Assembly (NCBI GenBank): GCA_040766535.1
Contig: JAXGQG010000010.1
Span: forward strand, 2,491 to 66,490
Source: Dehalococcoidia bacterium
Lineage (GTDB): Bacteria > Chloroflexota > Dehalococcoidia > GIF9 > AB-539-J10
DNA length: 64,000 nt
Direction of reading: 5' to 3'
Shown here: positions 1 to 64,000 of the stretch, piece by piece
Layout: each line of letters begins with the position of its first letter
Numbering within the stretch: position 1 is the first letter of the stretch
Notes under the pieces: generated by a model
The model's input: the letters and a program-made list of their open reading frames with translations, nothing else
The model's database searches: none
Told to the model about the DNA's origin: nothing
Program-made: the position numbers and the translations under genes

Positions 1-51
1 TCCAAGCAACAGAGCAGCCAGAACGATCACGTAGCGGTCGGTAATGGTCAT
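1..51 (-). CDS. hypothetical protein, 5' end only (runs off the window)
   Basis: ATG at 51..49 overlaps the TGA of the upstream ORF (ATGA). It reads MTITDRYVIVLAALLLG..., which is hydrophobic. Too short to classify. Confidence 0.3.
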   Translation of the reverse strand, partial: MTITDRYVIVLAALLLG

Positions 52-803
52 GATCGCTCCCACGTCCGCATCGTGAGCATGACAGTTCGAATGCCGCGAT
101 CGACCGACTCAGACTCGATGACAACGCCTCGCCCTTTGCCCTCGGCGACTACTGCCGCCGCTATGGAACCGCAGAGGGAACCGAGGCACCCTTCGACGGA
201 CGATGAGAGCCATTGGGCAGGAACCGACTCTCGCCTGAAGCGCGCCTCAATCATGCCGTCATGTTCGAAGAGATCGACCTTCTCGGCAACGCGCAGTGAA
301 GACACCGCGAGTTGATTGAGCGCCACGCTGAGTTCATCCATGGTTTCTCCAGGCGGATACTCAAGCAGGGCAAGCGCAGCGCTCCCCGGCGAACTCACCA
401 GCAGACCAACATCATCGGCACCATCGCCACAGAACGTGACAAGCCGGTCATCAAGAGGCTGTGGCGGAATTCCTGTGCACGCGCCGTCAACCAGTGGTAT
501 GAACGTGCGTGCGCCTCCCGATGAGACAGCGGACGGAAGGTACACCGCGCGCGATTGCAGTCCGATCTCCTCGAGCAGCCTGCCCAGGTTCTCGTACCCA
601 ACGCGCACGAGCAGGTCTGCCAGATCGGCAGGGACTCCTGGAGTCGTGGTTCCAAGCAGGAGGATGACCACACCCAGAACGAGCAATGCGATCCCGGTCG
701 AAACGCCAGGGTAGGAACCCAGAACGAACAGCGACGCGATAAGAATGCACGCGCCTGCTGCCACGAGACCGGAGCCAAGGCGTATGTAGCGGACCCTATG
801 CAT
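48..803 (-). CDS. hypothetical membrane protein (two N-terminal TM helices)
   Basis: 251-aa ORF with N-terminal hydrophobic segments (LVAAGACILIASLFVLG, IALLVLGVVILLLG). I recognise no family motif. Confidence 0.5.
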   Translation of the reverse strand: MHRVRYIRLGSGLVAAGACILIASLFVLGSYPGVSTGIALLVLGVVILLLGTTTPGVPADLADLLVRVGYENLGRLLEEIGLQSRAVYLPSAVSSGGARTFIPLVDGACTGIPPQPLDDRLVTFCGDGADDVGLLVSSPGSAALALLEYPPGETMDELSVALNQLAVSSLRVAEKVDLFEHDGMIEARFRRESVPAQWLSSSVEGCLGSLCGSIAAAVVAEGKGRGVVIESESVDRGIRTVMLTMRTWERS

Positions 804-1027
804 GTCAATTCGTAGCGGTCATTCACCTGCGGCCGCCCGCTTCGAGACGGCGGCGGTCCTGAACCACTCCCGGCGGTGCCGACCCAAGTATAGACCACAG
901 AGACTCTGCTGAGTACAGCAGCCCGGCACCAACGAGAGAACCGCGCGGCGAGTGCACAGCCACGCGACAAGGAACGCGACAGCACTATCGGACTCCCATC
1001 CAGCAGCGCCGTTGCAGAAGAATAGAC

Positions 1028-1377
1028 TGGTGGAGGCGGGGGAGGGTTGAACTCCCCGTCCAGAAAAGGGTTGCCAGAATGTGCTACAGGCTTAGTCGGT
1101 CGCCAATTCGTCGCATGACCATCGTCCACCGACCGAGTCAGGCCACGCCATCCAGCTTGTCTTATCCAGGTCTCGCCGGCCCAAACCCGGAGCACCCCGG
1201 CATTCTCACGCCCACTCCCGACCCACCGGGGAGAGATCGGGGTGGACGCGCGACCTTAACTAGGCCGCGACGGGAACTAGATCGTTCTCGTTTATTGTTT
1301 GCCACCTGTTTATTGAGGTGGATGGCACCTCAGCCTGCAATCCTGTAGGCCCTCCCCTGTCGAACCCACGCGCCCCC
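1028..1377 (-). ncRNA. ssrA: tmRNA (SsrA), about 350 nt
   Basis: The minus strand reads 5' GGGGGCGCGTGGGTTCGACAGGGG ... GGACGGGGAGTTCAACCCTCCCCCGCCTCCACCA 3'. The acceptor stem GGGGGCG/CGCCTCC includes the G3:U wobble used as the alanine identity element. There is a T-arm GGGGAGTTCAACCCTCCCC and a terminal CCA. An internal tag frame ends ...GAT CTA GTT CCC GTC GCG GCC TAG. The gene lies 37 nt downstream of smpB on the same strand. Confidence 0.88.
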
Positions 1378-1414
1378 TTCACGGCCGACCAATACTACAC
1401 CGGAAACGAGGCAT

Positions 1415-1876
1415 CTACCGTCGCCGTTCCTTCACCACACGGTCCAACTCTCGCTCCTGGTCACGCTGCGCAATAGCCTCACGCTTGTCGTACTGCTTCT
1501 TGCCGCGTGCGACCCCCAGTGCAACCTTGGCCTTGCCACCCTTAATGTACATTCGCACGGGAACCAGCGTCAAACTCTTTTGCCTCATGAGCGCGTCCAG
1601 AGCGTCGACTTCCTTCCGGTGCAGCAACAACTTGCGCGCCCGACCCGGCTCATGGCCATAGTGACTGGCCGCGTCGTACGCTGCGATGTGACAGTTGAAC
1701 AACCAGAGTTCGCCCTTCTCCACTCTCGCATAGGCGTCCTTCAAATTCACGTGACCGGCGCGAATCGACTTGATCTCGGAGCCCATGAGCACGATGCCAG
1801 CCTCATACGTATCGCCGATGACGTAATCATGGTAAGCTTTGCGATTGACTGTGATAGTTCGTGTTTCACCACCCAT
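1415..1876 (-). CDS. smpB: SsrA-binding protein SmpB
   Basis: 153 aa with typical SmpB sequence (NRKAYHDY, GSEIKSIR, NLKDAY, LLLHRKE), adjacent to the tmRNA. Confidence 0.95.
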   Translation of the reverse strand: MGGETRTITVNRKAYHDYVIGDTYEAGIVLMGSEIKSIRAGHVNLKDAYARVEKGELWLFNCHIAAYDAASHYGHEPGRARKLLLHRKEVDALDALMRQKSLTLVPVRMYIKGGKAKVALGVARGKKQYDKREAIAQRDQERELDRVVKERRR

Positions 1877-1924
1877 CCCCGCATTCTAACGCACTTAGAG
1901 AGAATGAAGAAGGCCAACTGAAGA

Positions 1925-2431
1925 GTGACTCGTTCGGAAATCGCGACCCGAGCGCTGGCCCTTGCGACGGTGGTAGCGATAGTCGTTGGCGTCTACGTCC
2001 TGGCCCCTCACCTCAGAGCCGAACAGTTCGCCCCTGTACTGATTCCGTCTCCACCAGAGCACTCATCCGCCGACATAGTGGTCAACATCACCGGCAACGT
2101 TCGCAATCCAGGTCTGTACACGCTCGATGAAGCCACGCCGCTGGGCGACGTACTGGCGCTTGCCGGCGTGCACGACGTGGACACCGGCCACACCGCCACA
2201 ATCGAGGTCGATCCCATCAGCAACACAACCTCGCAGCGAGTCGACCTGAACCACGCGGAACCGTGGCTCCTTGAGGCACTGCCCGGCATCGGGCCTGAGA
2301 AGGCAAAGGCGATAGCTGCACACAGAGAGACATACGGTCCGTTCGTCTGCATAGAGGACCTGGTTCTGGTCCCCGGAATCAGCTCCGCGACACTGGAATC
2401 CATCCGCGACCACATCATCATCACCCCATAA
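1925..2431 (+). CDS. comEA: ComEA-like DNA-binding competence protein (TM anchor, SLBB-like region, C-terminal helix-hairpin-helix)
   Basis: N-terminal TM helix. The C-terminus LNHAEPWLLEALPGIGPEKAKAIAAHRETYGPFVCIEDLVLVPGIS is a tandem HhH motif. GTG start. Located directly upstream of comEC. Confidence 0.8.
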   Translation: MTRSEIATRALALATVVAIVVGVYVLAPHLRAEQFAPVLIPSPPEHSSADIVVNITGNVRNPGLYTLDEATPLGDVLALAGVHDVDTGHTATIEVDPISNTTSQRVDLNHAEPWLLEALPGIGPEKAKAIAAHRETYGPFVCIEDLVLVPGISSATLESIRDHIIITP

Positions 2432-2442
2432 CGCCGCGTCAC

Positions 2443-4869
2443 ATGTGGGTATTCGCCTTCAGTTGCGCATTCATCGCGGGCGTGGGATTCGCCGCCACGC
2501 GCGATCCGGCATGGGCTGCCACCTTATGCCCCGTCCTATGCTTCGGTCTGCTGGTCACCCGCTGGTCCAGAGCCACTCTTCTGATTCTCGTCGCCGGATC
2601 GCTACTCGCCGCTGTGTTGGGCGTCCAGGCATATGAACGCTCGTTGCCGGCAGCCGACGATGTGATCGTCTCTGCGTACAACGAGTCCGGTCCCGTGGCG
2701 CTAGAGGCAATCATTTGTGAAGAGCCCGAATCCGGGGGCCGGTACACCAGTCTTCTCCTCGACAACGTCCGGGTGACGGACGCCGGGAGACGCGTCGGTG
2801 TGGACGGACGGGTGTTGCTCACGACCTCCGATCCGCGCCAATTCCACTACGGCGATGCCGTCCTGTTCCGCGGTATTCTCGAGACACCGAGGGCATTCGA
2901 TGGCTTCGACTACCCACGGTATCTCGCCCTTAGCGGCGTGTACTCGACGGCGTTCCAGGGGAGCCTGGAGTTCAGGACTTCCGATGAGCCGAAACCATTG
3001 AGAGTACGTCTAGCTGCGGCAAACAGCGCGCTCGACAGCGCGTTGGCGAGAGTGTTGCCGGAACCGGAAGGATCCGTGGCGCGTTCGTTGCTGCTCGGAA
3101 GGCGAGGCTCGCTGCCTGACGAGGTGCGGGACGCATTCGCGCGCACCGGTACTGCGCATCTCCTGGCTATCTCAGGCCTCCACCTCGGCATCATAGTCGC
3201 CGCAATCCTGGGCATCCTGCTTATCCTGCTTGGCCGTAGATACTACCTCTATGTCTGGATTGGCCTGGCTGCACTGTGGGTCTACGCCCTCTTGACCGGT
3301 ATGAATCCGCCGGTAGTTCGCGCCGCGATGATGGCTTCTACGTTCCTGCTGGCGGAGCTCGCCGGCAGGCAGAAGCACGCCCCGACCGCGCTGGCGTTTG
3401 CCGCGGCCGTGATGGTGAGCGTGGACCCTCGCGTACTCTGGACGGTGTCCTTTCAGATGAGCGTGCTTGCGATGGGCGGCATCGTCCTGCTGTTCCACCC
3501 GCTACGGGCCTTGCTTGAGTCCATGTTGCGAGGAATCCTGACGCATGCACCACTGGCCCTCCCGGTTTCCAATCTGATGCTGGACGTCACCACCGCCAGT
3601 CTTGCTGCAACAGCGGCTATCTGGCCGATATCTGCAGGTACCTTCTCGCAGTTCTCGGTGGTCGGCGTGGTTGTATCTCTGCTCACCCTTCCGTTCCTGC
3701 CTTTCGCTCTCGCCTCGGCAGCCATGACCGCAGTCACGGCCCTGTTCTCCACATCAGTCGCCGCTCCACTCGCATGGACTACATGGCTGCTGACCACCTA
3801 CATCGTCAAAGTCATCGAGTCATTCGCGGGACTGCCGTGGGCCTCCGTGACCATGTGCGCGCCGGAGAAGTGGGGCGTCGTCGCGTACTATGTGACCCTC
3901 AGCGCCGTCCCACTGGCATGGCATGCATGGCAGGGACGGGATGACGGGACACAACCTCGGGGCAACTCGAGCCGTGAATACGGACGCAGCAGCACACTGC
4001 ACTACGCGTTGCCACCACTCCTCCTGACAACCACCATTGTGTGGGCGATGGTGCTCTCCGCACCGGACGCCCGGCTACACGTCAGTATCCTTGACGTGGG
4101 ACAGGGAGACTGTATCGTGGTGCAGTCGCCCTCAGGCAGGACCGTGCTCATAGACGGGGGACCTGACGGGCGCCGTACTTGTGCGCTCGTAGACGGGCTT
4201 CGACCTTTCTGGGACCGTACCATCGATGTGGTCGTCGCCACTCATCCCCATGCCGATCATCTGGGTGGACTGCTCTCAGTCATCCAGCGCTACGGAATAG
4301 GCATGGTCGTGGAACCGGCCATTCAATGCGAGGGAGCACTGTACGAGGAATGGAGAGCGAGAGTGACAGACGCTGACTGCGACGTCGTATCGGCAACGCG
4401 TGGGCAGGAGATGGACCTTGGCGATGGCACGCTTCTGCAGATCCTCAATCCCGCAGAGATGCCACTGTCAGGCACGAATGACGACATGGACAACAACGGA
4501 GTCGTTATACGACTCACCTACGGAGACGTCAGCTTCCTCTTCGCCGCCGATATCAGAGCCGAAGCAGAACGGGCTCTCACCGGCCACGCTGCATCCGTAC
4601 TGCGAAGCAACGTCCTGAAGGTGCCTCACCACGGGAGTGAGTCTTCCTCCTCAGAGCGTTTCATTGCAGCAGTAGCCCCCGGGATCGCTGTTGTGTCAGC
4701 AGGTGAGGACAATCCGTACGGACATCCGCACCCGGTGGTGCTTGAGCGATACGCGGCGACGGCAACCGAACTGCTGGTAACCTGCGCTACCGGCACCATC
4801 GAATTCGTCACCGACGGCGCCACACTCTGGATTCACACCGAGAACGCAGCCAGACAGACTCCGCCATAG
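2443..4869 (+). CDS. comEC: DNA internalization competence protein ComEC/Rec2 with C-terminal metallo-beta-lactamase domain
   Basis: 808 aa and polytopic. Carries the competence-domain motif TGTAHLLAISGLHLGI and an MBL domain (ILDVGQGDCIVV, ATHPHADHLGG, VPHHGS). Confidence 0.92.
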   Translation: MWVFAFSCAFIAGVGFAATRDPAWAATLCPVLCFGLLVTRWSRATLLILVAGSLLAAVLGVQAYERSLPAADDVIVSAYNESGPVALEAIICEEPESGGRYTSLLLDNVRVTDAGRRVGVDGRVLLTTSDPRQFHYGDAVLFRGILETPRAFDGFDYPRYLALSGVYSTAFQGSLEFRTSDEPKPLRVRLAAANSALDSALARVLPEPEGSVARSLLLGRRGSLPDEVRDAFARTGTAHLLAISGLHLGIIVAAILGILLILLGRRYYLYVWIGLAALWVYALLTGMNPPVVRAAMMASTFLLAELAGRQKHAPTALAFAAAVMVSVDPRVLWTVSFQMSVLAMGGIVLLFHPLRALLESMLRGILTHAPLALPVSNLMLDVTTASLAATAAIWPISAGTFSQFSVVGVVVSLLTLPFLPFALASAAMTAVTALFSTSVAAPLAWTTWLLTTYIVKVIESFAGLPWASVTMCAPEKWGVVAYYVTLSAVPLAWHAWQGRDDGTQPRGNSSREYGRSSTLHYALPPLLLTTTIVWAMVLSAPDARLHVSILDVGQGDCIVVQSPSGRTVLIDGGPDGRRTCALVDGLRPFWDRTIDVVVATHPHADHLGGLLSVIQRYGIGMVVEPAIQCEGALYEEWRARVTDADCDVVSATRGQEMDLGDGTLLQILNPAEMPLSGTNDDMDNNGVVIRLTYGDVSFLFAADIRAEAERALTGHAASVLRSNVLKVPHHGSESSSSERFIAAVAPGIAVVSAGEDNPYGHPHPVVLERYAATATELLVTCATGTIEFVTDGATLWIHTENAARQTPP

Positions 4870-4916
4870 GCGACGACTGAATCCAACCAGTATCTCCACA
4901 CACCCGAGCCTGCTAT

Positions 4917-6251
4917 TCAACGGAACAGCCCTAGCTTTCGGGCGTAGAACAGGGCAAGGCCAATAAGAATCGCTGCCACGAAGATCAGGAAAGTCCATTT
5001 CATCGCGATGGCAAGAACCAGCATATACACACAGTTGATAGCAATGGCAATGGATGAGCACACAACAAGTCTGCGCGGCTTGACCTGTACTGACGCACGC
5101 ACATACGTCGCGGGATGTCGACGCAGCAACCTGATGGCGGCGAACAGCACGAGCGTGACCATGAACAACAGGCCGAAGTTCAGCACCGAACCAAGCGTCA
5201 TGAGCGGCGGATTCACGAGCAACGTGCACACGGTCATCAGGTATATGAGCAGGAGCCCATTGTGGGGGGTCCCGAATCTGCGATTGACGCGAGAGAAGGC
5301 GCGGGGGAAGTACCCATCGAAGGAGAAGGCCAGCGCATATCTGCCAGCAGCGGCGAGCGTGAGATTGATAGTGGTCGCGCTCGCCATGATACCACCACCC
5401 ACGACGAAGAACTCCAGCCAACCTGCGGGCAGAAATGTCGCAGCCACATCACCGAGCGTCCCCTTCGAGAACTGTGCCCAGCCCACCGTACCCACAGCCA
5501 CGACCTCGATCAAGATATAGAGACACAGAACGATGCCTATGCTGATCGCGAGGGCACGAGGGATGACGCTCCGGGCGTTGCGGACCTCATCGCCCATCTC
5601 GATGCCGAAGAGTCCGCCCGCCAGCAACGTGTATAGCAGTGCTGCGGCGCCAACAAAACCCACTGCACCACCCGAGAAGACCGGGCGCAGGTTCTCGATG
5701 GAGACAGCCGGCATACCACCGAGGATGAAGATGAGAAGCGCAGCCACGAGGAGGATGACTCCAACAAACTGCGTTTGAGTGGCCAATCGAACTCCGAGCA
5801 CATTCACAAGGAACAGAACGCTCATCACCAGGACGGCCCACAGAGTGACGTTCAATCCGGGAAGCAGCACCGCTACCAGCTTCGCGATAGCCACCGCAAA
5901 CAGTGGCAGCATGCCCAGTGGTATGGCAATGAACAGCACCATCCAGGCGGCCACGGCAAGAGGGCGTGAGAACAGCTTGGCGTACTGATAGTTGGCACAG
6001 GTGACCGGCAGCGCTGCAGACAACGCGGAATACGCGGGCAGGGCGAGCAGGATGGGCGCCGCACTCATCAGCTGTCCGAGCAGCAGCGACGAGCCAGTGA
6101 GTCCAGCCGCGATGCCCGTGAGCAGGAAGAGCGAGCCTCCGATGTTGAGCCCCACCATGATAGCTATGAGACCGATCATGCCGATCTCACGTCGAAGGTT
6201 GGCCGAGACAGAACGCCCTACATAGAATCGAAGGTCATATCCGGTGTCCAC
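4917..6251 (-). CDS. APC-superfamily amino acid permease
   Basis: About 12 TM segments with an APC-like N-terminus (GMIGLIAIMVGLNIGGSLF). I prefer the GTG start at 6251, preceded by AAGGAGcaaa, over the ORF-track start at 6290. Confidence 0.8.
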   Translation of the reverse strand: MDTGYDLRFYVGRSVSANLRREIGMIGLIAIMVGLNIGGSLFLLTGIAAGLTGSSLLLGQLMSAAPILLALPAYSALSAALPVTCANYQYAKLFSRPLAVAAWMVLFIAIPLGMLPLFAVAIAKLVAVLLPGLNVTLWAVLVMSVLFLVNVLGVRLATQTQFVGVILLVAALLIFILGGMPAVSIENLRPVFSGGAVGFVGAAALLYTLLAGGLFGIEMGDEVRNARSVIPRALAISIGIVLCLYILIEVVAVGTVGWAQFSKGTLGDVAATFLPAGWLEFFVVGGGIMASATTINLTLAAAGRYALAFSFDGYFPRAFSRVNRRFGTPHNGLLLIYLMTVCTLLVNPPLMTLGSVLNFGLLFMVTLVLFAAIRLLRRHPATYVRASVQVKPRRLVVCSSIAIAINCVYMLVLAIAMKWTFLIFVAAILIGLALFYARKLGLFR

Positions 6252-6273
6252 TTTGCTCCTTGTTCTACGACAG

Positions 6274-6891
6274 TCACGCCGACTTCTCACGTTGCCGCAG
6301 CAGCCTTTCTGTCACAGTCCTCGGGTGCCGCAGTCGATCGAGATTCTTGAGACCGATGGCTGCTATCACCCCTGCCGCATAGAGCGCCACCCCCAGGGAG
6401 CGGTCAACCACATAGACGAAGATGGGCAGGAATGGTGCGCCACAGGCCACGGTGAGAAAGAGTCGTCGTGACAATCCACGTCCCACATTGAGCAACAGAA
6501 CGAGTCCCATCACGCCGAGCGTCAACACCATGGCGCCAAAGCTGAGTGCGAGAAACACACCGATGGCCGTAGCCACGCCCTGCCCACCGCGGAAGCCGAT
6601 GTACACAGGGAACACATGCCCCAGAATGGCAACTGCTCCAGCGGCCATCATCCAGTGCAGACCGACGCCGAGCGCGTCAGCAATCAGAATGGCGGCGCCC
6701 CCCTTACCCACGTCCCCGGCGAGGGTCAGCAGCCCCTCCTTGATACCGACGGCCCTGATCACGCTTCCCGCGCCAACGTTGCCGATGTCCACAGTCCTGA
6801 TGTCTATGCCGGCACGGAGGCGGGCGATGATATAGGCGAAGGGAATGGCGCCGATGAAGTAGCCGGCCGCTATGGCTGCGAATTCATACAT
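6274..6891 (-). CDS. plsY: glycerol-3-phosphate acyltransferase PlsY
   Basis: N-terminus AAGYFIGAIPFAYIIARL, plus GNVGAGSVIRAVG and FRGGQGVATAIG motifs. Internal ATG at 6891 chosen because the upstream 20 codons look non-coding. Confidence 0.85.
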   Translation of the reverse strand: MYEFAAIAAGYFIGAIPFAYIIARLRAGIDIRTVDIGNVGAGSVIRAVGIKEGLLTLAGDVGKGGAAILIADALGVGLHWMMAAGAVAILGHVFPVYIGFRGGQGVATAIGVFLALSFGAMVLTLGVMGLVLLLNVGRGLSRRLFLTVACGAPFLPIFVYVVDRSLGVALYAAGVIAAIGLKNLDRLRHPRTVTERLLRQREKSA

Positions 6892-7078
6892 TGAACCGAC
6901 CGCGGGTCGCGTCCACGCGTTGCCGCGCGGCGGGGCGAGCGAGACCTGCAACTAGGAAAGGCACCATCGACGCATATCTTACCGTAATACACACGGGATT
7001 TCCTACGCGCGAGAGGCGCCTCAGTCCACGTCGTTATCGTGGAACCTGAGACGCCCCCTAAGTAGCCACCACAAGGCA

Positions 7079-8014
7079 TCAGATGGAGCGAATCTCTTCA
7101 CGCATGAAACGGATATACGAGACCGCGAAGCATATCGCGCACAGAGCGATAATGGTGACCATCTGAGGCCAGACAAGAAGCAGACTGTCGTTCAACGGAA
7201 GGGGATTGGTCATCCTTCCTGAGTAGTAGCTCATGACATACAGCGCTGAGTTCATCGTGCCAACTTCCGGTGTCAGCAATCCGATGGTCGCCTCCCCGTA
7301 CAGGGTACAGGGTGATATACGGGCAAGGGTGCCCTCTATCGATGCGTTCCGCGCGAAAGCGTCCACACTCGAATTGGTGTCGACGGGAGCGGTAGCATCA
7401 GCGACGGCGCCCGCGATCGCCGCGACGAAGAAGAAGAAGATGATCCACACCGCCAGCGAAGCCAGCATGGACGTTGCCGTTCTACGGAAGAAGACCGAGA
7501 ACAGCACCGCAAGCGCGAGCCAGAACCCCGCGTACATGATGCTGATGAACACAAACGCGATCAGTCTCACGATCTCTTCGCCGTTCGGGGGGACGCCAAC
7601 GATACGGATGCCAAGTCCTGCAACGATTCCCACCACGCTGACGACCATGATAGACAGCACGGCGAGTCCGGCAAGGAACTTCCCGTTGATGATCGAATCC
7701 CGGTAGATGGGCTGCGACACGAGCCTGCTGAGATTCCCGGTGCTGCGCTCGTTATTCACCGCATCGAAACCGAGGGCGATTCCCACGATCGGTATGAACA
7801 GAGACAGGAAGAATAGGAACGAAGGCAGGTTTCCGCCAGAGGTAGTGAACACCTTCAGGAATATGAACTCAGTGCTGGTGTCAACCACTCCACGTATAGT
7901 CTGAATGGCGATGTAGATGGCGAACACCGCCGAAAGCAGCACAAGTGCGAACAGAATGATGAACCTCTTACTGCTGAGGTGATCGGCCAGTTCCTTGCGA
8001 AAAATCGCGTACAT
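7079..8014 (-). CDS. ABC-2 type transporter permease
   Basis: 311 aa with six hydrophobic segments, immediately downstream of the ABC ATPase. Confidence 0.8.
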   Translation of the reverse strand: MYAIFRKELADHLSSKRFIILFALVLLSAVFAIYIAIQTIRGVVDTSTEFIFLKVFTTSGGNLPSFLFFLSLFIPIVGIALGFDAVNNERSTGNLSRLVSQPIYRDSIINGKFLAGLAVLSIMVVSVVGIVAGLGIRIVGVPPNGEEIVRLIAFVFISIMYAGFWLALAVLFSVFFRRTATSMLASLAVWIIFFFFVAAIAGAVADATAPVDTNSSVDAFARNASIEGTLARISPCTLYGEATIGLLTPEVGTMNSALYVMSYYSGRMTNPLPLNDSLLLVWPQMVTIIALCAICFAVSYIRFMREEIRSI

Positions 8015-8017
8015 AGA

Positions 8018-8950
8018 TCAAGCCTCTTTCGAGAAGCGCTTGTATATCTTCTCCAGGTCGTACTCTTCGATCCTCATGCCGAGAAGAAGAGCACCGGCAT
8101 CGATGATCGCCCGCGACACCTGACCGCGAAGGTCCGACTCCGCCGTGACGATGAGCATCTTCTCAGCCACATCGACCTGCTGTACGCCTTTCACCTTGCG
8201 CACAGCGTCCACCACTGCCGGTCCAGGGTCATCAACCTCGGCCTCCATGCGGTACATACCGGCACCGGAAGTGCTTCGGCCCAGCAATTCTATCGGGCCG
8301 TCAGCCACGAGGCTGCCTTTCGACATTATGCCCACACGCGAGCACAGTTGCTGCACCTGAGGAAGCACATGCGAGCAGAAGATGACGGTGATGCCTCGCT
8401 TGCCCATGCCCGTGATGAGCTTGAGGATGTCGTCGATACCGTTGGGATCGATTCCGGTAGTCGCCTCGTCGAGGAACGCCAGTCGCGGTTCCTTCAGGAA
8501 TATCTCCGCGATGCCGAGTCGCTGCTTCATGCCACGCGAGAACGTGCTGACCGTCTGGTCCTTCACCTTCGCCAGCCCAACCAGACCGAGGACATCGTCG
8601 ATCCTGTGCTCGGATGCCGAGCGCGCCATACGATTCAGTTCGGCAATGAAGCGAAGGTTCTCACGAGCCGTCAACTCTTCGTAGAAGCCGACTCGCTCAG
8701 GCAGGTAACCCACCTGCCGTTTGACCTCAAGCGGATCGCGGGCTGGATCCTTGCCGCAGACCCTGACGGTGCCGGACGTCGGTTCAGTCAGGCCGAGCAA
8801 CATCAACAGGGTGGTCGTCTTCCCCGCGCCATTGGCGCCGAGGAATCCGAACATCTCGCCTTCCTCGATCTTGAGGTTCAGGCTATTGACGGCGGTGAAA
8901 TCGCCGTATTTCTTCGTCAGATCCGTGGCCTCCACCACGAGTTGTCCCAC
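8018..8950 (-). CDS. ABC transporter ATP-binding protein
   Basis: Walker A GANGAGKTT, signature SRGMKQRLG, Walker B LAFLDEATTGID. Confidence 0.93.
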   Translation of the reverse strand: MGQLVVEATDLTKKYGDFTAVNSLNLKIEEGEMFGFLGANGAGKTTTLLMLLGLTEPTSGTVRVCGKDPARDPLEVKRQVGYLPERVGFYEELTARENLRFIAELNRMARSASEHRIDDVLGLVGLAKVKDQTVSTFSRGMKQRLGIAEIFLKEPRLAFLDEATTGIDPNGIDDILKLITGMGKRGITVIFCSHVLPQVQQLCSRVGIMSKGSLVADGPIELLGRSTSGAGMYRMEAEVDDPGPAVVDAVRKVKGVQQVDVAEKMLIVTAESDLRGQVSRAIIDAGALLLGMRIEEYDLEKIYKRFSKEA

Positions 8951-8953
8951 GGC

Positions 8954-9898
8954 TTACCTCCGTCCGTATTTGCGAAATGCCCAGACCAGTCCACCAACTA
9001 CAACTACCAGAATCAGCGCGCCTATCAGGCCCCACGTGGTCTTCGTGGCCACTGAGACCCTGACAGCGAGGGATGGGGGCGAGGACGACAGAGCGGGCTC
9101 ACCCGTGTAGTTCAGAGTCACCATGTAGTCGCCTGGAACGGTGTTCGCGGGGGGGGTGATAGACACCTGGACCTCAACCTCATCACCCGGCGCCAGGCTC
9201 TCGACGCTCGCAGGATCAAACGCCACGCCCCAACTATCGCCGCTGACCACAGTGGGGGTGGTCGCCGACATCGTCACTTTGTCGAGTATGGCCGTGCCAC
9301 TGTTAGTGACCTTCACTCCGAAGGTGCTGGCCTTGCCAGCCGTTGTTTTCGTGTTCAGGCGTCCGCTTGTAGTCTCAGCGGACAGACCATACCGCGCAGT
9401 AATGGTGGCGGTCAGAGTCACCGCATCTTCAAGATCGCCGGACGAGACACGCAACTCAATGGGGTAGTCACCCGGCTCAGGATAGAGCCAGAATGGCGCG
9501 ACCGCGACCACCACGATGGGTGTATTCGTTGAGTACGGCTCCAGAAAGATAGCGGATATCTGGCTGTCCAGTTTGTACGTGGACTCCGCGATGTAGGTCA
9601 GCCAACCTGACGGTCCGGTCACGGCGAGATCGAAGGCCTTGCCCCGCGCCTCGCCGGAACGATAGGTGAACTCGACCTCGAATTTGAACGTCGAGTCAGC
9701 CGTCCCCGTCATCGCCGGGAACTTCGGATTTACCTGAAGAACCGTGGGGATCTCTGGTGTTGTAGTCTCTTCTTCCTCTTCCTGTGCCAGCAGTGTCACG
9801 GGCGCAAGCAGCGCGCCTCCGGCCAACGCAACACAGAGAAGAACAGAGATGAGCCTTATAAATCTGGGATTCCGCATTCGCTGTGACCTCCCGAGCAA
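8954..9898 (-). CDS. secreted, C-terminally anchored beta-rich protein (COG1470 / NEW3-like) associated with the ABC transporter
   Basis: Signal-like N-terminus (LISVLLCVALAGGALLAPV), acidic linker EEEEE, repeated beta-sandwich-like segments (ITARYGL, VTNSGTA, VSITPPANTVPGDY), and a C-terminal TM helix followed by RKYGRR. Family assignment is from memory of similar operons. Confidence 0.6.
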   Translation of the reverse strand: MLGRSQRMRNPRFIRLISVLLCVALAGGALLAPVTLLAQEEEEETTTPEIPTVLQVNPKFPAMTGTADSTFKFEVEFTYRSGEARGKAFDLAVTGPSGWLTYIAESTYKLDSQISAIFLEPYSTNTPIVVVAVAPFWLYPEPGDYPIELRVSSGDLEDAVTLTATITARYGLSAETTSGRLNTKTTAGKASTFGVKVTNSGTAILDKVTMSATTPTVVSGDSWGVAFDPASVESLAPGDEVEVQVSITPPANTVPGDYMVTLNYTGEPALSSSPPSLAVRVSVATKTTWGLIGALILVVVVGGLVWAFRKYGRR

Positions 9899-10008
9899 TC
9901 AGCTTTACATGATAGCCCAAGCACGTCTACCATATCAACACACGCGAGTGAAGGCAGCGTAACAGACAATTGTCAATTTCTCATGAAGACCCCGCGATTG
10001 GAGAACAG

Positions 10009-10722
10009 ATGACACGAATAGACGACAGGGACCTTGACCAGCTTCGACCCGTTCGAATCACTCTTGGCTATCAGTCGTACGCGGAAGGCTCGGTCCTCAT
10101 CGAACTCGGGCGAACTTCGGTGCTGTGTTCGGTCAGCATGGAGGAGCGCGTGCCCGCCTTCCTCAAGGGGAGTGGAGAGGGCTGGGTTACGGCTGAGTAC
10201 TCTATGCTGCCACGCTCAACGGTCACCCGGACTCCCCGAGAGAGGAAGTCGGGTCGAACGGAGGAGATACAGCGCCTCATCGGCAGAAGCCTTCGAGCCG
10301 CGACGGATCTCACCGCGTTCGGGGAACGGCAGTTGATTGTCGACTGTGATGTCATCCAGGCCGATGGAGGAACCCGCACCGCCGCCATCACCGGAGCCTA
10401 CGTGGCCCTGTATCAGGCGTTCCACAATCTGAAGAAATCCGGGTTGCTGCGTGTGCACCCGCTCACCAAGATGATAGCGGCCACCAGCGTCGGCATCGTC
10501 GATGGAGAGTACCTGCTGGACCTTTGCTACGAGGAGGATTTCCGCGCCCAGGTCGATTTCAACGTAGTCATGACCGACCGCCATGAGTTCGTGGAAATAC
10601 AGGGAACGGCGGAACACCGCCCATTCACCAAGGCCGATTCGGATGGACTGCTCGCGCTGGCACAGGTCGGCATAGAAAGGTTGTTCAAGCTGCAGCACCA
10701 GGCCCTGCGCGACCTCACGTAA
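10009..10722 (+). CDS. rph: ribonuclease PH
   Basis: [62 protein letters not shown] at 10009 is preceded by GGAGaacag. Confidence 0.93.
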
Positions 10723-10754
10723 GGGTGCCGGCGATGGCGCATCGGCCGCCCCTG

Positions 10755-12029
10755 TCACTCGCGGATCTGTCCGTCGCCCAATGCCACCCACTTGTAGCTG
10801 GTGATCTCCTCCAGCGCCATCGGGCCCCTGGCATGGAACTTCTGCGTGCTGATGCCGATCTCGGCTCCAAGTCCGAATTGTGATCCATCAGTGAATCGCG
10901 TGCTGGCGTTCACGTAGACGCAAGCGGCATCAACCTCCGTCTGGAAGCGCCGCGACGCCCCGTAGTCCTGGGTGATAATCGCCTCCGAATGCCCAGAGCC
11001 GTACACGCGTATGTGCTCGAGGGCCTCGTCAAGCCCCGAGACTACCTTGATCGCTGCGACAAGGGCCAGAAACTCCTTTCCCCAGTCGTCCGCTGCCGCC
11101 GCCACGACGGAGCCGGATTCGACACCACCAAGGACAGCAAGGGCGGACTGATCGCATCTCATCTGAACCCCGGAGTCACGCCACATATCCCGCAATTGCG
11201 GCAGGAACGAGGGAGCAATGTCGCGGTGCACCAGCACGCAATCGAGTGCGTTGCACACCGTCGGACGTTGCACCTTGGCGTTGTTCACGATGCGAAGCGC
11301 CATCGGGACATCCGCCGACCGATCCACGAATGCATGGCACACACCGATGCCTCCGGTGACCACCGCCATCGCCGCGTTCTCGGCCACCAGGCGGATGAGT
11401 GCGGCGCCACCACGCGGAATCACGAGGTCGATGTAGTCACGCATCCCGAGCAGTCGGGTGACAAGCGCCCTGTCCGTTGATTCGATGAATTCGACGGCGC
11501 CTTCAGGAACACCCTCCGTCCTGCATGCCTCCTGCACTATGCTGGCGAGCGCCAGGTTGGACCGGCGCGCTTCCTTGCCACCGCGCAGTATGCAGGCATT
11601 GCCCGCCTTCAGGCATAACGACGAGATGTCGACAGTCACATTGGGGCGGCTCTCATATATGGCGGCGACTACCCCCAGGGGCACCCGCCGCTTGGACAAC
11701 TGCAGCCCGTTCGGCAGTGTCCGACTGTCGAAGACCTGACCGATGGGATCAGGCAATGCCGCAACCGTACGAACATCATCAGCTATGGCCGCGATGCGAG
11801 CTTGATCGAGCATCAGTCTGTCGAGCATAGCGGCGTTCATGCCCGACGCCCTCGCTTCCTCGTAATCTTGTGTGTTTGCGGCGATAACACGGTCGGCGTG
11901 CTGCCGCAGCCCTGCCGCCACAGCCTGCAATGCCCGGTTCTTCACCGACGTGGACAGGAACGCCAGCGAACGGGTTGCCTCGCGGGCCCGTTTCGCCTTG
12001 GTCTCCAGCTCATCCATCACGTGTTGCAT
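10755..12029 (-). CDS. proA: gamma-glutamyl phosphate reductase
   Basis: 424 aa ALDH-fold ProA (IYESRPNVTVD, GNACILRGGKEA, catalytic VCNALDCVLVH). Confidence 0.95.
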   Translation of the reverse strand: MQHVMDELETKAKRAREATRSLAFLSTSVKNRALQAVAAGLRQHADRVIAANTQDYEEARASGMNAAMLDRLMLDQARIAAIADDVRTVAALPDPIGQVFDSRTLPNGLQLSKRRVPLGVVAAIYESRPNVTVDISSLCLKAGNACILRGGKEARRSNLALASIVQEACRTEGVPEGAVEFIESTDRALVTRLLGMRDYIDLVIPRGGAALIRLVAENAAMAVVTGGIGVCHAFVDRSADVPMALRIVNNAKVQRPTVCNALDCVLVHRDIAPSFLPQLRDMWRDSGVQMRCDQSALAVLGGVESGSVVAAAADDWGKEFLALVAAIKVVSGLDEALEHIRVYGSGHSEAIITQDYGASRRFQTEVDAACVYVNASTRFTDGSQFGLGAEIGISTQKFHARGPMALEEITSYKWVALGDGQIRE

Positions 12030-12040
12030 TGCCCCTCCCG

Positions 12041-12517
12041 TCAGAGCACTACCATGTTGTTGCGGTGGACCACCTCTGCCCCGTACACGTGGTCCAGCAC
12101 ACCCGCCATCGCGTCTGTCCTTTTTCCACGAACCTTCCTGACATCCTCAGAATCGTAGTTCGAGATCCCCGAGGCAACGCGTCCGCCGTCCTGGGAGACT
12201 ATGTCTACGATGTCACCACGATGAAAGGCGCCCTTGACCTCCACGATACCTGCAGGCAGCAAGCTGCCAGCACCCTTCTTCAACGCCCCTACCGCCCCAC
12301 CGTCCACAACGATGCGCCCATGGGAGGCCAAACCGCTCGCCATCCATCGCTTGCGGCTTTCCAGTTTGCTGCTCGATGCCGGGAACAGGGTACCGATCCG
12401 CTCTCCGGAATCCAGCCTTTGCAGGACGTCCGGCTCACGGCCGCTTGCGACGACCACATCGATGCCCGAGCACGTCGCCAGCTTCGCCGCCTCAATCTTG
12501 GTCGACATGCCTCCCAC
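12041..12517 (-). CDS. proB: glutamate 5-kinase, C-terminal fragment (end of kinase domain plus PUA); the gene is interrupted by a frameshift
   Basis: GGMSTKIEAAKLA then the PUA domain (GRIVVDGGAVGALKKGAGSLLPAGIV). This reading frame stays open upstream and encodes RVHPEATLIPVVSVITPEIEALAGG, which continues the N-terminal fragment. Confidence 0.85.
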   Translation of the reverse strand: MGGMSTKIEAAKLATCSGIDVVVASGREPDVLQRLDSGERIGTLFPASSSKLESRKRWMASGLASHGRIVVDGGAVGALKKGAGSLLPAGIVEVKGAFHRGDIVDIVSQDGGRVASGISNYDSEDVRKVRGKRTDAMAGVLDHVYGAEVVHRNNMVVL

Positions 12518-12576
12518 ACCCTGACCGCTCAGAGAACCGCCGGCCAGCGCCTCGATTTCCGGAGTGATGACGCTGA

Positions 12577-13167
12577 CTACCGGGATAAGCGTCGCCTCTG
12601 GGTGAACGCGGGGTCGGCGCTGTACAGGCCACCGGTGTCCGTCAACAACACGAGGAGGTCGGCGTCTACGAGATTGGCGACCATCGCCGACAGGTTGTCG
12701 TTGTCGCCAAAGCGCCGGTCGCCCAGTTCATCCACTGCTATTACGTCATTCTCATTCACGATACAGATCACACGCATCTCACAGAGCGCTAGGAGCGTAT
12801 TGCGGGCATTCAGATACCCCGCCCGATCCATGAGACTGTCACGAGTCAGCAATGCCTGTGCGATAGTTATGTCATGTCTCGAGAAGAGCATTTCGTAGGT
12901 GCTCATGAGGTGGCTCTGACCGATTGATGCCAGCACCTGCTTCAGCGGAGTCCCGTGTACGCTCGCCGCAGCGCGGCGGCGCAGCCGCTCCCTGCCCGCG
13001 GCCACCGCTCCTGAAGAGACCACGATCAGTTCGCGCCCTCGGGAGTGCAGGGTGCCCAGTTGTTCGACAAGGGTAGCCATCACCGACAGGTCGAGGTGAT
13101 CCCGTCCCGACGTCAGTAGTGTCGTTCCGAGCTTGACGACGATTCTTCGTTCAGCCACGTGGGGCAT
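12577..13167 (-). CDS. proB: glutamate 5-kinase, N-terminal fragment (amino acid kinase domain); frameshifted
   Basis: IVVKLGTTLLT, VVSSGAVAAG, IVNENDVIA, FGDNDNLSA, LLTDTGGLYSADP. The frame then leaves the ProB sequence and terminates. Confidence 0.85.
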   Translation of the reverse strand: MPHVAERRIVVKLGTTLLTSGRDHLDLSVMATLVEQLGTLHSRGRELIVVSSGAVAAGRERLRRRAAASVHGTPLKQVLASIGQSHLMSTYEMLFSRHDITIAQALLTRDSLMDRAGYLNARNTLLALCEMRVICIVNENDVIAVDELGDRRFGDNDNLSAMVANLVDADLLVLLTDTGGLYSADPAFTQRRRLSR

Positions 13168-13401
13168 TATAGCAGTGGCAGTTCACCTGCAGCTACGGTG
13201 CCATAATCCTGCTATACTCGGCGACGCGAATGCACCTTCATGGACTTCTCCCGCTGCTGACGGAGACCGAACACTACCGGCGTCTCTGGACGCACCTCGA
13301 ATCGCCGCGGGGCAACGCATCAGACGCCGCTGATCGAGTCGGCGATATCGTGTGTCGCCGCTTCGCTGCAGCAGGATCTTGCTGCCCCACTCTGTATCAT
13401 C

Positions 13402-16400
13402 GTGGCCGACCCGGATCGGGCGGCATCCCTGCGAGACGACCTGGAGCAATGGGCGCGGCCGGGTACCGATGTGTTTCGCCTGCCGGAACCCGACTTTCCA
13501 TTTGCCAGTCCCGAAGGGGCGCCCAATGAACCCATGCTGGCCCGCGCCCAACTTGCGAGTCACCTTGTGTTGCGTCGAGATAACGCTACGGCACTCATAC
13601 TGGTGACGTCAGTGCTGGCGACAATTGGAGCGATGCGCGCCCCTCAGACCTGTCAGGGTCTTCCATCGACATCCGACGTGGTACCGCCCTCAAGCCCGGA
13701 GAACTGCTCGCCCGCCCTGGAGCGTCTCGGCTATCAGAGGGTAGAGTTCGTGTCTCAGCACGGCGAGATGAGCGGACGGGGCGGCATCGTAGATGTGTTC
13801 TCACCGTCCCACGAGGAACCGGTCCGAATAGAGTTCATGGGCGACGAGGTCGAGAGCCTCAGAGCTTTCGACCCGGTCTCGCAACTGAGTACCACGACGC
13901 TCGCGCGGACCCAGATCACCACAACCTCGTCCGCCGGCCAGTCAGCCTGCATCATCGACTACCTGCCACCGCAGACGCTCATCATGCTGGAGGATCCTGA
14001 CGCGCTACGGTTGCGTTCGTTGCGGCTGCACGGCGAGTTGGCGGAGTACTCGTTCACCGCAGCAACCTCCGCCGAGCGGGTGCCTCCGACGCCCGGTGTG
14101 TACCTCGACTGGTCGGACGTCGAGGAAAAGATGCGCCCTTTCCGCCGGCTCAGCCTCGTGCCGTGGGATGATTCCGGCACGGACTCTCAGGCGCTGTTCC
14201 ATCCTGCTCCTTCGTACGCCCAACGCCTGCCGCAGTTGATCGGCGAGGTTCCCGCGGCCCTGAAGCGTGGAGAGCGGCTCGTTTTCGCCTCCCTTCAGGC
14301 CCAGCGACTTCAGGAGCTGTTCGAAGAGGCGGAACTGCACGTGCCTATCTCCGGCGACATCCTGGAGCCCCCTCCACCAGGTTCGCTGACACTCATCGAG
14401 GGTTCTTTGAACCGGGGATGGGCGATGCCGGACCGCATCACACTGCTCACCGATCTCGAGGTGTTCGGGTTCGTAAAGCAGTCACGGCGCGCCACCAAGC
14501 CACGCTCCCTTCCAGCCCCATTCTCGCTCCCCTTCTCTCCGGGAGACCTCGTCGCGCACATCGACCATGGAATAGGACGGTTTGAAGGGCTCACGACGCT
14601 TGAGTCCGGCGGTGTGCAGCGCGAGTATCTCGAACTCACCTACCTCGGGGGCGACACACTGTACGTACCGACCGAACAGGTGCGTCGCGTCACCCGTTAC
14701 GTCGGCGGTGGGGAACACGGTCCTTCGCTCAGCAGGCTGGGGTCCCCGGAATGGGAGTCCGCGAAGCAACGGGCACGGCAGTCGACCCGTCTGATCGCCA
14801 TGGAGCTGATACAGCTGTACGCGCGCAGGCAACTCGCCATCGGGCACGCATTCCCGCGCGATTCAGCGTGGCAACAGGAGATGGAATCCTCCTTTCCATA
14901 TGTGGAGACGCCTGATCAGCTTGAGGCGATAGAAGCGGTCAAGCATGACATGGAGAACGAGCGCCCCATGGACAGGTTGATTTGCGGCGACGTCGGATAC
15001 GGCAAGACCGAGGTCGCTCTACGGGCTGCATTCAAGGCCGTCATGGACAGCCGCCAGGTAGCCATTCTGGCGCCGACCACTCTCCTGGCACAGCAGCACT
15101 ACTCGACATTCACTGAGCGCCTGGGTCCTTTTCCCGTACGTACGAGCGTCCTCAGCAGGCTTTCAACCCCGCAACAGGAAGCGGAGACGCTGGCCGGACT
15201 GGAATCAGGTGCCGTGGATATCTGCATCGGCACGCACCGCCTGCTACAGAAGGACATACGCTTCAAGGACCTGGGGTTGCTGATAGTGGATGAGGAACAG
15301 CGTTTTGGAGTGATGCAGAAGGAGGCGCTCCGCTCATTGAAGACCGGCGTCGACACTCTGACGCTGAGCGCCACGCCGATACCGCGCACGTTGCACATGT
15401 CTCTCGCTGGCATCAGGGATATGTGCACGATGGAGACTCCGCCGGAACAGCGGTTGGCCGTACGTACGCACGTAGGACCGTACGACGTCACGCTGGTGAG
15501 GCAGGCCATTCTGCGCGAACTCGAGAGAGGGGGGCAGACGTTCTTCATCCACAACAGGGTCGCGACGATTCACGCGGTGATGCAGGTGCTCCAGTCGCTG
15601 GTCCCCCAGGCTCGCTTCGTTGTCGCTCACGGTCAGATGCACGAAACCGAACTGGCGAAAGCCATGGATCTGTTTGCCTCACGGGAGGCTGACGTGCTGG
15701 TGGCGACCACCATCGTCCAACTCGGCCTCGATATGCCCAACGCGAACACACTCATCGTCAATCACTCTGAGCGCCTCGGTTTGACACAGCTCTACCAGCT
15801 CCGGGGCCGGGTTGGTCGCGGCAAGAACCAGGCATACGCCTATTTCTTCTACGAACGCGGCCGCGAGTTGACGCCTCAAGCCACCAGAAGACTGCGGACG
15901 ATATTCGAAGCGAACGAACTGGGCGCAGGTCTGGACATCGCGCTCAGGGACCTGGAGATACGCGGGGCAGGAAGCCTGCTGGGCACAAAGCAGAGCGGGC
16001 ACATCGCCGCCATCGGATTCGAGTTGTACTGTCAGATACTCGCCGAGGAGGTTCGGCGTCTCAGAGAAGCACAGACCGAGGAACTCCCTCTGCTCGAAGA
16101 GAACCAGGCCCCCGTGCTCGATCTACCCCTATCGGCTTTCATCCCGCAGAGCTACGTTGGTTCGTCAGGGACACGCATACTGCTCTACCGAAAGCTGGCG
16201 GATGCCACTACGCTGGAACAAGTCGACACTCTGCAGTCGGAGATGAAGGACCGTTTCGGCCCACCACCCACGCCGGTGAGGGAGCTGCTCTACGTCGCCA
16301 GGATTCGCATCCTGGCCGCGGCGGCGGGTGTGAAGTCCATCACGCGGATGGGTTCCGACCTCGCAATCGTGCCAACGCGCATGGCATCACTCGCGACGAA

Positions 16401-16548
16401 CCTCAATCTGGGACCCGCTGTCCGCGTCGGCAACGAACAGATACGTATCAACACCAGCCACACCGGTGGAAAATGGCGGATGCTGCTCGAGACGCTGCTG
16501 AAAAGGACGCAAGGGGAAGCCCCTTCGCTGCCCTCCCGGCCGTCCTGA
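13402..16548 (+). CDS. mfd: transcription-repair coupling factor Mfd (N-terminus probably extends to ATG 13230 across a frameshift)
   Basis: CarD/TRCF domain (DLVAHIDHGIGRF), SF2 helicase motifs (GDVGYGKTEVA, LIVDEEQRFG, TLSATPIPRT, QLRGRVGR), and a TRCF C-terminal domain. Mfd-like sequence continues upstream of the GTG at 13402 without an in-frame start. Confidence 0.92.
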   Translation: MADPDRAASLRDDLEQWARPGTDVFRLPEPDFPFASPEGAPNEPMLARAQLASHLVLRRDNATALILVTSVLATIGAMRAPQTCQGLPSTSDVVPPSSPENCSPALERLGYQRVEFVSQHGEMSGRGGIVDVFSPSHEEPVRIEFMGDEVESLRAFDPVSQLSTTTLARTQITTTSSAGQSACIIDYLPPQTLIMLEDPDALRLRSLRLHGELAEYSFTAATSAERVPPTPGVYLDWSDVEEKMRPFRRLSLVPWDDSGTDSQALFHPAPSYAQRLPQLIGEVPAALKRGERLVFASLQAQRLQELFEEAELHVPISGDILEPPPPGSLTLIEGSLNRGWAMPDRITLLTDLEVFGFVKQSRRATKPRSLPAPFSLPFSPGDLVAHIDHGIGRFEGLTTLESGGVQREYLELTYLGGDTLYVPTEQVRRVTRYVGGGEHGPSLSRLGSPEWESAKQRARQSTRLIAMELIQLYARRQLAIGHAFPRDSAWQQEMESSFPYVETPDQLEAIEAVKHDMENERPMDRLICGDVGYGKTEVALRAAFKAVMDSRQVAILAPTTLLAQQHYSTFTERLGPFPVRTSVLSRLSTPQQEAETLAGLESGAVDICIGTHRLLQKDIRFKDLGLLIVDEEQRFGVMQKEALRSLKTGVDTLTLSATPIPRTLHMSLAGIRDMCTMETPPEQRLAVRTHVGPYDVTLVRQAILRELERGGQTFFIHNRVATIHAVMQVLQSLVPQARFVVAHGQMHETELAKAMDLFASREADVLVATTIVQLGLDMPNANTLIVNHSERLGLTQLYQLRGRVGRGKNQAYAYFFYERGRELTPQATRRLRTIFEANELGAGLDIALRDLEIRGAGSLLGTKQSGHIAAIGFELYCQILAEEVRRLREAQTEELPLLEENQAPVLDLPLSAFIPQSYVGSSGTRILLYRKLADATTLEQVDTLQSEMKDRFGPPPTPVRELLYVARIRILAAAAGVKSITRMGSDLAIVPTRMASLATNLNLGPAVRVGNEQIRINTSHTGGKWRMLLETLLKRTQGEAPSLPSRPS

Positions 16549-16651
16549 CGGTGCTACCGGGACGACGGTTGCGGGTGTGCACACCCGCAACCCCGCTTGC
16601 AGCGGTCGAACTGAGAGCGCAGGGTTCAGCCACGCCGCAGACAACACGCGC

Positions 16652-16687
16652 AAAGAAAAGGGTGCCGGCAAGACGCTGCCGGCACCC
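16652..16687 (-). terminator. intrinsic terminator downstream of acs
   Basis: On the minus strand: GGGTGCCGGC agcgtctt GCCGGCACCC followed by TTTTCTTTG. 10-bp GC stem plus a U-rich tract, 20 nt after the acs stop. Confidence 0.7.
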
Positions 16688-16706
16688 TTCTGCGTCTAGA
16701 GTGAGA

Positions 16707-18677
16707 CTACGCCTTGTGCTTCAGGAGTTCGTCCACCACGCTCGGATCGGCGAGCGTGCTCGTGTCACCGAGGTTGCTGGTATCGCCTGCTGCGATCTTC
16801 ACCAGCACGCGGCGCATGATCTTGCCACTGCGCGTCTTGGGCAGACCATCGGCGAACTGAATCACGTCGGGAGTTGCGATCGGGCCGATCTCCTTGCGAA
16901 CGTGTGCAACAAGCTCTTTCTTCAGCGCGTCGGATTTCTCCTCGCCAGCATTCAACGTCACGTACGCGTAGATACCTTGTCCCTTCAACTCGTGAGGCAT
17001 ACCGACAACAGCGGCCTCAGCGACCTTGGGATGGGATACGAGGGCGCTCTCCACTTCAGCGGTGCCGATACGATGGCCGGACACATTGATGACGTCGTCG
17101 ATACGGCCCATCAACCAGTAGAAGCCGTCCTCGTCGCGGCGCGCGCCATCACCGGTCGTATAGACGCCAGGGAAGCGGACAAAGTAAGTGTCCTTGAAAC
17201 GATTCGGATCACCATATACCCGACGCATAAGGCCTGGCCACGGCTTCTTGATGACAAGATACCCGCCTTCATTCGTCTCGACGAGCGAACCATCTTCGCG
17301 TCGAATCTCCACATCCACGCCAGGGAACGGGAACGAGGCGGAGCCTGGTTTGAGCGACATCGCGCCGGGCAACGGAGTGATGAGGATGCCTCCGGTTTCA
17401 GTCTGCCACCAGGTGTCCACAATGGGACAGCGCGACTTGCCGACCACGGTGTAGTACCACATCCAGGCCTCGGGGTTGATTGGTTCGCCCACAGTGCCCA
17501 GGAGGCGCAGCGAGGACAGGTCGCGCTTGTTCACCCAGTCATCACCTTCGCGCATGAGTGCCCGCAATGCAGTGGGCGCGGTGTAGAAGATGTTGACACG
17601 GTACTTCTCGACGATCTCCCAGAACCGGTCAGGCTTCGGGAACGTGGGCACGCCCTCGAACATCAGGCTGGTCGCGCCGTTGGACATCGGTCCGTACACG
17701 ATGTAGCTGTGGCCAGTCACCCAGCCGATGTCAGCAGTGCACCAGAACGTATCCTCATCGCGATAGTCGAATACCCACTTGAAGGTCTGGTGTACGTAGA
17801 CCAGGTATCCGGCGGTGGTGTGCAGCACACCCTTGGGTTTGCCGGTGCTGCCGCTGGTGTACAGAATGAACAGCGGATCCTCGGCATCCATCCACTCCGG
17901 TTCGCACTCGGCACTGATGTCCGGCGCTGAGACCTCCTCATGCCACCAGTAGTCGCGTCCCTTGACCATCGGGACCTCACCACCAGCCCGCTTGACCACG
18001 AAGGCGCGCTTAACCGAGGGACTATCATCCATGGCAGCGTCCGCGTTCGCCTTGCTGCCGACGACCTTGCCGCTGCGGTAGTACCCGTCGCAACAGATCA
18101 CGGTACTGGACTCACAGTCCTTGATACGGTCGCGCAGCGCCTCCGCACTGAAGCCGCCGAACACGACGCTGTGAATGGCGCCTATCCGGGCACACGCGAG
18201 GAGTGCGATAGGCAGCTCGGGGATCATGGGAAGGTAGATGGACACGCGGTCGCCCTTCTTCACGCCATGCTTCTTCAACGCATTGGCGAAGCGGCAGACC
18301 TCGTAGTACATGTCCTGATAGGTGAACGTGCGGCGTTCTCCCTCTGGCTCGCCTTCCCAGACGATGGCGGCCTTGTTCTTCCGCCAGGTCTTCAGATGCC
18401 GATCCAGACAGTTGTAGCTGACATTCAGTTTGCCTCCCACGAACCATTCGTGCTTGGCATTCGCGAAGTCATCCACCACCACCTTATCCCACTTCTTGAA
18501 CCATTCGATCTGCTCGGCTCGCTCACCCCAGAAGCCAGCGGGATCAGAGACGGAGCGATCGTAGAGCTTCTTGTACTCTTCGAAGCTCTTGATATGGGCC
18601 TTTGCGCTGAACTCCGGATTCACCGGGAAGACCCGCTTCTCGTCCATCATGGACAACATGCCCTTGTCTGCAGCCAT
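16707..18677 (-). CDS. acs: acetyl-CoA synthetase (AMP-forming)
   Basis: Typical Acs sequence ([31 protein letters not shown]). ATG at 18677 is preceded by GGAGGGG. The upstream 55 codons of the ORF look non-coding. Confidence 0.95.
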
Positions 18678-18868
18678 AGAAAACCCCTCCGAATTGCGTA
18701 TTGGGAATCGCAGTACACAAGCGCCCGGCGGCGCTCGCATCAGATTGACCCAACGACCGAATGTAACATGGGGTTTTCCATTATGCAATTCACTCCATCG
18801 AAGCTCCAGAGAAGCACGTAATCCTGTGGTAGAATGCCGCAAGCCACAAAACCAACGGGAGGTTCTCC

Positions 18869-19744
18869 ATGGGCGCCGAGATTATTGACGGTCGGGCCAT
18901 CTCCGCAGCCATCCGGGAAGAAGTCAAGGCTCGCATCGCCAGGCTGGGCGGTACTGTCCCGGGACTCGCTGCCGTCATTGCGGGAGATGACCCGTCCGCT
19001 CAGTCCTACTTGAAGGGCATTGCCCGCGGTTGCGATGCCGTCGGCATCTTCCATGAGCAGTTCGTACTGCCCGCCGATGCTACGCAATCGCAGCTCGAGG
19101 AGACCCTGGAACGGCTGAACCGGAACGACCGCTTTCACGGCATCATCCTGCAGCTCCCCTTGCCACGGCACATCGATGCGCTACGCGCCGAGAGCGCCAT
19201 CGCTCCCGAGAAGGACATCGACGGCACCAATCCGGTGAGCGCGGGCAAGCTGCTCCTCGGAGAGAAGACCTTCTTCCCTTCCACTGCTCACGGAGTTCAG
19301 GAACTCCTGGTACGCAGCGGCCACAGCCCCGATGGTCTGCACGTGGTCATCTGTGGACGCAGCAACATCGTCGGCAAGCCGCTGGCGGCGATTCTCATGC
19401 AAAAGCAGCCTGGCGCCAATGCCACGGTGACGGTGTGCCATACGGGGACCACGAATATGTCCTCATTCACGAGAAGCGCGGACATCGTGGTGGCCGCCAT
19501 GGGACGGCCAGGATCAATCACAGCGGACATGGTGCGTCCCGGCGCGGTCGTGATCGATGTCGGCGTCAACCAGATAGATGACCCTGGCACGGGAAAACCG
19601 AGATTGGTCGGAGACGTCGACTTCGAGGCCGTGTCGGAGGTCGCGGGAGCCATCACCCCCGTCCCCGGCGGAACCGGACCGGTTACGGCAGCCATGCTGC
19701 TCAGCAATACCGTGCTCTCGGCCGAATGGCGCGCCGCGCACTGA
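18869..19744 (+). CDS. folD: FolD family methylene-THF dehydrogenase/methenyl-THF cyclohydrolase, paralog 1 (Rossmann motif intact, cyclohydrolase Lys motif apparently altered)
   Basis: [43 protein letters not shown]. The SxxYxxxK region reads [12 protein letters not shown]. Confidence 0.9.
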
Positions 19745-19768
19745 ACAGACAGCTCCAGGAGGCTCACG

Positions 19769-20644
19769 ATGCCGGGGATCATTCTTGACGGGCGCAGGAT
19801 GTCAGCAGAGATACGCGAGGAGTTGCGCAGCCGCGTCACGGCGCTGGGCGCTCGTGGCGTCACAGCGACGCTTTCCGGGTTCCTCGTCGGCGACGATCCG
19901 GGTTCGGCAAGTTATGTGAGACTCAAGGAGAAAGCCGCACACGACGTCGGTTTGAAAGCGGAGATGACCCACCTTCCCGGCGATTGTTCCCAGGATGAAC
20001 TCTGCAGGCAAGTGATTGAGTCGAGTCAAAGACACGACGTGCATGGCGTCTTCGTGCAACTCCCCCTGCCAGCGCACATGGACGAGAACGCGGTTCTCGC
20101 CCTCGTGGCCCCTGAGAAAGACATAGACGGCTTTAATCCGCTCAACGTGGGACGTGCATGGCTGGGGCAGGATTCCTTTGTGCCGGCCACCGCCGCCGGC
20201 ATCATCGAAATGCTGGAACGCGAAGGCCTCGCCGCACTGCAGCACCGGCACGCGGTAATCGTGAACACTGACAGCCTCGTGGGCAAGCCGACGGCTGCAC
20301 TGCTGTTGGAGCGATTCGGAGCGAACGTCACGATGTGTCATCCGGATTCACCCGAACTGGTGTACTGGAGCCGAACAGCCGACCTCCTGGTGGTGTCCGT
20401 TAACCGGCCGCGCTTCATCACGGCCGACATGGTGAAAGAGGGAGTCATCGCATTCGACTTCGGTTCCAACTACATCGAGGACGCGGCGGCGCCTCAGGGT
20501 CAGCGGCTGGTGGGCGATCTCGATTTCGATCCGGTACGAGCCAAGGCCCGCGCCATCACGCCCGTCCCGGGGGGACTCGGACCGATGACGGTCACCATGT
20601 TGCTTGCGCATACCGTGGTCGCGGCCGAGCGTCTATCTTCATGA
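19769..20644 (+). CDS. folD: FolD family paralog 2 (SxxYxxxK motif intact, NADP Rossmann motif degenerate)
   Basis: [36 protein letters not shown]. The GxSxxxG position reads VNTDSLVGKP, and VIDVGIN reads AFDFGSN. Confidence 0.85.
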   Translation: MPGIILDGRRMSAEIREELRSRVTALGARGVTATLSGFLVGDDPGSASYVRLKEKAAHDVGLKAEMTHLPGDCSQDELCRQVIESSQRHDVHGVFVQLPLPAHMDENAVLALVAPEKDIDGFNPLNVGRAWLGQDSFVPATAAGIIEMLEREGLAALQHRHAVIVNTDSLVGKPTAALLLERFGANVTMCHPDSPELVYWSRTADLLVVSVNRPRFITADMVKEGVIAFDFGSNYIEDAAAPQGQRLVGDLDFDPVRAKARAITPVPGGLGPMTVTMLLAHTVVAAERLSS

Positions 20645-20717
20645 GGGTGGATTCGCATCTACCGGTTCTCCGATGCAGCAGTGCGATCAGTGCCATGTGA
20701 GACTGCGAACGGTGACC

Positions 20718-20747
20718 TTGACAGCGGAAAACGCAGACAGCTACAAT
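20718..20747 (+). promoter_or_regulatory. sigma-70-type promoter for pyrG-tal-rho
   Basis: TTGACA (20718..20723), 18-nt spacer, TACAAT (20742..20747), about 78 nt upstream of the pyrG ATG. Confidence 0.7.
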
Positions 20748-20825
20748 TTCATCATCAATCCTTCCCCATGCAACTTCCGGTAATCCCTGCTGTGCATACT
20801 TCCGTAGATAGTGCGTTGTACTAAC

Positions 20826-22439
20826 ATGTCGAAGTACGTATTCGTCACAGGCGGCGTTCTCAGTTCAGTTGGTAAGGGCGTCTCTGTCGCGTCTCTGGGG
20901 AGAATCCTCAAGAGCCGCGGATTCACGATAGGCGCCCAGAAGCTTGACCCTTATCTGAATGCGGAGCCGGGCTTGATGTCGCCCGCACAACACGGTGAGC
21001 TCTTTCTGACCAAGGACGGCGCGGCCGCCGACCTCGACCTCGGCCACTACGAGAGATTCATCGGAGTCGAATTGAGCCGGTACTCGAGCGTTACCGCCGG
21101 ACAGGTGTATCGTGCATTGCTCGAGAAAGAACGTCGCGGCGATTACCTCGGCGGCACCATTCAGGTTGTTCCGCAGCTCACGGATGAGATCAAGCGCCTC
21201 ATTCGTCGTGGTGCGGACGCCAACGAGGCAGACATAGCCATCACCGAAGTCGGCGGCACCGTTGGCGACATCGAGGGACAGCCGTTTCTCGAGGCCATTC
21301 GGCAGATGCGCAACGAGGAGGGACGCGACAACGTCCTCTACGTGCACGTGACCTTTCTGCCCTACATCGGCGCCACTCATGAGTTAAAGACGAAGCCAAC
21401 CCAGCATAGCGTGAACGAGTTGCGGCGCATCGGTATTCAGCCTGATGTCATCCTCTGCCGAAGCGACTTCCCCGTTGCCGAATCCATTCGCGACAAGATA
21501 TCTCTCTTCTGCGACGTCGAAAAGGACGCGGTAGTCTCTCTTGAAACCAGTGAAACAATCTACGAGGTCCCCCTCGTGCTCGAGGCGGCGGGGATCGGCG
21601 ATTTCATCTGCAACAGGCTCGGCCTCAAAGCTGCCGCGCCCGCTCTGGAGGGATGGCGTTCCCTTGTGGATCGTCTCAAGCAGCCACGTGACCCGGTTCA
21701 CATCGCGATTGTCGGAGAACACGTGCAGCTCGAAGATGCCTACTACTCCGTGCGGGAGGCACTCGTCCACGCCGCACTGATACACGGCAGTGAGCCCGTG
21801 TTCCACTGGATAGACTCGAAGAAACTCACCGCAGGTGATTGTTCGCCGCTGCGCAGCGTCCAGGGTATCGTTATCCCGGGCAGTTCTCACTATCAGAGTA
21901 TGGATGGCCTGATCGTGGCCGCAGCGTATGCACGTGCCAATGGTATCCCGTTCCTTGGCATCGACACCGGCATGCACGCAATGGTTGTTGAACACGCGCG
22001 CAGCGTTGCCGGACTGCAGGGCGCTGGTTCGAGCGAATACGACGCCGAGAGCACCCATCCGGTGGTGGAGAGAATCCCCAACGGCAACGGAAGCGGCCTG
22101 CGGCAGGGAACCATCCCGTGCCGGCTGATCGAGGGTACGCGAGCCGCCGCTGCATACGGTGCGGGACTGAGTTACGAACGCCACCGCCATTCGCATGAAT
22201 TCAATGGACACTATCGTGGTGCGCTGAGGGAGGCGGGACTGATTCCTTCGGGAGTCTCCGCGGACGACCAGTTCGTCGACATCGTGGAGACCCAGAACCA
22301 TCCGTGGATGGTTGGCTGCCAGTTCCACGCCGAGTTCAAGTCCAGGCCTGACTTGCCTCACCCGCTCTTCGTCGCGTTTGTCGACGCTTCCAGACACACG
22401 CTCGTTGAGGGTGCGCAACCCTCACTTCCGATAAGCTGA
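20826..22439 (+). CDS. pyrG: CTP synthase
   Basis: [19 protein letters not shown]-terminus and a glutamine amidotransferase C-terminal domain. ATG at 20826 gives the canonical N-terminus. Confidence 0.95.
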
Positions 22440-22451
22440 CAGGAGGTACCC

Positions 22452-23123
22452 ATGCGCCTGTTCCTCGACACCGCCAACCTCGCGCATATCAAACATGGCG
22501 TCGACCTCGGAGTAGTCTCCGGCGTAACGACCAACCCCAGCCTGGTCTCAAAGGAAGGAAAGGTCGATTACCGGTCCCTGGTGCAGCAGATTTGCTCCGT
22601 CGTGCCGGGCCCGGTCTCAACCGAAGTCCTCAGTGAGAAGGCCGAGGGCATGGTGGCCGAAGCTCGTGAAATCGTCACATGGGCCGAGAACATCGCGGTG
22701 AAGATACCGACTACGCCTGAAGGACTTAAGGCCACGGCGCTCCTTGCCAGAGACGGCATCAAGGTCAACATGACGCTGTGCTTCTCGTTGAACCAGGCGA
22801 TACTGGCGGCCGAGGCAGGAGCGGCGTTTGTGAGTCCCTTTGTAGGACGACTGGACGACATCGGCGAGGACGGAATGCAACTCGTAGTTGACATCGTGGA
22901 GTACCTCAGTTACTATAGCCTTCCCACCCAGGTTATTGCTGCCAGCATCAGGCATACCGCCCACTGTCTCTCAGCCGCGAAAGCTGGCGCCCACATCGCA
23001 ACGATACCCTACGGGGTTCTGCTACAGATGGTAGAGCACCCGCTCACAACCATCGGTGTGCGTCGTTTCGCGGATGACTGGAACAAGGTAATGGGTAACA
23101 CCGGCATACTGCCACAGCAGTAG
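22452..23123 (+). CDS. tal: transaldolase / fructose-6-phosphate aldolase family (short form)
   Basis: MRLFLDTANL...GVTTNPSL, KIPTTPEG, NMTLCFS, SPFVGRLDD. Confidence 0.9.
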   Translation: MRLFLDTANLAHIKHGVDLGVVSGVTTNPSLVSKEGKVDYRSLVQQICSVVPGPVSTEVLSEKAEGMVAEAREIVTWAENIAVKIPTTPEGLKATALLARDGIKVNMTLCFSLNQAILAAEAGAAFVSPFVGRLDDIGEDGMQLVVDIVEYLSYYSLPTQVIAASIRHTAHCLSAAKAGAHIATIPYGVLLQMVEHPLTTIGVRRFADDWNKVMGNTGILPQQ

Positions 23124-23153
23124 CAGTTCGTTCTACGATCTCAGGAGAGAATC

Positions 23154-24419
23154 ATGCTGACTATGGCCCAATTGGAGAACAAGAACCGCGACGAGGTCGA
23201 GGCCATCGCAAAGGAACAGGGCATCACCGGCTACTCCTCCCTGCGCAAGGCGGAGTTGATTACGACGATACTCAAGACCCAGGCTGAGCAGCAGGGCAAC
23301 CTGTTTCTCGAGGGCATTCTCGAGATCATGGGGGAGGGTTACGGCTTCCTGCGCCAGGAGAACTTCCTGAGGGGCGCCAGCGACGTTTACGTCTCCAATT
23401 CTCAGATTCGCCGCTTCAATCTTCGGGATGGCGACCACGTGTGTGGCCAGGCTCGCCCTCCCAAAGAGGGAGAGAAGTACTACGGATTGCTGCGTGTGGA
23501 GAGCATCAACGGCCTCGACCCTGAGGCGGCCAAGAAGCGGCCCACGTTCGCCTCGCTCACTCCGCTGTTTCCTGACAAGCGCATCACTCTTGAGACCACC
23601 CCAGAGGAACTGTCGACGCGGCTCATCGACCTTATCGCCCCAATCGGCAGAGGACAGCGCGGTCTCATCGTCTCGCCGCCCAAGGCAGGCAAGACGGTAC
23701 TGCTGAAGAAGATCGCTAACGCGATAGCCACCAACTATCCCGATATTCACCTCATCGTCTGCCTCATCGGGGAGCGCCCTGAGGAAGTGACGGACATGAG
23801 GCGGTCGGTAAACGCCGAGGTTATCGCAGCCACCTTCGATGAGCCGGTCGAGACTCAGACACGTGTCGCCGAACTGGCACTCGAGCGTTCGAAACGGCTC
23901 GTGGAACTGGGCAAGGATGTGGTAGTGCTGCTCGATGGCATCACACGGCTCACCAGGGCATACAATCTGGCGATGCCCGCCAGCGGCCGCACCCTTTCCG
24001 GAGGTATCGACTCCGCCGCCCTGCACCCGCCCAAGCGGTTCTTCGGCACGGCCCGGAACACCGATCAGGGCGGAAGCCTGACGATCATCGCCACGTGTCT
24101 TATCGACACCGGCAGCCGCATGGACGAATTGATCTACGAGGAGTTCAAGGGCACCGGCAACATGGAACTGCATCTGGACCGGAAGATGTCTGAGAAGCGC
24201 ATGTTCCCGGCCATCAATATCATCCCCAGCGGCACGCGGAGAGAGGAACTGCTGCTCGATGCTGAGACGCTACGCCAGGTGTGGCTGCTGCGCCGCATGG
24301 TCAGCATGTTGAACGATGACTCTCAGAATCTGGGAGAGGCCACCGAGCGCGTCCTGCAGCGGATGGCCAAGTCGCGGAACAACGCCGAGTTCCTGGCCAA
24401 TCTCACCAAGGATATCTAG
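23154..24419 (+). CDS. rho: transcription termination factor Rho
   Basis: N-terminal Rho_N (AELITTIL), RNA-binding domain (GYGFLR), P-loop PPKAGKT, RecA-like ATPase domain. Confidence 0.96.
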   Translation: MLTMAQLENKNRDEVEAIAKEQGITGYSSLRKAELITTILKTQAEQQGNLFLEGILEIMGEGYGFLRQENFLRGASDVYVSNSQIRRFNLRDGDHVCGQARPPKEGEKYYGLLRVESINGLDPEAAKKRPTFASLTPLFPDKRITLETTPEELSTRLIDLIAPIGRGQRGLIVSPPKAGKTVLLKKIANAIATNYPDIHLIVCLIGERPEEVTDMRRSVNAEVIAATFDEPVETQTRVAELALERSKRLVELGKDVVVLLDGITRLTRAYNLAMPASGRTLSGGIDSAALHPPKRFFGTARNTDQGGSLTIIATCLIDTGSRMDELIYEEFKGTGNMELHLDRKMSEKRMFPAINIIPSGTRREELLLDAETLRQVWLLRRMVSMLNDDSQNLGEATERVLQRMAKSRNNAEFLANLTKDI

Positions 24420-24427
24420 ATTCCGAC

Positions 24428-24458
24428 CCCGTGCATGCACCAGCGGTGCATGCACGGG
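24428..24458. repeat. two copies of the 10-bp palindrome GTGCATGCAC, 15 bp apart, together forming a 14-bp perfect hairpin
   Basis: cCCGTGCATGCACC agc GGTGCATGCACGGg, beginning 9 nt after the rho stop codon. No U-tract follows. Confidence 0.8.
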
Positions 24459-24466
24459 ACAGCGCG

Positions 24467-24646
24467 ATGACTATGTCGACACCAGGACCAAACTGGTTCC
24501 ACCGAACCAACATTCGAATCAAGCGCGCCCTTGGCGCCAATGTGATTCTCTGCGACAGCTGCAAGTGGAACTGGCGCAGCGCGTGCCGCAGGCCCGAACG
24601 CCCGCACGCAGCATGGTGCCCCGACTATACGCGAAAGGGTACCTAG
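24467..24646 (+). CDS. small Cys-rich hypothetical protein (about 59 aa)
   Basis: Reads MTMSTPGPNWFHRTNIRIKRALGANVILCDSCKWNWRSACRRPERPHAAWCPDYTRKGT with a CxxC...C...C pattern and sensible codon usage. No SD and no family recognised. The start (24467, 24473 or GTG 24431) is uncertain. Confidence 0.4.
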   Translation: MTMSTPGPNWFHRTNIRIKRALGANVILCDSCKWNWRSACRRPERPHAAWCPDYTRKGT

Positions 24647-24650
24647 CCAG

Positions 24651-25946
24651 TCAGGCCTCCCTCTCGAATACGGCCGCCATCCCCTGACCACCTCCAATGC
24701 ACATGCTCACCACGCCGTACCTCAGGTTCCTGCGCGTCATGTCGTGCATCAGCGTGACCACCTGCCGCGCTCCTGTGCATCCGATGGGATGACCCAGCGA
24801 TATGCCACTTCCGTGCGGATTAGTCCTGGCCCAATCAAGGCCGAGTTCCCTGGCGCACGCGATGGCCTGTGCGGCAAAGGCCTCGTTCAACTCGACGACA
24901 TCGAGATCGTCGACCATGAGGCCGGCGCGATGCAGGGCCTTACGTATCGCGGGGATTGGACCGATGCCCATGTACTTGGGATCGACGGCGCCCGAGGCAA
25001 ATGACTTGATGCTCACCAGGGGCTTCAGACCCAGCTCATTCGCCTTCTCACGGGTCATCATAACCACTGCCGCTGCTGCATCGTTGATACCGGACGCATT
25101 CCCGGCGGTGACGGTTCCATTCGGCCGGAAGGCCGGCCTGAGCTTCGCCATCTTCTCCTTGTTCGTGTCCATGGGACGTTCATCGGTATCGAAGATGACG
25201 GGCTCACCCTTTCGCTGCGGCAGCTCAACAGGCAGGATCTCGTCCTTGAACAATCCCGCCGCAATAGCTGCCCTCGCCCGCTGATGGCTCATAGCACCGA
25301 TCTCATCCTGCTCCTCGCGCGTGATGCCGTAACGCGCCGCCACTTCCTCAGCGGTATTGCCCATGTGAAAACCGTAGAAGATCTCCCACAACCCGTCGTA
25401 GACCATGAGGTCCCGCAACTCTCCCACACCATCAACATCCATCCGGTAGCCCCACCGTGCCTTCGGCAGGCCGTACGGTGCACAACTCATGTTCTCCATG
25501 CCACCAGCGACAACAACATCCGCCTCACCCAGCAAGATGGGTTGAGCACCCACGGTGATGGCCTTGAGCCCTGAGCCACAAACCTTGTTGACCGTGAAGG
25601 CGGGCGTTTCTTTCGGTATGCCCGCGCGAACGGTCGCCTGGCGTGCAGCGTTCTGTCCCAGTCCAGCCTGAAGCACGTTCCCCAGCACCACTTCATCCAC
25701 CTGGACTTCTTTCAGCCCTTTGTCGTAGTTGTGGTACCGCTGCTCCAACTCCACCATTCCGTCCTCTTTCGTGCGGTCCGGGCTGACCTTGTGGAACCAC
25801 TCTCCGGTCTTCGGCCGCAGTCCGGCGCGGAGCAGCGCTTCGCGCATCACCATCGCGCCGAGATCGACCACGGGGATATCCTTGAGGCTGCCACCGAAGT
25901 TGCCTATCGCTGTTCGGCAGCCACTGACGATAACTACTTCGCGCAT
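24651..25946 (-). CDS. acetyl-CoA C-acetyltransferase (thiolase) with an N-terminal-domain insertion
   Basis: VNKVCGSGLKAI (active-site Cys), NEAFAAQ, GHPIGCTGAR. Carries about 35 extra residues after RAGLRP. Confidence 0.9.
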   Translation of the reverse strand: MREVVIVSGCRTAIGNFGGSLKDIPVVDLGAMVMREALLRAGLRPKTGEWFHKVSPDRTKEDGMVELEQRYHNYDKGLKEVQVDEVVLGNVLQAGLGQNAARQATVRAGIPKETPAFTVNKVCGSGLKAITVGAQPILLGEADVVVAGGMENMSCAPYGLPKARWGYRMDVDGVGELRDLMVYDGLWEIFYGFHMGNTAEEVAARYGITREEQDEIGAMSHQRARAAIAAGLFKDEILPVELPQRKGEPVIFDTDERPMDTNKEKMAKLRPAFRPNGTVTAGNASGINDAAAAVVMMTREKANELGLKPLVSIKSFASGAVDPKYMGIGPIPAIRKALHRAGLMVDDLDVVELNEAFAAQAIACARELGLDWARTNPHGSGISLGHPIGCTGARQVVTLMHDMTRRNLRYGVVSMCIGGGQGMAAVFEREA

Positions 25947-26154
25947 TTCACTCCTTTATTGACGACCAACTGACCACACATTGTGCCGCATTAAGGCGGC
26001 ACCGAGCAACATCTCGCAGCCGCATGCGTTTGCCGGCAGCGTACGTTGCGCACATCATCAGAGGTGTCATACAATGGCCACCCGGAAGTCGATGCTGCGA
26101 TGCGGCCGCGCCGCCGCCGCGGCCTGTTCTAATCAGCCACCAGGAGGTCCACCC

Positions 26155-26796
26155 ATGGCGTGGGATCGTGCAGCCCTTGCGAATGCCGTGCAGAACGGAG
26201 ATGATGATGAAACGCTGGCAATGGTGAAGACCGCCCTTGCCGACGGTGTCCCAGCAATGGAGATACTGGACGGGGCGCTTGTGCCGGGTATCCAGCAGTT
26301 GGGCGAGTTGTTCAAGGATGGAGAAGTCTTCCTGCCCGAAGTACTCATCGCCTGCCGGGCTATGGACCGCGGAGTGGCCGAACTCAAGCCGTTTCTCACG
26401 ACGGGTGATGTACACCGCAAAGGGAAGATCATCATCGGGACAGTGGAGGGAGACCTCCACGACATCGGCAAGAACATCGTCCGACTCATGCTCGAATGCG
26501 GCGGATTCGAGGTAATCGACCTGGGTGTGGACGTACCGGCCAGCAGATTCGTGGACGCGGTCAAGGAACACTCGCCGGACATCGTCGCGATGTCCGCGCT
26601 GCTCACGATCACCATGACCAATATGCCGGAGGTCATCGCCGCTCTGGAACAGGCGGGGCTCAGGAAGAGCGTCAATGTCATGATCGGTGGAGCACCCATC
26701 ACACGCGAATACGCGGATCAGATCGGCGCCGAGGGCTTCGCCGAGGACTGCGCCTCCGCAGTTCAGGAAGCCGAGAGGCTCGCTATCCCGCGGTAG
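26155..26796 (+). CDS. corrinoid (cobalamin-binding) methyl-carrier protein
   Basis: B12-binding cap helices followed by GDLHDIGKNIV (DxHxxG), MSALLT (SxL) and MIGGAPI (GG). ATG at 26155 is preceded by AGGAGG. Confidence 0.88.
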   Translation: MAWDRAALANAVQNGDDDETLAMVKTALADGVPAMEILDGALVPGIQQLGELFKDGEVFLPEVLIACRAMDRGVAELKPFLTTGDVHRKGKIIIGTVEGDLHDIGKNIVRLMLECGGFEVIDLGVDVPASRFVDAVKEHSPDIVAMSALLTITMTNMPEVIAALEQAGLRKSVNVMIGGAPITREYADQIGAEGFAEDCASAVQEAERLAIPR

Positions 26797-26822
26797 CAGC
26801 GCGCCCACGACGGAGGCACAGC

Positions 26823-28007
26823 ATGACAGACTCATTGAGACAGCGGTTTCTGGACATATGCAGATTCAAACGCACGGGCGACCTTTGCCTCCTTGCGCCA
26901 TGGTTGAACGACTTCTGGATGGAGACTCCAGACGTGTGGGTGAGCCAGGGGGCGCCCGCCGAGTTGGCCGACCCCCGCACGTTGCGCGAGTATTTCGAGT
27001 TCGAGCACATCCGCGTTCTGAGAGAGGTCCAGACGGGCCTGTTCATGGACAAACGCCTCGACGTGCTTGGCAGGAACTACGTGTACGCCATCCCACCCAT
27101 CATTCCCACCTACGAGATCCGGATGCTGGGTGAGGACGAGCACACACTGTCCCTCGTCAACGAAGGCGGCCAGGTTGTGCGCATCGACAAGCGTGACCCC
27201 CAGAAGATGCCGATGTACCTTGACCATCCGGTCAAGGATTGGGACACATGGAAGGAGTACAAGAAGCGCCTTGATCCCTCTTCCCCCGAACGGTTCCCGG
27301 CAGACTGGCAGGCGTACGCCGCCAGGATGAACGCGAAGGATGAGCCCCTGCTGCTCAACGTGGGCAGCTTCTTCGGCTTCCTACGCGAATGGATGGGCCT
27401 CGAGCCATTCCTCTTTGCTCTACACGACGAACCCGCGCTGATAGAAGACATGATGGACACGCTCTGTGAGATGGAGTCCGTCTGCATACACCGCGCCATG
27501 GAGAGCGTGCGCGTGGATGCCGCCATGTTCTGGGAGGATATGGCCTTCAAGACGGGACCACTACTCTCACCGAAGATGTTCCGGCAGTTCATGATGCCGC
27601 GCTACAAGGTCATCACGGACCTTCTCCGGTCGAAGGGCGTCGACATCATCTTCGTCGATAGCGACGGGGCGCTGAACCAGCTCATTCCGTTGTGGCTCGA
27701 GAGCGGTGTGAACTTCTTCTGGCCGCTCGAGTGCGCAGCCGGAAACGATGCGGTTGAACTGCGCAAGAAGTACGGCAAGGACGCCATCTTGGGTGGCAAC
27801 ATCGACAAGCGGGCACTTCTCAAGGGGAAGGACGTCATCCGGCAGGAGGTCATGTCCAAGGTGCCCTATCTGCTGGAGACGGGCGGCTACTTCCCGTCCA
27901 TCGACCACTTCGTGCCACCGGATGTGCCGTTCGAGAACTACGTTTACTTCATCAACACTCTGCGCGAGGTAGCCGGGCTGCCACCGCTTAAGGGGCGCTC
28001 CGGCTAG
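26823..28007 (+). CDS. uroporphyrinogen decarboxylase (URO-D) family protein, probable corrinoid-dependent methyltransferase
   Basis: About 394 aa. URO-D/MtaA-like C-terminal half (AAMFWEDMAFKTGPLLSPKMFRQFMMPRY, IIFVDSDGA, GGNIDKRALL). ATG at 26823 is preceded by GGAGG. The 109 upstream codons of the ORF overlap the corrinoid gene and look like an artefact. Confidence 0.75.
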   Translation: MTDSLRQRFLDICRFKRTGDLCLLAPWLNDFWMETPDVWVSQGAPAELADPRTLREYFEFEHIRVLREVQTGLFMDKRLDVLGRNYVYAIPPIIPTYEIRMLGEDEHTLSLVNEGGQVVRIDKRDPQKMPMYLDHPVKDWDTWKEYKKRLDPSSPERFPADWQAYAARMNAKDEPLLLNVGSFFGFLREWMGLEPFLFALHDEPALIEDMMDTLCEMESVCIHRAMESVRVDAAMFWEDMAFKTGPLLSPKMFRQFMMPRYKVITDLLRSKGVDIIFVDSDGALNQLIPLWLESGVNFFWPLECAAGNDAVELRKKYGKDAILGGNIDKRALLKGKDVIRQEVMSKVPYLLETGGYFPSIDHFVPPDVPFENYVYFINTLREVAGLPPLKGRSG

Positions 28008-28887
28008 ACGGGAAGCGCTTCAGCGCCTCCAGCATCGCATACATGCGCGCGTAGGCATCCGCTGCCCGGTGGTCGAGCTTCTCGAGTTCGCTGCCAAGAG
28101 CGGCAAACTCATCGATCATGGCTGTCCGGCTGCCCAGCTCCACAAGGCCCTTGAAGTGTGCAGCGCTCTCCTCCAACCGACGCGCTACATCCGCCGCATC
28201 GGGCAGACCAGCCAGAAGCGTTCCGTACAGCTCGCTGCCTTCACACAACATGCTCTCCGTCAAGGACACGAGTACTTCCAGAGACGTCCCGCTCACTTCT
28301 CGCGCCAGGGCGAAGTGTCCCGTCCCGAGCGCCGTACGGGCAACCAGCGCCACAACGAGGGCCGGCAGACCCAATACCACCGCCATCACCTCATCGTGGG
28401 TCTCAGGGTCCATCTGCACCACATGCGCACCGAATGGTTCCAGATACGCCTTCACCTTCGTGGCCAGCGCGGAGGCAGCTTCCCCGACCGGTGTCAGTAT
28501 GACGTTGTGCCCCCGCCAACCATCTGCTCCCGGCCCAAACATGGGATGCACGCCGAGAAAGCAGGCGTGAGGCATGTGTTCATCGGCGGCGCGCTGGGGC
28601 GCGGTCTTGACGGAACTGACGTCGATAACCGCCTGGTTTGGCTGAACGTGTGGGGCAAGATCGCGCAACACCGACTCCACCGCGTCCAGCGGTACGGAGA
28701 TCATCGCCAGGTCCGCCTCACAAACCTCCTGGTAGCCTCCGACCATCGCACCTGGCATCGTGCGAGCGATCCGTTCCAGAGCTTCGCGACGCCTGCCCAC
28801 AAGCACCAGTTCGTGACCCTGTCTATGCAGGAAAGCAGCAAACCAGCTCCCCATCTTGCCAGATGCACCGATGATCGCGATCTTCAT
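27988..28887 (-). CDS. tyrA: prephenate dehydrogenase
   Basis: MKIAIIGASGKMGSWFA Rossmann N-terminus with a PDH domain. The ATG at 28887 overlaps the pheA TGA (ATGA). Confidence 0.88.
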   Translation of the reverse strand: MKIAIIGASGKMGSWFAAFLHRQGHELVLVGRRREALERIARTMPGAMVGGYQEVCEADLAMISVPLDAVESVLRDLAPHVQPNQAVIDVSSVKTAPQRAADEHMPHACFLGVHPMFGPGADGWRGHNVILTPVGEAASALATKVKAYLEPFGAHVVQMDPETHDEVMAVVLGLPALVVALVARTALGTGHFALAREVSGTSLEVLVSLTESMLCEGSELYGTLLAGLPDAADVARRLEESAAHFKGLVELGSRTAMIDEFAALGSELEKLDHRAADAYARMYAMLEALKRFPSSRSAP

Positions 28888-29969
28888 AGCGTCTTCCACA
28901 CCGGCTTCGCTCTCGGATACGAGCCTAGAACGCGCAGGAAGAGGCAGTAATGCCGCACGCTCTCAAGCGCCTCAGCGAACTGCGGATCGAGGCTGTGTCC
29001 CTCAAAGTCCAGATAGAAGTTGTACTCCCATGGTTTCTGGCGGGTGGGCCGAGACTCGATCTTCGTGAGATTCACTCCCCTCTCGGCGAGCACCCGGAGC
29101 GCCGAATACAGTGCTCCAGGCTCGTGCCGCACCGAGAACACCACCGAGGTCTTATCCATGCCGCTCGGGGGCACATCGCGCCTCGAAAGCACGAAGAACC
29201 GCGTGTAGTTGTTCTTGCTGTCCTCGATGCCCGTGGCCACCACATGCATCCCATACAGTTCCGCGGCCCGCGCGCTCGCTACCGCAGCCACGTCCATCGC
29301 CCCTTGCTCGCTCACCATCTTCACACTCCCCGCCGTGTCATACGCCGGAATGAGTTCACAACCGAGGTGCGACAGAAACTCCCGGCACTGGCCAAGCGCC
29401 TGTGGGTGCGAGTAGACGCGCCGGACATCGCCGAGCGCTACTCCCGGCCGTGCTATCAGGCAGTGCACGACTCGAAGGGCGGTCTCACCACACACGCGAA
29501 CATGATGTTCCAGGAAGAGATCGTATACCCTGCTGATGCTGCCTTCGGATGAGTTCTCCACCGGGACAATGCCGAAGCTGGTGAGTTCATCCTCAACCGC
29601 GGCGAACACACCGTCGAAGCTCTCCACAGGACAGGTGGTAGCAGACCGGCCAAAGAACTCGAGCGCAGCCTGTTCGCTGAAGGCGCCAGGTTCGCCCTGG
29701 AAGGCCACGGTTGTATGTTGAACCGCCCTGGCAACTTCGATGATCCTCTCATACACTCGCTCAAGGTCGCGTTCATCCACGTCCTGCTCGACCCCCAGCG
29801 CCCGCACCTTGTCGAGTACCTTTCTCTCTCTCGCGACATCGAGCACCGGCAGTCCGGCGGCCTGCTTCGCCTCTCCGATCTCCCGGGCAATCTTCAACCG
29901 CTCAGCCAATAGGCGCACAAGCTCCCGGTCAGTCGCATCGATTCTTGCTCGCAGATCATCTATGGACAT
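28884..29969 (-). CDS. pheA: bifunctional chorismate mutase / prephenate dehydratase (P-protein) with ACT domain
   Basis: CM_2 N-terminus (LRARIDATDRELVRLLAERLKIAREIG), PDT domain (VAFQGEPGAFSE, YTRF), and C-terminal ACT (SRPTRQKPWEYNFYLDFEGH). ATG at 29969 is preceded by GAGGGTGA. Confidence 0.92.
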   Translation of the reverse strand: MSIDDLRARIDATDRELVRLLAERLKIAREIGEAKQAAGLPVLDVARERKVLDKVRALGVEQDVDERDLERVYERIIEVARAVQHTTVAFQGEPGAFSEQAALEFFGRSATTCPVESFDGVFAAVEDELTSFGIVPVENSSEGSISRVYDLFLEHHVRVCGETALRVVHCLIARPGVALGDVRRVYSHPQALGQCREFLSHLGCELIPAYDTAGSVKMVSEQGAMDVAAVASARAAELYGMHVVATGIEDSKNNYTRFFVLSRRDVPPSGMDKTSVVFSVRHEPGALYSALRVLAERGVNLTKIESRPTRQKPWEYNFYLDFEGHSLDPQFAEALESVRHYCLFLRVLGSYPRAKPVWKTL

Positions 29970-31057
29970 GTCATCACCCTCGGTATCAGCCCACTTTGCA
30001 GAACCAGGTCGCACAATGCCGCCGCGACCATCGCCTCAACCACCACCACCGCACGAGGCACGATGCACGCATCGTGACGGCCACTCACCGCCAGTTCAGT
30101 ATCAGTCCCCTTGTCGACGTCCACCGTTCGCTGCCTGATGGCGATGGACGGAGTGGGTTTGATCGCCACGCGCAGCACCAGCGGCATTCCGTTCGTCAAT
30201 CCTCCCAGTACTCCGCCCGAGTGATTCGTGAGCGTGACCACCTGGCCATCACGCACTGCAAAGGCATCGTTTGCCTCGGAGCCCTTCATACCCGTCAGTG
30301 CGAACCCATCGCCGAACTCGACTCCCTTAACAGCAGGTATCGAGAACGCAGCTCGCGCAATCTCGCTTTCCACGCTCGCGAACACCGGTTCCCCGATGCC
30401 CGGCGGCAACCCGCGTGCCACACACTCGATCACCCCTCCAACGCTGTCGCCCCGCTTCCTCGCAGCCTCGATCACCTCAACCATCCGTACGCCACTGGGC
30501 TCATCGCAGCAGGAAACCAGCGTGGCGCTGCGGCGTTCGCGTATCAGTTCGGGAGCACACGGGGGTGCAAGGACACCACCAATCGCCACTGTGTGGGCGT
30601 CAACTTCCGTGCCGATGTTGTGCAGTATGACCCGAGCGACGGCCCCAGCCATTACAAAGCCAGCGGTGATACGTCCCGAGAAGCGGCCGCCGCCACGCGG
30701 GTCGCCATAGTTCCCGTACTTGATGCGCGCAGGATAGTCAGCATGGCCGGGCCGCGGCGTACGCATGAAATCGGTGTACGCCGTGGCATCTGTATTCGTG
30801 TTCTCAACCATCAGGCAGATGGGAGCCCCGGTTGTCACGCCATCGCGGAGGCCGGCGAGGATACGAACCTCATCCGGCTCGCGTCTCGGGGTTGCGCCCG
30901 GCTGGCCGGCGGCGCTGCGCCGCGCAAGGTCCCGTTGCAGCTCAGCCACATCCAGCCGCAACCCCGCCGGGCATCCATCGATCACCACTCCCTCACACGG
31001 CCCGTGGCTCTCACCGAAGCTCGTGATCCGAAAGAGTGTCCCGAGAGTACTACTCAT
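29960..31057 (-). CDS. aroC: chorismate synthase
   Basis: MSSTLGTLFRITSFGESHGP, RPGHADY, GGGRFSGR. Confidence 0.95.
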   Translation of the reverse strand: MSSTLGTLFRITSFGESHGPCEGVVIDGCPAGLRLDVAELQRDLARRSAAGQPGATPRREPDEVRILAGLRDGVTTGAPICLMVENTNTDATAYTDFMRTPRPGHADYPARIKYGNYGDPRGGGRFSGRITAGFVMAGAVARVILHNIGTEVDAHTVAIGGVLAPPCAPELIRERRSATLVSCCDEPSGVRMVEVIEAARKRGDSVGGVIECVARGLPPGIGEPVFASVESEIARAAFSIPAVKGVEFGDGFALTGMKGSEANDAFAVRDGQVVTLTNHSGGVLGGLTNGMPLVLRVAIKPTPSIAIRQRTVDVDKGTDTELAVSGRHDACIVPRAVVVVEAMVAAALCDLVLQSGLIPRVMTCP

Positions 31058-32312
31058 GCAGCATCACCTCCACGCCAAGGCCGGCAAGCGTCTCCCAGAA
31101 CGCCGGGTATGTCTTCGTCACGCTTTCAGCCGCGTCAACCGTCACGTCACCAGTCACCGCTCCGAGGATGCCTAAGGCCATCGCGATGCGGTGATCTCCG
31201 GCGGATGATACTGCTCCACCGTGCAGCACACCTCCACATACTCGCATCCGGTCACTCTCTGCGTCCACCTCCACGCCGAGACAAGCGAGTCCTTCGGCCA
31301 TGGCGGCCACGCGATCCGACTCCTTATCACGGGCTCTGGCTATCCCGGTGAGCGTCGTTACTCCGTTTGCCGCGGCTCCAAGAGCACACGCCACAGGCAG
31401 CAGGTCGATGCAGCCAGAGACATCATAGTCAAACGGACAGAGCTTTGCTCGCGTAACCACCACTTCGCCCCCAGCAGCATTCACGGACGCCCCGGCCTTC
31501 TTCAATATGTCGAGTACCGCAACGTCGGCCTGCAGACTCTCAGCCGAAAGCTCCCGGACGCGAACCTCTCCAGCAAGCGCCCCCAGTGCCAGCACAGCGG
31601 CGGCGCCGGACCAGTCTCCTTCCACCGCAAAGCGCGTCGCGCGATAGCCACCCTCCGCCACATGGAACGTGCGGCCACAATCGAGCAGCGCAACCTCGGC
31701 GCCAAAACAGCGCATGCACTTCAGCGTCATCTCGACATACTGCTCCGAGACGATCGGCGAGGACAACTGTAGCGTCAAACCACCCGGCACGCGCGGCCCG
31801 CATAGAAGCAGCGCGGAGACAAACTGTGAACTGACGTCCCCCTGCAGCACGACATGGCCGCACGGGTGGTTCGCCCCGCGAACAGTGAGTATGCCGGAGC
31901 CGGCATCGAAGTCGCATTCGGCCCCCATCTGCCGTATACCCCGCAGCAATGGCTCCAAAGGTCGTCGCGCCAGCGACGGGGCACAACGCAGTACCGTCAC
32001 GCCGGGAACGGTCGCTGCGACCGCGGCAAGAAAGCGGAACGTGGCCGCCGATTCGCGGCACCACAGCGGGGATACCGCAGCGTGAAGGCCCTCACCTCGA
32101 ACGGTTACGCCACCGTTCACATCCTTGACGACAGCACCAAGCCCCGCAATCGATTCGAAGACAGCTGTGGCGTCGTCGGACTCGAGTGGCGCCTCAATCA
32201 GGCTTTCACCCCTCGCCAGTGCTGCACAGACTGCAGCGCGTATGGTGTAGCTCTTTGAACCTGGCACACGTACGGAGCCATGTACGACGCTCCGTGCGAC
32301 GGTGGCCCTCAC
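31050..32312 (-). CDS. aroA: 3-phosphoshikimate 1-carboxyvinyltransferase (EPSP synthase)
   Basis: 420 aa (VPGSKSYTIRA, DHRIAMA). Confidence 0.94.
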   Translation of the reverse strand: MRATVARSVVHGSVRVPGSKSYTIRAAVCAALARGESLIEAPLESDDATAVFESIAGLGAVVKDVNGGVTVRGEGLHAAVSPLWCRESAATFRFLAAVAATVPGVTVLRCAPSLARRPLEPLLRGIRQMGAECDFDAGSGILTVRGANHPCGHVVLQGDVSSQFVSALLLCGPRVPGGLTLQLSSPIVSEQYVEMTLKCMRCFGAEVALLDCGRTFHVAEGGYRATRFAVEGDWSGAAAVLALGALAGEVRVRELSAESLQADVAVLDILKKAGASVNAAGGEVVVTRAKLCPFDYDVSGCIDLLPVACALGAAANGVTTLTGIARARDKESDRVAAMAEGLACLGVEVDAESDRMRVCGGVLHGGAVSSAGDHRIAMALGILGAVTGDVTVDAAESVTKTYPAFWETLAGLGVEVMLHE

Positions 32313-32827
32313 AGCTGTCCCACTCGCTTCTGAATCTTGCGCACGATCTGTTCCACCAGGAGCCCATCCGTATCCACTATGATATCCGCCGCCGCCTCAT
32401 ACACCGGCCGGCGGCGCGCCATCAGTTCGGTCACCTGTTGCTCCCTGTCCGTTCCCTGCAACAACGGTCTGACGGCTGACTGTGGGCCAAGCCGTCGCAG
32501 TACTGTCTCCACCGACGCATCCAGGTACACCAGCACTGACGTCTCCTTCAGCGCGGTGACGTTCTCTGCACGCAGCACCACACCCCCCCCGCACGCAATC
32601 ACGGCACCGTGCGCCCGTGCCGCCTCCCTCACAGCCACAGCTTCAAGGTCTCGGAAGTGGGCCTCCCCGAAACGCGCGAAGATGTCAGCGATTGACATAC
32701 CCGCGTTGTGCTCAACAAGTGCATCGGTCTCGATATACGTCTTCCGCAGCCGCACAGATAGTGCCCGTCCCACGGTGGACTTGCCCGCCCCCATGAACCC
32801 CACCAGGGCGATGTTACTCCGTTTCAC
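32309..32827 (-). CDS. aroK: shikimate kinase
   Basis: NIALVGFMGAGKSTVG P-loop. GTG at 32827 is preceded by GGAGAG. The upstream part of the ORF overlaps aroE. Confidence 0.9.
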   Translation of the reverse strand: MKRSNIALVGFMGAGKSTVGRALSVRLRKTYIETDALVEHNAGMSIADIFARFGEAHFRDLEAVAVREAARAHGAVIACGGGVVLRAENVTALKETSVLVYLDASVETVLRRLGPQSAVRPLLQGTDREQQVTELMARRRPVYEAAADIIVDTDGLLVEQIVRKIQKRVGQL

Positions 32828-33677
32828 GATCCAACTCTCCGAGCACTGCGGCGCGCATGACGTCCACGGGCGCCTCGACGCCGGTCCAGAGCTCGAACGC
32901 AGCCGCGCCCTGGCGCACAAGCATTTCAACGCCGTCTACGGTGACGGCTCCGAGTGCGGCCGTGGTGCGCAGCAGCATCGTCTCGCGAGGGTTGTACACG
33001 GTATCACACACGGGCAGGTCACGACGCAGCACCTCACGGGGACATGGCATCTCCATCTCCATCGGGTGCATGCCAACGCTTGTCGTGTTCACGAGCAGTG
33101 CCGCATCGCTCAACCGGGAGACCATCACGTCCGAAGACAACAGACCATGCAGAACGTGCGCTCCCGAAGCCGTGGCGACGTCGCGCGCGAGAGAGGCAGC
33201 GCGCTCAACGTTGCGATTCAACACGGTGACTCGCGCACCCGCCCCTACCAGGGCAAAGACTACTGCCCTTGCTGCACCTCCCGCTCCAAGCACAACCACG
33301 TTCATTCCTCTGGCGTCGATGCCGTGCGACCGCAATCCGTGCAGAAAGCCCTGTGCGTCCGTGTTGTAGCCGCGCAAACAACCGGAGTCGTTCACCACGG
33401 TGTTCACTGCCCCGATTCGGGCGGCCTGCTCGTCGACCTCGTCGAGGCTACGCATTATGTCGATTTTGTGCGGTACGGTAACGTTCAGGCCGCGAATACC
33501 GAGTGCCCGCATGGCCTGAGCGCAGGATGCAGCCGTTCCTCGTGGAGCACGCCAGGCCACGTAGACGTAGTCAAGGACTGCCTTGTCAAATGCTGCGTTC
33601 TGCATGACCGGAGAGAGCGTGTGGGCAACAGGGTCTCCGATGATCCCGCATAGGCGTGTTGTACCGGTTATCCGCAT
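32814..33677 (-). CDS. aroE: shikimate 5-dehydrogenase
   Basis: GIIGDPVAHTLSPVMQNAAF, NVTVPHK, GYNTD, VLGAGGAARA. Confidence 0.94.
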   Translation of the reverse strand: MRITGTTRLCGIIGDPVAHTLSPVMQNAAFDKAVLDYVYVAWRAPRGTAASCAQAMRALGIRGLNVTVPHKIDIMRSLDEVDEQAARIGAVNTVVNDSGCLRGYNTDAQGFLHGLRSHGIDARGMNVVVLGAGGAARAVVFALVGAGARVTVLNRNVERAASLARDVATASGAHVLHGLLSSDVMVSRLSDAALLVNTTSVGMHPMEMEMPCPREVLRRDLPVCDTVYNPRETMLLRTTAALGAVTVDGVEMLVRQGAAAFELWTGVEAPVDVMRAAVLGELDRETE

Positions 33678-33678
33678 G

Positions 33679-34335
33679 TCACAACGATCCTATCGCCGCG
33701 TATATTGTGCGCAACGTGCCAACGGTCAACTGGCCCGGCGCCGACTCGTGGCCGTCGGAAAGCGACGCATAAGTGAACATGGCGCCAGCGAGAGGCGCCA
33801 GTACTCTGCTGGTCATGCCGAGGGGGCCCATGGCAAATGTGACGATGCCCTGTGACCTGAATCGATGCGCCAGGCTGACCACCGTAGCGGCATCTCGTGC
33901 ATCGCGCGCCATCGTGACAACCTTGCAGATGTCCGCGCCAAGACCGCGCTGCAGTTGCACCACCTGTGCCAGGGACTCTTCATCCCCGGTCCCAACGAAA
34001 TCATGGTGTGACACGATGACGCGCAGCCTGCCATTGAGTCGTCTCATGAACGACACGGAGTCGGGAGCGCACATCTCGATATCCACCATCGCCGCGCCCA
34101 GATCCACCGCGTGATGAAGCACCGCGAGCCGCTCATCTTCGCTGCCAGTCCACGCCCCTCCCTGGGAAGGCAGCCGGTTACAGGCTATCCAGGGACGGGA
34201 CAGCCCCCCAACGACCTGTGGCCAGTGCTCACCGATAAGGTCGATGCGCACCTCGTACAGCGAAACGTGGTCGCGAACGGCTTGCGCAAGGGCGACATCG
34301 CCGGCGGACGTGATGCAGGCACAGATGTCAGGCAA
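33679..34335 (-). CDS. aroD: 3-dehydroquinate dehydratase, type I
   Basis: 218 aa type I DHQase-like sequence (YEVRIDL, SHHDF, ICKVVTMA), positioned between aroB and aroE. Confidence 0.85.
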   Translation of the reverse strand: MPDICACITSAGDVALAQAVRDHVSLYEVRIDLIGEHWPQVVGGLSRPWIACNRLPSQGGAWTGSEDERLAVLHHAVDLGAAMVDIEMCAPDSVSFMRRLNGRLRVIVSHHDFVGTGDEESLAQVVQLQRGLGADICKVVTMARDARDAATVVSLAHRFRSQGIVTFAMGPLGMTSRVLAPLAGAMFTYASLSDGHESAPGQLTVGTLRTIYAAIGSL

Positions 34336-35419
34336 CGGCGTATGACCTCATCACCGCTTCTCTCACCAGGTCCATGGGCACGTTGCTGTGGATGGCAGCG
34401 TCTCCGATGCGGCTCAGCAGTGCGAAACGCAGACGGCCTTTCAATACCTTCTTGTCGCGAGTCATGGCGGCGAGGACATCCTCCGCGTTGATGCAATCTG
34501 GAACCGCAACCGGCAATCCCGCCTCTATCAGCAGGCGCCGCTGCCGCTCCATCTCGCTGGCAGGCGCAACGCCCAGACTGGAAGCGATGAAGCCGGCAGC
34601 CACCATCCCGATCGCAACGCATTCGCCATGGCACAAGGAGAAGCCGGACGCCGACTCAACGCCATGGCCAACAGTATGACCGTAGTTCAGTATGTTCCGA
34701 AGGCCCGTGTCCTTCTCATCCTCTTCAACGACCGCGGCCTTGATACGGGCCGTCACCGACACGATGTGCTCCAACGCATCGGCATCTCTCCCCAGCACCC
34801 GGCCGATATCCTGTTCCAGGTAGCAGAAGAACCCCTCGTCACGGATGGCCGCGCTCTTGATGACTTCGGCAAGTCCATTCCGGAACTCCCGTTCGGGCAG
34901 AAACGCCAGGCATGACGTGTCTGCGATGATAGCGGCCGGCTGGTGAAAAGCGCCGATGTTGTTCTTGAGCCGCCCGTGGTTCACCGCCACCTTGCCCCCG
35001 ATACTGCTATCCACCTGCGCCAGAAGCGTCGTCGGCACATGCACCAGCGGCAAACCGCGGAAGTATGTGGCCGCCACAAATCCCGTGAGGTCGCCGACAA
35101 CGCCTCCGCCCACGGCCAGTAGCGGAGTTGCCCGCTCTGCGCCAAGCTCGTTGAGCCGCCCGTACATCATGGCGGCCGTGTCAAGTGACTTCTGCTCCTC
35201 GCCCGGAGGTATGACCACGAAGTGAGGGGTGAATCCGGACGCCACCAGGGATCGCTCGACCGCATCACCGAACAGCCCGGCTACGTTCTCGTCGGTCACC
35301 ACGACGGCGGTGCCGGAGAAGCCGAGCCGACTCAGTTCCTCGCCGATGAGCCTGAGGGCGCCCGCCCCCACGCTCATACGGTAGAGGTTGCCTGAGCACC
35401 ATACATGAGAAGTTCTCAT
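34328..35419 (-). CDS. aroB: 3-dehydroquinate synthase
   Basis: GGGVVGDLTGFVAATYFRGL, VPTTLLAQVDSSIGGK, NYGHTVGH. Confidence 0.94.
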   Translation of the reverse strand: MRTSHVWCSGNLYRMSVGAGALRLIGEELSRLGFSGTAVVVTDENVAGLFGDAVERSLVASGFTPHFVVIPPGEEQKSLDTAAMMYGRLNELGAERATPLLAVGGGVVGDLTGFVAATYFRGLPLVHVPTTLLAQVDSSIGGKVAVNHGRLKNNIGAFHQPAAIIADTSCLAFLPEREFRNGLAEVIKSAAIRDEGFFCYLEQDIGRVLGRDADALEHIVSVTARIKAAVVEEDEKDTGLRNILNYGHTVGHGVESASGFSLCHGECVAIGMVAAGFIASSLGVAPASEMERQRRLLIEAGLPVAVPDCINAEDVLAAMTRDKKVLKGRLRFALLSRIGDAAIHSNVPMDLVREAVMRSYAVA

Positions 35420-35421
35420 CG

Positions 35422-36477
35422 TCAGTTCTTCTTGACCAGGTCACGAAGTCGACGGCAGGCATCGATGATCTCTTTGAGTTCGTCGGGCGTCACCATCTGT
35501 GGTCCGTCGACGAGGGCCTCGGAGGGATCGTAGTGGGCTTCGATCATGAGGCCATCGGCGCCGGCCGCCACCGCCGCGCAGCTCATCGAGAATATCAGGT
35601 CGCGCCTTCCCGTGCCATGGCTGGGATCAACAATGACCGGCAGATACGTCTCGTTATGGATTACGGGCACGGCGGCGAGATCAAGCGTGTACCGGGTGAA
35701 GCTCTTTCCCTTGCCCATCGGCACAATCCCGCGCTCACACAGGATGATGTCCTTGTTTCCCTCTGCGGCGATGTACTCACTGAAGGAGAGCAACTCCTCG
35801 ATGCTGGCGCCGAAATGGCGCTTGAGCAGCACCGGCTTATGCTGCCGGGCCACCGCGACCAGCAGATCCTGGTCATACATGTTCCGGGCGCCGATGTGCA
35901 TGATGTCCACGTACTTCGCGACCAGTTCCACCATGGATTCGCCACGAACCTCGGTGACCACCGGCATATCGAAGGCATCGCCGGCTTCTCTCATCCAGTG
36001 GAGCGCCTCCTCAGCCTCCTCCACCCCCGATGCCCCCAAGCCCTGGAAGGCGTGGACCGAGCTTCTGGGCTTGAAGACACCTCCACGGAGTACGTGGGCG
36101 CCTGCCTTCTTCACCTCCTCCGCAATGCGCATGAGTTGTTTGCGGCTCTCCACTGCACAGGGACCGGCGATAATGACCGGCTCGCCGTTCCCAAGGCGGA
36201 CGTTTCCGATCTTGACCGTCTTGTGGGCGCCCGGCTCACCGAAGAACCGCGCGTAGTCGCGACTGATGAGCTTGTACGGCGCCTCAACCATATTTGCCTC
36301 TTTGACCCCGGGCAACGTGGCAATACGATCGAAGGCGAGCTTGCGTTCGTCGCCAACAGGCCCGATAACGGTAATGTACTCACCTCTCGAGATATCGGCG
36401 CGCAACCCGCTCGCCTCGATCTCGGCCACCACCCTCCGGATGTCCTCCTCAGTCGCGTCCGTCTTCATGATGATCAT
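35422..36477 (-). CDS. aroF: DAHP synthase, type I-beta with N-terminal ferredoxin-like/ACT-type regulatory domain
   Basis: About 75-aa N-terminal domain (TEEDIRRVVAEIEASGLRADISRGEYITVIG), then a KDSA/AroG-I-beta barrel (IIAGPCAVES, GADGLMIEAH). Confidence 0.92.
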   Translation of the reverse strand: MIIMKTDATEEDIRRVVAEIEASGLRADISRGEYITVIGPVGDERKLAFDRIATLPGVKEANMVEAPYKLISRDYARFFGEPGAHKTVKIGNVRLGNGEPVIIAGPCAVESRKQLMRIAEEVKKAGAHVLRGGVFKPRSSVHAFQGLGASGVEEAEEALHWMREAGDAFDMPVVTEVRGESMVELVAKYVDIMHIGARNMYDQDLLVAVARQHKPVLLKRHFGASIEELLSFSEYIAAEGNKDIILCERGIVPMGKGKSFTRYTLDLAAVPVIHNETYLPVIVDPSHGTGRRDLIFSMSCAAVAAGADGLMIEAHYDPSEALVDGPQMVTPDELKEIIDACRRLRDLVKKN

Positions 36478-36536
36478 GGTGTCTCCTTCTCTCTCGCTCG
36501 CTGCCTCGTTGTACTTTCTCTGGCCGCAGTCATCAC

Positions 36537-36572
36537 AAAAAGAAAGGACCCTCCCACCGGGAGGGTCCTTTC
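36537..36572 (-). terminator. intrinsic terminator (attenuator) in the aro operon leader
   Basis: Minus strand: GAAAGGACCCTCCC ggt GGGAGGGTCCTTTC followed by TTTTT. It lies between the leader ORF stop (36595) and the DAHP synthase ATG (36477). Confidence 0.8.
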
Positions 36573-36594
36573 TTCTTTGGCGCTTACTGTTGAA

Positions 36595-36675
36595 CTACAC
36601 GACGTGACCGCTCCCGGGCGTAACGCAGGGATAAAAGTAATACCAATACGCGCCGAACGACCGGAAGCTACTCAT
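36595..36675 (-). CDS. aro operon leader peptide MSSFRSFGAYWYYFYPCVTPGSGHVV (26 codons)
   Basis: ATG AGT AGC TTC CGG TCG TTC GGC GCG TAT TGG TAT TAC TTT TAT CCC TGC GTT ACG CCC GGG AGC GGT CAC GTC GTG TAG. Eight of 26 codons are Phe/Tyr/Trp, six of them consecutive. It sits between the promoter and the terminator. No strong SD. Confidence 0.65.
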   Translation of the reverse strand: MSSFRSFGAYWYYFYPCVTPGSGHVV

Positions 36676-36704
36676 ATCAACACATGTACGTCGAGATGAA
36701 GGCG

Positions 36705-36734
36705 ATTGTAGGGACATGCGAATGCAGTTGTCAA
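36705..36734 (-). promoter_or_regulatory. sigma-70-type promoter of the aro operon
   Basis: Minus strand: TTGACA (36734..36729), 18-nt spacer, TACAAT (36710..36705). Confidence 0.75.
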
Positions 36735-36801
36735 GTTGCGCTGCTCCATTGCGGCGAGACACGTTCCTTGACGCACTCGTGCCAATGGCATAGGCTATTC
36801 A

Positions 36802-37800
36802 ATGCCTGTCGCTGAGTGGCTGCGCAGCTTCATAAGCGCGGCCCGATGCGCCTTCTCATCACGTACTGCAATGGATTCAGCACGCGAACTAGCCAGGTAC
36901 ACGCCTGACGCGCCAACACTCCTCACTCTCGGGGTTTTCGATGGAGTGCATGCAGGACATCTTTCTCTCGTTCGGACGCTCCAGCAGAAGGCGGTAGAGC
37001 GCGAACTCCTTCCCGGGGTGGTCACCTTCTCACCACATCCAGCGGAGGTCATCCGCCCCGGCGAGCAAGTGCCACTGCTCATGAGCGTGGAGGAACGCGT
37101 TCAGTTCATCAGAGACCTCGGCATATCTCTCGTGGTGCCAATGACGTTCACACGGGAACTGAGCTGCCACACACCGGAACGCTTCGTCCGGCTCCTTATC
37201 GAACACCTCCGCATGAAGGGGCTCATACTGGGTCCTGACTTCAGCCTTGGACGTGACCGCGAGGGAACGTGCGCCACGCTGGAGGCACTGGGCACGCGTC
37301 TCGGTTTCACGGTGGAAAGCGTACCGCCGTTCACGATGGATGGGCAGGTAGTGAGCAGCACCGCCATCAGGAGGGCCCTGGCAACAGGCGACGTGGTAGC
37401 GGCCAGGCGAATGCTGGGACGCCCGTACACTTTCACCGGTCCGATAACTACCACGAGCCGGCGAGGCGCTGCGCTCCTGGGCGTTCCGACAGCCAATCTT
37501 GAGGTCACCCTCGGACGCGCGTTGCCCCGCAACGGGGTTTATGCTACCATCGCCAGAATCCCGAACGGTCAGTTCGACTCCGTAACGAACATCGGCCACC
37601 GCCCGACATTTGGCCACGGCGAACGAGTCGTGGAAACCCACATACTCGATTTCGACGGGCACATCTATGGGGCTACGATGACCGTCGAGTTCATCTCCAG
37701 GATCAGGGATGAGGCCACTTTTCCGGATCCCGGTGCACTGGCAGTCCAGATAGAACGCGACGTAGAAGCCGCACGCAGAATTCTCCGGGAGCATGTATGA
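36802..37800 (+). CDS. ribF: bifunctional riboflavin kinase / FAD synthetase
   Basis: LTLGVFDGVHAGH, a C-terminal riboflavin kinase domain (GVYATIARIPNGQ...VTNIGHRPTF, VEFISRIRDE). The start is either ATG 36802 (5 nt after a TAGGCT -10 box, so possibly leaderless) or ATG 36871. Confidence 0.9.
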   Translation: MPVAEWLRSFISAARCAFSSRTAMDSARELARYTPDAPTLLTLGVFDGVHAGHLSLVRTLQQKAVERELLPGVVTFSPHPAEVIRPGEQVPLLMSVEERVQFIRDLGISLVVPMTFTRELSCHTPERFVRLLIEHLRMKGLILGPDFSLGRDREGTCATLEALGTRLGFTVESVPPFTMDGQVVSSTAIRRALATGDVVAARRMLGRPYTFTGPITTTSRRGAALLGVPTANLEVTLGRALPRNGVYATIARIPNGQFDSVTNIGHRPTFGHGERVVETHILDFDGHIYGATMTVEFISRIRDEATFPDPGALAVQIERDVEAARRILREHV

Positions 37801-39041
37801 GCGATAGTGCAAAGGTAACCCTACTCCGCGATATCCCCAGAGCCAGACAGGACTTCCTGCTGCGGCGCGGCGTCGCAGAGATCATCCCTGAAGCGGAGTT
37901 CATCTCTCTGCTCAACAGCGGCACTCCGGCACGCCTGAAGGAAGGATTCGACCCCAGTTCGCCGGACATACACCTCGGGCACGTCGTCGGACTGCGCAAG
38001 CTGCGTCAGTTGCAGGACCTGGGCCACAAGGTCATCCTGATAGTCGGCAACTGGACGGCTCGCATCGGCGATCCGAGCGGCCAGTCTGCCACGCGGCCCA
38101 TGTTGACCGAGGAACAGATCGAACACAACGCCAAGACATACATGGACCAGTTCTTCAAGGTGGTGGACAGAGACCGCACCGAGGTACGCTGGCAGACCGA
38201 GTGGTTCTCGAAGTTCACGCTGGACACGGTTATCCGCCTGACCGCGCGCTTCACGGTCGCTCAGATTCTGGCACGCGAGGATTTCAGTAAACGCTACAGC
38301 TCGGGCAGTCCAATATCTCTCTGCGAGACGCTCTATCCCCTGCTTCAGGCGTACGACTCGTACGCCATCGACTCCGATGTGGAGTTCGGCGGGACGGATC
38401 AGAAGTTCAACTGCTTGCTGGGGCGTGAGCTGCAGCAGATGCTCGGGCAGAACCCCCAACAGGTGTTCTTCACTCCCATTCTGGTGGGCACCGATGGTAA
38501 GAGCAAGATGAGCAAGAGCCTCGGCAATTACATCGGCGTTGCCGAGCCCCCCGAGCAGATGTACGGCAAAGTTATGTCACTTGATGACAGCCTCATTCTC
38601 GACTACTTCGAGCTTGTCACCGACATCCCGGACGAAGAGCTGGCTGAGAAGAGGGCCGACTTTGCCGCCGGCAGGGCCAATCCCATGAACGAGAAGAAGA
38701 GCCTTGCCAGGGAGATCGTCTCGCAGTTCCACGGGAAAGAGGCGGCCGAGGCGGCCGACCAGCACTTCACAAGAGTACATCAGCAGCATGAGGTGCCGGA
38801 GGAGATGCCCGAGGTCTCCGTGGAAGGCGTCGCCGAGGGTCAGGGTGAGGTTCGAATCGACCTTTCACGACCCCTTGTCGCCGGCGGATTCGTCAAGAGC
38901 GCGAGCGAACTGAAGCGTCTCGTTGCCCAGAACGCCGTCGAGGTCGACGGCAGCAAGGTGGACGAGCTGAACGTACTGGTCCACGATGGTTCAGTTGTCA
39001 AAGTCGGCAGGCGTACATTCGTGCGCATCCGGGTGAAGTGA
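37797..39041 (+). CDS. tyrS: tyrosyl-tRNA synthetase
   Basis: Class I HIGH (PDIHLGH) and KMSKS motifs, with a C-terminal S4 domain. The ATG overlaps the ribF stop (ATGA). Confidence 0.93.
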   Translation: MSDSAKVTLLRDIPRARQDFLLRRGVAEIIPEAEFISLLNSGTPARLKEGFDPSSPDIHLGHVVGLRKLRQLQDLGHKVILIVGNWTARIGDPSGQSATRPMLTEEQIEHNAKTYMDQFFKVVDRDRTEVRWQTEWFSKFTLDTVIRLTARFTVAQILAREDFSKRYSSGSPISLCETLYPLLQAYDSYAIDSDVEFGGTDQKFNCLLGRELQQMLGQNPQQVFFTPILVGTDGKSKMSKSLGNYIGVAEPPEQMYGKVMSLDDSLILDYFELVTDIPDEELAEKRADFAAGRANPMNEKKSLAREIVSQFHGKEAAEAADQHFTRVHQQHEVPEEMPEVSVEGVAEGQGEVRIDLSRPLVAGGFVKSASELKRLVAQNAVEVDGSKVDELNVLVHDGSVVKVGRRTFVRIRVK

Positions 39042-39098
39042 GAGCCCTGTGGCGCTAGAATTAGGGCGTGTTCTCACGTGCGTAGCGAGGGGGTGAAC

Positions 39099-40661
<1,563 letters not shown>

Positions 40662-40674
40662 GCGTGCGCGCTTC

Positions 40675-41979
40675 TCAGTCGAGGTCGTAGGCAACGAGCC
40701 CGGTCGGCGCCTTCGGGTAAAAGTACGTCGACTTCCGTGGCATACGTTCCATCTGGTCGGAGATCTTCTTGACCAGTCGTGGATGAGCGGGGGCAAGCAG
40801 AAAGGCCATCTGCGCCTCGCCGGATTGCACACTGCGTACAACCGCATCGAGATCGGGACTGTAGCTCACTCCCTCTCCGTCAGGGTTGATGCCCAGTGCT
40901 CTCGCCATGACCACGTGGTTGAGGATGCTGACATTGAACGTCCGGTACTCCGAAGAGTGCTCGCCGGGTACAAACGACCCGAGATCCAGTCCTGGCCTCG
41001 GCCTCAGTTCCGCCACGAGTCCGTCACGCAGCCCCACCACGGCCATCAACGCCATCTCTCCCACCGGGGCGCTACGTGCCAGCGCCGTCTCGATCGGTAC
41101 GAAATCGAGCGTGAAGTACTCCGAGAGCTTCTCCTCGATGTGCGCCAGTTCGGGCAAGCTGAATCCTCGTAGCACACGGTACACTGGGGATATGAAGAGA
41201 CCTGGATCATGGAACGCCACCAGGGTCATCGGGATGTAGTCATACGCGCGAATGCCACCTCCGCTCCCAGCCTCGGCTGCTCTGCGCTCAGCCTGATAGA
41301 CGAGCCCCGTCTCATAGCGATGGTGTCCGTCCGCGATGTAGATGGACTCACGCTCAAGCGCCTCTGAGATACTGGTCAGCGCCTGACTGTCGCGCACTGC
41401 CCAGAAGCGATGCTCATCGATCTCTTCTCTGACCTCGATCGGAGCGGCGCTCTTCACCGTCGCGTCGATCAGCGCAGCGATCTCACTGTCGGCATCCTCG
41501 TACAGGCCGAGCGGATAGCTGAAACTTGTCCGGCACGCACGCATCAGCTCAAGGCGGTCCTGTTTGGCCTTGGTGCCGGTGAGCTCGTGCGGATACACTC
41601 CCTGATACCAGGGCCGCAGCAACACCGCGGCGATCAGCCCCCGCCGCACATGGCTCTTCCCACGGAACACAAACGAGTGGTCATGCACATACATGGCCGG
41701 ACTGGCCTCAGGGACGAGTATTCCAGCATCGCGCCACCGCTTGTACGTGCGTCCCGCCGTCTCATACCGCACCGTCTCATCAACGTCGCCGTCTCCAGGA
41801 AGCGGATGCTCGAGCCGGATCATGTTGTACCGGCTCTTCAGGTAGAGCAGACGCTGCTCCTCAACGCTGATGATGTCGTACGGAGGGCAGAGTAGCGGCG
41901 CAAGGTCGCCGGCACGGTCCGGGTTGTAACGGATCCCCGCAAACGGCTTCACGCTCGGGGCGCGATGACTTTGTGGCAT
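40675..41979 (-). CDS. DUF1015 family protein
   Basis: VKPFAGIRYNP...PPYDIIS and YIADGHHRY are typical of DUF1015. ATG at 41979 is preceded by AGGTG. Confidence 0.85.
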   Translation of the reverse strand: MPQSHRAPSVKPFAGIRYNPDRAGDLAPLLCPPYDIISVEEQRLLYLKSRYNMIRLEHPLPGDGDVDETVRYETAGRTYKRWRDAGILVPEASPAMYVHDHSFVFRGKSHVRRGLIAAVLLRPWYQGVYPHELTGTKAKQDRLELMRACRTSFSYPLGLYEDADSEIAALIDATVKSAAPIEVREEIDEHRFWAVRDSQALTSISEALERESIYIADGHHRYETGLVYQAERRAAEAGSGGGIRAYDYIPMTLVAFHDPGLFISPVYRVLRGFSLPELAHIEEKLSEYFTLDFVPIETALARSAPVGEMALMAVVGLRDGLVAELRPRPGLDLGSFVPGEHSSEYRTFNVSILNHVVMARALGINPDGEGVSYSPDLDAVVRSVQSGEAQMAFLLAPAHPRLVKKISDQMERMPRKSTYFYPKAPTGLVAYDLD

Positions 41980-42061
41980 GGCAACACCTGTCGATACGAG
42001 AATCGTGGCGATGTGAACCGGGAGGCAGTACTTGCAGGGTGTCGCCACCCTGCCAGGCGCA

Positions 42062-42514
42062 TCACGCTGCCGACAGCAGGGCTGTGACGACTTCGTTCAC
42101 ATCCTTGCCCTCGGCCTTGCCTCTGACAAGCGGCATGAGATGAGCCATCACCTTACCCTTGTCCCTCAAGCTCGTCGCGCCAACCGCCGCAACGGCCTCG
42201 CGCGCGATCGCAACGAGTTCGTCGCGGCTCATCTGGGCGGGGAGGTACTCCTTGATAATGGCGAGAGCAGCCTCTTGCTCCTGGACGAGGTCAGGCCGAT
42301 TGCCGGCACGGAACGCGTCGATACTCTCGTTCCGCCGCCGAGCCTCGCGAGACAACACCTCTACGGTCTCGTCCTCGGTCAGGGGGGCGTGCATCCGCGC
42401 CTTCTCCTCGTTTCTGCACTCAGCGAGGAGGACACGAACGATGAGAAGCCTGCAAGCATCCTGTTGCCTGAGAGCAAGCTTCAGGTCTTCTCGGAGTTTA
42501 TCCTGCAGGCCCAT
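42062..42514 (-). CDS. yqeY: GatB/YqeY domain protein
   Basis: MGLQDKLREDLKLALRQQD...RRRNESIDAFRAGNRPDLV. Confidence 0.88.
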   Translation of the reverse strand: MGLQDKLREDLKLALRQQDACRLLIVRVLLAECRNEEKARMHAPLTEDETVEVLSREARRRNESIDAFRAGNRPDLVQEQEAALAIIKEYLPAQMSRDELVAIAREAVAAVGATSLRDKGKVMAHLMPLVRGKAEGKDVNEVVTALLSAA

Positions 42515-42522
42515 GGCACAAG

Positions 42523-42699
42523 CTAGCGCGAACTCTTGCGCTTCTTGACCGCTTCCTTCTTCTTTCTGATAGCGCTGGGCTTCTCGTAGAATCTGCGCCT
42601 TCGCACCTCAGCAAGAATCCTGTCGGTCTCCACCTGCTTGCCGAATCGGCGCAGCATGCTTTCGAAACTTTCGCCGGAACCCAATCTTACGTTTGCCAT
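42523..42699 (-). CDS. rpsU: 30S ribosomal protein S21
   Basis: MANVRLGSGESFESMLRRFGKQV...FYEKPSAIRKKK. ATG at 42699. Confidence 0.9.
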   Translation of the reverse strand: MANVRLGSGESFESMLRRFGKQVETDRILAEVRRRRFYEKPSAIRKKKEAVKKRKSSR

Positions 42700-42711
42700 A
42701 GTGTGACGCAC

Positions 42712-42741
42712 ATTGTACTCGTACGCGCGCACTCATGTCAA
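42712..42741 (-). promoter_or_regulatory. sigma-70-type promoter of rpsU-yqeY
   Basis: Minus strand: TTGACA (42741..42736), 18-nt spacer, TACAAT (42717..42712). Only 12 nt separate the -10 box from the ATG. Confidence 0.7.
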
Positions 42742-42793
42742 CATGAATACGCTGCCGAGGAACTACACGCCGTGGGACGCCGCTCGAACACGC

Positions 42794-43543
42794 CTACATG
42801 CCACCATCGATGCCGATAACCTGCCCTGTGACATAGGAAGCCCGGTCGCTGGCGAGAAACGCGACAACCTCCGCGACTTCTTCCGGCTCGCCGGGGCGGC
42901 GAAGGGCAATCAACTCAACAAACTTGTTCTTGACCTCATCTGGCAGGACATCGGTCATCTGCGTCCGTATGTAGCCCGGTGCAACCGCATTGACGGTTAT
43001 GCCTCGTGAACCAACCTCTTTTGCCAGGCTCTTGCTGAAGGCGATGATGCCGCCCTTAGACGCCGAGTAGTTCGTCTGGCCTGGGTTACCGATCACGCCC
43101 GCGATGGAGGACAGGCTGACGATCCTGCCCCAGCCCCCACGCATCATCGGTTTCAGTGCGTGTTTCGAGCAGAGGAACGTGCCCCGCAGATTGATATCGA
43201 GCACGTCATCCCACGCCTGTTCAGACAGGCGCAACAGCAGTGTGTCCCTGGTGATGCCCGCATTGTTGATGAGAATATCCAGTCTGCCCCACCTCTCCAC
43301 TACCGCATCAATCATGCGCTTGACCGCCTCACCATCGCGCACATCCGCCTCGACAGCAAACGCCTCCGTCTTACTCTCGGCCAGCGCAGCAACCACTTCC
43401 CCTGCGTCGATTGCGTTTCGCGGGTCGACCGCCACGTAGTTGACGGCCACCTTCGCCCCCATGCTGCCCAGCTTGAGCGCGATGGCTCTGCCCATGCCGC
43501 GGGACCCGCCCGTCACCAGGGCGACTCTGCCTTCGAGTTCCAT
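42794..43543 (-). CDS. fabG: 3-oxoacyl-ACP reductase
   Basis: [31 protein letters not shown] at 43543 is preceded by GGAGGAATA. Confidence 0.92.
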
Positions 43544-43591
43544 TATTCCTCCGAACCCGGCCACTGCGGGCCGATGGTCAACGTCTGTTTG

Positions 43592-44823
43592 TCAGCCTCG
43601 AAACTTCCGGAACACCAGGCAGCAGTTCTCGCCCCCCAGACCGAAGCTGCTGGTCAGACACGCATCCACGGTGGCCTTGCGAGCGGTGTTCGGAACGTAA
43701 TCCAGATCACACTCGGGATCAGGCGTCCTGTAGTTGATGGTCGGATGAATCACATCCGTCAGCACCGTCATGATGCACGCGACCGACTCGATGGCGCCGG
43801 ATGCCGTGATGGCATGGCCAACCATCGACTTGGTGGAGCTGATAGCCAGCTTGCGCGCATGATCACCAAATGCAAGCTTCAGTGCCTGCGTCTCCGTCGG
43901 GTCATTCAGCCGCGTGCTTGTACCATGGGCATTGACGTAGGAGATGCCCTCAGGTGCAATGCCGGCACGGCTGAGAGCCAGATTCATCGCGTAGGCCTCA
44001 GGCTCCGGCGCCGGCGCCGTCTGATCGAACGCATCAAACGTCCATCCGGCACCCGCCAGCTCGGCGAGTATGGTGGCGCCACGTGCTCTGGCATGCTCAA
44101 GCGACTCGAGGACGACCATGCCCGCGCCCTCACCGAATACGAAGCCGCTCCGCTCGGCGTCGAACGGGCGGCACGCGATAGCCGGATCAGGCTCACGCGT
44201 CACGGCGCCGAGGATGTCCAGGCCGGCGATGCCAAGAGGCGACAGACAGGAATCAGTTCCTCCGGCAATCATCACATCGGCGTACCCGAGCTTGATGAAG
44301 TTCAGCGCCGTACCGATGGCGTCTGTACCCGATGCGCACAGGCTGTTGGGACTGCTGTTGGGGCCGCGCGCCTGGAAGTTCATGCCGATCTGCATTGATG
44401 GCGCGCTCGGGCCGGAGCGGGCCACAAACAACGGGTCCACGCGCCGCGGACCTCGCCGCTCCAGTATCCCGGCCTGCTTCACGATGTAGTCGCTTTCAGA
44501 CATGCAGGCGACGCTCACGCCAACGCGTTCCCGGACCTCACGCGCCATATCAATTCCCGCCTGAGACATCGCCTCGTTCGCAGCGGCAAGGCCGAAGTGC
44601 ACCGCCCTCGGATTGCGGTCTGCAACCTTGGGATCCATGTGCTCATAGGCGTCGAACCCCTTCACCTCGCCCGCCACCTTCACGTAGAAGTTGGTGGCGT
44701 CGAAGCGCGTGATGGGGCCGATGCCGGACTTTCCGGCGGTGGCGTTCTTCCAGAATTCATCCACGGTGAGTCCCAGAGGATTAACCGTACCGATACCCGT
44801 GACCACTACGCGGGGCTCACTCA

Positions 44824-44824
<1 letters not shown>
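43592..44824 (-). CDS. fabF: 3-oxoacyl-ACP synthase II
   Basis: [13 protein letters not shown], active site [24 protein letters not shown]. The ATG at 44824 overlaps the fabL stop. Confidence 0.94.
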
Positions 44825-45851
<1,027 letters not shown>

Positions 45852-45867
45852 TGTTCCTAGATCCTCC

Positions 45868-46893
45868 TTACTGCAACTTGCCTTGCTGTTTCAACAGCGC
45901 AATCTCCCGTTTGAGACTGCCAACGATATCCGCCTTGACCGCCTTTCGAGCCGCGTTTATGCCGTGATGAATGTGCTCGGCCTTGCACGCGCCATGGGCG
46001 ATCCTCACAACTCCATCAACTCCCCACAGAATGCCACTCCCCTCCTCTTCACCTTCGTACGAGAGCTTCTTGATAGGGAGAACCCGGTCGAACATGTACC
46101 CCACCAGCCCTTTCACACTCGGATGCTTGGCCATCAACCACACCTTCGCCCGGTCTCCGATGCTTTCATAGAACTTGAGAACAACGTTCCCAACGAAGCC
46201 GTCGCAGACGATGACGTTCGCCTTGCCAGTCAGAATATCATTGCCCTCAACATTCCCGATGAAGTTCAGCCCACTGTTCTTCAGCAGCGGGAAGGTCTCT
46301 TTGACCAGATCGTTTCCCTTACCTTCCTCACTTCCCGTGCTCAGCACTCCCACAGTCGGGTTCTCGATCCCGTAGATGGAGCGCGCATACACCGTACCCG
46401 CCACGGCAAACGAGACCAACTGGTGTGGCTTGCAGTCGACATTGGCGCCGAGGTCCATGACGACTATGTTCGGTGCGAAACTGCTGAATCCACCCCCGAT
46501 CGTCGGCCGCTCCATCCCCGGAACCATGCCCAGGTACGTAGCAGCGGCAGCAGCCACCGCGCCGGAAGAACCCGCACTCACGAAGGCGTCAACCTCACCG
46601 CTCTTGATCAGCTTGACGCCAACCACGATAGACGACTGACGCTTCTGCCGGATCGCCACCGCCGGCGCCTCGCCTTCGCGGATCACATCCGCGGCGTTGA
46701 CCAGGCGCATCAGTTCTAGGGGCACTCCCTGCTTCTGCAGTTCCTCGATGACCAGGTCCTCACGTCCCACCAGGACGACATCAGCCTCGCCTGCTCGAGC
46801 GGCAGCCGCAGCACCTTTCACTGTCTCGCTGGGGGCGAAATCACCCCCCATGGCGTCAACAGCCACTCTCACTCTGCCAGACGACTGTGACAT
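45868..46893 (-). CDS. plsX: phosphate acyltransferase PlsX
   Basis: VAVDAMGGDFAP, VSAGSSGA, CDGFVGNV. Confidence 0.94.
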   Translation of the reverse strand: MSQSSGRVRVAVDAMGGDFAPSETVKGAAAAARAGEADVVLVGREDLVIEELQKQGVPLELMRLVNAADVIREGEAPAVAIRQKRQSSIVVGVKLIKSGEVDAFVSAGSSGAVAAAAATYLGMVPGMERPTIGGGFSSFAPNIVVMDLGANVDCKPHQLVSFAVAGTVYARSIYGIENPTVGVLSTGSEEGKGNDLVKETFPLLKNSGLNFIGNVEGNDILTGKANVIVCDGFVGNVVLKFYESIGDRAKVWLMAKHPSVKGLVGYMFDRVLPIKKLSYEGEEEGSGILWGVDGVVRIAHGACKAEHIHHGINAARKAVKADIVGSLKREIALLKQQGKLQ

Positions 46894-46967
46894 ATGCTAC
46901 TCCTCGCCTATCGACACCAGTGAACGTATCACGAATACGAACGCCAGTACTTCCCGGTGCCACACTG

Positions 46968-47387
46968 TTACGACGAGGCGGGTACTCTCACGCGGGCCTC
47001 ACCTGTCACCACGGCCTCGCCGGACTGGTTGCGACACCTCAGCGCACAAGTGGCAAATACTATATCACCTTCAGATTGGAGCGATTCAATTTCGCCAGAC
47101 ACGGTGACCGTATCGCCGGGGCGCACGGGGCTCCGAAACTTCACCGAGAGTCGTCCGGACTCGTCCCACGAGGTCCCAAAAGCCCGCGCCATCATCTCGG
47201 AGACGAACGCGAGCACGAGCATACCATGTGCGATGGTGCCCTTCAGTGGAGTGGCGGCCGCAAATGCCTCGTCGATGTGTATGGGGTTGTAATCGCCCGA
47301 GGCGTCCGCGTACCGGTGGATGTCAGATTGCCTGACCGTCTTCACGAACTCGGGAAGAGCCGAGCCTTCTCTCACCATGAACGTCAC
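46968..47387 (-). CDS. MaoC-like hotdog dehydratase, catalytic subunit
   Basis: Hydratase-2 motif YADASGDYNPIHIDEAFAAA (catalytic D and H). 139 aa. Confidence 0.8.
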   Translation of the reverse strand: MTFMVREGSALPEFVKTVRQSDIHRYADASGDYNPIHIDEAFAAATPLKGTIAHGMLVLAFVSEMMARAFGTSWDESGRLSVKFRSPVRPGDTVTVSGEIESLQSEGDIVFATCALRCRNQSGEAVVTGEARVRVPASS

Positions 47388-47390
47388 AGT

Positions 47391-47774
47391 CTATGCCTCC
47401 GGCAGCACGATGGTGGAGCGTCCCAGTTGGACCGGCGCACCCGATTCGTCGCTGATGTTCATCTCCAGCGTGAGCATCCGCATCGGGCCCCTTGACAGCT
47501 TCCGCACCACGCGCGCCACGCACACCACGCGGGCTCCGACCGGAACAAGCCGATGGAATTCGAACTCCTGCGCCGCATGGATGGTCCCGGCGGGAAAAGC
47601 AACCAGACTTCCCAGGGACGCGATGGCGCGGGCGGCGACCGCCAGCGGCGGGACATGCGGCCGTTCGCCGGCGCCCACCGCCTGGACGTATGCTGCCACA
47701 ACATCGGACTCCAGGACGTAGTCCACCGGAGGGAACTCATGACCGGGGTTCAATTCATCATATGAGGCGGGCAA
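47391..47774 (-). CDS. MaoC N-terminal-like hotdog protein lacking the hydratase motif (probable non-catalytic partner)
   Basis: 127-aa hotdog-size ORF ending 3 nt upstream of the catalytic hotdog gene. TTG start preceded by GGTGGTGA. No D-x-N-P-x-H motif. Confidence 0.65.
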   Translation of the reverse strand: MPASYDELNPGHEFPPVDYVLESDVVAAYVQAVGAGERPHVPPLAVAARAIASLGSLVAFPAGTIHAAQEFEFHRLVPVGARVVCVARVVRKLSRGPMRMLTLEMNISDESGAPVQLGRSTIVLPEA

Positions 47775-47943
47775 GTAATCACCACCTGTCTACCGGAACC
47801 GGCACGGCAAGGGCGCCATACGAAATGCCGGGGTCCGTACGTTCAAGGTATGATGCCATCGCCCTCCTATCGTGTCAATAGACACTTGAATCACGCTCCC
47901 TGCGCGAATACCATAGTGAACCCTGCTGCGGGAGTGTCCATCA

Positions 47944-48387
47944 GTGGATGTGCTAAGAGAGCTGCTCGGCAACAAGATGATCATCACTCCCGCTCTAGCC
48001 TGGGTGGCGGCGCAGTTCTCAAAGACCGTCATTGACAGTCTCAGGCGGCATCGTGTGAACCCGCGTCTGTTGGTGGGCTCCGGCGGGATGCCTAGCGCAC
48101 ACTCCGCCTTCGCCTGCGGGCTATCGACCGCAGTCTGGTTCACGCAGGGCGCCGGATCGGCGGCCTTCGCCATCTCCGCTGCCTTCGCAGCCGTTGTGAT
48201 GTATGATGCCGCCGGTGTGAGGCAGGCCGTCGACAGACAATCCGAGATTCTCACCCACATCCTGACACATGTTCCACGAACGCATGACGATTTCGACCGT
48301 TTTCTCGAAGGGCTTGTCGGCCACACGCGTCTCCAGGTTCTGGCTGGCGCACTGCTCGGCATAGCCGTGGGGGCGTTGCTGCACTGA
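47944..48387 (+). CDS. DUF212 (YuiD-like, divergent PAP2) membrane protein
   Basis: GGMPSAHSAFACGLSTAV, VMYDAAGVR, VGHTRLQVLAGALLG. Confidence 0.8.
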   Translation: MDVLRELLGNKMIITPALAWVAAQFSKTVIDSLRRHRVNPRLLVGSGGMPSAHSAFACGLSTAVWFTQGAGSAAFAISAAFAAVVMYDAAGVRQAVDRQSEILTHILTHVPRTHDDFDRFLEGLVGHTRLQVLAGALLGIAVGALLH

Positions 48388-48404
48388 TCCCGCGTACGCC
48401 TCCT

Positions 48405-48434
48405 TTGGCGTGTGGTGCGTCCTCAGTCTATAAT
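48405..48434 (+). promoter_or_regulatory. sigma-70-type promoter placing the TSS on the rhomboid ATG
   Basis: TTGGCG (48405..48410), 18-nt spacer, TATAAT (48429..48434), then 6 nt and the ATG at 48441. Confidence 0.6.
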
Positions 48435-48440
48435 CACCGA

Positions 48441-49013
48441 ATGCAACGTTCTTCTCCGGTCAACATGAACGCGATCGCGTTCCTCATTGCACTCAACGTC
48501 ATGGTGTTCGTCTTCCAGGTGCTGCGGCCGGGACTGGGAGCGCAACTCTCTCTCTCCTGGTTCACTTTCCAAGAACAACCGTGGCGACTGGTGACATCCA
48601 TGTTCGCCCACGGCGGCTTCTATCATCTGCTGTTCAACATGATCAGCCTGTACTTCCTCGGCGGCTTCTTCCTCCGGCTGGTGGGCGAAGGAGCACTGCT
48701 GAGAGTCTACTTCATCGGCGGCGCGATAGCCGGCCTCGCCTTCATCGTGATGGCGCCCTACAGCTCTGCCGTCGGCGCTTCCGGCGCGGTGTTCGCCATC
48801 GGAGGAGCCCTGGCGATCATGGCTCCAAGGCTCCCGGTGCTGGTCTTCCCTCTGCCCGTGCCGGTCCCGCTCTGGGGCGCCATGGTCTTCTTCCTGCTCT
48901 TCGGATTCCTCATCTCGGGCATCGCCTGGCAGGCCCATCTCGGAGGCTTCCTCTTCGGTTTGGCGGCCGGGTACTACTACAAGCGCCGCGGACGAAGGCC
49001 GATCTTCTACTGA
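48441..49013 (+). CDS. rhomboid family intramembrane serine protease
   Basis: FAHGGFYHLLFNM, catalytic GASGAVFAIGG, AHLGGFLFG. Confidence 0.88.
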   Translation: MQRSSPVNMNAIAFLIALNVMVFVFQVLRPGLGAQLSLSWFTFQEQPWRLVTSMFAHGGFYHLLFNMISLYFLGGFFLRLVGEGALLRVYFIGGAIAGLAFIVMAPYSSAVGASGAVFAIGGALAIMAPRLPVLVFPLPVPVPLWGAMVFFLLFGFLISGIAWQAHLGGFLFGLAAGYYYKRRGRRPIFY

Positions 49014-49025
49014 CACAGAGAAACG

Positions 49026-49784
49026 ATGACGCTGCCGGTTTCATTTGCCAGCGACCACCTGCGCCTGGCCGGAGAGCTACACGTGCCCTCGGCGGGCACA
49101 GCCCGGCCTGCTCTCTGCATCTGTCACGGCATTCCGGCCGTCCGCTACAACCCCGAGGATAGCGGCTATCGTGATCTCGCCGCCCGCTGCGCCGCGGCCG
49201 GATTCGTCACTCTGTTGTTCTACTTCAGGGGAGCGGGGCTCAGCGACGGCGACTTCGACATGCCCGGGTGGAGCCGTGACCTGGGGGCAGCCGTCGGTTA
49301 CCTCGCCGGGGTACGCGAGGTCGACGCCTCTCGACTCTTCGTCATGGGCTTCAGCGGCGGCGCTGCTGCCTGCATTCACCGGGCAGCGCGCGACAGCCGT
49401 ATCGCCGGCGTCGTCTCCTGCGCCTCTCCCGCCGACTTCGATGAACTGGTCGGGGGAGACAGGTTGTCGAGCTGCCTCGCCCGATGGCGTGAGATCGGCA
49501 TCGTGCGCGATCCCGCGTTCCCACCCGACCCCGCAGCGTGGGTCGCCGGATTCCGCGAGGTTGCGCCTGTCGACCACGTGGGACGCCTCGCGCCTCGACC
49601 GCTCCTGCTTCTTCATGGCGATGCCGACGAGGTGGTGCCCGTTGTGCACGCCCGCCGACTGTATGACGCGGCCGGCGAGCCAAGACAACTCGCCATCGTG
49701 CCCGACGGGCTGCACCGTCTTCGGGTCGATGAGCGTGCGATGACGATAGCGCTGGACTGGCTCCGCTCGCACGCCTCAGGTTGA
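49026..49784 (+). CDS. alpha/beta hydrolase
   Basis: Nucleophile elbow GFSGGAA, a late acidic residue (HGDADEVV) and a His (GLHRL). Confidence 0.8.
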   Translation: MTLPVSFASDHLRLAGELHVPSAGTARPALCICHGIPAVRYNPEDSGYRDLAARCAAAGFVTLLFYFRGAGLSDGDFDMPGWSRDLGAAVGYLAGVREVDASRLFVMGFSGGAAACIHRAARDSRIAGVVSCASPADFDELVGGDRLSSCLARWREIGIVRDPAFPPDPAAWVAGFREVAPVDHVGRLAPRPLLLLHGDADEVVPVVHARRLYDAAGEPRQLAIVPDGLHRLRVDERAMTIALDWLRSHASG

Positions 49785-49810
49785 CGCTGCGTTCAAGGCG
49801 GTGCTACAAT
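49781..49810 (+). promoter_or_regulatory. sigma-70-type promoter of rplU-rpmA-rpmE
   Basis: TTGACG (49781..49786), 18-nt spacer, TACAAT (49805..49810). Confidence 0.7.
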
Positions 49811-49835
49811 CATGCGACGTTCTGGAGGTGCGGAG

Positions 49836-50156
49836 ATTTACGCCATAGTTGAGTCCGGAGGAAAGCAATACAGAGTCACACCAAGCCAGACGCTTGACGT
49901 GGACAAGCTTGATACGCCACAAGGCGAATCAGTGGAGTTTGACAAGGTTCTCCTCGTGTCGGATGGCGAGAATACGCTCGTTGGTTCTCCCACGGTTGCC
50001 GGCGCGAAGGTAGTCGCCACATCCAAGGGTCCGGTCAAGGGCAAGAAGGTCGTCGTCTTTCGGTACAAGAATAAGACAAGGTCCCGCAGGAAGACCGGTT
50101 TCAGGGCGCAGTATACGCGGCTGACGGTCGACCGTGTGGTCATGCCCGGAGAGTAA
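49836..50156 (+). CDS. rplU: 50S ribosomal protein L21 (probable ATT start; the ORF-track ATG at 49812 lies at the promoter)
   Basis: Reads (I/M)[13 protein letters not shown], the canonical L21 N-terminus. GGAGG at 49824..49828 lies 7 nt upstream of ATT 49836. Confidence 0.85.
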
Positions 50157-50159
50157 GAA

Positions 50160-50411
50160 ATGGCACACAAGAAAGGTGGCGGCAGCACCCGGTGCGGTCG
50201 CGACAGCAAATCAAAGCGACTCGGCGTCAAGCGGTTCGGCGGCGAAGTAGTTCGCGCCGGCAACATCATCGTGCGCCAGCGCGGCACCAAGGTCAGGGCT
50301 GGTGAGAACGTCGGCGTGGGCCGTGATTTCACCCTGTTCGCCCTGGTCGACGGCTGCGTGAAGTTCGAGCCGGCCAACAAGTTTCAAAAGAAGGTCAGTG
50401 TATATCCATGA
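50160..50411 (+). CDS. rpmA: 50S ribosomal protein L27
   Basis: [24 protein letters not shown]. Confidence 0.95.
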
Positions 50412-50614
50412 AGCCAAAGATTCACCCCAAGTACTATGAGGATGCCAAGATAACCTGCCTTTGCGGCAACGTCTTCTCCTGTGGCGCCAGCAAGCCTGAG
50501 ATTCGCGTGGAGATTTGCAGCGCCTGTCATCCTTTCTACACTGGCCAGCAGAGAATCGTCGACACCATGGGGCGCGTTGAGCGCTTCAAGAAGAAGTACG
50601 GCATCCAGGACTGA
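50408..50614 (+). CDS. rpmE: 50S ribosomal protein L31 (Cys-containing form)
   Basis: [10 protein letters not shown]...[13 protein letters not shown]. The ATG overlaps the rpmA stop. Confidence 0.94.
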
Positions 50615-50636
50615 GAGTCCTTTCGTCGTCAGCACC

Positions 50637-50679
50637 GAGAGGAATGGCAGGTATGACCGCCATTCCTCTCTTTGTTTTC
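50637..50679 (+). terminator. intrinsic terminator after rpmE
   Basis: GAGAGGAATGGC aggtatgacc GCCATTCCTCTC followed by TTTGTTTTC. Confidence 0.8.
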
Positions 50680-50695
50680 TACAGGAGACGGGATC

Positions 50696-51583
50696 ATGGG
50701 TAATTCCTTCCACTACGGCGGGCAGGCCCTTATAGAGGGAGTGATGATGCGAGGTCCAAGTGACATCGCCATGGCGGTGCGCCTTCCCGACGGTCAGCTG
50801 GACACCACGCGCAAACGGGTCCCGTCTATCTACAACGGCAAGCTCCGCAAGTTGCCGATGTTCCGCGGCGTGCTGATGCTGCTGGAGACGCTCATCATAG
50901 GAACGCAGGCCCTGATGTACTCGGCCGAGAAGGCCGCCACCGGCGAAGAGGGTCAGGAGCTACCCAAGGCAGCGCTCATCGGCGCCGTCGCGCTCAGCCT
51001 CGGCTTCAGTGTCCTGCTCTTCTTCGTCGTGCCTCTGCTCATCTCCCGCAGCCTCGATGCCTTCATCGCTTCGGACCTGGCGAGCAACCTCATTGAGGGC
51101 GTGGTGCGTATGCTCATCTTCGTGGTATACGTGGCGCTGATAGGTCTCATGCCCGATGTGCGGCGTGTGTTCGCGTACCACGGCGCCGAGCACCGCGTGA
51201 TCAACGCCTACGAGGCGGGCATCCCGCTGACTCCGCACGACGTGCAAGACTACTCCACCTCACACGCGCGCTGCGGCACCAGCTTCATCTTCATCGTGCT
51301 GGTGATGTCGATTATCGTGCTTTCGTTGCTGGGCCGGCCGCCGGTGCTCATCGCCATCCTGTCGCGCGTGTTGCTGCTGCCTCTCATCGCCGCCGCGAGT
51401 TATGAAGTCATCAAGTGGTCGGCAGACAGACAGGGCAACCCGGTGGTGAAGTCTCTCACCGCTCCCGGGCTGCTGCTGCAAAAGCTGGTCACCCGCAGGC
51501 CGGATGACAGTCAGGTTGAGGCCGCCATCGCGGCACTTCAGATGGTGCTCGAAAAGCCAGAGCAAGCCGCCCAGGCTTCCTAG
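50696..51583 (+). CDS. DUF1385 family membrane protein
   Basis: YGGQALIEGVMMRG, YHGAEHRVINAYE, RCGTSF. Confidence 0.85.
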   Translation: MGNSFHYGGQALIEGVMMRGPSDIAMAVRLPDGQLDTTRKRVPSIYNGKLRKLPMFRGVLMLLETLIIGTQALMYSAEKAATGEEGQELPKAALIGAVALSLGFSVLLFFVVPLLISRSLDAFIASDLASNLIEGVVRMLIFVVYVALIGLMPDVRRVFAYHGAEHRVINAYEAGIPLTPHDVQDYSTSHARCGTSFIFIVLVMSIIVLSLLGRPPVLIAILSRVLLLPLIAAASYEVIKWSADRQGNPVVKSLTAPGLLLQKLVTRRPDDSQVEAAIAALQMVLEKPEQAAQAS

Positions 51584-51918
51584 ACCGTATCGTCGCTGTC
51601 CAGACCGCGCATCCCACCCTGTTCAGTCACGAAGCATGTGCGCGTGTTGAGGTGGCAGACCGGCCCCACCGGATCCGCGAGCACCAGGATCGTGTCGTTA
51701 TCGCAATCCTTGTAGATCGACTTCACCCGCAGGAAGTTGCCCGACGTTTCACCCTTGAGCCAGTACTTCTGTCGGCTGCGGCTGAAGAACCAGACGTTGC
51801 CACTCTCCACCGTGCGGCGCAGGGCTTCCTTGTCCATGTATCCGAGCATGAGGACCTCTTTGCTGGCGTCATCCTGTATCACCGCCGGTACGAGGCCGTT
51901 TGAATCGAGCTTGAGCAT
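51580..51918 (-). CDS. hisI: phosphoribosyl-AMP cyclohydrolase
   Basis: GLVPAVIQD, YFSRSRQKYWLKGETSGN, DCDNDTILV. Confidence 0.93.
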   Translation of the reverse strand: MLKLDSNGLVPAVIQDDASKEVLMLGYMDKEALRRTVESGNVWFFSRSRQKYWLKGETSGNFLRVKSIYKDCDNDTILVLADPVGPVCHLNTRTCFVTEQGGMRGLDSDDTV

Positions 51919-52635
51919 TCAACCTCCGTATAGTCTCAGTGCTTCGCCGAGGTCGATGGACCCGACGTAGAGTGACTTCCCCAGTATTGCGCCTGCCGCG
52001 CCCGATTCCCGCAGGCGGCGCAGGTGGTCCAGCGACGTGATTCCGCCGGCTGCGACCACCGGCGCACTGGTGCTGCGCACCAGGCGTTCAAGCGCTGCAA
52101 AATTGGGCTCCGTCATCGTGCCATCGCGCTTCACATCGGTGTACACGAAGCGCGACACGCCGGCGGCCTCCATTCTCTCACACAGGTCGGAGACCGGAAC
52201 GCTGGTGCCGACCAGCCAGCCGTGAGTGGTCACGAAGCCGTCACGAGCATCCAGGCTCACCACCACCGCTCCAGGATGAGCCTCCGCAAGCGACCGCACC
52301 AGCTCCGGATCCTCGATCGCCGCCGTGCCAAGCACCACGCGCTCCACCCCACGCGCGAAGAGTCCGTCCGCAGTCTCTTTCGTACGGATACCCCCTCCAA
52401 CCTCAAGCCTCACTCCATCGACCGCCATCATGGCGACGATAGAGTCGAGATTCATCAGCCGGCCGCCCGCCGCGCCATCCAGGTCGACTACGTGAATCAA
52501 CTCCGCTCCCTGGGCGCGCCAGCGCCGGGCCACCGCAACCGGATCGGGGTCGAACACCTCTTCCTTGCCGTAGTCTCCCTGAAACAAGCGGACACACGCA
52601 CCGTGGCGCAGGTCGATCGCGGGTATGATCTCCAT
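51919..52635 (-). CDS. hisA: ProFAR isomerase (HisA)
   Basis: MEIIPAIDLRHGACVRL, HVVDLDGA, GGGIR, TDVKRDGT. The ATG at 52635 lies downstream of the promoter at 52684..52713. Confidence 0.9.
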   Translation of the reverse strand: MEIIPAIDLRHGACVRLFQGDYGKEEVFDPDPVAVARRWRAQGAELIHVVDLDGAAGGRLMNLDSIVAMMAVDGVRLEVGGGIRTKETADGLFARGVERVVLGTAAIEDPELVRSLAEAHPGAVVVSLDARDGFVTTHGWLVGTSVPVSDLCERMEAAGVSRFVYTDVKRDGTMTEPNFAALERLVRSTSAPVVAAGGITSLDHLRRLRESGAAGAILGKSLYVGSIDLGEALRLYGG

Positions 52636-52683
52636 CGTCTCCTCGTGAACCACGAATCCCGGCAACAGACGGGCCGGTCGTCC

Positions 52684-52713
52684 ATTATAGGCGAACGCCG
52701 CCGCGGGTGTCAT
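52684..52713 (-). promoter_or_regulatory. sigma-70-type promoter of hisA-hisI
   Basis: Minus strand: ATGACA (52713..52708), 18-nt spacer, TATAAT (52689..52684). Confidence 0.65.
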
Positions 52714-52767
52714 GCCGCAGGAACAAGTGCCGGCGGGCAACGGCCAACAGAATACGGAGCGCAGTTG

Positions 52768-53442
52768 TCACGATTGCGGCGAGACCGGCGTGCTCCTCGG
52801 CGGCACAGGCTCACCGAGCAGACTCTCCAGCGTCACCGCATCCTCAATGCGGTAGGCGCCGACCCTGATGCGCCGTACTTCCTCCACCGTCGCCCCCACC
52901 CCAAGTCGTTCGCCCAGGTCATGCACGAGGCTCCGCACGTAAAACCCGGAAGACACCTCACACTCCAGAGTGAAGTTCGGGTAGTCATACGTCAGCAGAC
53001 GCAGTGAATAGGCTGTGACCTTCGAGGCGGGCATGTCCACCTCCATGCCCTGCCTGGCGAGTTCGTACGCCTTCTTGCCAGCGATCTTCTTTGCAGAGAA
53101 GGCCGGGGGAACCTGAGACAACTCACCGACGAAGCCCTTCAGCGCCTCTTCCATCTCCTCACGTGAGACAGGCCTGTCGCAGGATTTCACCACGTCGCCC
53201 GCGACGTCATATGTCGTCGTGGTCGTTCCCAGGATTGCGCGCACCTGGTATGCCTTGTCCATATGCAGAAAAGTGCTCGCTTGCTTCGTGCGTTTGCCGG
53301 TCAACAGAATCAGCAGGCCGGTAGCGAGGGGATCGAGCGTGCCGGTGTGGCCCACCTTCACCTTGAACCGTCTCTTCACCAGTGCAACGGCCTTCGCGGA
53401 GGTGATGCCCTTGGGTTTGTCGATGAGAAGAATGGAATCCAT
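52768..53442 (-). CDS. truB: tRNA pseudouridine(55) synthase TruB
   Basis: ILLIDKPKGITS, GHTGTLDPLATG, QVPPAFSAKK. Confidence 0.94.
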   Translation of the reverse strand: MDSILLIDKPKGITSAKAVALVKRRFKVKVGHTGTLDPLATGLLILLTGKRTKQASTFLHMDKAYQVRAILGTTTTTYDVAGDVVKSCDRPVSREEMEEALKGFVGELSQVPPAFSAKKIAGKKAYELARQGMEVDMPASKVTAYSLRLLTYDYPNFTLECEVSSGFYVRSLVHDLGERLGVGATVEEVRRIRVGAYRIEDAVTLESLLGEPVPPRSTPVSPQS

Positions 53443-53493
53443 GGCCGAAGTATAACCTACGGGACCCCATCAGCGTACGTCGTGTACGAGCAA

Positions 53494-54945
53494 TCAGCCA
53501 CGCCGCACGTATTGGAGACGAAGCACCCGACGCGTATCGGGCGTGATCCGCACGCGGTCGTCCACCCGCCAGCCCGCGATCCACACGATATGTTGATGAG
53601 AACAGACGATGGGAATGTGATCTCTGTCCCTGACATCGATGTGGGCGTCCACCATGAAATCCTGCAGTTTCTTCTCCCCGCACATGCCCAGCGGCTGAAA
53701 ACGGTCGCCAGGCAACCGTTTACGCACGATGAGACTGCTGCCGACACGTTCAGCATCCATGCAGGCGACATCGGGACCCCGGTCGTCACATTCGTCCACA
53801 GTGACCACGTGCGCCGTCAGGCGACCTGTGGGCAACTCCACCTCACCCGGCACCGGGAGGACGACGGGAGCGAGGACCTGCGCCTGGACCGCATCCATGG
53901 AGCCGCGCCGGAGAGCCGTCAACTCTGTGTAGCCGCGCCGCCACGAGATGCCAGAGGGGAGATCCACCTGCCGCCCCACAGAGCCCGCGGCGACGTCGCG
54001 GACAGCTTGAATGTGTTCCGCCGACACATCCCGTGCGCCCCCCGTCAGATGTGTGAGGGTGAGGACGATAAGGCGCGCCTGTACTGCCGCCGAAGCCCCG
54101 AGAAACCCGGGCAACTTGATGCGCACTTGATCGCGGTTGCACTGTGCGATTCCCTCGAAGATGCCGCGCGCCGTTTCAGCGATATGGTCGTCGTCCTGCG
54201 CGGCGGAGGACGCGAGACGCAGGAGGGCGTCGTCCACGCGGGGATTCACCTGCCGCATCTCGGGGAGCAACTTCAGTCTGACCCTGTTCCGCTGATAGGC
54301 GAGTGATGCGTTGCTGGCATCCTCCCTCGGCTCCAGGCCGAGGCTGCCGCAGTATTCGCGTGCGTCCGCCCTGGACACCTCCAGCAGCGGCCGCACCAGC
54401 CTGAGGCTCCCACCACTCCATTCCCCGTCGAGTCCCGAGGGAAAAGGAGAGACTGACTCAAGTCCGCGCAGCCCATGAACCCCTGTGCCACGAAGAATGT
54501 GAAGCAACACCGTCTCCACCGCGTCATCGCGCGTGTGGCCGGTCAGCACGCACACCGCCCCAAGTTCACGCGCGACAGTGGCGAGGAAGGAGTAGCGCGC
54601 CTCACGCGCCGCCTCCTCAAGAGAGCAACGGAGGCGCGCCCGATACGCAGACACATCGCGGGAGCCGACCGTGCACGGCAACCCGAGCAGGGCGGCCTGC
54701 GCCGCCACGAAGCGGGCGTCTTCGCACGATGCGTCGCCTCTCAGCATGTGGTCGAGATGCGCCACGTGCAGGGCGCCACGTCCCTTCCAGATCCGGTGCA
54801 ACGCGTGCAGCAAACAGAGAGAATCAGCCCCACCAGACACCGCAACCACGACCGCGCGTTCTGCCTCGTAGACGTTCGCCGCGTTGAGCGACGTATCGAC
54901 CGCCTCCTCGACCCTCTCCACGATGGAACGGCTATCTCCCCGCAT
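53494..54945 (-). CDS. tilS: tRNA(Ile)-lysidine synthetase
   Basis: PP-loop VAVSGGADSLCLL, GHTRDD, and a C-terminal TilS domain. Confidence 0.92.
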   Translation of the reverse strand: MRGDSRSIVERVEEAVDTSLNAANVYEAERAVVVAVSGGADSLCLLHALHRIWKGRGALHVAHLDHMLRGDASCEDARFVAAQAALLGLPCTVGSRDVSAYRARLRCSLEEAAREARYSFLATVARELGAVCVLTGHTRDDAVETVLLHILRGTGVHGLRGLESVSPFPSGLDGEWSGGSLRLVRPLLEVSRADAREYCGSLGLEPREDASNASLAYQRNRVRLKLLPEMRQVNPRVDDALLRLASSAAQDDDHIAETARGIFEGIAQCNRDQVRIKLPGFLGASAAVQARLIVLTLTHLTGGARDVSAEHIQAVRDVAAGSVGRQVDLPSGISWRRGYTELTALRRGSMDAVQAQVLAPVVLPVPGEVELPTGRLTAHVVTVDECDDRGPDVACMDAERVGSSLIVRKRLPGDRFQPLGMCGEKKLQDFMVDAHIDVRDRDHIPIVCSHQHIVWIAGWRVDDRVRITPDTRRVLRLQYVRRG

Positions 54946-54951
54946 GCAAGG

Positions 54952-55557
54952 CTAGACCACCTGATAGGACGTGTCGTTGAACCGGGACAGACGCGGCCCG
55001 AACTTCCCGAACTCGAGCATACTGATACACCCGGGGTCCATACGGAACTTGACGAGCATGCTCATGGGGAACTCGAGCGCCTTGAAGATGATGGACAATG
55101 TGGTGAAGTAGTGGCTCACAACCAGAACGTTCTTGGGTGCACCATCGCTCACGTATGGCGCCACCACGCTCCAGGTCCGCTGCTGCAACTCTGCAAAACT
55201 CTCTCCGCCGGGAAGCCGCTCACACCCACCCTTCCACCACGAAAGCAGCAGCTCGGTGAAGGTCTGTGGCATGTCAACAGTGCACAGGCCGTCAAGCTCG
55301 CCCACATTCACTTCCTTGAGGCCTGCGTTGGTGAGAATGGGCGCCTCATGGTACTGGCCGATTGTCTCGGCAGTCGTCACCGCACGCTGCAGGGGGCTGG
55401 AAAGGATCAGGTCGATGGGCTCACAGCGCATCACCTGGGCCAGCCGCCCTATCTGGCGCAGTCCCTTCTCACTTAACGCCGTATCGGCATTGCCGCCCTG
55501 CACGCGGAACTCCGCGTTCCAGACGGTCTCACCATGTCGCACCAGGATCAACCTCAA
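54952..55557 (-). CDS. histidine phosphatase family protein (phosphoglycerate mutase-like)
   Basis: RLILVRHGETVWN (RHG motif), LVVSH. TTG at 55557 is preceded by GAGAGGAGG. The longer ORF-track start would overlap the upstream gene. Confidence 0.8.
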   Translation of the reverse strand: MRLILVRHGETVWNAEFRVQGGNADTALSEKGLRQIGRLAQVMRCEPIDLILSSPLQRAVTTAETIGQYHEAPILTNAGLKEVNVGELDGLCTVDMPQTFTELLLSWWKGGCERLPGGESFAELQQRTWSVVAPYVSDGAPKNVLVVSHYFTTLSIIFKALEFPMSMLVKFRMDPGCISMLEFGKFGPRLSRFNDTSYQVV

Positions 55558-55585
55558 GACAAACCTCCTCTCACACGCAAGGGTA

Positions 55586-56266
55586 TCAGCGGCGGAGCTT
55601 CGTCCCGGTTGCCGCATCGTCAGGCCACTCAAACGTCAGGGCCGTTCGAATGATGCTTGCGACGGGCATCGAGAAGCCCAGCACGGTGAGCACGTGGTCA
55701 GGCCGGGCACTGCCCTCCTGGCCGATGCTGACCTCCATATCAACGAGGCATGAACCTGCATCGCCGGCTTCGGCGGACAGTGCATACACCAGCGGCCGCA
55801 GGTCGACCTCGCGCGTCTCTTCCCCACGCGCAAACACATGGACCGCCGACTCGGAGCGCAGGAACGCTTCAACCGCCGAACGAGCCCCTTCAAATCCGCC
55901 CGGGTGCACCGCGGTACAGCGGTAGCACGCCGTCCGCACAGACGCCTGCAGCGCAGGGGCACCCTCGGGCACTTCCATAGTCTCGAGCAATGTGAAACCA
56001 GACGGAAGCTCTCGCCGCACCAGCATCATCGCGGACTCAGGAGGCATCCACTTCCTCAACCAGATGTCCATCAACTCGGCATCGCTCGTGATGCCAACCG
56101 CGAGCGGCGCGGCCACAGTGATCCGGGGGTGGGGACTGAAGCCCTGTGTATACGCCACGGGGATGGAAGCGCGCCGAAAGACGCGTTCCCAGCAACGGAT
56201 GCTGTCCAGATGGGAGATGAAGCGGACAGGCGCTCCTCGCCCGAACTTAAGGCGAAGTCGCTGCAT
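55586..56266 (-). CDS. DUF2344 / radical-SAM-linked protein family
   Basis: MQRLRLKFGRGAPVRFISHLD...YTQGFSPHPRI. Family assignment is from memory (TIGR03936-like). Confidence 0.7.
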   Translation of the reverse strand: MQRLRLKFGRGAPVRFISHLDSIRCWERVFRRASIPVAYTQGFSPHPRITVAAPLAVGITSDAELMDIWLRKWMPPESAMMLVRRELPSGFTLLETMEVPEGAPALQASVRTACYRCTAVHPGGFEGARSAVEAFLRSESAVHVFARGEETREVDLRPLVYALSAEAGDAGSCLVDMEVSIGQEGSARPDHVLTVLGFSMPVASIIRTALTFEWPDDAATGTKLRR

Positions 56267-57587
56267 TGGTGTCCGTCCCGGCTTCGCTGCGTGGCGCGGC
56301 AACTGGCGCTTCCCTTGTGACCGCTACTCTCTCTATCTTGATGCCGCGCATCTCCGTCACCACCAGCTTCAAACTGCCATACTTGAGCTGTTCCCCCTGC
56401 CGTGGGATATGACCAAGGTAGCTTAGCACGAAACCGGCAACCGTTTCGTAATCGCCCATCGGCAGCCCGAGTTCGAGTTCCTCGTTGGCATCCTCGACCC
56501 GGTAGCCTCCGTCGAGTTCATAGGTGTTGGTCCCCGTTATTACGAAGTCCTCGTCCTCGTTGCCCAGTTCATCTTTTATGTCACCTACGACCTCTTCGGT
56601 CAGCAGCCCGAGCGTCACCATGCCTTCAACGCCACCGTACTCATCCACTACCAGCGCCACGTGGTGGCCTTCATCCCGCATCTCCGTCAGGAGCCGTCCC
56701 AGCGGCTGGCTCTCAGGCACAAAGTAAGCCGGCCGTATCAGCTCATCTACTACGACGTCCTCGGGAGTGCATGTCGTGGTGAGCTTCATCAGCACATCCT
56801 TGGCGGACAGGACTCCGATGACGTTATCCGTTGTCTCCCGATACACAGGGAACCGGCTGTACGGCTTGTCCGCGTAGATACTAAGAAACTCGGAGAGCTT
56901 CGTGCCCTCAATCACCCAGGCGATCTCCGTGCGGGGCACCATCACCTTACTCACCGGAGTGTTGGTGAATTCAAGCACCTTGTGCAACATCTCAGCCTGG
57001 TCTTCAGCGACCACGCCCTCGCTCTCCCCGACATCGATGGCGGAGCGCAACTCCCCGGCGCTGAGCATCATCTTCTTGTTCTCAGCATCGGTCACAAGGC
57101 GGCGGAATCCGATGCCGATACGGTCGAGCACCATCACGAACGGAAACAGGAGCAACTCGAATGCGCGTATGGGATACACATAGCTCATCGCCATGCGCTC
57201 AGCGTAGTGGACCCCGATGGTCTTCGGCAGCAATTCACCAAATATCAGCACGATGGTGGTTACGCCGACCGTCGCGATCAGGGGCCCCCATGGCAGACCA
57301 AACCAGGCGACGCACAGTATGGTGCCGATGGTGGCGGCACCGATGTTGACGAGGTTATTGCCCAGCAGGACCGTGGCAAGAAACCGCTCAGGACGGTCCA
57401 GTACGCGTTCAAGCTGCTCCGCCCCGCGCAGGCCGCTCTCATGCAGATAACGGACGCGAAGCCGGGGAACAGAGATGAATGCGGACTCGGCACTCGAGAA
57501 GAAGCCCGACAACAACACGCACAGAATGAAGGCTGGTAGAAGCCAACTGGCAGGTTCGTCCACTTGATGCGCTATCCCGATGCCCAC
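56247..57587 (-). CDS. CNNM/DUF21-CBS-CorC_HlyC family protein (hemolysin-like putative divalent cation efflux)
   Basis: N-terminal DUF21 TM domain (FFSSAESAF), a CBS pair, and a C-terminal CorC domain. Confidence 0.88.
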   Translation of the reverse strand: MGIGIAHQVDEPASWLLPAFILCVLLSGFFSSAESAFISVPRLRVRYLHESGLRGAEQLERVLDRPERFLATVLLGNNLVNIGAATIGTILCVAWFGLPWGPLIATVGVTTIVLIFGELLPKTIGVHYAERMAMSYVYPIRAFELLLFPFVMVLDRIGIGFRRLVTDAENKKMMLSAGELRSAIDVGESEGVVAEDQAEMLHKVLEFTNTPVSKVMVPRTEIAWVIEGTKLSEFLSIYADKPYSRFPVYRETTDNVIGVLSAKDVLMKLTTTCTPEDVVVDELIRPAYFVPESQPLGRLLTEMRDEGHHVALVVDEYGGVEGMVTLGLLTEEVVGDIKDELGNEDEDFVITGTNTYELDGGYRVEDANEELELGLPMGDYETVAGFVLSYLGHIPRQGEQLKYGSLKLVVTEMRGIKIERVAVTREAPVAAPRSEAGTDTNAATSP

Positions 57588-57728
57588 TCACCGACACATA
57601 CAGCCCTTCGAAACACCCACCCATCCGGGCATCATACGTATCGCAGCGGTATCGTACCATCGGCGCTATATCATGTCAAAGCACTATACCCGCTCCATAC
57701 ACGCGGGAAGTGTCGACCCTGCCCAACG

Positions 57729-57757
57729 TTGCGTACGTGAACTGACAATCGTATACT
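57729..57757 (+). promoter_or_regulatory. candidate promoter of the COG1900 operon
   Basis: TTGCGT (57729..57734), 17-nt spacer, TATACT (57752..57757), about 70 nt upstream of ATG 57828. Confidence 0.5.
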
Positions 57758-57827
57758 GAGCGAATCCAGTAAGCGAAGACGCCTTTCTCGCTGCGCGGAT
57801 GAGCGCACCGTACTTGTGGAGAGTTGC

Positions 57828-59036
57828 ATGACCAGAACCATCACAGAGATCAACGAGAGAATCGCCAGACACGAGGCGGTCGTTATGACCGCTGAGGAGA
57901 TCATTGACTACGTCGCCCAGGAGGGATTCGAGAGAGCGGCGCGCTCCGTAGATGTGGTCACCACCGGCACCTTCGGCCCGATGTGCTCTTCCGGAGTCTT
58001 CATCAACGTGGGGCACTCCAAGCCGCGCATCAAGATGGGCGGCGGCAAGGCCTATTTGAATGACGTTCCGGCATACACCGGACTGGCGGCGGTGGACCTG
58101 TTCCTCGGCGCCGGGGCCACGCCTGATGACGATCCGAGAAACAGGATCTACCCCGGCGAATTCAGGTACGGCGGCGGCCACGTCATCGAGGATCTGGTCG
58201 CCGGCAAGGACGTCAGGCTGACCGCCACCGCCTACGGCACGGACTGCTACCCGAGGAAGAAGCTGGACACGTGGCTGCGCCTGGAGGACCTCAATAGCGC
58301 CACGCTGTTCAATATGCGCAACGCATACCAGAACTACGGCGTCGCGGTGAACCCCGGCGACCGCACGCTGTACACCTACATGGGCGTGCTCAAACCGAAC
58401 CTCGGCAACGCGAACTACTCAACCTCAGGCGCCCTGTCGCCGCTGCTGAACGATCCCGACTACAGGACGATTGGCATCGGCACCCGGGTGTTCCTTGGCG
58501 GCGGCATCGGCTACGTTGCCTGGCACGGAACCCAGCACAATCCCCATGTCCCTCGCCTGGAGAATGATGTACCCCGCGCACCTGCGGGGACGCTGTCCCT
58601 GATAGGCGATCTGAAGCAGATGAGCGCCCGGTGGCTGGTGGGCACCAGCATGCTGGGCTACGGCTCCACCTTGACAGTGGGTGTGGGTGTACCCATCCCG
58701 ATTCTGTCGGACGAGATACTGCGGCACACACTTGTCACCAACGCCGATATCGTGGCCCCTGTCGTGGACTACGCAGTGGCCCAACCGCAGCGGGAGCCGG
58801 GAACTCTGGGCGAGGTCACGTACGCCGAACTGATGAGCGGGACCATAACCATCCAGGGCAAGGAAGTTCCTACATCGTCCCTCTCCAGTCTGAGCCGCGC
58901 CAGGGAGATTGCCTCCACCCTCAAGAAGTGGATCTCGGACGGCAGCTTCCTGCTCACGGAGCCCGTGGCGCCGCTGCCCGGGCCGGACTCGGAAGTCGGA
59001 TACCATCACCTCATCGAACGGCCCGCTGGAGAATAG
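57828..59036 (+). CDS. COG1900 (DUF39) homocysteine biosynthesis protein
   Basis: About 400 aa. N-terminus MTRTITEINERIARHEAVVMTAEE and VDVVTTGTFGPMCSSG are typical of the COG1900 family. Followed by a NIL-ferredoxin gene. Confidence 0.85.
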   Translation: MTRTITEINERIARHEAVVMTAEEIIDYVAQEGFERAARSVDVVTTGTFGPMCSSGVFINVGHSKPRIKMGGGKAYLNDVPAYTGLAAVDLFLGAGATPDDDPRNRIYPGEFRYGGGHVIEDLVAGKDVRLTATAYGTDCYPRKKLDTWLRLEDLNSATLFNMRNAYQNYGVAVNPGDRTLYTYMGVLKPNLGNANYSTSGALSPLLNDPDYRTIGIGTRVFLGGGIGYVAWHGTQHNPHVPRLENDVPRAPAGTLSLIGDLKQMSARWLVGTSMLGYGSTLTVGVGVPIPILSDEILRHTLVTNADIVAPVVDYAVAQPQREPGTLGEVTYAELMSGTITIQGKEVPTSSLSSLSRAREIASTLKKWISDGSFLLTEPVAPLPGPDSEVGYHHLIERPAGE

Positions 59037-59039
59037 GCA

Positions 59040-59450
59040 ATGAAAGTCTCACGCCGCATAGTGCTTCACTTCCCGCCGTTGGTCACCGGTCAACCGGTGG
59101 TCTACCGCCTGGCCAGGGACTACGACCTCATGTTCAATATCCTTCGTGCCTCCGTATCGCCAGGCCAGGAGGGGCTCCTGGTGCTTGAACTCACGGGAGA
59201 ACGTGCCGATTACGACCGTGGCATCCAGTATCTGCGCGATACGGGCATCCAGATACAGCCCCTTAGCCAGGACGTCCTCCGGGACGAGTCCCGCTGCACC
59301 CACTGCGGCGCGTGCCTCACCGTGTGTCCTGCCAACGCGTTCACTCGCGACCCCGCGACGGCGCAGGTCTTGTTCGACCACAATCGCTGTGTCCTCTGCG
59401 GACTGTGCGTCAAGGCGTGTCCACCCCGCGCCATGAGCATCGTCTTCTAG
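59040..59450 (+). CDS. NIL domain / 2x[4Fe-4S] ferredoxin protein
   Basis: NIL-like N-terminus (RIVLHFPPLVTGQPVVYRLARDYDLMFNILRA), then CTHCGACLTVCP and CVLCGLCVKACP. Confidence 0.85.
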   Translation: MKVSRRIVLHFPPLVTGQPVVYRLARDYDLMFNILRASVSPGQEGLLVLELTGERADYDRGIQYLRDTGIQIQPLSQDVLRDESRCTHCGACLTVCPANAFTRDPATAQVLFDHNRCVLCGLCVKACPPRAMSIVF

Positions 59451-59462
59451 GTATGGGGAGAG

Positions 59463-60200
59463 GTGAGCAGCAGACGCGTCTATCGTAACTGGGTTGCCGG
59501 CGAGGGACTCGTTTCATACACCGTCTCCATCGGCAGCACCGACCTTCACATCAGCACAGACCGCGATCTTCGCCAGGAAGCACTGGAATCGGCGGCCCGG
59601 CACAGGCACAGTGTCGAATCCTACATCCATTCCCATCCACGGTTCGCCACGAACCTGGAGCCGGTTGACGCCCGCCCCGGCGCCCCGTCTCTTGTCTGCG
59701 ATATGGCGGAGGCGGCACGAATCGGACGGGTGGGGCCGATGGCCGCGGTTGCCGGGGCCATTGCCGAGGCCGTAGGCCGAGATCTGCTCCGATCGTCTCG
59801 TGAAGTCATCGTCGAGAACGGCGGTGATGTCTTTATGTCCGTTTCCTCACCGAGGACAGTTGGGCTGTTCGCGGGCGGCTCCGCGCTCTCCGGCCGGATC
59901 GGGCTGGTCATCCATCCAGACGACTGCCCTTTGGGCCTGTGCACCTCCAGCGGCGCATTCGGACATTCGCTCAGTCTCGGCGCTGCGGACACATGCACGG
60001 TGCTGGCGCATTCAGCGGCCGTCGCGGACGCTCTCGCGACCTCGTTGTGCAACCGCATCCGGAGCGCGGACGATCTGCAACGTGTGCTCGATCGGGCATC
60101 ACTCCCCCCGGAAGCCATCGGCGTGCTGGTGATCGTCGCGGGCCGCGTGGGCTTGTATGGAGCCATCGATCTCGTCCGCACCGTTCCTGCGCAACACTAG
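59463..60200 (+). CDS. UPF0280 / COG2122 ApbE-like protein
   Basis: STDLHISTD, GPMAAVAGAIAE, VIVENGGDVF. GTG start. Confidence 0.75.
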   Translation: MSSRRVYRNWVAGEGLVSYTVSIGSTDLHISTDRDLRQEALESAARHRHSVESYIHSHPRFATNLEPVDARPGAPSLVCDMAEAARIGRVGPMAAVAGAIAEAVGRDLLRSSREVIVENGGDVFMSVSSPRTVGLFAGGSALSGRIGLVIHPDDCPLGLCTSSGAFGHSLSLGAADTCTVLAHSAAVADALATSLCNRIRSADDLQRVLDRASLPPEAIGVLVIVAGRVGLYGAIDLVRTVPAQH

Positions 60201-60319
60201 AATGCGAGCTCCATCACCTCCGAGTCGAGGACCACTCACTTGCCGTCCCACTGTCTTTTCCATCCACTCCATGTACAGTAGTCCATGGCGGCACCTACAG
60301 GCCGCAAGGAGGATGGAAC

Positions 60320-60715
60320 ATGGAGAGAACGTATCTGCAGCCATCGAACGTACCGAAGCCGGCGGGAGACTACTCCCAGGGAGTGAAGATCAAGGGCGGC
60401 ACACTGGTTGTCATCTCAGGCCAGGTGCCATGGGACGCCGAAGGAAAACTGGTTGGGCCGGGAGATCTGAAAGCGCAGACGCACCAGGTGTTCAAGAACC
60501 TTCAGAACATGCTGGCAGCTGCGGGCGCCACCTTCAAGGATGCCATCAAGTTGACGATCTTTCTCAAGAACCGCGAGGATTTCGCCATCTTCAAGGACAT
60601 CAGGGCGCAGTATCTCATTCCACCCTATCCACCAACCACCCTGCTCGTCGTGAAAGACCTCGCACGCGAGGAATGGATGCTGGCAATGGAAGTCATGGCC
60701 GTGGTGGACAAGTAG
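60320..60715 (+). CDS. ridA: RidA/YjgF family reactive intermediate deaminase
   Basis: PKPAGDYSQGV..GTLVVISGQVP, TIFLKN, and a 131-aa size. ATG at 60320 is preceded by AGGAGGA. Confidence 0.88.
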   Translation: MERTYLQPSNVPKPAGDYSQGVKIKGGTLVVISGQVPWDAEGKLVGPGDLKAQTHQVFKNLQNMLAAAGATFKDAIKLTIFLKNREDFAIFKDIRAQYLIPPYPPTTLLVVKDLAREEWMLAMEVMAVVDK

Positions 60716-60730
60716 CGGTACCGTATCGAA

Positions 60731-60783
60731 ACGCAGCAGGGACACCGCACGCCCCACCGGGCGCGGAAAGGGAAACCCTGCGT
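60731..60783. terminator. nested GC-rich hairpin between the convergent ridA and small-peptide genes
   Basis: ACGCAG(c)AGGG ... CCCTGCGT enclosing an inner imperfect hairpin (CCGCaCGCC / GGCGCGG). Weak U-tracts on both strands. Confidence 0.4.
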
Positions 60784-60815
60784 CTGTTCAGTCTGAGCTG
60801 GATACTTGAGCGGGA

Positions 60816-61028
60816 TCAGAACCCGCTGCCATCGGAAATGCCGTCACCGGAATTCGGCGCAGGACCCACACCACCACCAACACCACCTCTGTCAAAGCCG
60901 CTCCCATCCGGCACACCATCTCCTGCGTTCGGAGCCGGGCCATCGAGCCCATTAGGCGCCGCCATCGCGCTGCCGGCGGTCACCAGCACAAGGAGTACTA
61001 CGGCAAGTAGAACGAGCAGCTTTCTCAC
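60816..61028 (-). CDS. small secreted Gly/Asp-rich repeat peptide (70-aa precursor)
   Basis: GTG at 61028 is preceded by AAGGAGGAtcct. Signal peptide (M)RKLLVLLAVVLLVLVTAGSAMA|AP. The mature 47 aa contain GPAPNAGDGVPDGSGF and GPAPNSGDGISDGSGF. Confidence 0.6.
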   Translation of the reverse strand: MRKLLVLLAVVLLVLVTAGSAMAAPNGLDGPAPNAGDGVPDGSGFDRGGVGGGVGPAPNSGDGISDGSGF

Positions 61029-61330
61029 AGGATCCTCCTTATCATTACTCATTGCGGGGACCCACCAGGATCCCCGGAATGTAGCCCACTGCGGTGTGGC
61101 GCTTGCAGGTCGGCGCGTCGTGCTCACCCGCCATCGCCATCCCTCAGAATCAAGTCTTCGCCAGCACGACGGGATGTAACCGCAACACCTTTCATCTGAA
61201 AACGCTTCACCTGGGATTCCGTCAGCACAAAATCGGACAACATGACCACTCAACACCATGGAACCACAGAGGGTCTTTCGCGGTCGACTACCCACGAATT
61301 GAGAACGCGGGTGCGTAGAGTCCGTCCGGT

Positions 61331-62494
61331 TCAGCGCAGCAGGCGCGAGCAGCCTACGAACAGGACGAGCCCCAATGCCGCGACTGTAAACAGCGATGCA
61401 CTGTAGAAACCCGTCACATCGATGAGGTAGCCGAACACCACAGGCACCGCCAGTGGGCCGACGTTGGAGACCGACGTAATGAACCCGGCGACAGTGCCCG
61501 CATAGGGAGAGAGCCGCTCCTCTTCAACCGGCATGGCCAGACTGGCAACGCTCACGCCTGTGGTGGTGAAGCCAGCCACGAAGAAGCACAGCACCAGCAG
61601 GGGCACCGAGTTGGAGACCATCAACGCGACGGAGGCCGCCGTCACCACGCCCAACAGCGCAATCAGCGTGCTCCGGCTGCGGAAGCGGTCCAGCAGCAAC
61701 CCCATGACCGGCCCTGCAGCGAAGAAGCCAACCGGAAGTACCGAGGCGAGTTCCGGATTCAGTTGCTTCATCTGCAGCACGCGCGGCATCCAGCTCGCCA
61801 GCGTGTCGTAGCAGCCCATCGAGCCCACCAGCATGAACAGCAGCACCCACACGAGCTTCTCCCGGAGCACGAGCTTCAGATCTCCCAGCTTCACCGCCGT
61901 GATGAAGAGTCCGCCGCGGCTCCGACCCAGGAGAAACCATGCAACGCAGATGATACCCGCCACCGCGGCGTACACCAGAAACACCTGCCGCCAGGGCATC
62001 AACTCCAACAGTTGGGGGGTGACGGCAAGCGCCGATGCGTTCCCGGCGGCAAAGCCGGCGAAGTAGATCCCGGTGCCAAGCGCGGGTCTGCTCCGCCCCC
62101 ACTCCTTCACCATGAGTGAGAGGCACGGCATCACCGCCGCCAGTCCGAAGCCGACGAAGAACTGACTCGCCAGCAGCCCGGCGTAGCTCTGCGACATGCC
62201 GCGCATGCCCGCAGCCGCAGCTGAGAGAACTAGAGCCAGCCTCAGGACTCCTACGTAGCCGCGATGATCGGCGACGAGACCCCAGGGTAGTCTGAAGAGG
62301 ATGAGGCTGATCATGGCCACGGAGAAGACCACACCGAACTGCGCGTGCGTCAGGTTCATCTCCTCCATGACCACACTGACCATCGGGGAAAGGCTGAACA
62401 GCAGCAGATGCACCTCGAACGCGATGATGAACGCGAGCGCAAACACAGTGCGATAGCCTGTGCGGGACAGTGCGGCGGTGACCTTCATATCCAC
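61331..62494 (-). CDS. MFS transporter
   Basis: 387 aa with about 12 TM segments and the MFS loop motif (LPWGLVADHRGY). Confidence 0.85.
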   Translation of the reverse strand: MDMKVTAALSRTGYRTVFALAFIIAFEVHLLLFSLSPMVSVVMEEMNLTHAQFGVVFSVAMISLILFRLPWGLVADHRGYVGVLRLALVLSAAAAGMRGMSQSYAGLLASQFFVGFGLAAVMPCLSLMVKEWGRSRPALGTGIYFAGFAAGNASALAVTPQLLELMPWRQVFLVYAAVAGIICVAWFLLGRSRGGLFITAVKLGDLKLVLREKLVWVLLFMLVGSMGCYDTLASWMPRVLQMKQLNPELASVLPVGFFAAGPVMGLLLDRFRSRSTLIALLGVVTAASVALMVSNSVPLLVLCFFVAGFTTTGVSVASLAMPVEEERLSPYAGTVAGFITSVSNVGPLAVPVVFGYLIDVTGFYSASLFTVAALGLVLFVGCSRLLR

Positions 62495-62523
62495 GTACCG
62501 GAGGACAGGTGTCTGAAGCGCCG

Positions 62524-62552
62524 ATTATCGCACGGGCGAGTGCGCTTCGCAA
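62524..62552 (-). promoter_or_regulatory. candidate promoter of the MFS gene
   Basis: Minus strand: TTGCGA (62552..62547), 17-nt spacer, GATAAT (62529..62524), about 30 nt upstream of the ATG. Confidence 0.5.
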
Positions 62553-63081
62553 TCAGAAGGCGACGGGCCGGCACACCACTGGACAATGCCGTCCGGGCAA
62601 TACGGAGGCATGGGAAGACTCAGCAAGAGTGGCTTGCAGCGCGGGAGCAACCTGTCCCTGGGCGCAGAACACAAGAAAGCCCCAGGCGACCTTGCAGTTC
62701 TCGTCGGGGTAGAACCTCCCGGGCCTCCAGCCTCCCCTCGCTCCTCGGTTGATGACCTTGGACCTCGGTTATCGCTGGAACCTCGAGGCGGCTGTCCCTC
62801 TGTCCCTGCCTGATTACCTGGGGCAGAACCTAAGGTAACCGGAGCATCACGGTCTGTCAAGGGGTCCGGGGCCCGCTTTGAGCCCTCGTGGAGGAAGGCG
62901 GTTGCAGCTTCAGACCGGCCGGCGGGATTTTCCCGGTTTTTCCCGCAGCCCTGCCGCAGTCTCAGTCCGGTGTACCTCCCACCCTTTCCGGTGGTAATGT
63001 ACACATGTCCGAGATGACATCGCCGTTCACCGGACACCACGGCGTTCGCGTCGGCATGGCTCCAGAGCTGACATTGCTCAC
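62553..63081. other. about 530-bp region with no credible ORF; CCTC/GAGG-rich with many local hairpins; candidate structured or protein-binding RNA locus
   Basis: All six frames give only low-complexity Arg/Pro/Gly-rich translations. There are seven CCTC motifs in 62714..62789 and short direct repeats (CCTCGGTT twice, CAGGGACAG twice, CTGCAAG twice). Confidence 0.4.
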
Positions 63082-63342
63082 ATGGCAAAGAAGAAGGCGC
63101 CCGATGAGATCGACCTTCACCGTCTGACGGTGGACGAGGCGCTGCCGCTGGTAGACGACTTCCTCAACAAGTCCTACAAGGCGCATCTGCACCGCGTCTG
63201 GATCGTTCACGGCAAGGGCACCGGTACGTTGCGCAACGCCGTGTGGGACCATGTTCGCCGGCACCGGCTGGTGCTGCACTGCTCCATGGCCGACCCCCAG
63301 CGCGGCGGCCCCGGCTGCACGCAGATCGATCTGGTGGACTGA
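63082..63342 (+). CDS. Smr domain protein
   Basis: IDLHRLTVDEALPLVDDFLN...VWIVHGKGTGTLR. Confidence 0.85.
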   Translation: MAKKKAPDEIDLHRLTVDEALPLVDDFLNKSYKAHLHRVWIVHGKGTGTLRNAVWDHVRRHRLVLHCSMADPQRGGPGCTQIDLVD

Positions 63343-63394
63343 TTGGCACTCAGACCTCTGTGTCTTCCCCGTCAATTGCGTCCACTGATACCCC

Positions 63395-63424
63395 TTGAAC
63401 CTCACACCACCCCATGCCTAAGAT
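63395..63424 (+). promoter_or_regulatory. candidate promoter of the carboxyltransferase gene
   Basis: TTGAAC (63395..63400), 18-nt spacer, TAAGAT (63419..63424). Confidence 0.55.
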
Positions 63425-63480
63425 AGCGCTTCAGGAGGCCATTCCCCACAACCCGGCGCGTCAGCGCGAAAGAAGGGAAG

Positions 63481-64000
63481 ATGGACAAGCCAGCGGAGAA
63501 AGGCACAACAGAACGCATCCAGGAATGGGAGGCGCGCAAGGACCGCATCCTGGAGATGGGCGGGGCGAAGGCCGTCGAGGAGCGGCACGCGAAGGGACAG
63601 ATGTCCGCGCGTGAGCGCATCGACCATTTCTTCGACCCCGGCACATTCACCGAGATCGGCATGTGGGTGAAGCACCGTACCACCGCCTTCGGCATGGCCG
63701 GCCGTGAGGTTCCCGCGGAGGGCATCGTCACCGGCTTCGGCAAGGTGAACGGGCGCATGGTGGTGGCGGCCGCCGAGGACTTCACCGCCATGATGGGCAC
63801 CTTCGGCGAGTACCATGGCAAGAAACTCTCCCACGCCATCCGCTTCGCCATGGAGAAGGGCTGGCCCTTCGTGACCATGAACGATTCCGCCGGCGCGCGG
63901 CTGCACGAGGGCATGGACACCCTGGAGGCGTACGGCTGGACGTTCCGCGCCCAGATCGAGGCCTCCGGCATCATCCCGCAGATATCGCTGCTCATGGGCC
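63481..64000 (+). CDS. acyl-CoA carboxyltransferase (propionyl-CoA carboxylase beta / methylmalonyl-CoA decarboxylase alpha family), 5' part only; runs off the window
   Basis: My own translation: MDKPAEKGTTERIQEWEARKDRILEMGGAKAVEERHAKGQMSARERIDHFFDPGTFTEIGMW...GKVNGRMVVAAAEDFTAMMGTFGE...NDSAGARL. Not in the ORF track because no stop is reached. Confidence 0.88.
   Translation, partial: MDKPAEKGTTERIQEWEARKDRILEMGGAKAVEERHAKGQMSARERIDHFFDPGTFTEIGMWVKHRTTAFGMAGREVPAEGIVTGFGKVNGRMVVAAAEDFTAMMGTFGEYHGKKLSHAIRFAMEKGWPFVTMNDSAGARLHEGMDTLEAYGWTFRAQIEASGIIPQISLLMG

Follow-up and report, generated by a model that had tools for sequence, protein, structure and literature searches.

FolD, a textbook example of a bifunctional enzyme, has overlapping active sites and is central to folate one-carbon metabolism and to the Wood-Ljungdahl pathway; FchA is a member of another protein family. 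Canonical FolD and MTHFD dehydrogenase/cyclohydrolase (D/C) proteins (Escherichia coli 1B0A/5O28, human DC301 1A4I/1DIB, and MTHFD2 5TC4) have the same two-domain fold and folate-pocket residues as the paralogs considered here, P1 and P2, at 35 to 48% identity. In canonical FolD, the Lys of the Y-x-x-x-K motif and the GxSxxxG/R-S-H site lie on one homodimerizing polypeptide, whereas P1 and P2 each have one of these two sets.

The direct experimental analogue of P1 is the carolacton-resistant K54N variant of E. coli FolD, in which loss of the Lys yields a dehydrogenase-only enzyme, with ∼19% of the dehydrogenase activity and undetectable cyclohydrolase activity (PMC5688156); it differs from P1 in being a mutant obtained in the laboratory from a bifunctional enzyme and in lacking a partner protein. 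The NAD-dependent yeast Mtd1 (1EDZ), monofunctional according to titles cited in PMC11064299, has the FolD fold and is a dehydrogenase without cyclohydrolase activity. This eukaryotic protein is a distant match to both paralogs (E of about 1e-8); it is highly diverged and, unlike P1, stands alone rather than alongside a cyclohydrolase-only paralog. The N-terminal pseudo-D/C domain of MTHFD1L is homologous to FolD and has been retained despite the loss of catalysis (PMC11064299), but it is inactive for both reactions and fused to a synthetase, whereas one complete site survives in each of P1 and P2. In the acetogens T. kivui, A. woodii, and T. acetatoxydans, the two steps are encoded by adjacent fchA and folD genes within Wood-Ljungdahl clusters (PMC4320612, PMC3584212). 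FchA is, by assigned function, a dedicated methenyl-THF cyclohydrolase; P2, by contrast, is a FolD paralog with a full Rossmann domain. Finally, Thermacetogenium phaeum (Tph_c16310-16320) and Syntrophaceticus schinkii (SSCH_630016/17) have tandem FolD pairs, which are the only MTHFD/cyclohydrolase genes named for these organisms in PMC6895022, PMC12674515, and PMC5113046; the proteins are abundant in the T. phaeum Wood-Ljungdahl pathway and are loosely called "two subunits" in the same literature. Literature searches found no paper noting the complementary residue pattern of these tandems.

Within the window (the whole 64-kb stretch of DNA that was analyzed, from an uncultured Dehalococcoidia bacterium), two FolD-fold open reading frames follow one another on the forward strand, and the two 291-aa FolD-family genes, 24 nt apart, of the preliminary description were both confirmed at the exact coordinates given in Table 1. 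Both products match PF00763 and PF02882 end to end (Pfam E values of 1e-32 to 4e-60), have the features of the FolD/MTHFD superfamily, and are 44% identical to each other. Their best scores against the NCBIfam FolD models (equivalog and subfamily) are 315 bits for P1 and 280 bits for P2, against cutoffs of 333 to 559, none of which is reached. In every public record seen, each protein is named either "bifunctional FolD" or, generically, as a THF dehydrogenase/cyclohydrolase domain protein; metabolic reconstructions consequently tally two bifunctional enzymes where one split enzyme may exist.

Table 1. Features of the P1-P2 locus (positions in the window)
Feature	Position	Strand	Description
P1 Shine-Dalgarno GGGAGG	18857..18862	+	Read from sequence; 6 nt before ATG at 18869
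P1, FolD-family paralog, 291 aa	18869..19744	+	Catalytic Lys absent, NAD(P) site intact; predicted methylene-THF dehydrogenase without cyclohydrolase activity
Codon Ile51 of P1	19019..19021	+	Catalytic Lys position (E. coli K54/human K56); Ile in 121/121 P1-family sequences
Codons G163-R164-S165 of P1	19355..19363	+	Intact G-R-S of GxSxxxG dinucleotide loop; GRSNIVGKP in 120/120 relatives
P1-P2 spacer, 24 nt after TGA	19745..19768	+	Contains P2 Shine-Dalgarno AGGAGG (19757-19762), 6 nt before P2 ATG
P2, FolD-family paralog, 291 aa	19769..20644	+	Full folate/catalytic site including Lys, cofactor site remodeled; predicted methenyl-THF cyclohydrolase without canonical dehydrogenase activity
Codon Lys53 of P2	19925..19927	+	Catalytic Lys present; K in 100% of P2 family
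Codons N166-T167-D168 of P2	20264..20272	+	Occupy G172-R173-S174 of dinucleotide loop
Sigma-70-like promoter TTGACA-18-TACAAT, 11/12	20718..20747	+	Upstream of pyrG; consensus match only; downstream limit of P1-P2 unit

Each gene has its own Shine-Dalgarno sequence, and neither a promoter- nor a terminator-like site was found in the spacer between them. The two genes share a frame in the window, with starts 900 nt apart; a P1-P2 fusion by stop-codon read-through was nevertheless rejected, because the frame relation (0/1/2) differs between related loci. The neighbors of the pair in the window are housekeeping genes (Mfd, Acs, PyrG, Tal, and Rho). Nothing found near the pair ties it to a Wood-Ljungdahl or C1 gene cluster, and a more distant relative has other neighbors. 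Neither a third canonical FolD nor an FchA was found within the 64-kb window. No riboswitch or other RNA element was found upstream of the pair, Rfam giving only a tmRNA elsewhere in the window.

Alignment by HMMER to solved FolD/MTHFD structures, and by MAFFT with the E. coli and human sequences, places Ile51 of P1 at the catalytic Lys (E. coli K54, human K56). The replacement of Lys by Ile reported in the preliminary description is thus upheld by structure-guided alignment, with no P1 Lys at this position, and Ile is found there in 100% of the P1 family (121 sequences). Lys49 was considered as a displaced catalytic Lys and rejected: canonical FolDs likewise have R or K at the Y+2 position, and many P1 relatives have R there. 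The Y-x-x-x-K of bifunctional FolD, with its catalytic Lys, is therefore broken in P1 and intact in P2 (K53, 100%). The other six folate-site residues are retained in the P1 family, as are R173, S174, I176, H196, A215, V236, and G237 (each in 100%) and the GRS of the loop (100%), with T in place of S197; P1 itself carries the VIDVGVN motif quoted earlier. In one subclade, the upstream partner has evolved a classical GxGxxG plus Asp (VGGAGKQGKT…CDYKT), which shows that its cofactor site is under active selection.

With a full NAD(P) Rossmann site and folate pocket, and with Ile replacing the general acid/base Lys, P1 would interconvert 5,10-methylene-THF and 5,10-methenyl-THF by oxidation or the reverse, with no ring opening. 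It is very likely that P1 lacks cyclohydrolase activity and quite likely that it is an active dehydrogenase. The catalytic Lys may also assist hydride transfer (PMC3368264), and because the K54N variant of E. coli FolD loses ∼80% of its dehydrogenase activity, P1 may work only slowly as a dehydrogenase unless this loss is compensated; its further fixed pocket changes (V53L, L98I, F127T, V275T, and M278V) may provide such compensation.

Three of these changes, F127T, V275T, and M278V, would also fit neofunctionalization, in which P1, P2, or both serve another pterin/C1 carrier or substrate, or P1 is a target variant insensitive to a carolacton-type natural product. K54 anchors carolacton, the residual dehydrogenase activity of K54N is carolacton insensitive (PMC5688156), and related Rossmann-variant FolDs adjoin an F420-type Mtd homologue or lie within a purine operon. 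Such a change of function is nonetheless very unlikely, given that the folate-binding residues besides the Lys are invariant in both families, that the surroundings of the pair revealed nothing pointing to biosynthesis or resistance, and that the THF-dependent Wood-Ljungdahl pathway is the one assigned to the analogous pairs of T. phaeum and S. schinkii.

In the P2 family (121 sequences), Y52, K56, Q100, L101, D125, G273, and G276 are all conserved in at least 98% (K in 100%), and the hydrophobic environment of the Lys is retained. By the same alignments, N166-T167-D168 of P2 correspond to G172-R173-S174 of the dinucleotide loop, where canonical FolDs have G, R, and S in 100% each and the P2 family has G172N in 87%, R173V/T/A, and S174D in 100%. 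Further substitutions are S197P (88%; P192 in P2), V236F (100%), I238S/A, and Asn or Asp for G217, so that 6 to 7 cofactor-contact positions are changed in P2; G178, T148, G237, and mostly H196 are retained. The GxSxxxG loop and the R173/H196/S197 2'-phosphate triad of bifunctional FolD are accordingly disrupted in P2 and preserved in P1. P2 carries GSASYVRLKEKA, VNTDSLVGKP, VNRPR, and AFDFGSN, and all motifs quoted in the preliminary description occur in the respective paralogs. The loss of NADP-binding motifs from P2 that it described is real as a change of motif, but the change is a conserved remodeling (V-N-x-D-[NS]-L-V-G-K-P) and not random loss. G172N is not disabling alone, since six otherwise canonical FolD clusters carry V-N-R-S, and its use as proof of lost cofactor binding is weakened by these clusters.

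D168 adjoins the adenosine ribose/2'-phosphate site and could in principle switch P2 to NAD+ instead of abolishing binding. P2 would then be a complete bifunctional FolD using NAD+ in a modified pocket and P1 an accessory NADP-linked dehydrogenase, the two providing two cofactor specificities. The clearest losses in P2 are indeed the three 2'-phosphate ligands, as expected for an NADP-to-NAD switch, and the retained residues listed above fit the same picture; the downstream Firmicutes analogue keeps GxSxxxG and has H-P-D/E, and the activity in T. phaeum extracts strongly prefers NAD+ (PMC6895022). We consider this arrangement improbable. Asn at the first loop Gly, Asp at the loop Ser, Asn/Asp at G217, and Phe at V236 put three bulkier or charged side chains in the cofactor cleft, and the end of β2 has no conserved acidic residue, position 198 being D/S/F/L/T. 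In addition, none of the other FolD clusters, among 150 representatives, has D at position 174, and the upstream Firmicutes proteins, which also lack the 2'-phosphate ligands, can account for the NAD+ activity equally well.

We prefer a P2 whose folate/cyclohydrolase site still has its Tyr, Lys, Gln, Leu, Asp, and PGGxGP loop, while its cofactor site has undergone replacements at the dinucleotide loop (GRS→N-x-D), at the 2'-phosphate ligands (R173 and S197), and in the lining of the nicotinamide pocket (V236F and I238S/A). Such a protein would interconvert methenyl-THF and 10-formyl-THF without hydride transfer. P2 is probably an active cyclohydrolase and, with slightly less assurance, devoid of dehydrogenase activity; judging by its residues, it may be unable to bind NAD(P).

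The P2 model is confident (AF2 pLDDT of 94.8, pTM of 0.90) and superposes on solved FolD/MTHFD structures with TM scores of 0.90 to 0.96 (Foldseek). The P1 monomer model has low confidence precisely in the interface helices at residues 126 to 146 and 165 to 183, as might be expected if P2 were a noncatalytic pseudoenzyme acting as a scaffold or regulator of P1, with the cyclohydrolase step being spontaneous or performed by another enzyme. MTHFD1L provides the precedent of a dead FolD-like domain (PMC11064299), and the cyclohydrolase reaction can proceed spontaneously (PMC5688156), which also weakens the case for any dedicated cyclohydrolase. However, conservation at 98 to 100% of the seven folate/catalytic residues of P2, together with the hydrophobic environment of the Lys, would be needless for a scaffold, and in a same-genome comparison across 22 genomes its catalytic domain evolves as slowly as that of P1 (identities of 0.620 and 0.619). 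The hallmark of a dead FolD-like pseudodomain, loss of both residue sets from one polypeptide, is absent, each paralog keeping one full set at ≥98%. A pseudoenzyme role for P2 is consequently judged quite improbable.

The residue pattern was quantified in a site table of 121 P1-family, 121 P2-family, and 128 further sequences, covering the positions given in PMC3368264 (13 for NADP, 7 for folate, and 8 for the Lys environment), and in an unbiased scan for fixed shifts over 87 canonical-conserved columns. The fixed shifts of P1 lie mostly in the catalytic domain (6/7) and spare the NADP positions (0/11); those of P2 lie mostly in the Rossmann domain (6/9) and include NADP positions (4/11). The Fisher P values are 0.04 and 0.013. 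Among 120 relatives per paralog, the diagnostic substitutions are fixed, and the complementary pattern is not due to chance. The complementary specialization put forward in the preliminary description is supported to this extent: P1 lacks only the cyclohydrolase Lys, P2 has all seven folate/catalytic residues and 6 to 7 changed cofactor positions, the E. coli K54N variant provides a precedent (PMC5688156), and the pair is tight and strictly kept. The activities themselves are predicted from these residues.

The suggestion that a bifunctional enzyme had been split locally is, on the other hand, contradicted by the phylogeny. In a neighbor-joining tree, the P1 and P2 families form separate, well-supported clades (59/60 and 60/60 bootstraps) and are sisters in ≤5/60 bootstraps; the closeness of P1 to P2 (0.48) is no greater than that of either to canonical FolDs (0.48 to 0.51). 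These results rule out recent tandem duplication and indicate that the two families are old, separate lineages. A decaying P2 copy is excluded by the same-genome rate test and the confident model, the P2 Rossmann domain being no less conserved (0.644) than its N-domain (0.620). That both proteins score below every NCBIfam FolD cutoff could hint at decaying duplicates or at an assembly or annotation artifact, but this explanation is effectively refuted by hundreds of relatives with identical fixed substitutions from many independent samples, and by intact reading frames, strong purifying selection, and the quality of the P2 model.

Conservation of the pair across relatives, a matter raised by the preliminary description, was found throughout: P1→P2 tandems occur in all loci with enough sequence (7/7 genomes and 16/16 metagenome contigs, i.e., 23/23 informative loci), all of them from Dehalococcoidia/Chloroflexi. 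In the window and 23 related loci, a Lys-less upstream gene with an intact GxS loop precedes, on the same strand, a Lys-bearing downstream gene with an altered cofactor site. Gene order is invariant, and in 23/26 related loci the genes are −4 to +36 nt apart, with start/stop overlaps (−4, −1, and 0) in several lineages. The pair also occurs on contigs of 0.3 to 1.5 Mb with different flanking genes, and thus only the pair itself is conserved. The pairing suggests that a folate enzyme that is normally two-in-one is divided between two proteins.

We propose that, in a Dehalococcoidia clade, P1 and P2 make up a conserved FolD module of two genes that divides the two reactions between paralogs, most economically as a heterodimer, and assign this reading a probability of roughly 0.55. 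Division into a dehydrogenase-only and a cyclohydrolase-only protein is the best reading of the sequences. P1 and P2 would be cotranscribed and often translationally coupled, and a P1·P2 heterodimer would contain one dehydrogenase and one cyclohydrolase site. The contacts of the canonical FolD dimer, α5/α7/β6 of the Rossmann domain, correspond to the best-conserved stretches of P1 and P2, and interface segments are the most conserved in the 22-genome comparison (0.72 in P1 and 0.69 in P2). The heterodimer is most economical because of this coupling, the conserved interface segments, and the constraint on a P2 Rossmann domain that would be redox dead; as a claim of its own, resting only on operon structure and interface conservation, it falls a little short of an even chance.

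The same division of labor could be real with P1 and P2 acting in sequence as separate homodimers, the operon only ensuring coexpression. Canonical FolDs are homodimeric (PMC3338484), the conserved interface segments of both families fit homodimers equally, 3/26 pairs are 150 to 229 nt apart, and the Thermincola pair is split by NfnAB-like genes. Separate homodimers are nevertheless less likely, as they give no evident reason for a full and strongly constrained P2 Rossmann domain, the start/stop overlaps are typical of stoichiometric complexes, and the P1→P2 order never varies. A more specific form of the heterodimer is advanced tentatively: an obligate assembly of two ancient paralogs, the Rossmann domain of P2 being kept for dimerization with P1 and possibly for an allosteric role, with the same architecture having arisen or persisted in Dehalococcoidia and in thermophilic Wood-Ljungdahl Firmicutes.

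If the division of labor is correct, the pair represents a natural, conserved separation of FolD activities and a clean subfunctionalization of a bifunctional enzyme and, if P1 and P2 are heteromeric, also a case of homodimer-to-heterodimer transition. It would bear on the choice of cofactor (NADH or NADPH) and on control of methenyl-THF flux in abundant subsurface Dehalococcoidia, acetogens, and syntrophic acetate oxidizers. Under the obligate-heterodimer reading, what is called "bifunctional FolD" in model acetogens and syntrophs, T. phaeum and S. schinkii among them, would in fact consist of two subunits that divide the labor. These predictions are testable, since an analogous pair is present in cultured organisms (Moorella, T. 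phaeum, and Thermincola).

Tandems with the same logic and an upstream K56Q protein were found in Moorella, Thermacetogenium, Syntrophaceticus, and Thermincola, including Moorella thermoacetica OIQ58235.1 and its neighbor. The gene order is that of P1-P2, with an upstream protein that lacks the Lys and keeps its GxS loop intact and a downstream protein that has all seven folate residues, its cofactor positions 173, 176, 197, 198, 215, 236, and 238 being altered. They differ from P1-P2 in that the Lys is replaced by Gln (plus D125E) rather than Ile, the downstream protein mostly keeps GxSxxxG, a milder remodeling than the N-x-D of P2, spacers are 84 to 111 nt, and the genes lie in a nusB-folD-xseA housekeeping locus; Moorella has Moth_1516 in addition to the pair. 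The Firmicutes proteins are only ∼35 to 43% identical to P1/P2, and orthology has no tree support. P2 is slightly closer to the downstream (0.39 to 0.43) than to the upstream (0.34 to 0.35) Firmicutes genes, while P1 is equidistant, and P2 groups with P0384-like variants in 15/60 neighbor-joining bootstraps and in 2/60 with the diagnostic columns masked.

Division of labour between two adjacent FolD-family proteins, P1 (upstream) and P2 (downstream), is the best-supported reading of the residue states: P1 would act as a methylene-THF dehydrogenase lacking cyclohydrolase activity, and P2, co-expressed with it, as a methenyl-THF cyclohydrolase that lacks canonical dehydrogenase activity. The two 291-aa genes on one strand, 24 nt apart, are as the preliminary description had them, and its observation of complementary loss of catalytic and NADP-binding motifs is confirmed. 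Both proteins match PF00763 and PF02882 end to end, share 44% identity, and fall below all the curated NCBIfam FolD cutoffs (333-559; best scores, 315 bits for P1 and 280 bits for P2); no canonical FolD or FchA was found in the 64-kb window. The spacer after the P1 stop carries AGGAGG 6 nt 5' of the P2 ATG, and P1 is preceded by its own GGGAGG. P1 and P2 look like a two-gene unit, because the spacer has nothing resembling a promoter or terminator and a strong sigma-70-like site (11/12 consensus match) occurs in the P2-pyrG gap. The neighbouring acetyl-CoA synthetase ORF has a ~60-70-aa N-terminal extension that is not Acs-like; its true start is probably further downstream, which would leave a ~200-nt divergent intergenic region between acs and P1.

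Coordinates of features in the window and in compared loci (L-numbers)
Feature	Location	Coordinates	Strand	Remark
P1, FolD family	window	18869-19744	+	ORF; stop TGA
P1 segments of pLDDT <50	window	~19244-19306, ~19361-19417		α5, α7
P2, FolD family	window	19769-20644	+	ORF
tmRNA	window	1028-1377	−	Rfam RF00023, 135 bits
Acetyl-CoA synthetase	window	16707-18842	−	from first TTG
B12-binding corrinoid protein	window	25981-26796	+
URO-D-family methyltransferase	window	~26800-28007	+	MtaA/MtbA-like
SerA (3-phosphoglycerate dehydrogenase)	window	39078-40658	+
DUF1015 protein	window	40678-42048	−
Long ORFs without Pfam match	window	7979-9052, 29945-31348, 32337-33650, 35533-36696, 45361-46716
Lys-less upstream partner, GxGxxG type	L005	5126-5992
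Same	L089	1736-2587
Same	L090	7141-7992
Same	L093	1718-2569
Same	L094	355-1206
Firmicutes tandem	L174	5047-5916, 6001-6858		Moorella thermoacetica GCA_001875325.1
Firmicutes tandem	L178	3039-4858
Firmicutes tandem	L177	4037-5855
Firmicutes tandem	L172	5020-6855
FolD paralogs	L176	1747-2610, 5001-5855		Thermincola
NfnAB-like pair	L176	2752-4973
P0325, Lys-less FolD	L166	6001-6867
P0292, FolD homologue	L169	3053-3904
Formate-THF ligase (FTHFS)	L169	1371-3041
PF01993 MTD homologue	L169	3901-4725	−
P0347, FolD variant	L171	4885-5736

Residues were placed by HMMER alignment to solved FolD/MTHFD structures and by MAFFT with E. coli and human sequences, whose numbering matches the residues listed in PMC3368264. 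As first described, P1 has lost the catalytic Lys, with Ile51 at the position of E. coli K54 and human K56, and the dinucleotide-binding region of P2 is altered, N166-T167-D168 replacing G172-R173-S174. Lys49 of P1 is excluded as a shifted catalytic residue, since canonical FolDs also have R/K there. These states hold across both families; T148, I176, G178, H196, A215, and G237 are likewise 100% kept in the P1 family.

Residue states in 121 P1-family and 121 P2-family sequences, compared with 128 canonical sequences (human DC301 numbering and residue lists from PMC3368264)
Site	P1 family	P2 family
Catalytic K56	Ile 100%	Lys 100%
Other folate residues (Y52, Q100, L101, D125, G273, G276)	kept 100%	kept at least 98%
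G172	kept 100%	Asn 87%
R173	kept 100%	Val/Thr/Ala
S174	kept 100%	Asp 100%
S197	Thr 100%	Pro 88%
G217	kept	Asn/Asp
V236	kept 100%	Phe 100%
I238	Val 100%	Ser/Ala/Thr

An unbiased scan covered 87 columns, each at least 90% conserved in canonical FolDs. P1 showed seven fixed shifts there, six of them within the catalytic domain, and had no shift at any of the 11 NADP positions; P2 showed nine, with six in the Rossmann domain and four at NADP positions (Fisher p = 0.04 and 0.013). The direct experimental analogue of P1 is E. coli FolD K54N, which retains ~19% dehydrogenase activity with undetectable cyclohydrolase (PMC5688156). Complementary specialisation is strongly indicated by these patterns, the weakest link being the predicted absence of dinucleotide binding by P2. 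Other FolDs tolerate G172N by itself. The residues that P2 has lost include exactly the 2'-phosphate ligands, and a P2 that binds NAD+ is therefore a live rival; it is disfavoured by the Asn/Asp/Phe replacements within the cleft and because no acidic residue is conserved where β2 ends.

Orthologues of both proteins from the same 22 non-redundant genomes, with identical divergence times, had mean pairwise identities of 0.647 (P1) and 0.630 (P2). Within P2, the Rossmann domain (0.644) showed no less conservation than the catalytic domain (0.620), and the AlphaFold2 model of P2 was confident throughout (pLDDT 94.8, pTM 0.90; TM 0.90-0.96 and rmsd 1.2-2 Å against FolD/MTHFD structures); conservation and model together rule out a decaying copy. 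Conservation in both proteins peaked (0.72 in P1, 0.69 in P2) in the dimer-interface segments, which in FolD comprise α5, α7, and β6 (PMC3338484, PMC3368264). Because the P2 Rossmann domain is constrained and the interface segments are conserved, we infer that a P1·P2 heterodimer would be the most economical account of the retained domain. The P1 monomer model, from a shallow alignment, was weaker (pLDDT 76.4), with pLDDT <50 at residues 126-146 and 165-183, the α5 and α7 interface helices; either that shallowness or the need of a partner may explain this.

Public data hold a large family for each protein. All 120 of the closest P1 relatives have S-Y-L-[RK]-[GS]-I and GRSNIVGKP, and 120/120 P2 relatives keep Y-x-x-L-K-E-K together with V-[NGS]-x-D-[NS]-L-V-G-K-P, [ND]-[RKQ]-P, and D-F-G-x-N. 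Among the best 80 loci of a survey of one genome per species, seven Dehalococcoidia/Chloroflexi MAGs (L001-L007) had a P2 orthologue, each with P1 directly upstream, and the remaining 73 had a single canonical FolD. P2-type genes occurred on 25 metagenome contigs, with P1 upstream in all 16 with enough upstream sequence, and spacing was −4 to +36 nt in 23/26 pairs. On contigs of 0.75 and 1.5 Mb, close relatives show the same Mfd-Acs-P1-P2-PyrG-Tal-Rho synteny as the window, but in a 57%-identical relative the pair adjoins 2-oxoacid:ferredoxin oxidoreductase; across these contexts conservation is limited to the pair itself, which is a conserved system and not a one-genome oddity. Among 1.84 billion cluster representatives, searched exhaustively, the N-x-D loop was confined essentially to a single full-length cluster at 50% identity, which makes the P2 type a narrow clade.

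Neighbour-joining bootstraps firmly recovered both families as clades (P2, 59/60; core P1, 60/60), with P1 and P2 as sisters in ≤5/60; their similarity (0.48) is no higher than that of either to canonical FolDs (0.48-0.51). This points to an old association of two lineages and rules out a recent local duplication; the proposed split of a bifunctional enzyme is supported in part, namely in its complementary specialisation. In one subclade of upstream partners (L005, L089-L094), a classical GxGxxG with Asp at the β2 end (VGGAGKQGKT…CDYKT) and DVGVS occur, and the spacing within the pair runs from slight overlap to near contact (−4 to +2 nt). This NAD-type signature suggests a switch to NAD+, and fits P1 as a redox subunit whose cofactor site is under active selection.

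Unusual Rossmann variants pointed to a second FolD tandem, found in a nusB-folD-folD-xseA setting and with the same complementary logic; its family includes the cultured Wood-Ljungdahl Firmicutes Moorella thermoacetica, Thermacetogenium phaeum, Syntrophaceticus schinkii, and Thermincola spp. In 5/5 lineages examined, the first protein carries K56Q, D125E, and L101M and its G-H-S-x-I-x-G loop is intact, and the second retains the full set of seven folate residues alongside cofactor-site changes (R173W/H/F, I176E, S197P, A215E, V236T, I238S/A); position 198 is D/E, except for Ala in L172. As to a possible common origin of the Dehalococcoidia and Firmicutes pairs, P2 lies slightly nearer to the second proteins, P1 is equidistant to both, and the Lys replacements differ. 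All these genes are annotated "bifunctional FolD." Methylene-THF dehydrogenase activity in T. phaeum is 10,000-fold higher with NAD+ than with NADP+ (PMC6895022), and both tandem proteins are abundant in all growth conditions tested (PMC12674515); the S. schinkii tandem is listed as SSCH_630016/17 (PMC5113046). We found no mention of the complementary residue pattern in the literature: this two-gene FolD of Wood-Ljungdahl Firmicutes, the closest precedent for P1/P2, is loosely noted but mechanistically undescribed. The P1/P2 pair is moderately interesting and directly testable.

An additional canonical FolD of Moorella, Moth_1516, adjoins NfnAB at another locus (PMC4320612), and in Thermincola L176 two FolD paralogs flank an NfnAB-like pair (a DHODB_Fe-S_bind/NAD_binding_1 protein and a Fer4_20/Pyr_redox_2 protein), which hints at a recurring FolD-transhydrogenase link. 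In about 15 of the best 150 50%-identity FolD clusters the catalytic Lys is replaced by I, L, Q, V, A, or N, as in P0300, P0302, P0325, P0375, P0388, P0371, P0372, P0377, P0369, and P0382; nearly all keep the GxS loop (exceptions, P0269 and P0318). The sole one with usable flanks, P0325, is a stand-alone gene with carD and osmC as neighbours. Lys-less "FolD" proteins thus recur, and are probably misannotated as bifunctional. Two Lys-containing variants were also seen: P0292 (VGMGDLVVKP…CDPKV), directly 3' of formate-THF ligase and in convergent orientation to an F420-dependent methylene-H4MPT dehydrogenase homologue, and P0347 (VGCGTMVGRP…VYPDA), inside a purine operon (purH-purD-purT-[FolD-like]-purB-purA).

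Elsewhere in the window, the corrinoid protein and methyltransferase genes, adjoined by a thiolase and conserved in arrangement in L161 and L163, make a corrinoid-dependent methyl-transfer system near the folate genes possible. SerA is convergent with the DUF1015 protein; the long ORFs without a Pfam match come from a greedy ORF map, and some may be spurious. The full-length tmRNA gene was the sole Rfam match above the gathering score.

Follow-up and report, generated by a model that had tools for sequence, protein, structure and literature searches.

A predicted leader-peptide attenuator with a mixed Tyr/Phe/Trp codon run upstream of the aro-pheA-tyrA operon of Dehalococcoidia

Introduction

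Ribosome-mediated attenuators of the trpL, pheL and hisL type consist of a leader ORF containing codons for the product of the operon, a set of alternative 1:2, 2:3 and 3:4 pairings, and a terminator placed before the first gene. In the T-box and TRAP systems of Firmicutes, the sensor is uncharged tRNA or a Trp-activated protein. E. coli possesses Tyr-, Phe- and Trp-specific DAHP synthase isoenzymes. The Dehalococcoidia are largely uncultured, some of their members (Dehalococcoides) are important for bioremediation, and to our knowledge hardly anything has been learned of how they regulate their genes.

Leaders located upstream of aroF have been described in other bacteria. In Corynebacterium glutamicum, the aroR leader peptide with the residues Phe-Tyr-Phe precedes aroF, and attenuation by ribosome stalling was described (Mentz 2013, PMC4046766; Neshat 2014 in PMC11802643); in the account given by the review, an effect is reported from Phe limitation only (PMC11802643). 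For the ilvB leader peptide of C. glutamicum, synthesis in the absence of a ribosome-binding site is described (Morbach 2000, cited in PMC4046766). In Acholeplasma, the predicted uORFC-13-1 has a promoter, a start codon and U-rich Phe codons (at least one Phe codon), and lies next to a terminator and aroF (Brewer et al. 2021, PMC8632094). It carries a ribosome-binding site, comprises 24 representatives from Acholeplasma and environmental sequences, and attenuation was proposed for it from comparative analysis (PMC8632094).

Here we analyze a leader of comparable layout on the minus strand between the divergent ribF gene and aroF of an uncultured Dehalococcoidia bacterium. The DNA analyzed was a 64-kb stretch, called the window below.

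Results

Organization of the aro-pheA-tyrA operon and its leader

The features on which the analysis is based are as follows, in the direction of the predicted transcription for the leader and with the operon last.

36705..36734, minus strand: sigma-70-type promoter, TTGACA at 36734..36729, 18-nt spacer, TACAAT at 36710..36705 (11/12 match)
36595..36675, minus strand: leader ORF of 26 codons plus stop, encoding MSSFRSFGAYWYYFYPCVTPGSGHVV
36661..36668, minus strand: region 1, GCUUCCGG, codons 3-5, can pair with CCGGGAGC within region 2 as anti-antiterminator
36631..36648, minus strand: putative regulatory run Y10-W11-Y12-Y13-F14-Y15 (UAU UGG UAU UAC UUU UAU)
36606..36617, minus strand: region 2, CCGGGAG-C-GGUC, codons 20-24, can pair with region 1 or, as the antiterminator, with region 3
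36557..36568, minus strand: region 3, GGACCCUCCCGG, 5' arm of the terminator with two bases of its loop, complementary to region 2
36537..36577, minus strand: intrinsic terminator (regions 3:4), 14-bp G+C-rich core of 36572..36559 with 36555..36542, loop GGU, U5 at 36541..36537
27988..36477, minus strand: nine-gene operon aroF-aroB-aroD-aroE-aroK-aroA-aroC-pheA-tyrA (Pfam assignments)

The promoter, the 26-codon ORF with 8 aromatic codons, the 14-bp hairpin with U5 and the aroF ATG, all of which had been named in the original prediction, were confirmed at their positions, and so were the two alternative pairings that it had proposed (region 1 with region 2, and region 2 with region 3).

According to Pfam, the aroF product is a DAHP synthase with an N-terminal ferredoxin-like domain, and the pheA product combines chorismate mutase, prephenate dehydratase and an ACT domain. 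The nine genes overlap or abut and are tightly packed. When positions 27500..36800 were scanned, no minus-strand promoter and no convincing terminator were found in the interior of the operon, and TTGACA/TACAAT was the sole promoter-like site on that strand. Control of the whole supraoperon by one leader, as originally claimed, agrees with this arrangement. The order of aroF followed by aroB-aroD recurs in 66 related loci. The operon yields Phe and Tyr (through pheA and tyrA) and also chorismate for Trp, which fits a leader with aromatic codons.

Transcription is predicted to start at about position 36698. The resulting 5' UTR would be some 22 nt long and contains no Shine-Dalgarno motif; the aroF start codon (ATG at 36477) has AAGGAG just before it. 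A promoter of the form TTGACA-16..18-TAnnnT occurs at the same position in 67 of 71 related loci.

The aromatic codon run and its coding signature

In addition to the six consecutive aromatic codons Y10 to Y15, the leader ORF contains two further Phe codons, F4 (36666..36664) and F7 (36657..36655), so that 8 of its 26 codons are aromatic. Throughout the six frames of the window, which has 61% GC, no other stretch of 8 residues contains 6 or more aromatic ones; such a stretch appeared in 1 of 20 shuffled windows. No second aromatic leader, for example before trp genes, was found in the window.

The element is not confined to this genome. Among Dehalococcoidia loci whose AroF proteins are 68-93% identical, about 75 of 80 have a short ORF with an aromatic run at a distance of 90-270 nt from aroF, always directly upstream of that gene. 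The same order recurs: TTGACA promoter, ORF with a Tyr/Phe/Trp run, intrinsic terminator, aroF. Conservation of an aromatic-rich ORF and hairpin before the DAHP synthase gene, to which the original prediction had looked for support, is thus found in the relatives.

The way in which the ORF varies is that of a translated sequence. Each of the 10 alignment gaps that fall within the ORF has a length divisible by 3, compared with 3 of 53 after its stop. Conservation is highest at codon position 1 (entropy 0.86, against 1.36 for position 2 and 1.28 for position 3), and in codons 7-16 of the alignment 68% of the cells at this position hold T. Both synonymous codons for Tyr and Phe (TAT/TAC, TTT/TTC) are used interchangeably across relatives and Tyr, Phe and Trp are swapped as well; in the run it is the class of residue that is kept, not the order of residues. 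Judged by its frame-preserving gaps and by conservation in the codon frame, the leader ORF appears to behave as a coding sequence. It is a conserved small ORF that gene callers have missed.

Tyr and Phe codons dominate the leaders, whereas Trp is typically represented by one codon and is absent from about 15% of the relatives. The original proposal that Phe-, Tyr- and Trp-tRNA charging are read together is to be taken as an inference: sensing of Trp would depend on a single codon, and in C. glutamicum aroR, which was studied by experiment and has Phe-Tyr-Phe, limitation for Phe alone was reported to act. The tail of the peptide also carries motifs, TPGSG in the close clade and WR..CAGEA or FTPG..PGG in others.

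An in-frame ATG is always present in the leaders. A motif resembling a Shine-Dalgarno sequence precedes only 9 of 71 leaders, compared with 70 of 71 aroF genes, and the leader ORF of the window is without one, like those of 62 of the 71 loci. At 10 loci the leader ATG lies 7 nt after the -10 box, and a leaderless mRNA is predicted there.

Terminator upstream of aroF

The terminator hairpin is formed by GAAAGGACCCUCCC-GGU-GGGAGGGUCCUUUC (36572..36542). Its stem reaches 19 bp by means of the flanking A and U tracts, and folded alone it has a free energy of -32.5 kcal/mol. A standard terminator scan misses the hairpin of the window, the U tract being absorbed into the extended stem, and a custom finder was used. 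By a strict search for perfect stems, an equivalent hairpin with U tract was found in 76 of 81 sequences, and in the other five loci a terminator with one mismatch was seen with RNAfold. In the outer stem both sides change together among relatives, and RNAalifold recovers the terminator. None of 200 dinucleotide shuffles folds as well as the leader region as a whole (z = -3.2).

Other roles for the hairpin were considered. It was rejected as the 3' end of an upstream gene, since the neighboring ribF is divergent. It was also rejected as a device sequestering the aroF Shine-Dalgarno sequence; the AAGGAG is some 45 nt further downstream, and the folds leave it unpaired.

Antiterminator and 1:2 pairings

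In the alignment of the close clade, 97% of the cells of the 2:3 helix are paired, compared with 37-70% for slid controls. Regions 2 and 3 are nearly invariant in this clade, and formal covariation there amounts to two events, namely two double-sided changes (loci L018 and L011), each involving a base of the terminator loop. Across 71 loci, the 2:3 duplex has a median of -19.5 kcal/mol and a median z of -3.35, with z < -2 in 86%, as measured against mononucleotide shuffles and on loci that are phylogenetically related. Region 2 always lies 5-8 codons past the last aromatic codon, at the 3' end of the ORF, in these 71 loci.

In 69 of 71 loci the bases of the terminator loop are complementary to the tail of the ORF, and they covary with it. 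Since these bases are not needed by the hairpin itself, their complementarity to the ORF tail supports the antiterminator. Cognate pairs are the more stable, with -19.8 kcal/mol compared with -16.1 kcal/mol for non-cognate ones, and the loop classes match region 2 of their own or of a closely similar class.

The helix between regions 1 and 2 is present in the centroid and MFE folds of the window. In the close clade it is paired in 77.5% of the cells, including a double change of AU for GC. Across all loci, z < -2 was obtained in only 45% (median z -1.8); it is within the close clade alone that the case for the 1:2 helix convinces.

In the folding comparison, the full-length leader folds as 1:2 plus terminator, while before region 4 has been synthesized the 2:3 helix forms. 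With a ribosome at the stop codon, only 5 bp of 2:3 are left; with a ribosome stalled at Y13 or Y15, the 2:3 helix is whole. For the ribosome positions, partial transcripts were folded, equilibrium folding with a masked footprint being uninformative for the full-length leader because the helices span the ribosome. The terminator (-32.5 kcal/mol) is thermodynamically stronger than the antiterminator (about -24 kcal/mol), which requires a kinetic switch like that of the classical attenuators.

Taken together, about 75 Dehalococcoidia genomes show conservation and covariation of the ORF, of the terminator and of the complementarity that makes the antiterminator. They provide what we judge to be strong comparative evidence for ribosome-mediated attenuation, and the attenuator reading of the original prediction is supported by it.

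Leaders of duplicated and of distant aroF genes

In 11 MAGs with two copies of aroF, the leader of the copy linked to the operon with pheA and tyrA is mixed but rich in Tyr, with 2-5 Tyr codons, and that of the duplicated stand-alone copy is rich in Phe (3-4 Phe, 0-2 Tyr, one Trp). The stand-alone copies keep the same terminator and region 2. Beyond this family, 27 of 73 metagenome loci with distant FXD-type aroF genes carry unrelated Tyr/Phe leaders ahead of the gene.

Discussion

The element is best explained as a ribosome-mediated (leader-peptide) transcription attenuator of the trpL/pheL/hisL type that would govern the nine-gene aro-pheA-tyrA operon, a reading to which we assign a probability of about 85% from comparative sequence analysis. 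Transcription would begin at the predicted TTGACA/TACAAT promoter, and a ribosome would translate the 26-codon leader ORF, whose coding nature is indicated by its comparative signature. With an ample supply of charged Tyr-, Phe- and possibly Trp-tRNA, the ribosome would reach the stop codon and cover region 2 (codons 20-24), a placement that the geometry bears out; regions 3 and 4 may then form the hairpin with U5, and RNA polymerase would stop some 60 nt short of aroF. Under a shortage of charged aromatic tRNAs, the ribosome is expected, by analogy with trpL, pheL and hisL, to stall within Y10-Y15, where region 1 would be occupied or separated and region 2 left free. Free region 2 could pair with the emerging 5' arm and loop of the terminator, a step for which pairing and covariation are shown, and the 2:3 pairing would prevent the terminator, allowing readthrough into aroF...tyrA. 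A leader that is left untranslated would adopt the 1:2 plus 3:4 form and terminate. Most likely, the operon is switched on only when aromatic amino acids are short.

It may be asked whether the switch is real but set by something other than the ribosome, i.e. by a metabolite (riboswitch), by uncharged tRNA in a T-box-like manner, or by a TRAP- or PyrR-like protein, with the aromatic ORF being incidental or secondary. The usual lack of a Shine-Dalgarno sequence before the ORF and the poor conservation of the 5' structure (1:2) would be compatible with such a sensor, and T-boxes and TRAP control aromatic pathways in Firmicutes. However, upstream of region 2 only the ATG, the open frame and the periodic aromatic run are strongly conserved; the nucleotides of the run vary while its coding meaning is kept, and indels preserve the frame. 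There is no aptamer-sized structured domain in the leader, which is about 160 nt long and half ORF, and no T-box or riboswitch family matched even at E <= 10. A sensor other than the ribosome therefore seems improbable. We give the same low weight to the view that the leader ORF works through other effects of translation, such as Rho protection or general coupling, and that the hairpin is a constitutive partial terminator or an RNA-stability element. Coupling and polarity effects are common in bacteria, and Rho sites are undetectable by the methods used, but this view leaves unexplained both the complementarity of loop and ORF tail with its covariation (69/71 loci) and the constant distance, 5-8 codons, at which region 2 follows the run.

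The conservation of the peptide tail (TPGSG; WR..CAGEA; FTPG..PGG) might also be taken to indicate a functional aromatic-rich micropeptide, or a leader RNA of about 160 nt that acts in trans as in the case of Sinorhizobium rnTrpL/peTrpL, instead of or besides attenuation in cis; trans-acting attenuator RNAs and peptides have been reported. Region 2 and the conserved tail fall at exactly the same place, so that RNA pairing accounts for the conservation of the tail, the order of aromatic residues is not kept but only their class, and the element always lies immediately upstream of aroF, all of which makes this a slightly weaker candidate than the preceding two. That the aromatic-rich ORF and the hairpin came together by chance is extremely improbable. 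Nothing more than the general abundance of short ORFs speaks for it, and it is contradicted by the single such run in the 64-kb window, as against one in 20 shuffled windows, by the count at distant aroF loci on the sense strand (27/73, against 0/73 in the reverse-complement control), and above all by recurrence in about 75 related loci, a conservation by which coincidence is already refuted.

Attenuation by a translating ribosome thus stands as the preferred reading, and it can be set against the catalogued families. A search of the window and 40 related loci with Rfam 15 gave no match to a T-box, riboswitch or leader family at gathering score. T-box RF00230 in particular was without a match in 35900..37400 even at E <= 10, and the whole window gave none at gathering score. 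Phe_leader (RF01859) reached 21.4 bits (E = 1.1) on the correct strand, against a gathering score of 55 bits, a sub-threshold match driven by the terminator. In the searchable literature, no relevant paper was found on a leader peptide or attenuation in Dehalococcoidia or other Chloroflexi, and in Narunsky 2024, where D. mccartyi 195 was analyzed, an aroF uORF appears neither in the main text nor in the part of the supplement examined. The suggestion that the leader may be undescribed can accordingly be kept for the Dehalococcoidia family but not for the kind, aroF leaders having been published elsewhere, one of them mixed Phe/Tyr.

The leaders of the paralogues invite a wider proposal, which we make tentatively and hold to be possible rather than probable. 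The codon mix of the leader may give paralogous DAHP synthases distinct amino acid specificities, and, considered together with the distant leaders, attenuation by aromatic amino acids may be a widespread, repeatedly evolved and largely uncatalogued control of entry into the shikimate pathway, often on mRNAs that are leaderless or without a Shine-Dalgarno sequence. If this is true, the paralogues would differ at the level of RNA in much the way that the Tyr-, Phe- and Trp-specific DAHP synthases of E. coli differ as isoenzymes. It raises the question of whether the mix of Tyr, Phe and Trp codons retunes the amino acid response of a DAHP synthase paralogue, and also of how a leader that is leaderless or lacks a Shine-Dalgarno sequence gets translated promptly enough to couple with RNA polymerase. 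On a practical level, about 75 leaders with covariation between a coding segment and loop bases could be curated as an RNA family, and genome annotation is provided with a conserved small ORF. Classical leader-peptide attenuation would be extended to Chloroflexota (Dehalococcoidia), for the first time as far as Rfam and the searchable literature indicate.

Compared with E. coli pheL-pheA (RF01859), the Dehalococcoidia leader shares a product-codon ORF, alternative pairings, of which 1:2 is seen in the window and the close clade, and a terminator, and pheA is present in both operons. It differs in having no homology of sequence or structure to pheL, in its mixed Tyr/Phe/Trp run where the pheL class reads one amino acid, in governing nine genes (the common pathway plus pheA and tyrA), in lacking a Shine-Dalgarno sequence and in its occurrence in Chloroflexota. 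With C. glutamicum aroR it has in common a mixed aromatic leader upstream of a DAHP synthase gene, a likeness that is functional and drawn from descriptions. In contrast to the three aromatic codons of aroR, which include no Trp, 6-8 aromatic codons are present here, and the type of DAHP synthase, the content of the operon and the phylum are different. The Acholeplasma motif uORFC-13-1, which is absent from Rfam and was compared by its description, likewise places an aromatic-codon uORF and a terminator upstream of aroF, but it has a ribosome-binding site while the Dehalococcoidia leader usually lacks a Shine-Dalgarno sequence. As in the T-box and TRAP systems of Firmicutes, a decision between terminator and antiterminator in the 5' leader would report aromatic sufficiency; unlike in those systems, the proposed sensor is the translating ribosome. 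The mechanism appears to be classical, and the leader family of Dehalococcoidia appears to be new relative to Rfam and the searchable literature, set apart from aroR and uORFC-13-1 by their descriptions.

Organization of the leader upstream of aroF

On the minus strand of the window, the original prediction had placed a promoter, a 26-codon ORF with an aromatic run, a hairpin with a U5 tract and the aroF start codon. All were located where it had put them, together with two complementary segments and the surrounding genes:

36734..36705, minus strand: promoter, TTGACA-18-TACAAT
36675..36595, minus strand: leader ORF, 26 codons, encoding MSSFRSFGAYWYYFYPCVTPGSGHVV
36648..36631, minus strand: aromatic run Y10-W11-Y12-Y13-F14-Y15 within the leader ORF
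36617..36606, minus strand: region 2, CCGGGAG-C-GGUC (codons 20-24), complementary to GGACCCUCCCGG
36572..36537, minus strand: G+C-rich hairpin of 14 bp with loop GGU and U5 tract, 22 nt past the ORF stop
36568..36557, minus strand: region 3, GGACCCUCCCGG, terminator 5' arm plus two loop bases, complementary to region 2
36477, minus strand: aroF ATG, with the Shine-Dalgarno (SD) motif AAGGAG ahead
36477..27988, minus strand: aroF, aroB, aroD, aroE, aroK, aroA, aroC, pheA, tyrA, in this order
36802..41000, plus strand: ribF, tyrS, serA, divergent from the aro operon

The A and U tracts stretch the terminator hairpin to 19 bp (−32.5 kcal/mol folded alone). Across all six reading frames of the window (64 kb, 61% GC), the aromatic run is the sole stretch with at least six aromatic residues in eight, and such a stretch was present in 1 of 20 shuffled windows. 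The leader fold was more stable than 200 of 200 dinucleotide shuffles (z = −3.2). Being near-symmetrical with its A and U tracts, the hairpin also reads as a plus-strand terminator (36521..36577), and this accounts for weak plus-strand Rfam matches (STnc320, Phe_leader and ftsZ-DE), which are not meaningful.

The nine genes downstream of the leader abut or overlap, and inside them neither a minus-strand promoter-like site nor a convincing terminator was found. The aroF product is a DAHP synthase that carries a ferredoxin-like domain at its N-terminus; that of pheA contains chorismate mutase, prephenate dehydratase and an ACT domain. The hairpin might have been the terminator of a preceding gene; this was ruled out because ribF, tyrS and serA lie upstream on the other strand. 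The tyrosyl-tRNA synthetase gene tyrS thus adjoins the putative Tyr-sensing leader, and no T-box is present at tyrS. Convergent with tyrA is an ORF of 503 aa (26496..28007, plus strand) whose product has a URO-D-like domain at its C-terminus; the two overlap by about 20 nt at the 3' end of tyrA, and no terminator-like site was found between them. The window also carries a tmRNA gene (1028..1377, minus strand; Rfam 135 bits; ARAGORN tag peptide ENDLVPVAA). Judged by AroF homologues, it belongs to an uncultured Dehalococcoidia lineage.

Conservation among Dehalococcoidia

Eighty genomic loci were compared, with AroF 68-93% identical to that of the window, all from Dehalococcoidia MAGs (one labelled Dehalococcoides mccartyi). 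The original prediction would have been undermined had the aromatic ORF and the hairpin been missing from relatives; both recurred. About 75 of the 80 loci have an ATG-started ORF, typically of 22-35 codons, 90-270 nt upstream of aroF, in which the aromatic run begins after 8-12 codons; the remaining loci mostly have too little flanking sequence. A strict search placed a hairpin with a U tract in the interval from this ORF to aroF in 76/81 sequences; the others have one with a single mismatch. The terminator core CCCUCC/GGAGGG is conserved and the outer stem varies two-sidedly (GGACCC/GGGUCC, GAGCCC/GGGCUC, GGGCUCUCC/GGAGAGCCC, AUCCUCCC/GGGAGGAU). In 67/71 loci the leader ORF is preceded by a TTGACA −35 box and, 16-18 nt further on, a −10 box; aroB-aroD follows aroF in 66. 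L054, the locus from the MAG labelled Dehalococcoides mccartyi, also has a Moco (molybdenum/tungsten cofactor) riboswitch at 2539..2658 (minus strand), immediately ahead of the aro leader region but in opposite orientation.

Translation of the leader ORF

A 23-sequence alignment of the close clade was examined for a coding signature. It can be seen that all 10 gaps within the leader ORF are of 3 or 6 nt, and that only 3 of 53 gaps between stop and terminator have a length divisible by 3. Conservation is highest at codon position 1 (entropy 0.86 versus 1.36 and 1.28), with T in 68% of cells within the aromatic run. TAT/TAC and TTT/TTC are interchangeable, and Y, F and W trade places with the aromatic class kept. 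This comparative signature indicates that the leader ORF is translated.

The weak point of this case is initiation. An SD-like motif precedes 9/71 leader ORFs, as against 70/71 aroF genes; the window, with the stretch 36676..36698 ahead of its ATG, is among the SD-less leaders. In ten loci (L041, L043, L056, L059, L066, L068, L071, L076, L077 and L079) the ATG stands exactly 7 nt past the −10 box, and a leaderless mRNA is predicted. A leader peptide without a ribosome-binding site has a precedent in C. glutamicum ilvB (Morbach 2000, as cited in PMC4046766).

Alternative helices and proposed mechanism

Both alternative pairings named in the original prediction are present in the window: region 1 (codons 3-5) with region 2, and region 2 with region 3, the antiterminator. 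In the close clade the 2:3 helix is paired in 97% of cells, versus 37-70% for partners shifted by 1-3 columns. It has survived two independent substitutions affecting both strands, in L018 (C>U with G>A) and in L011 (G>A with C>U); each time the terminator-side substitution falls in the loop, at a position that the terminator hairpin leaves unconstrained. In an alignment-free test of 71 loci, duplexes of the ORF tail with the terminator arm and loop had a median energy of −19.5 kcal/mol (median z = −3.35 versus shuffles; z below −2 in 86%), and cognate pairs were more stable than non-cognate ones (−19.8 versus −16.1 kcal/mol). The pairing segment always lies 5-8 codons past the last aromatic codon, at or just beyond the ORF end. 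In 69/71 loci, two or more bases of the loop can pair with the ORF tail (mean 3.8 of 4.6), and the loop classes CCGG, CAAGC, AGGC and CCCCAGA fit region 2 of their own or a closely similar class. Both the centroid and the MFE fold of the window contain the 1:2 helix (GCUUCCGG with CCGGGAGC), and the close clade has it too. Over all loci it reaches significance in just 45%, which makes it the least conserved element.

At equilibrium the full leader adopts 1:2 plus the terminator (−68 kcal/mol), while a transcript stopping before region 4, the terminator 3' arm, folds into the 2:3 helix. The antiterminator is the less stable of the two alternatives, so the outcome has to be set kinetically, as it is in trp and his. 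Only 5 bp of 2:3 remain when a ribosome footprint is centred on the stop codon; with the footprint at Y13 or Y15, 2:3 is intact.

Conservation, coding signature, 2:3 covariation and spacing all favour leader-peptide attenuation, and the best explanation is that the leader would act as a classical ribosome-mediated attenuator of the nine-gene operon. From these features we infer the following course of stalling, termination and readthrough. With ample charged aromatic tRNAs, a ribosome at the stop codon would mask region 2, the terminator would form and transcription would end about 60 nt before aroF. When Tyr-, Phe- or possibly Trp-tRNA is scarce, the ribosome would stall in the aromatic run, region 2 would capture region 3, and the operon would be transcribed.

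Amino acid specificity and aroF paralogues

Joint sensing of Phe, Tyr and Trp had been proposed. Tyr and Phe codons dominate the leaders, in keeping with tyrA and pheA in the operon, and sensing of these two seems plausible; the Trp part is more doubtful, as there is usually one Trp codon per leader and none in 11/71 relatives.

In the clade of the window there is a second aroF copy that stands alone, without aroB after it (L014-L025, L033). It was duplicated together with its leader: region 2 and the terminator are the same in both copies. Where one MAG has both copies (11 MAGs), the operon leaders (L001-L013) are Tyr-rich (2-5 Tyr, 2-4 Phe codons) and the stand-alone leaders Phe-rich and Tyr-poor (0-2 Tyr, 3-4 Phe), with about one Trp codon in each. 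The paired Wilcoxon value for this contrast (p = 0.002) overstates independence, probably reflecting one ancestral event. The codon mix suggests paralogue-specific tuning of amino acid sensing.

Aromatic leaders beyond the clade

At 50% clustering, the window's clade is represented by P0121 (68% identical), and the next full-length relatives are only 39-52% identical. Among metagenome loci of these distant relatives (L081-L160), 27/73 carry, upstream of aroF, an ORF with an ATG start, no longer than 60 aa, in which five or more of eight residues are aromatic (reverse-complement control, 0/73), e.g. MKSIFVFAYYYYFTMDS, MFFTYYYFTMHA and MKKSFTLASYYYFYYYFTFSGSKVTL; Tyr/Phe-run ORFs occur, for instance, in L086, L094, L105, L108, L109, L115, L143 and L155. 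A hairpin with a U tract follows in 25/27, with sequences unrelated to the Dehalococcoidia one, and pairing of ORF tail with terminator arm is significant in about half. Several loci are from human-gut metagenomes, and no Rfam match was found among the distant leaders. For FXD-type DAHP synthase genes, attenuators with aromatic leaders thus seem widespread, repeatedly evolved and polyphyletic.

Comparison with known systems

The C. glutamicum aroR leader upstream of aroF contains Phe-Tyr-Phe (PMC4046766, PMC11802643), and Phe limitation alone is reported to have acted on it (PMC11802643). A predicted leader peptide, uORFC-13-1, lies upstream of aroF in Acholeplasma (PMC8632094), and attenuation of E. 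coli aroF-tyrA was put forward as a hypothesis in 1980. In Rfam searches the window element scored 21 bits against Phe_leader (threshold 55) and matched no T-box family, and it belongs to neither. No description of such an element for Dehalococcoidia or Chloroflexi was found in the searchable literature, and the accessible main text and supplement of a 2024 survey including D. mccartyi 195 (Narunsky 2024) contain no aroF leader. The suggestion that the element may be undescribed holds for the family, which has no Rfam or literature match, but not for its kind, which is known and includes published aroF leaders. Among attenuators of this well-known kind, the window leader represents both a new family and a new phylum.

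Ribosome-mediated attenuation is the mechanism of E. coli trpL, pheL and hisL. The window element would share it, and the mechanism itself would not surprise a specialist. The breadth of conservation, the loop/coding covariation, the SD-less or leaderless leaders and the paralogue codon mix would justify a brief comparative publication and an entry as an RNA family.
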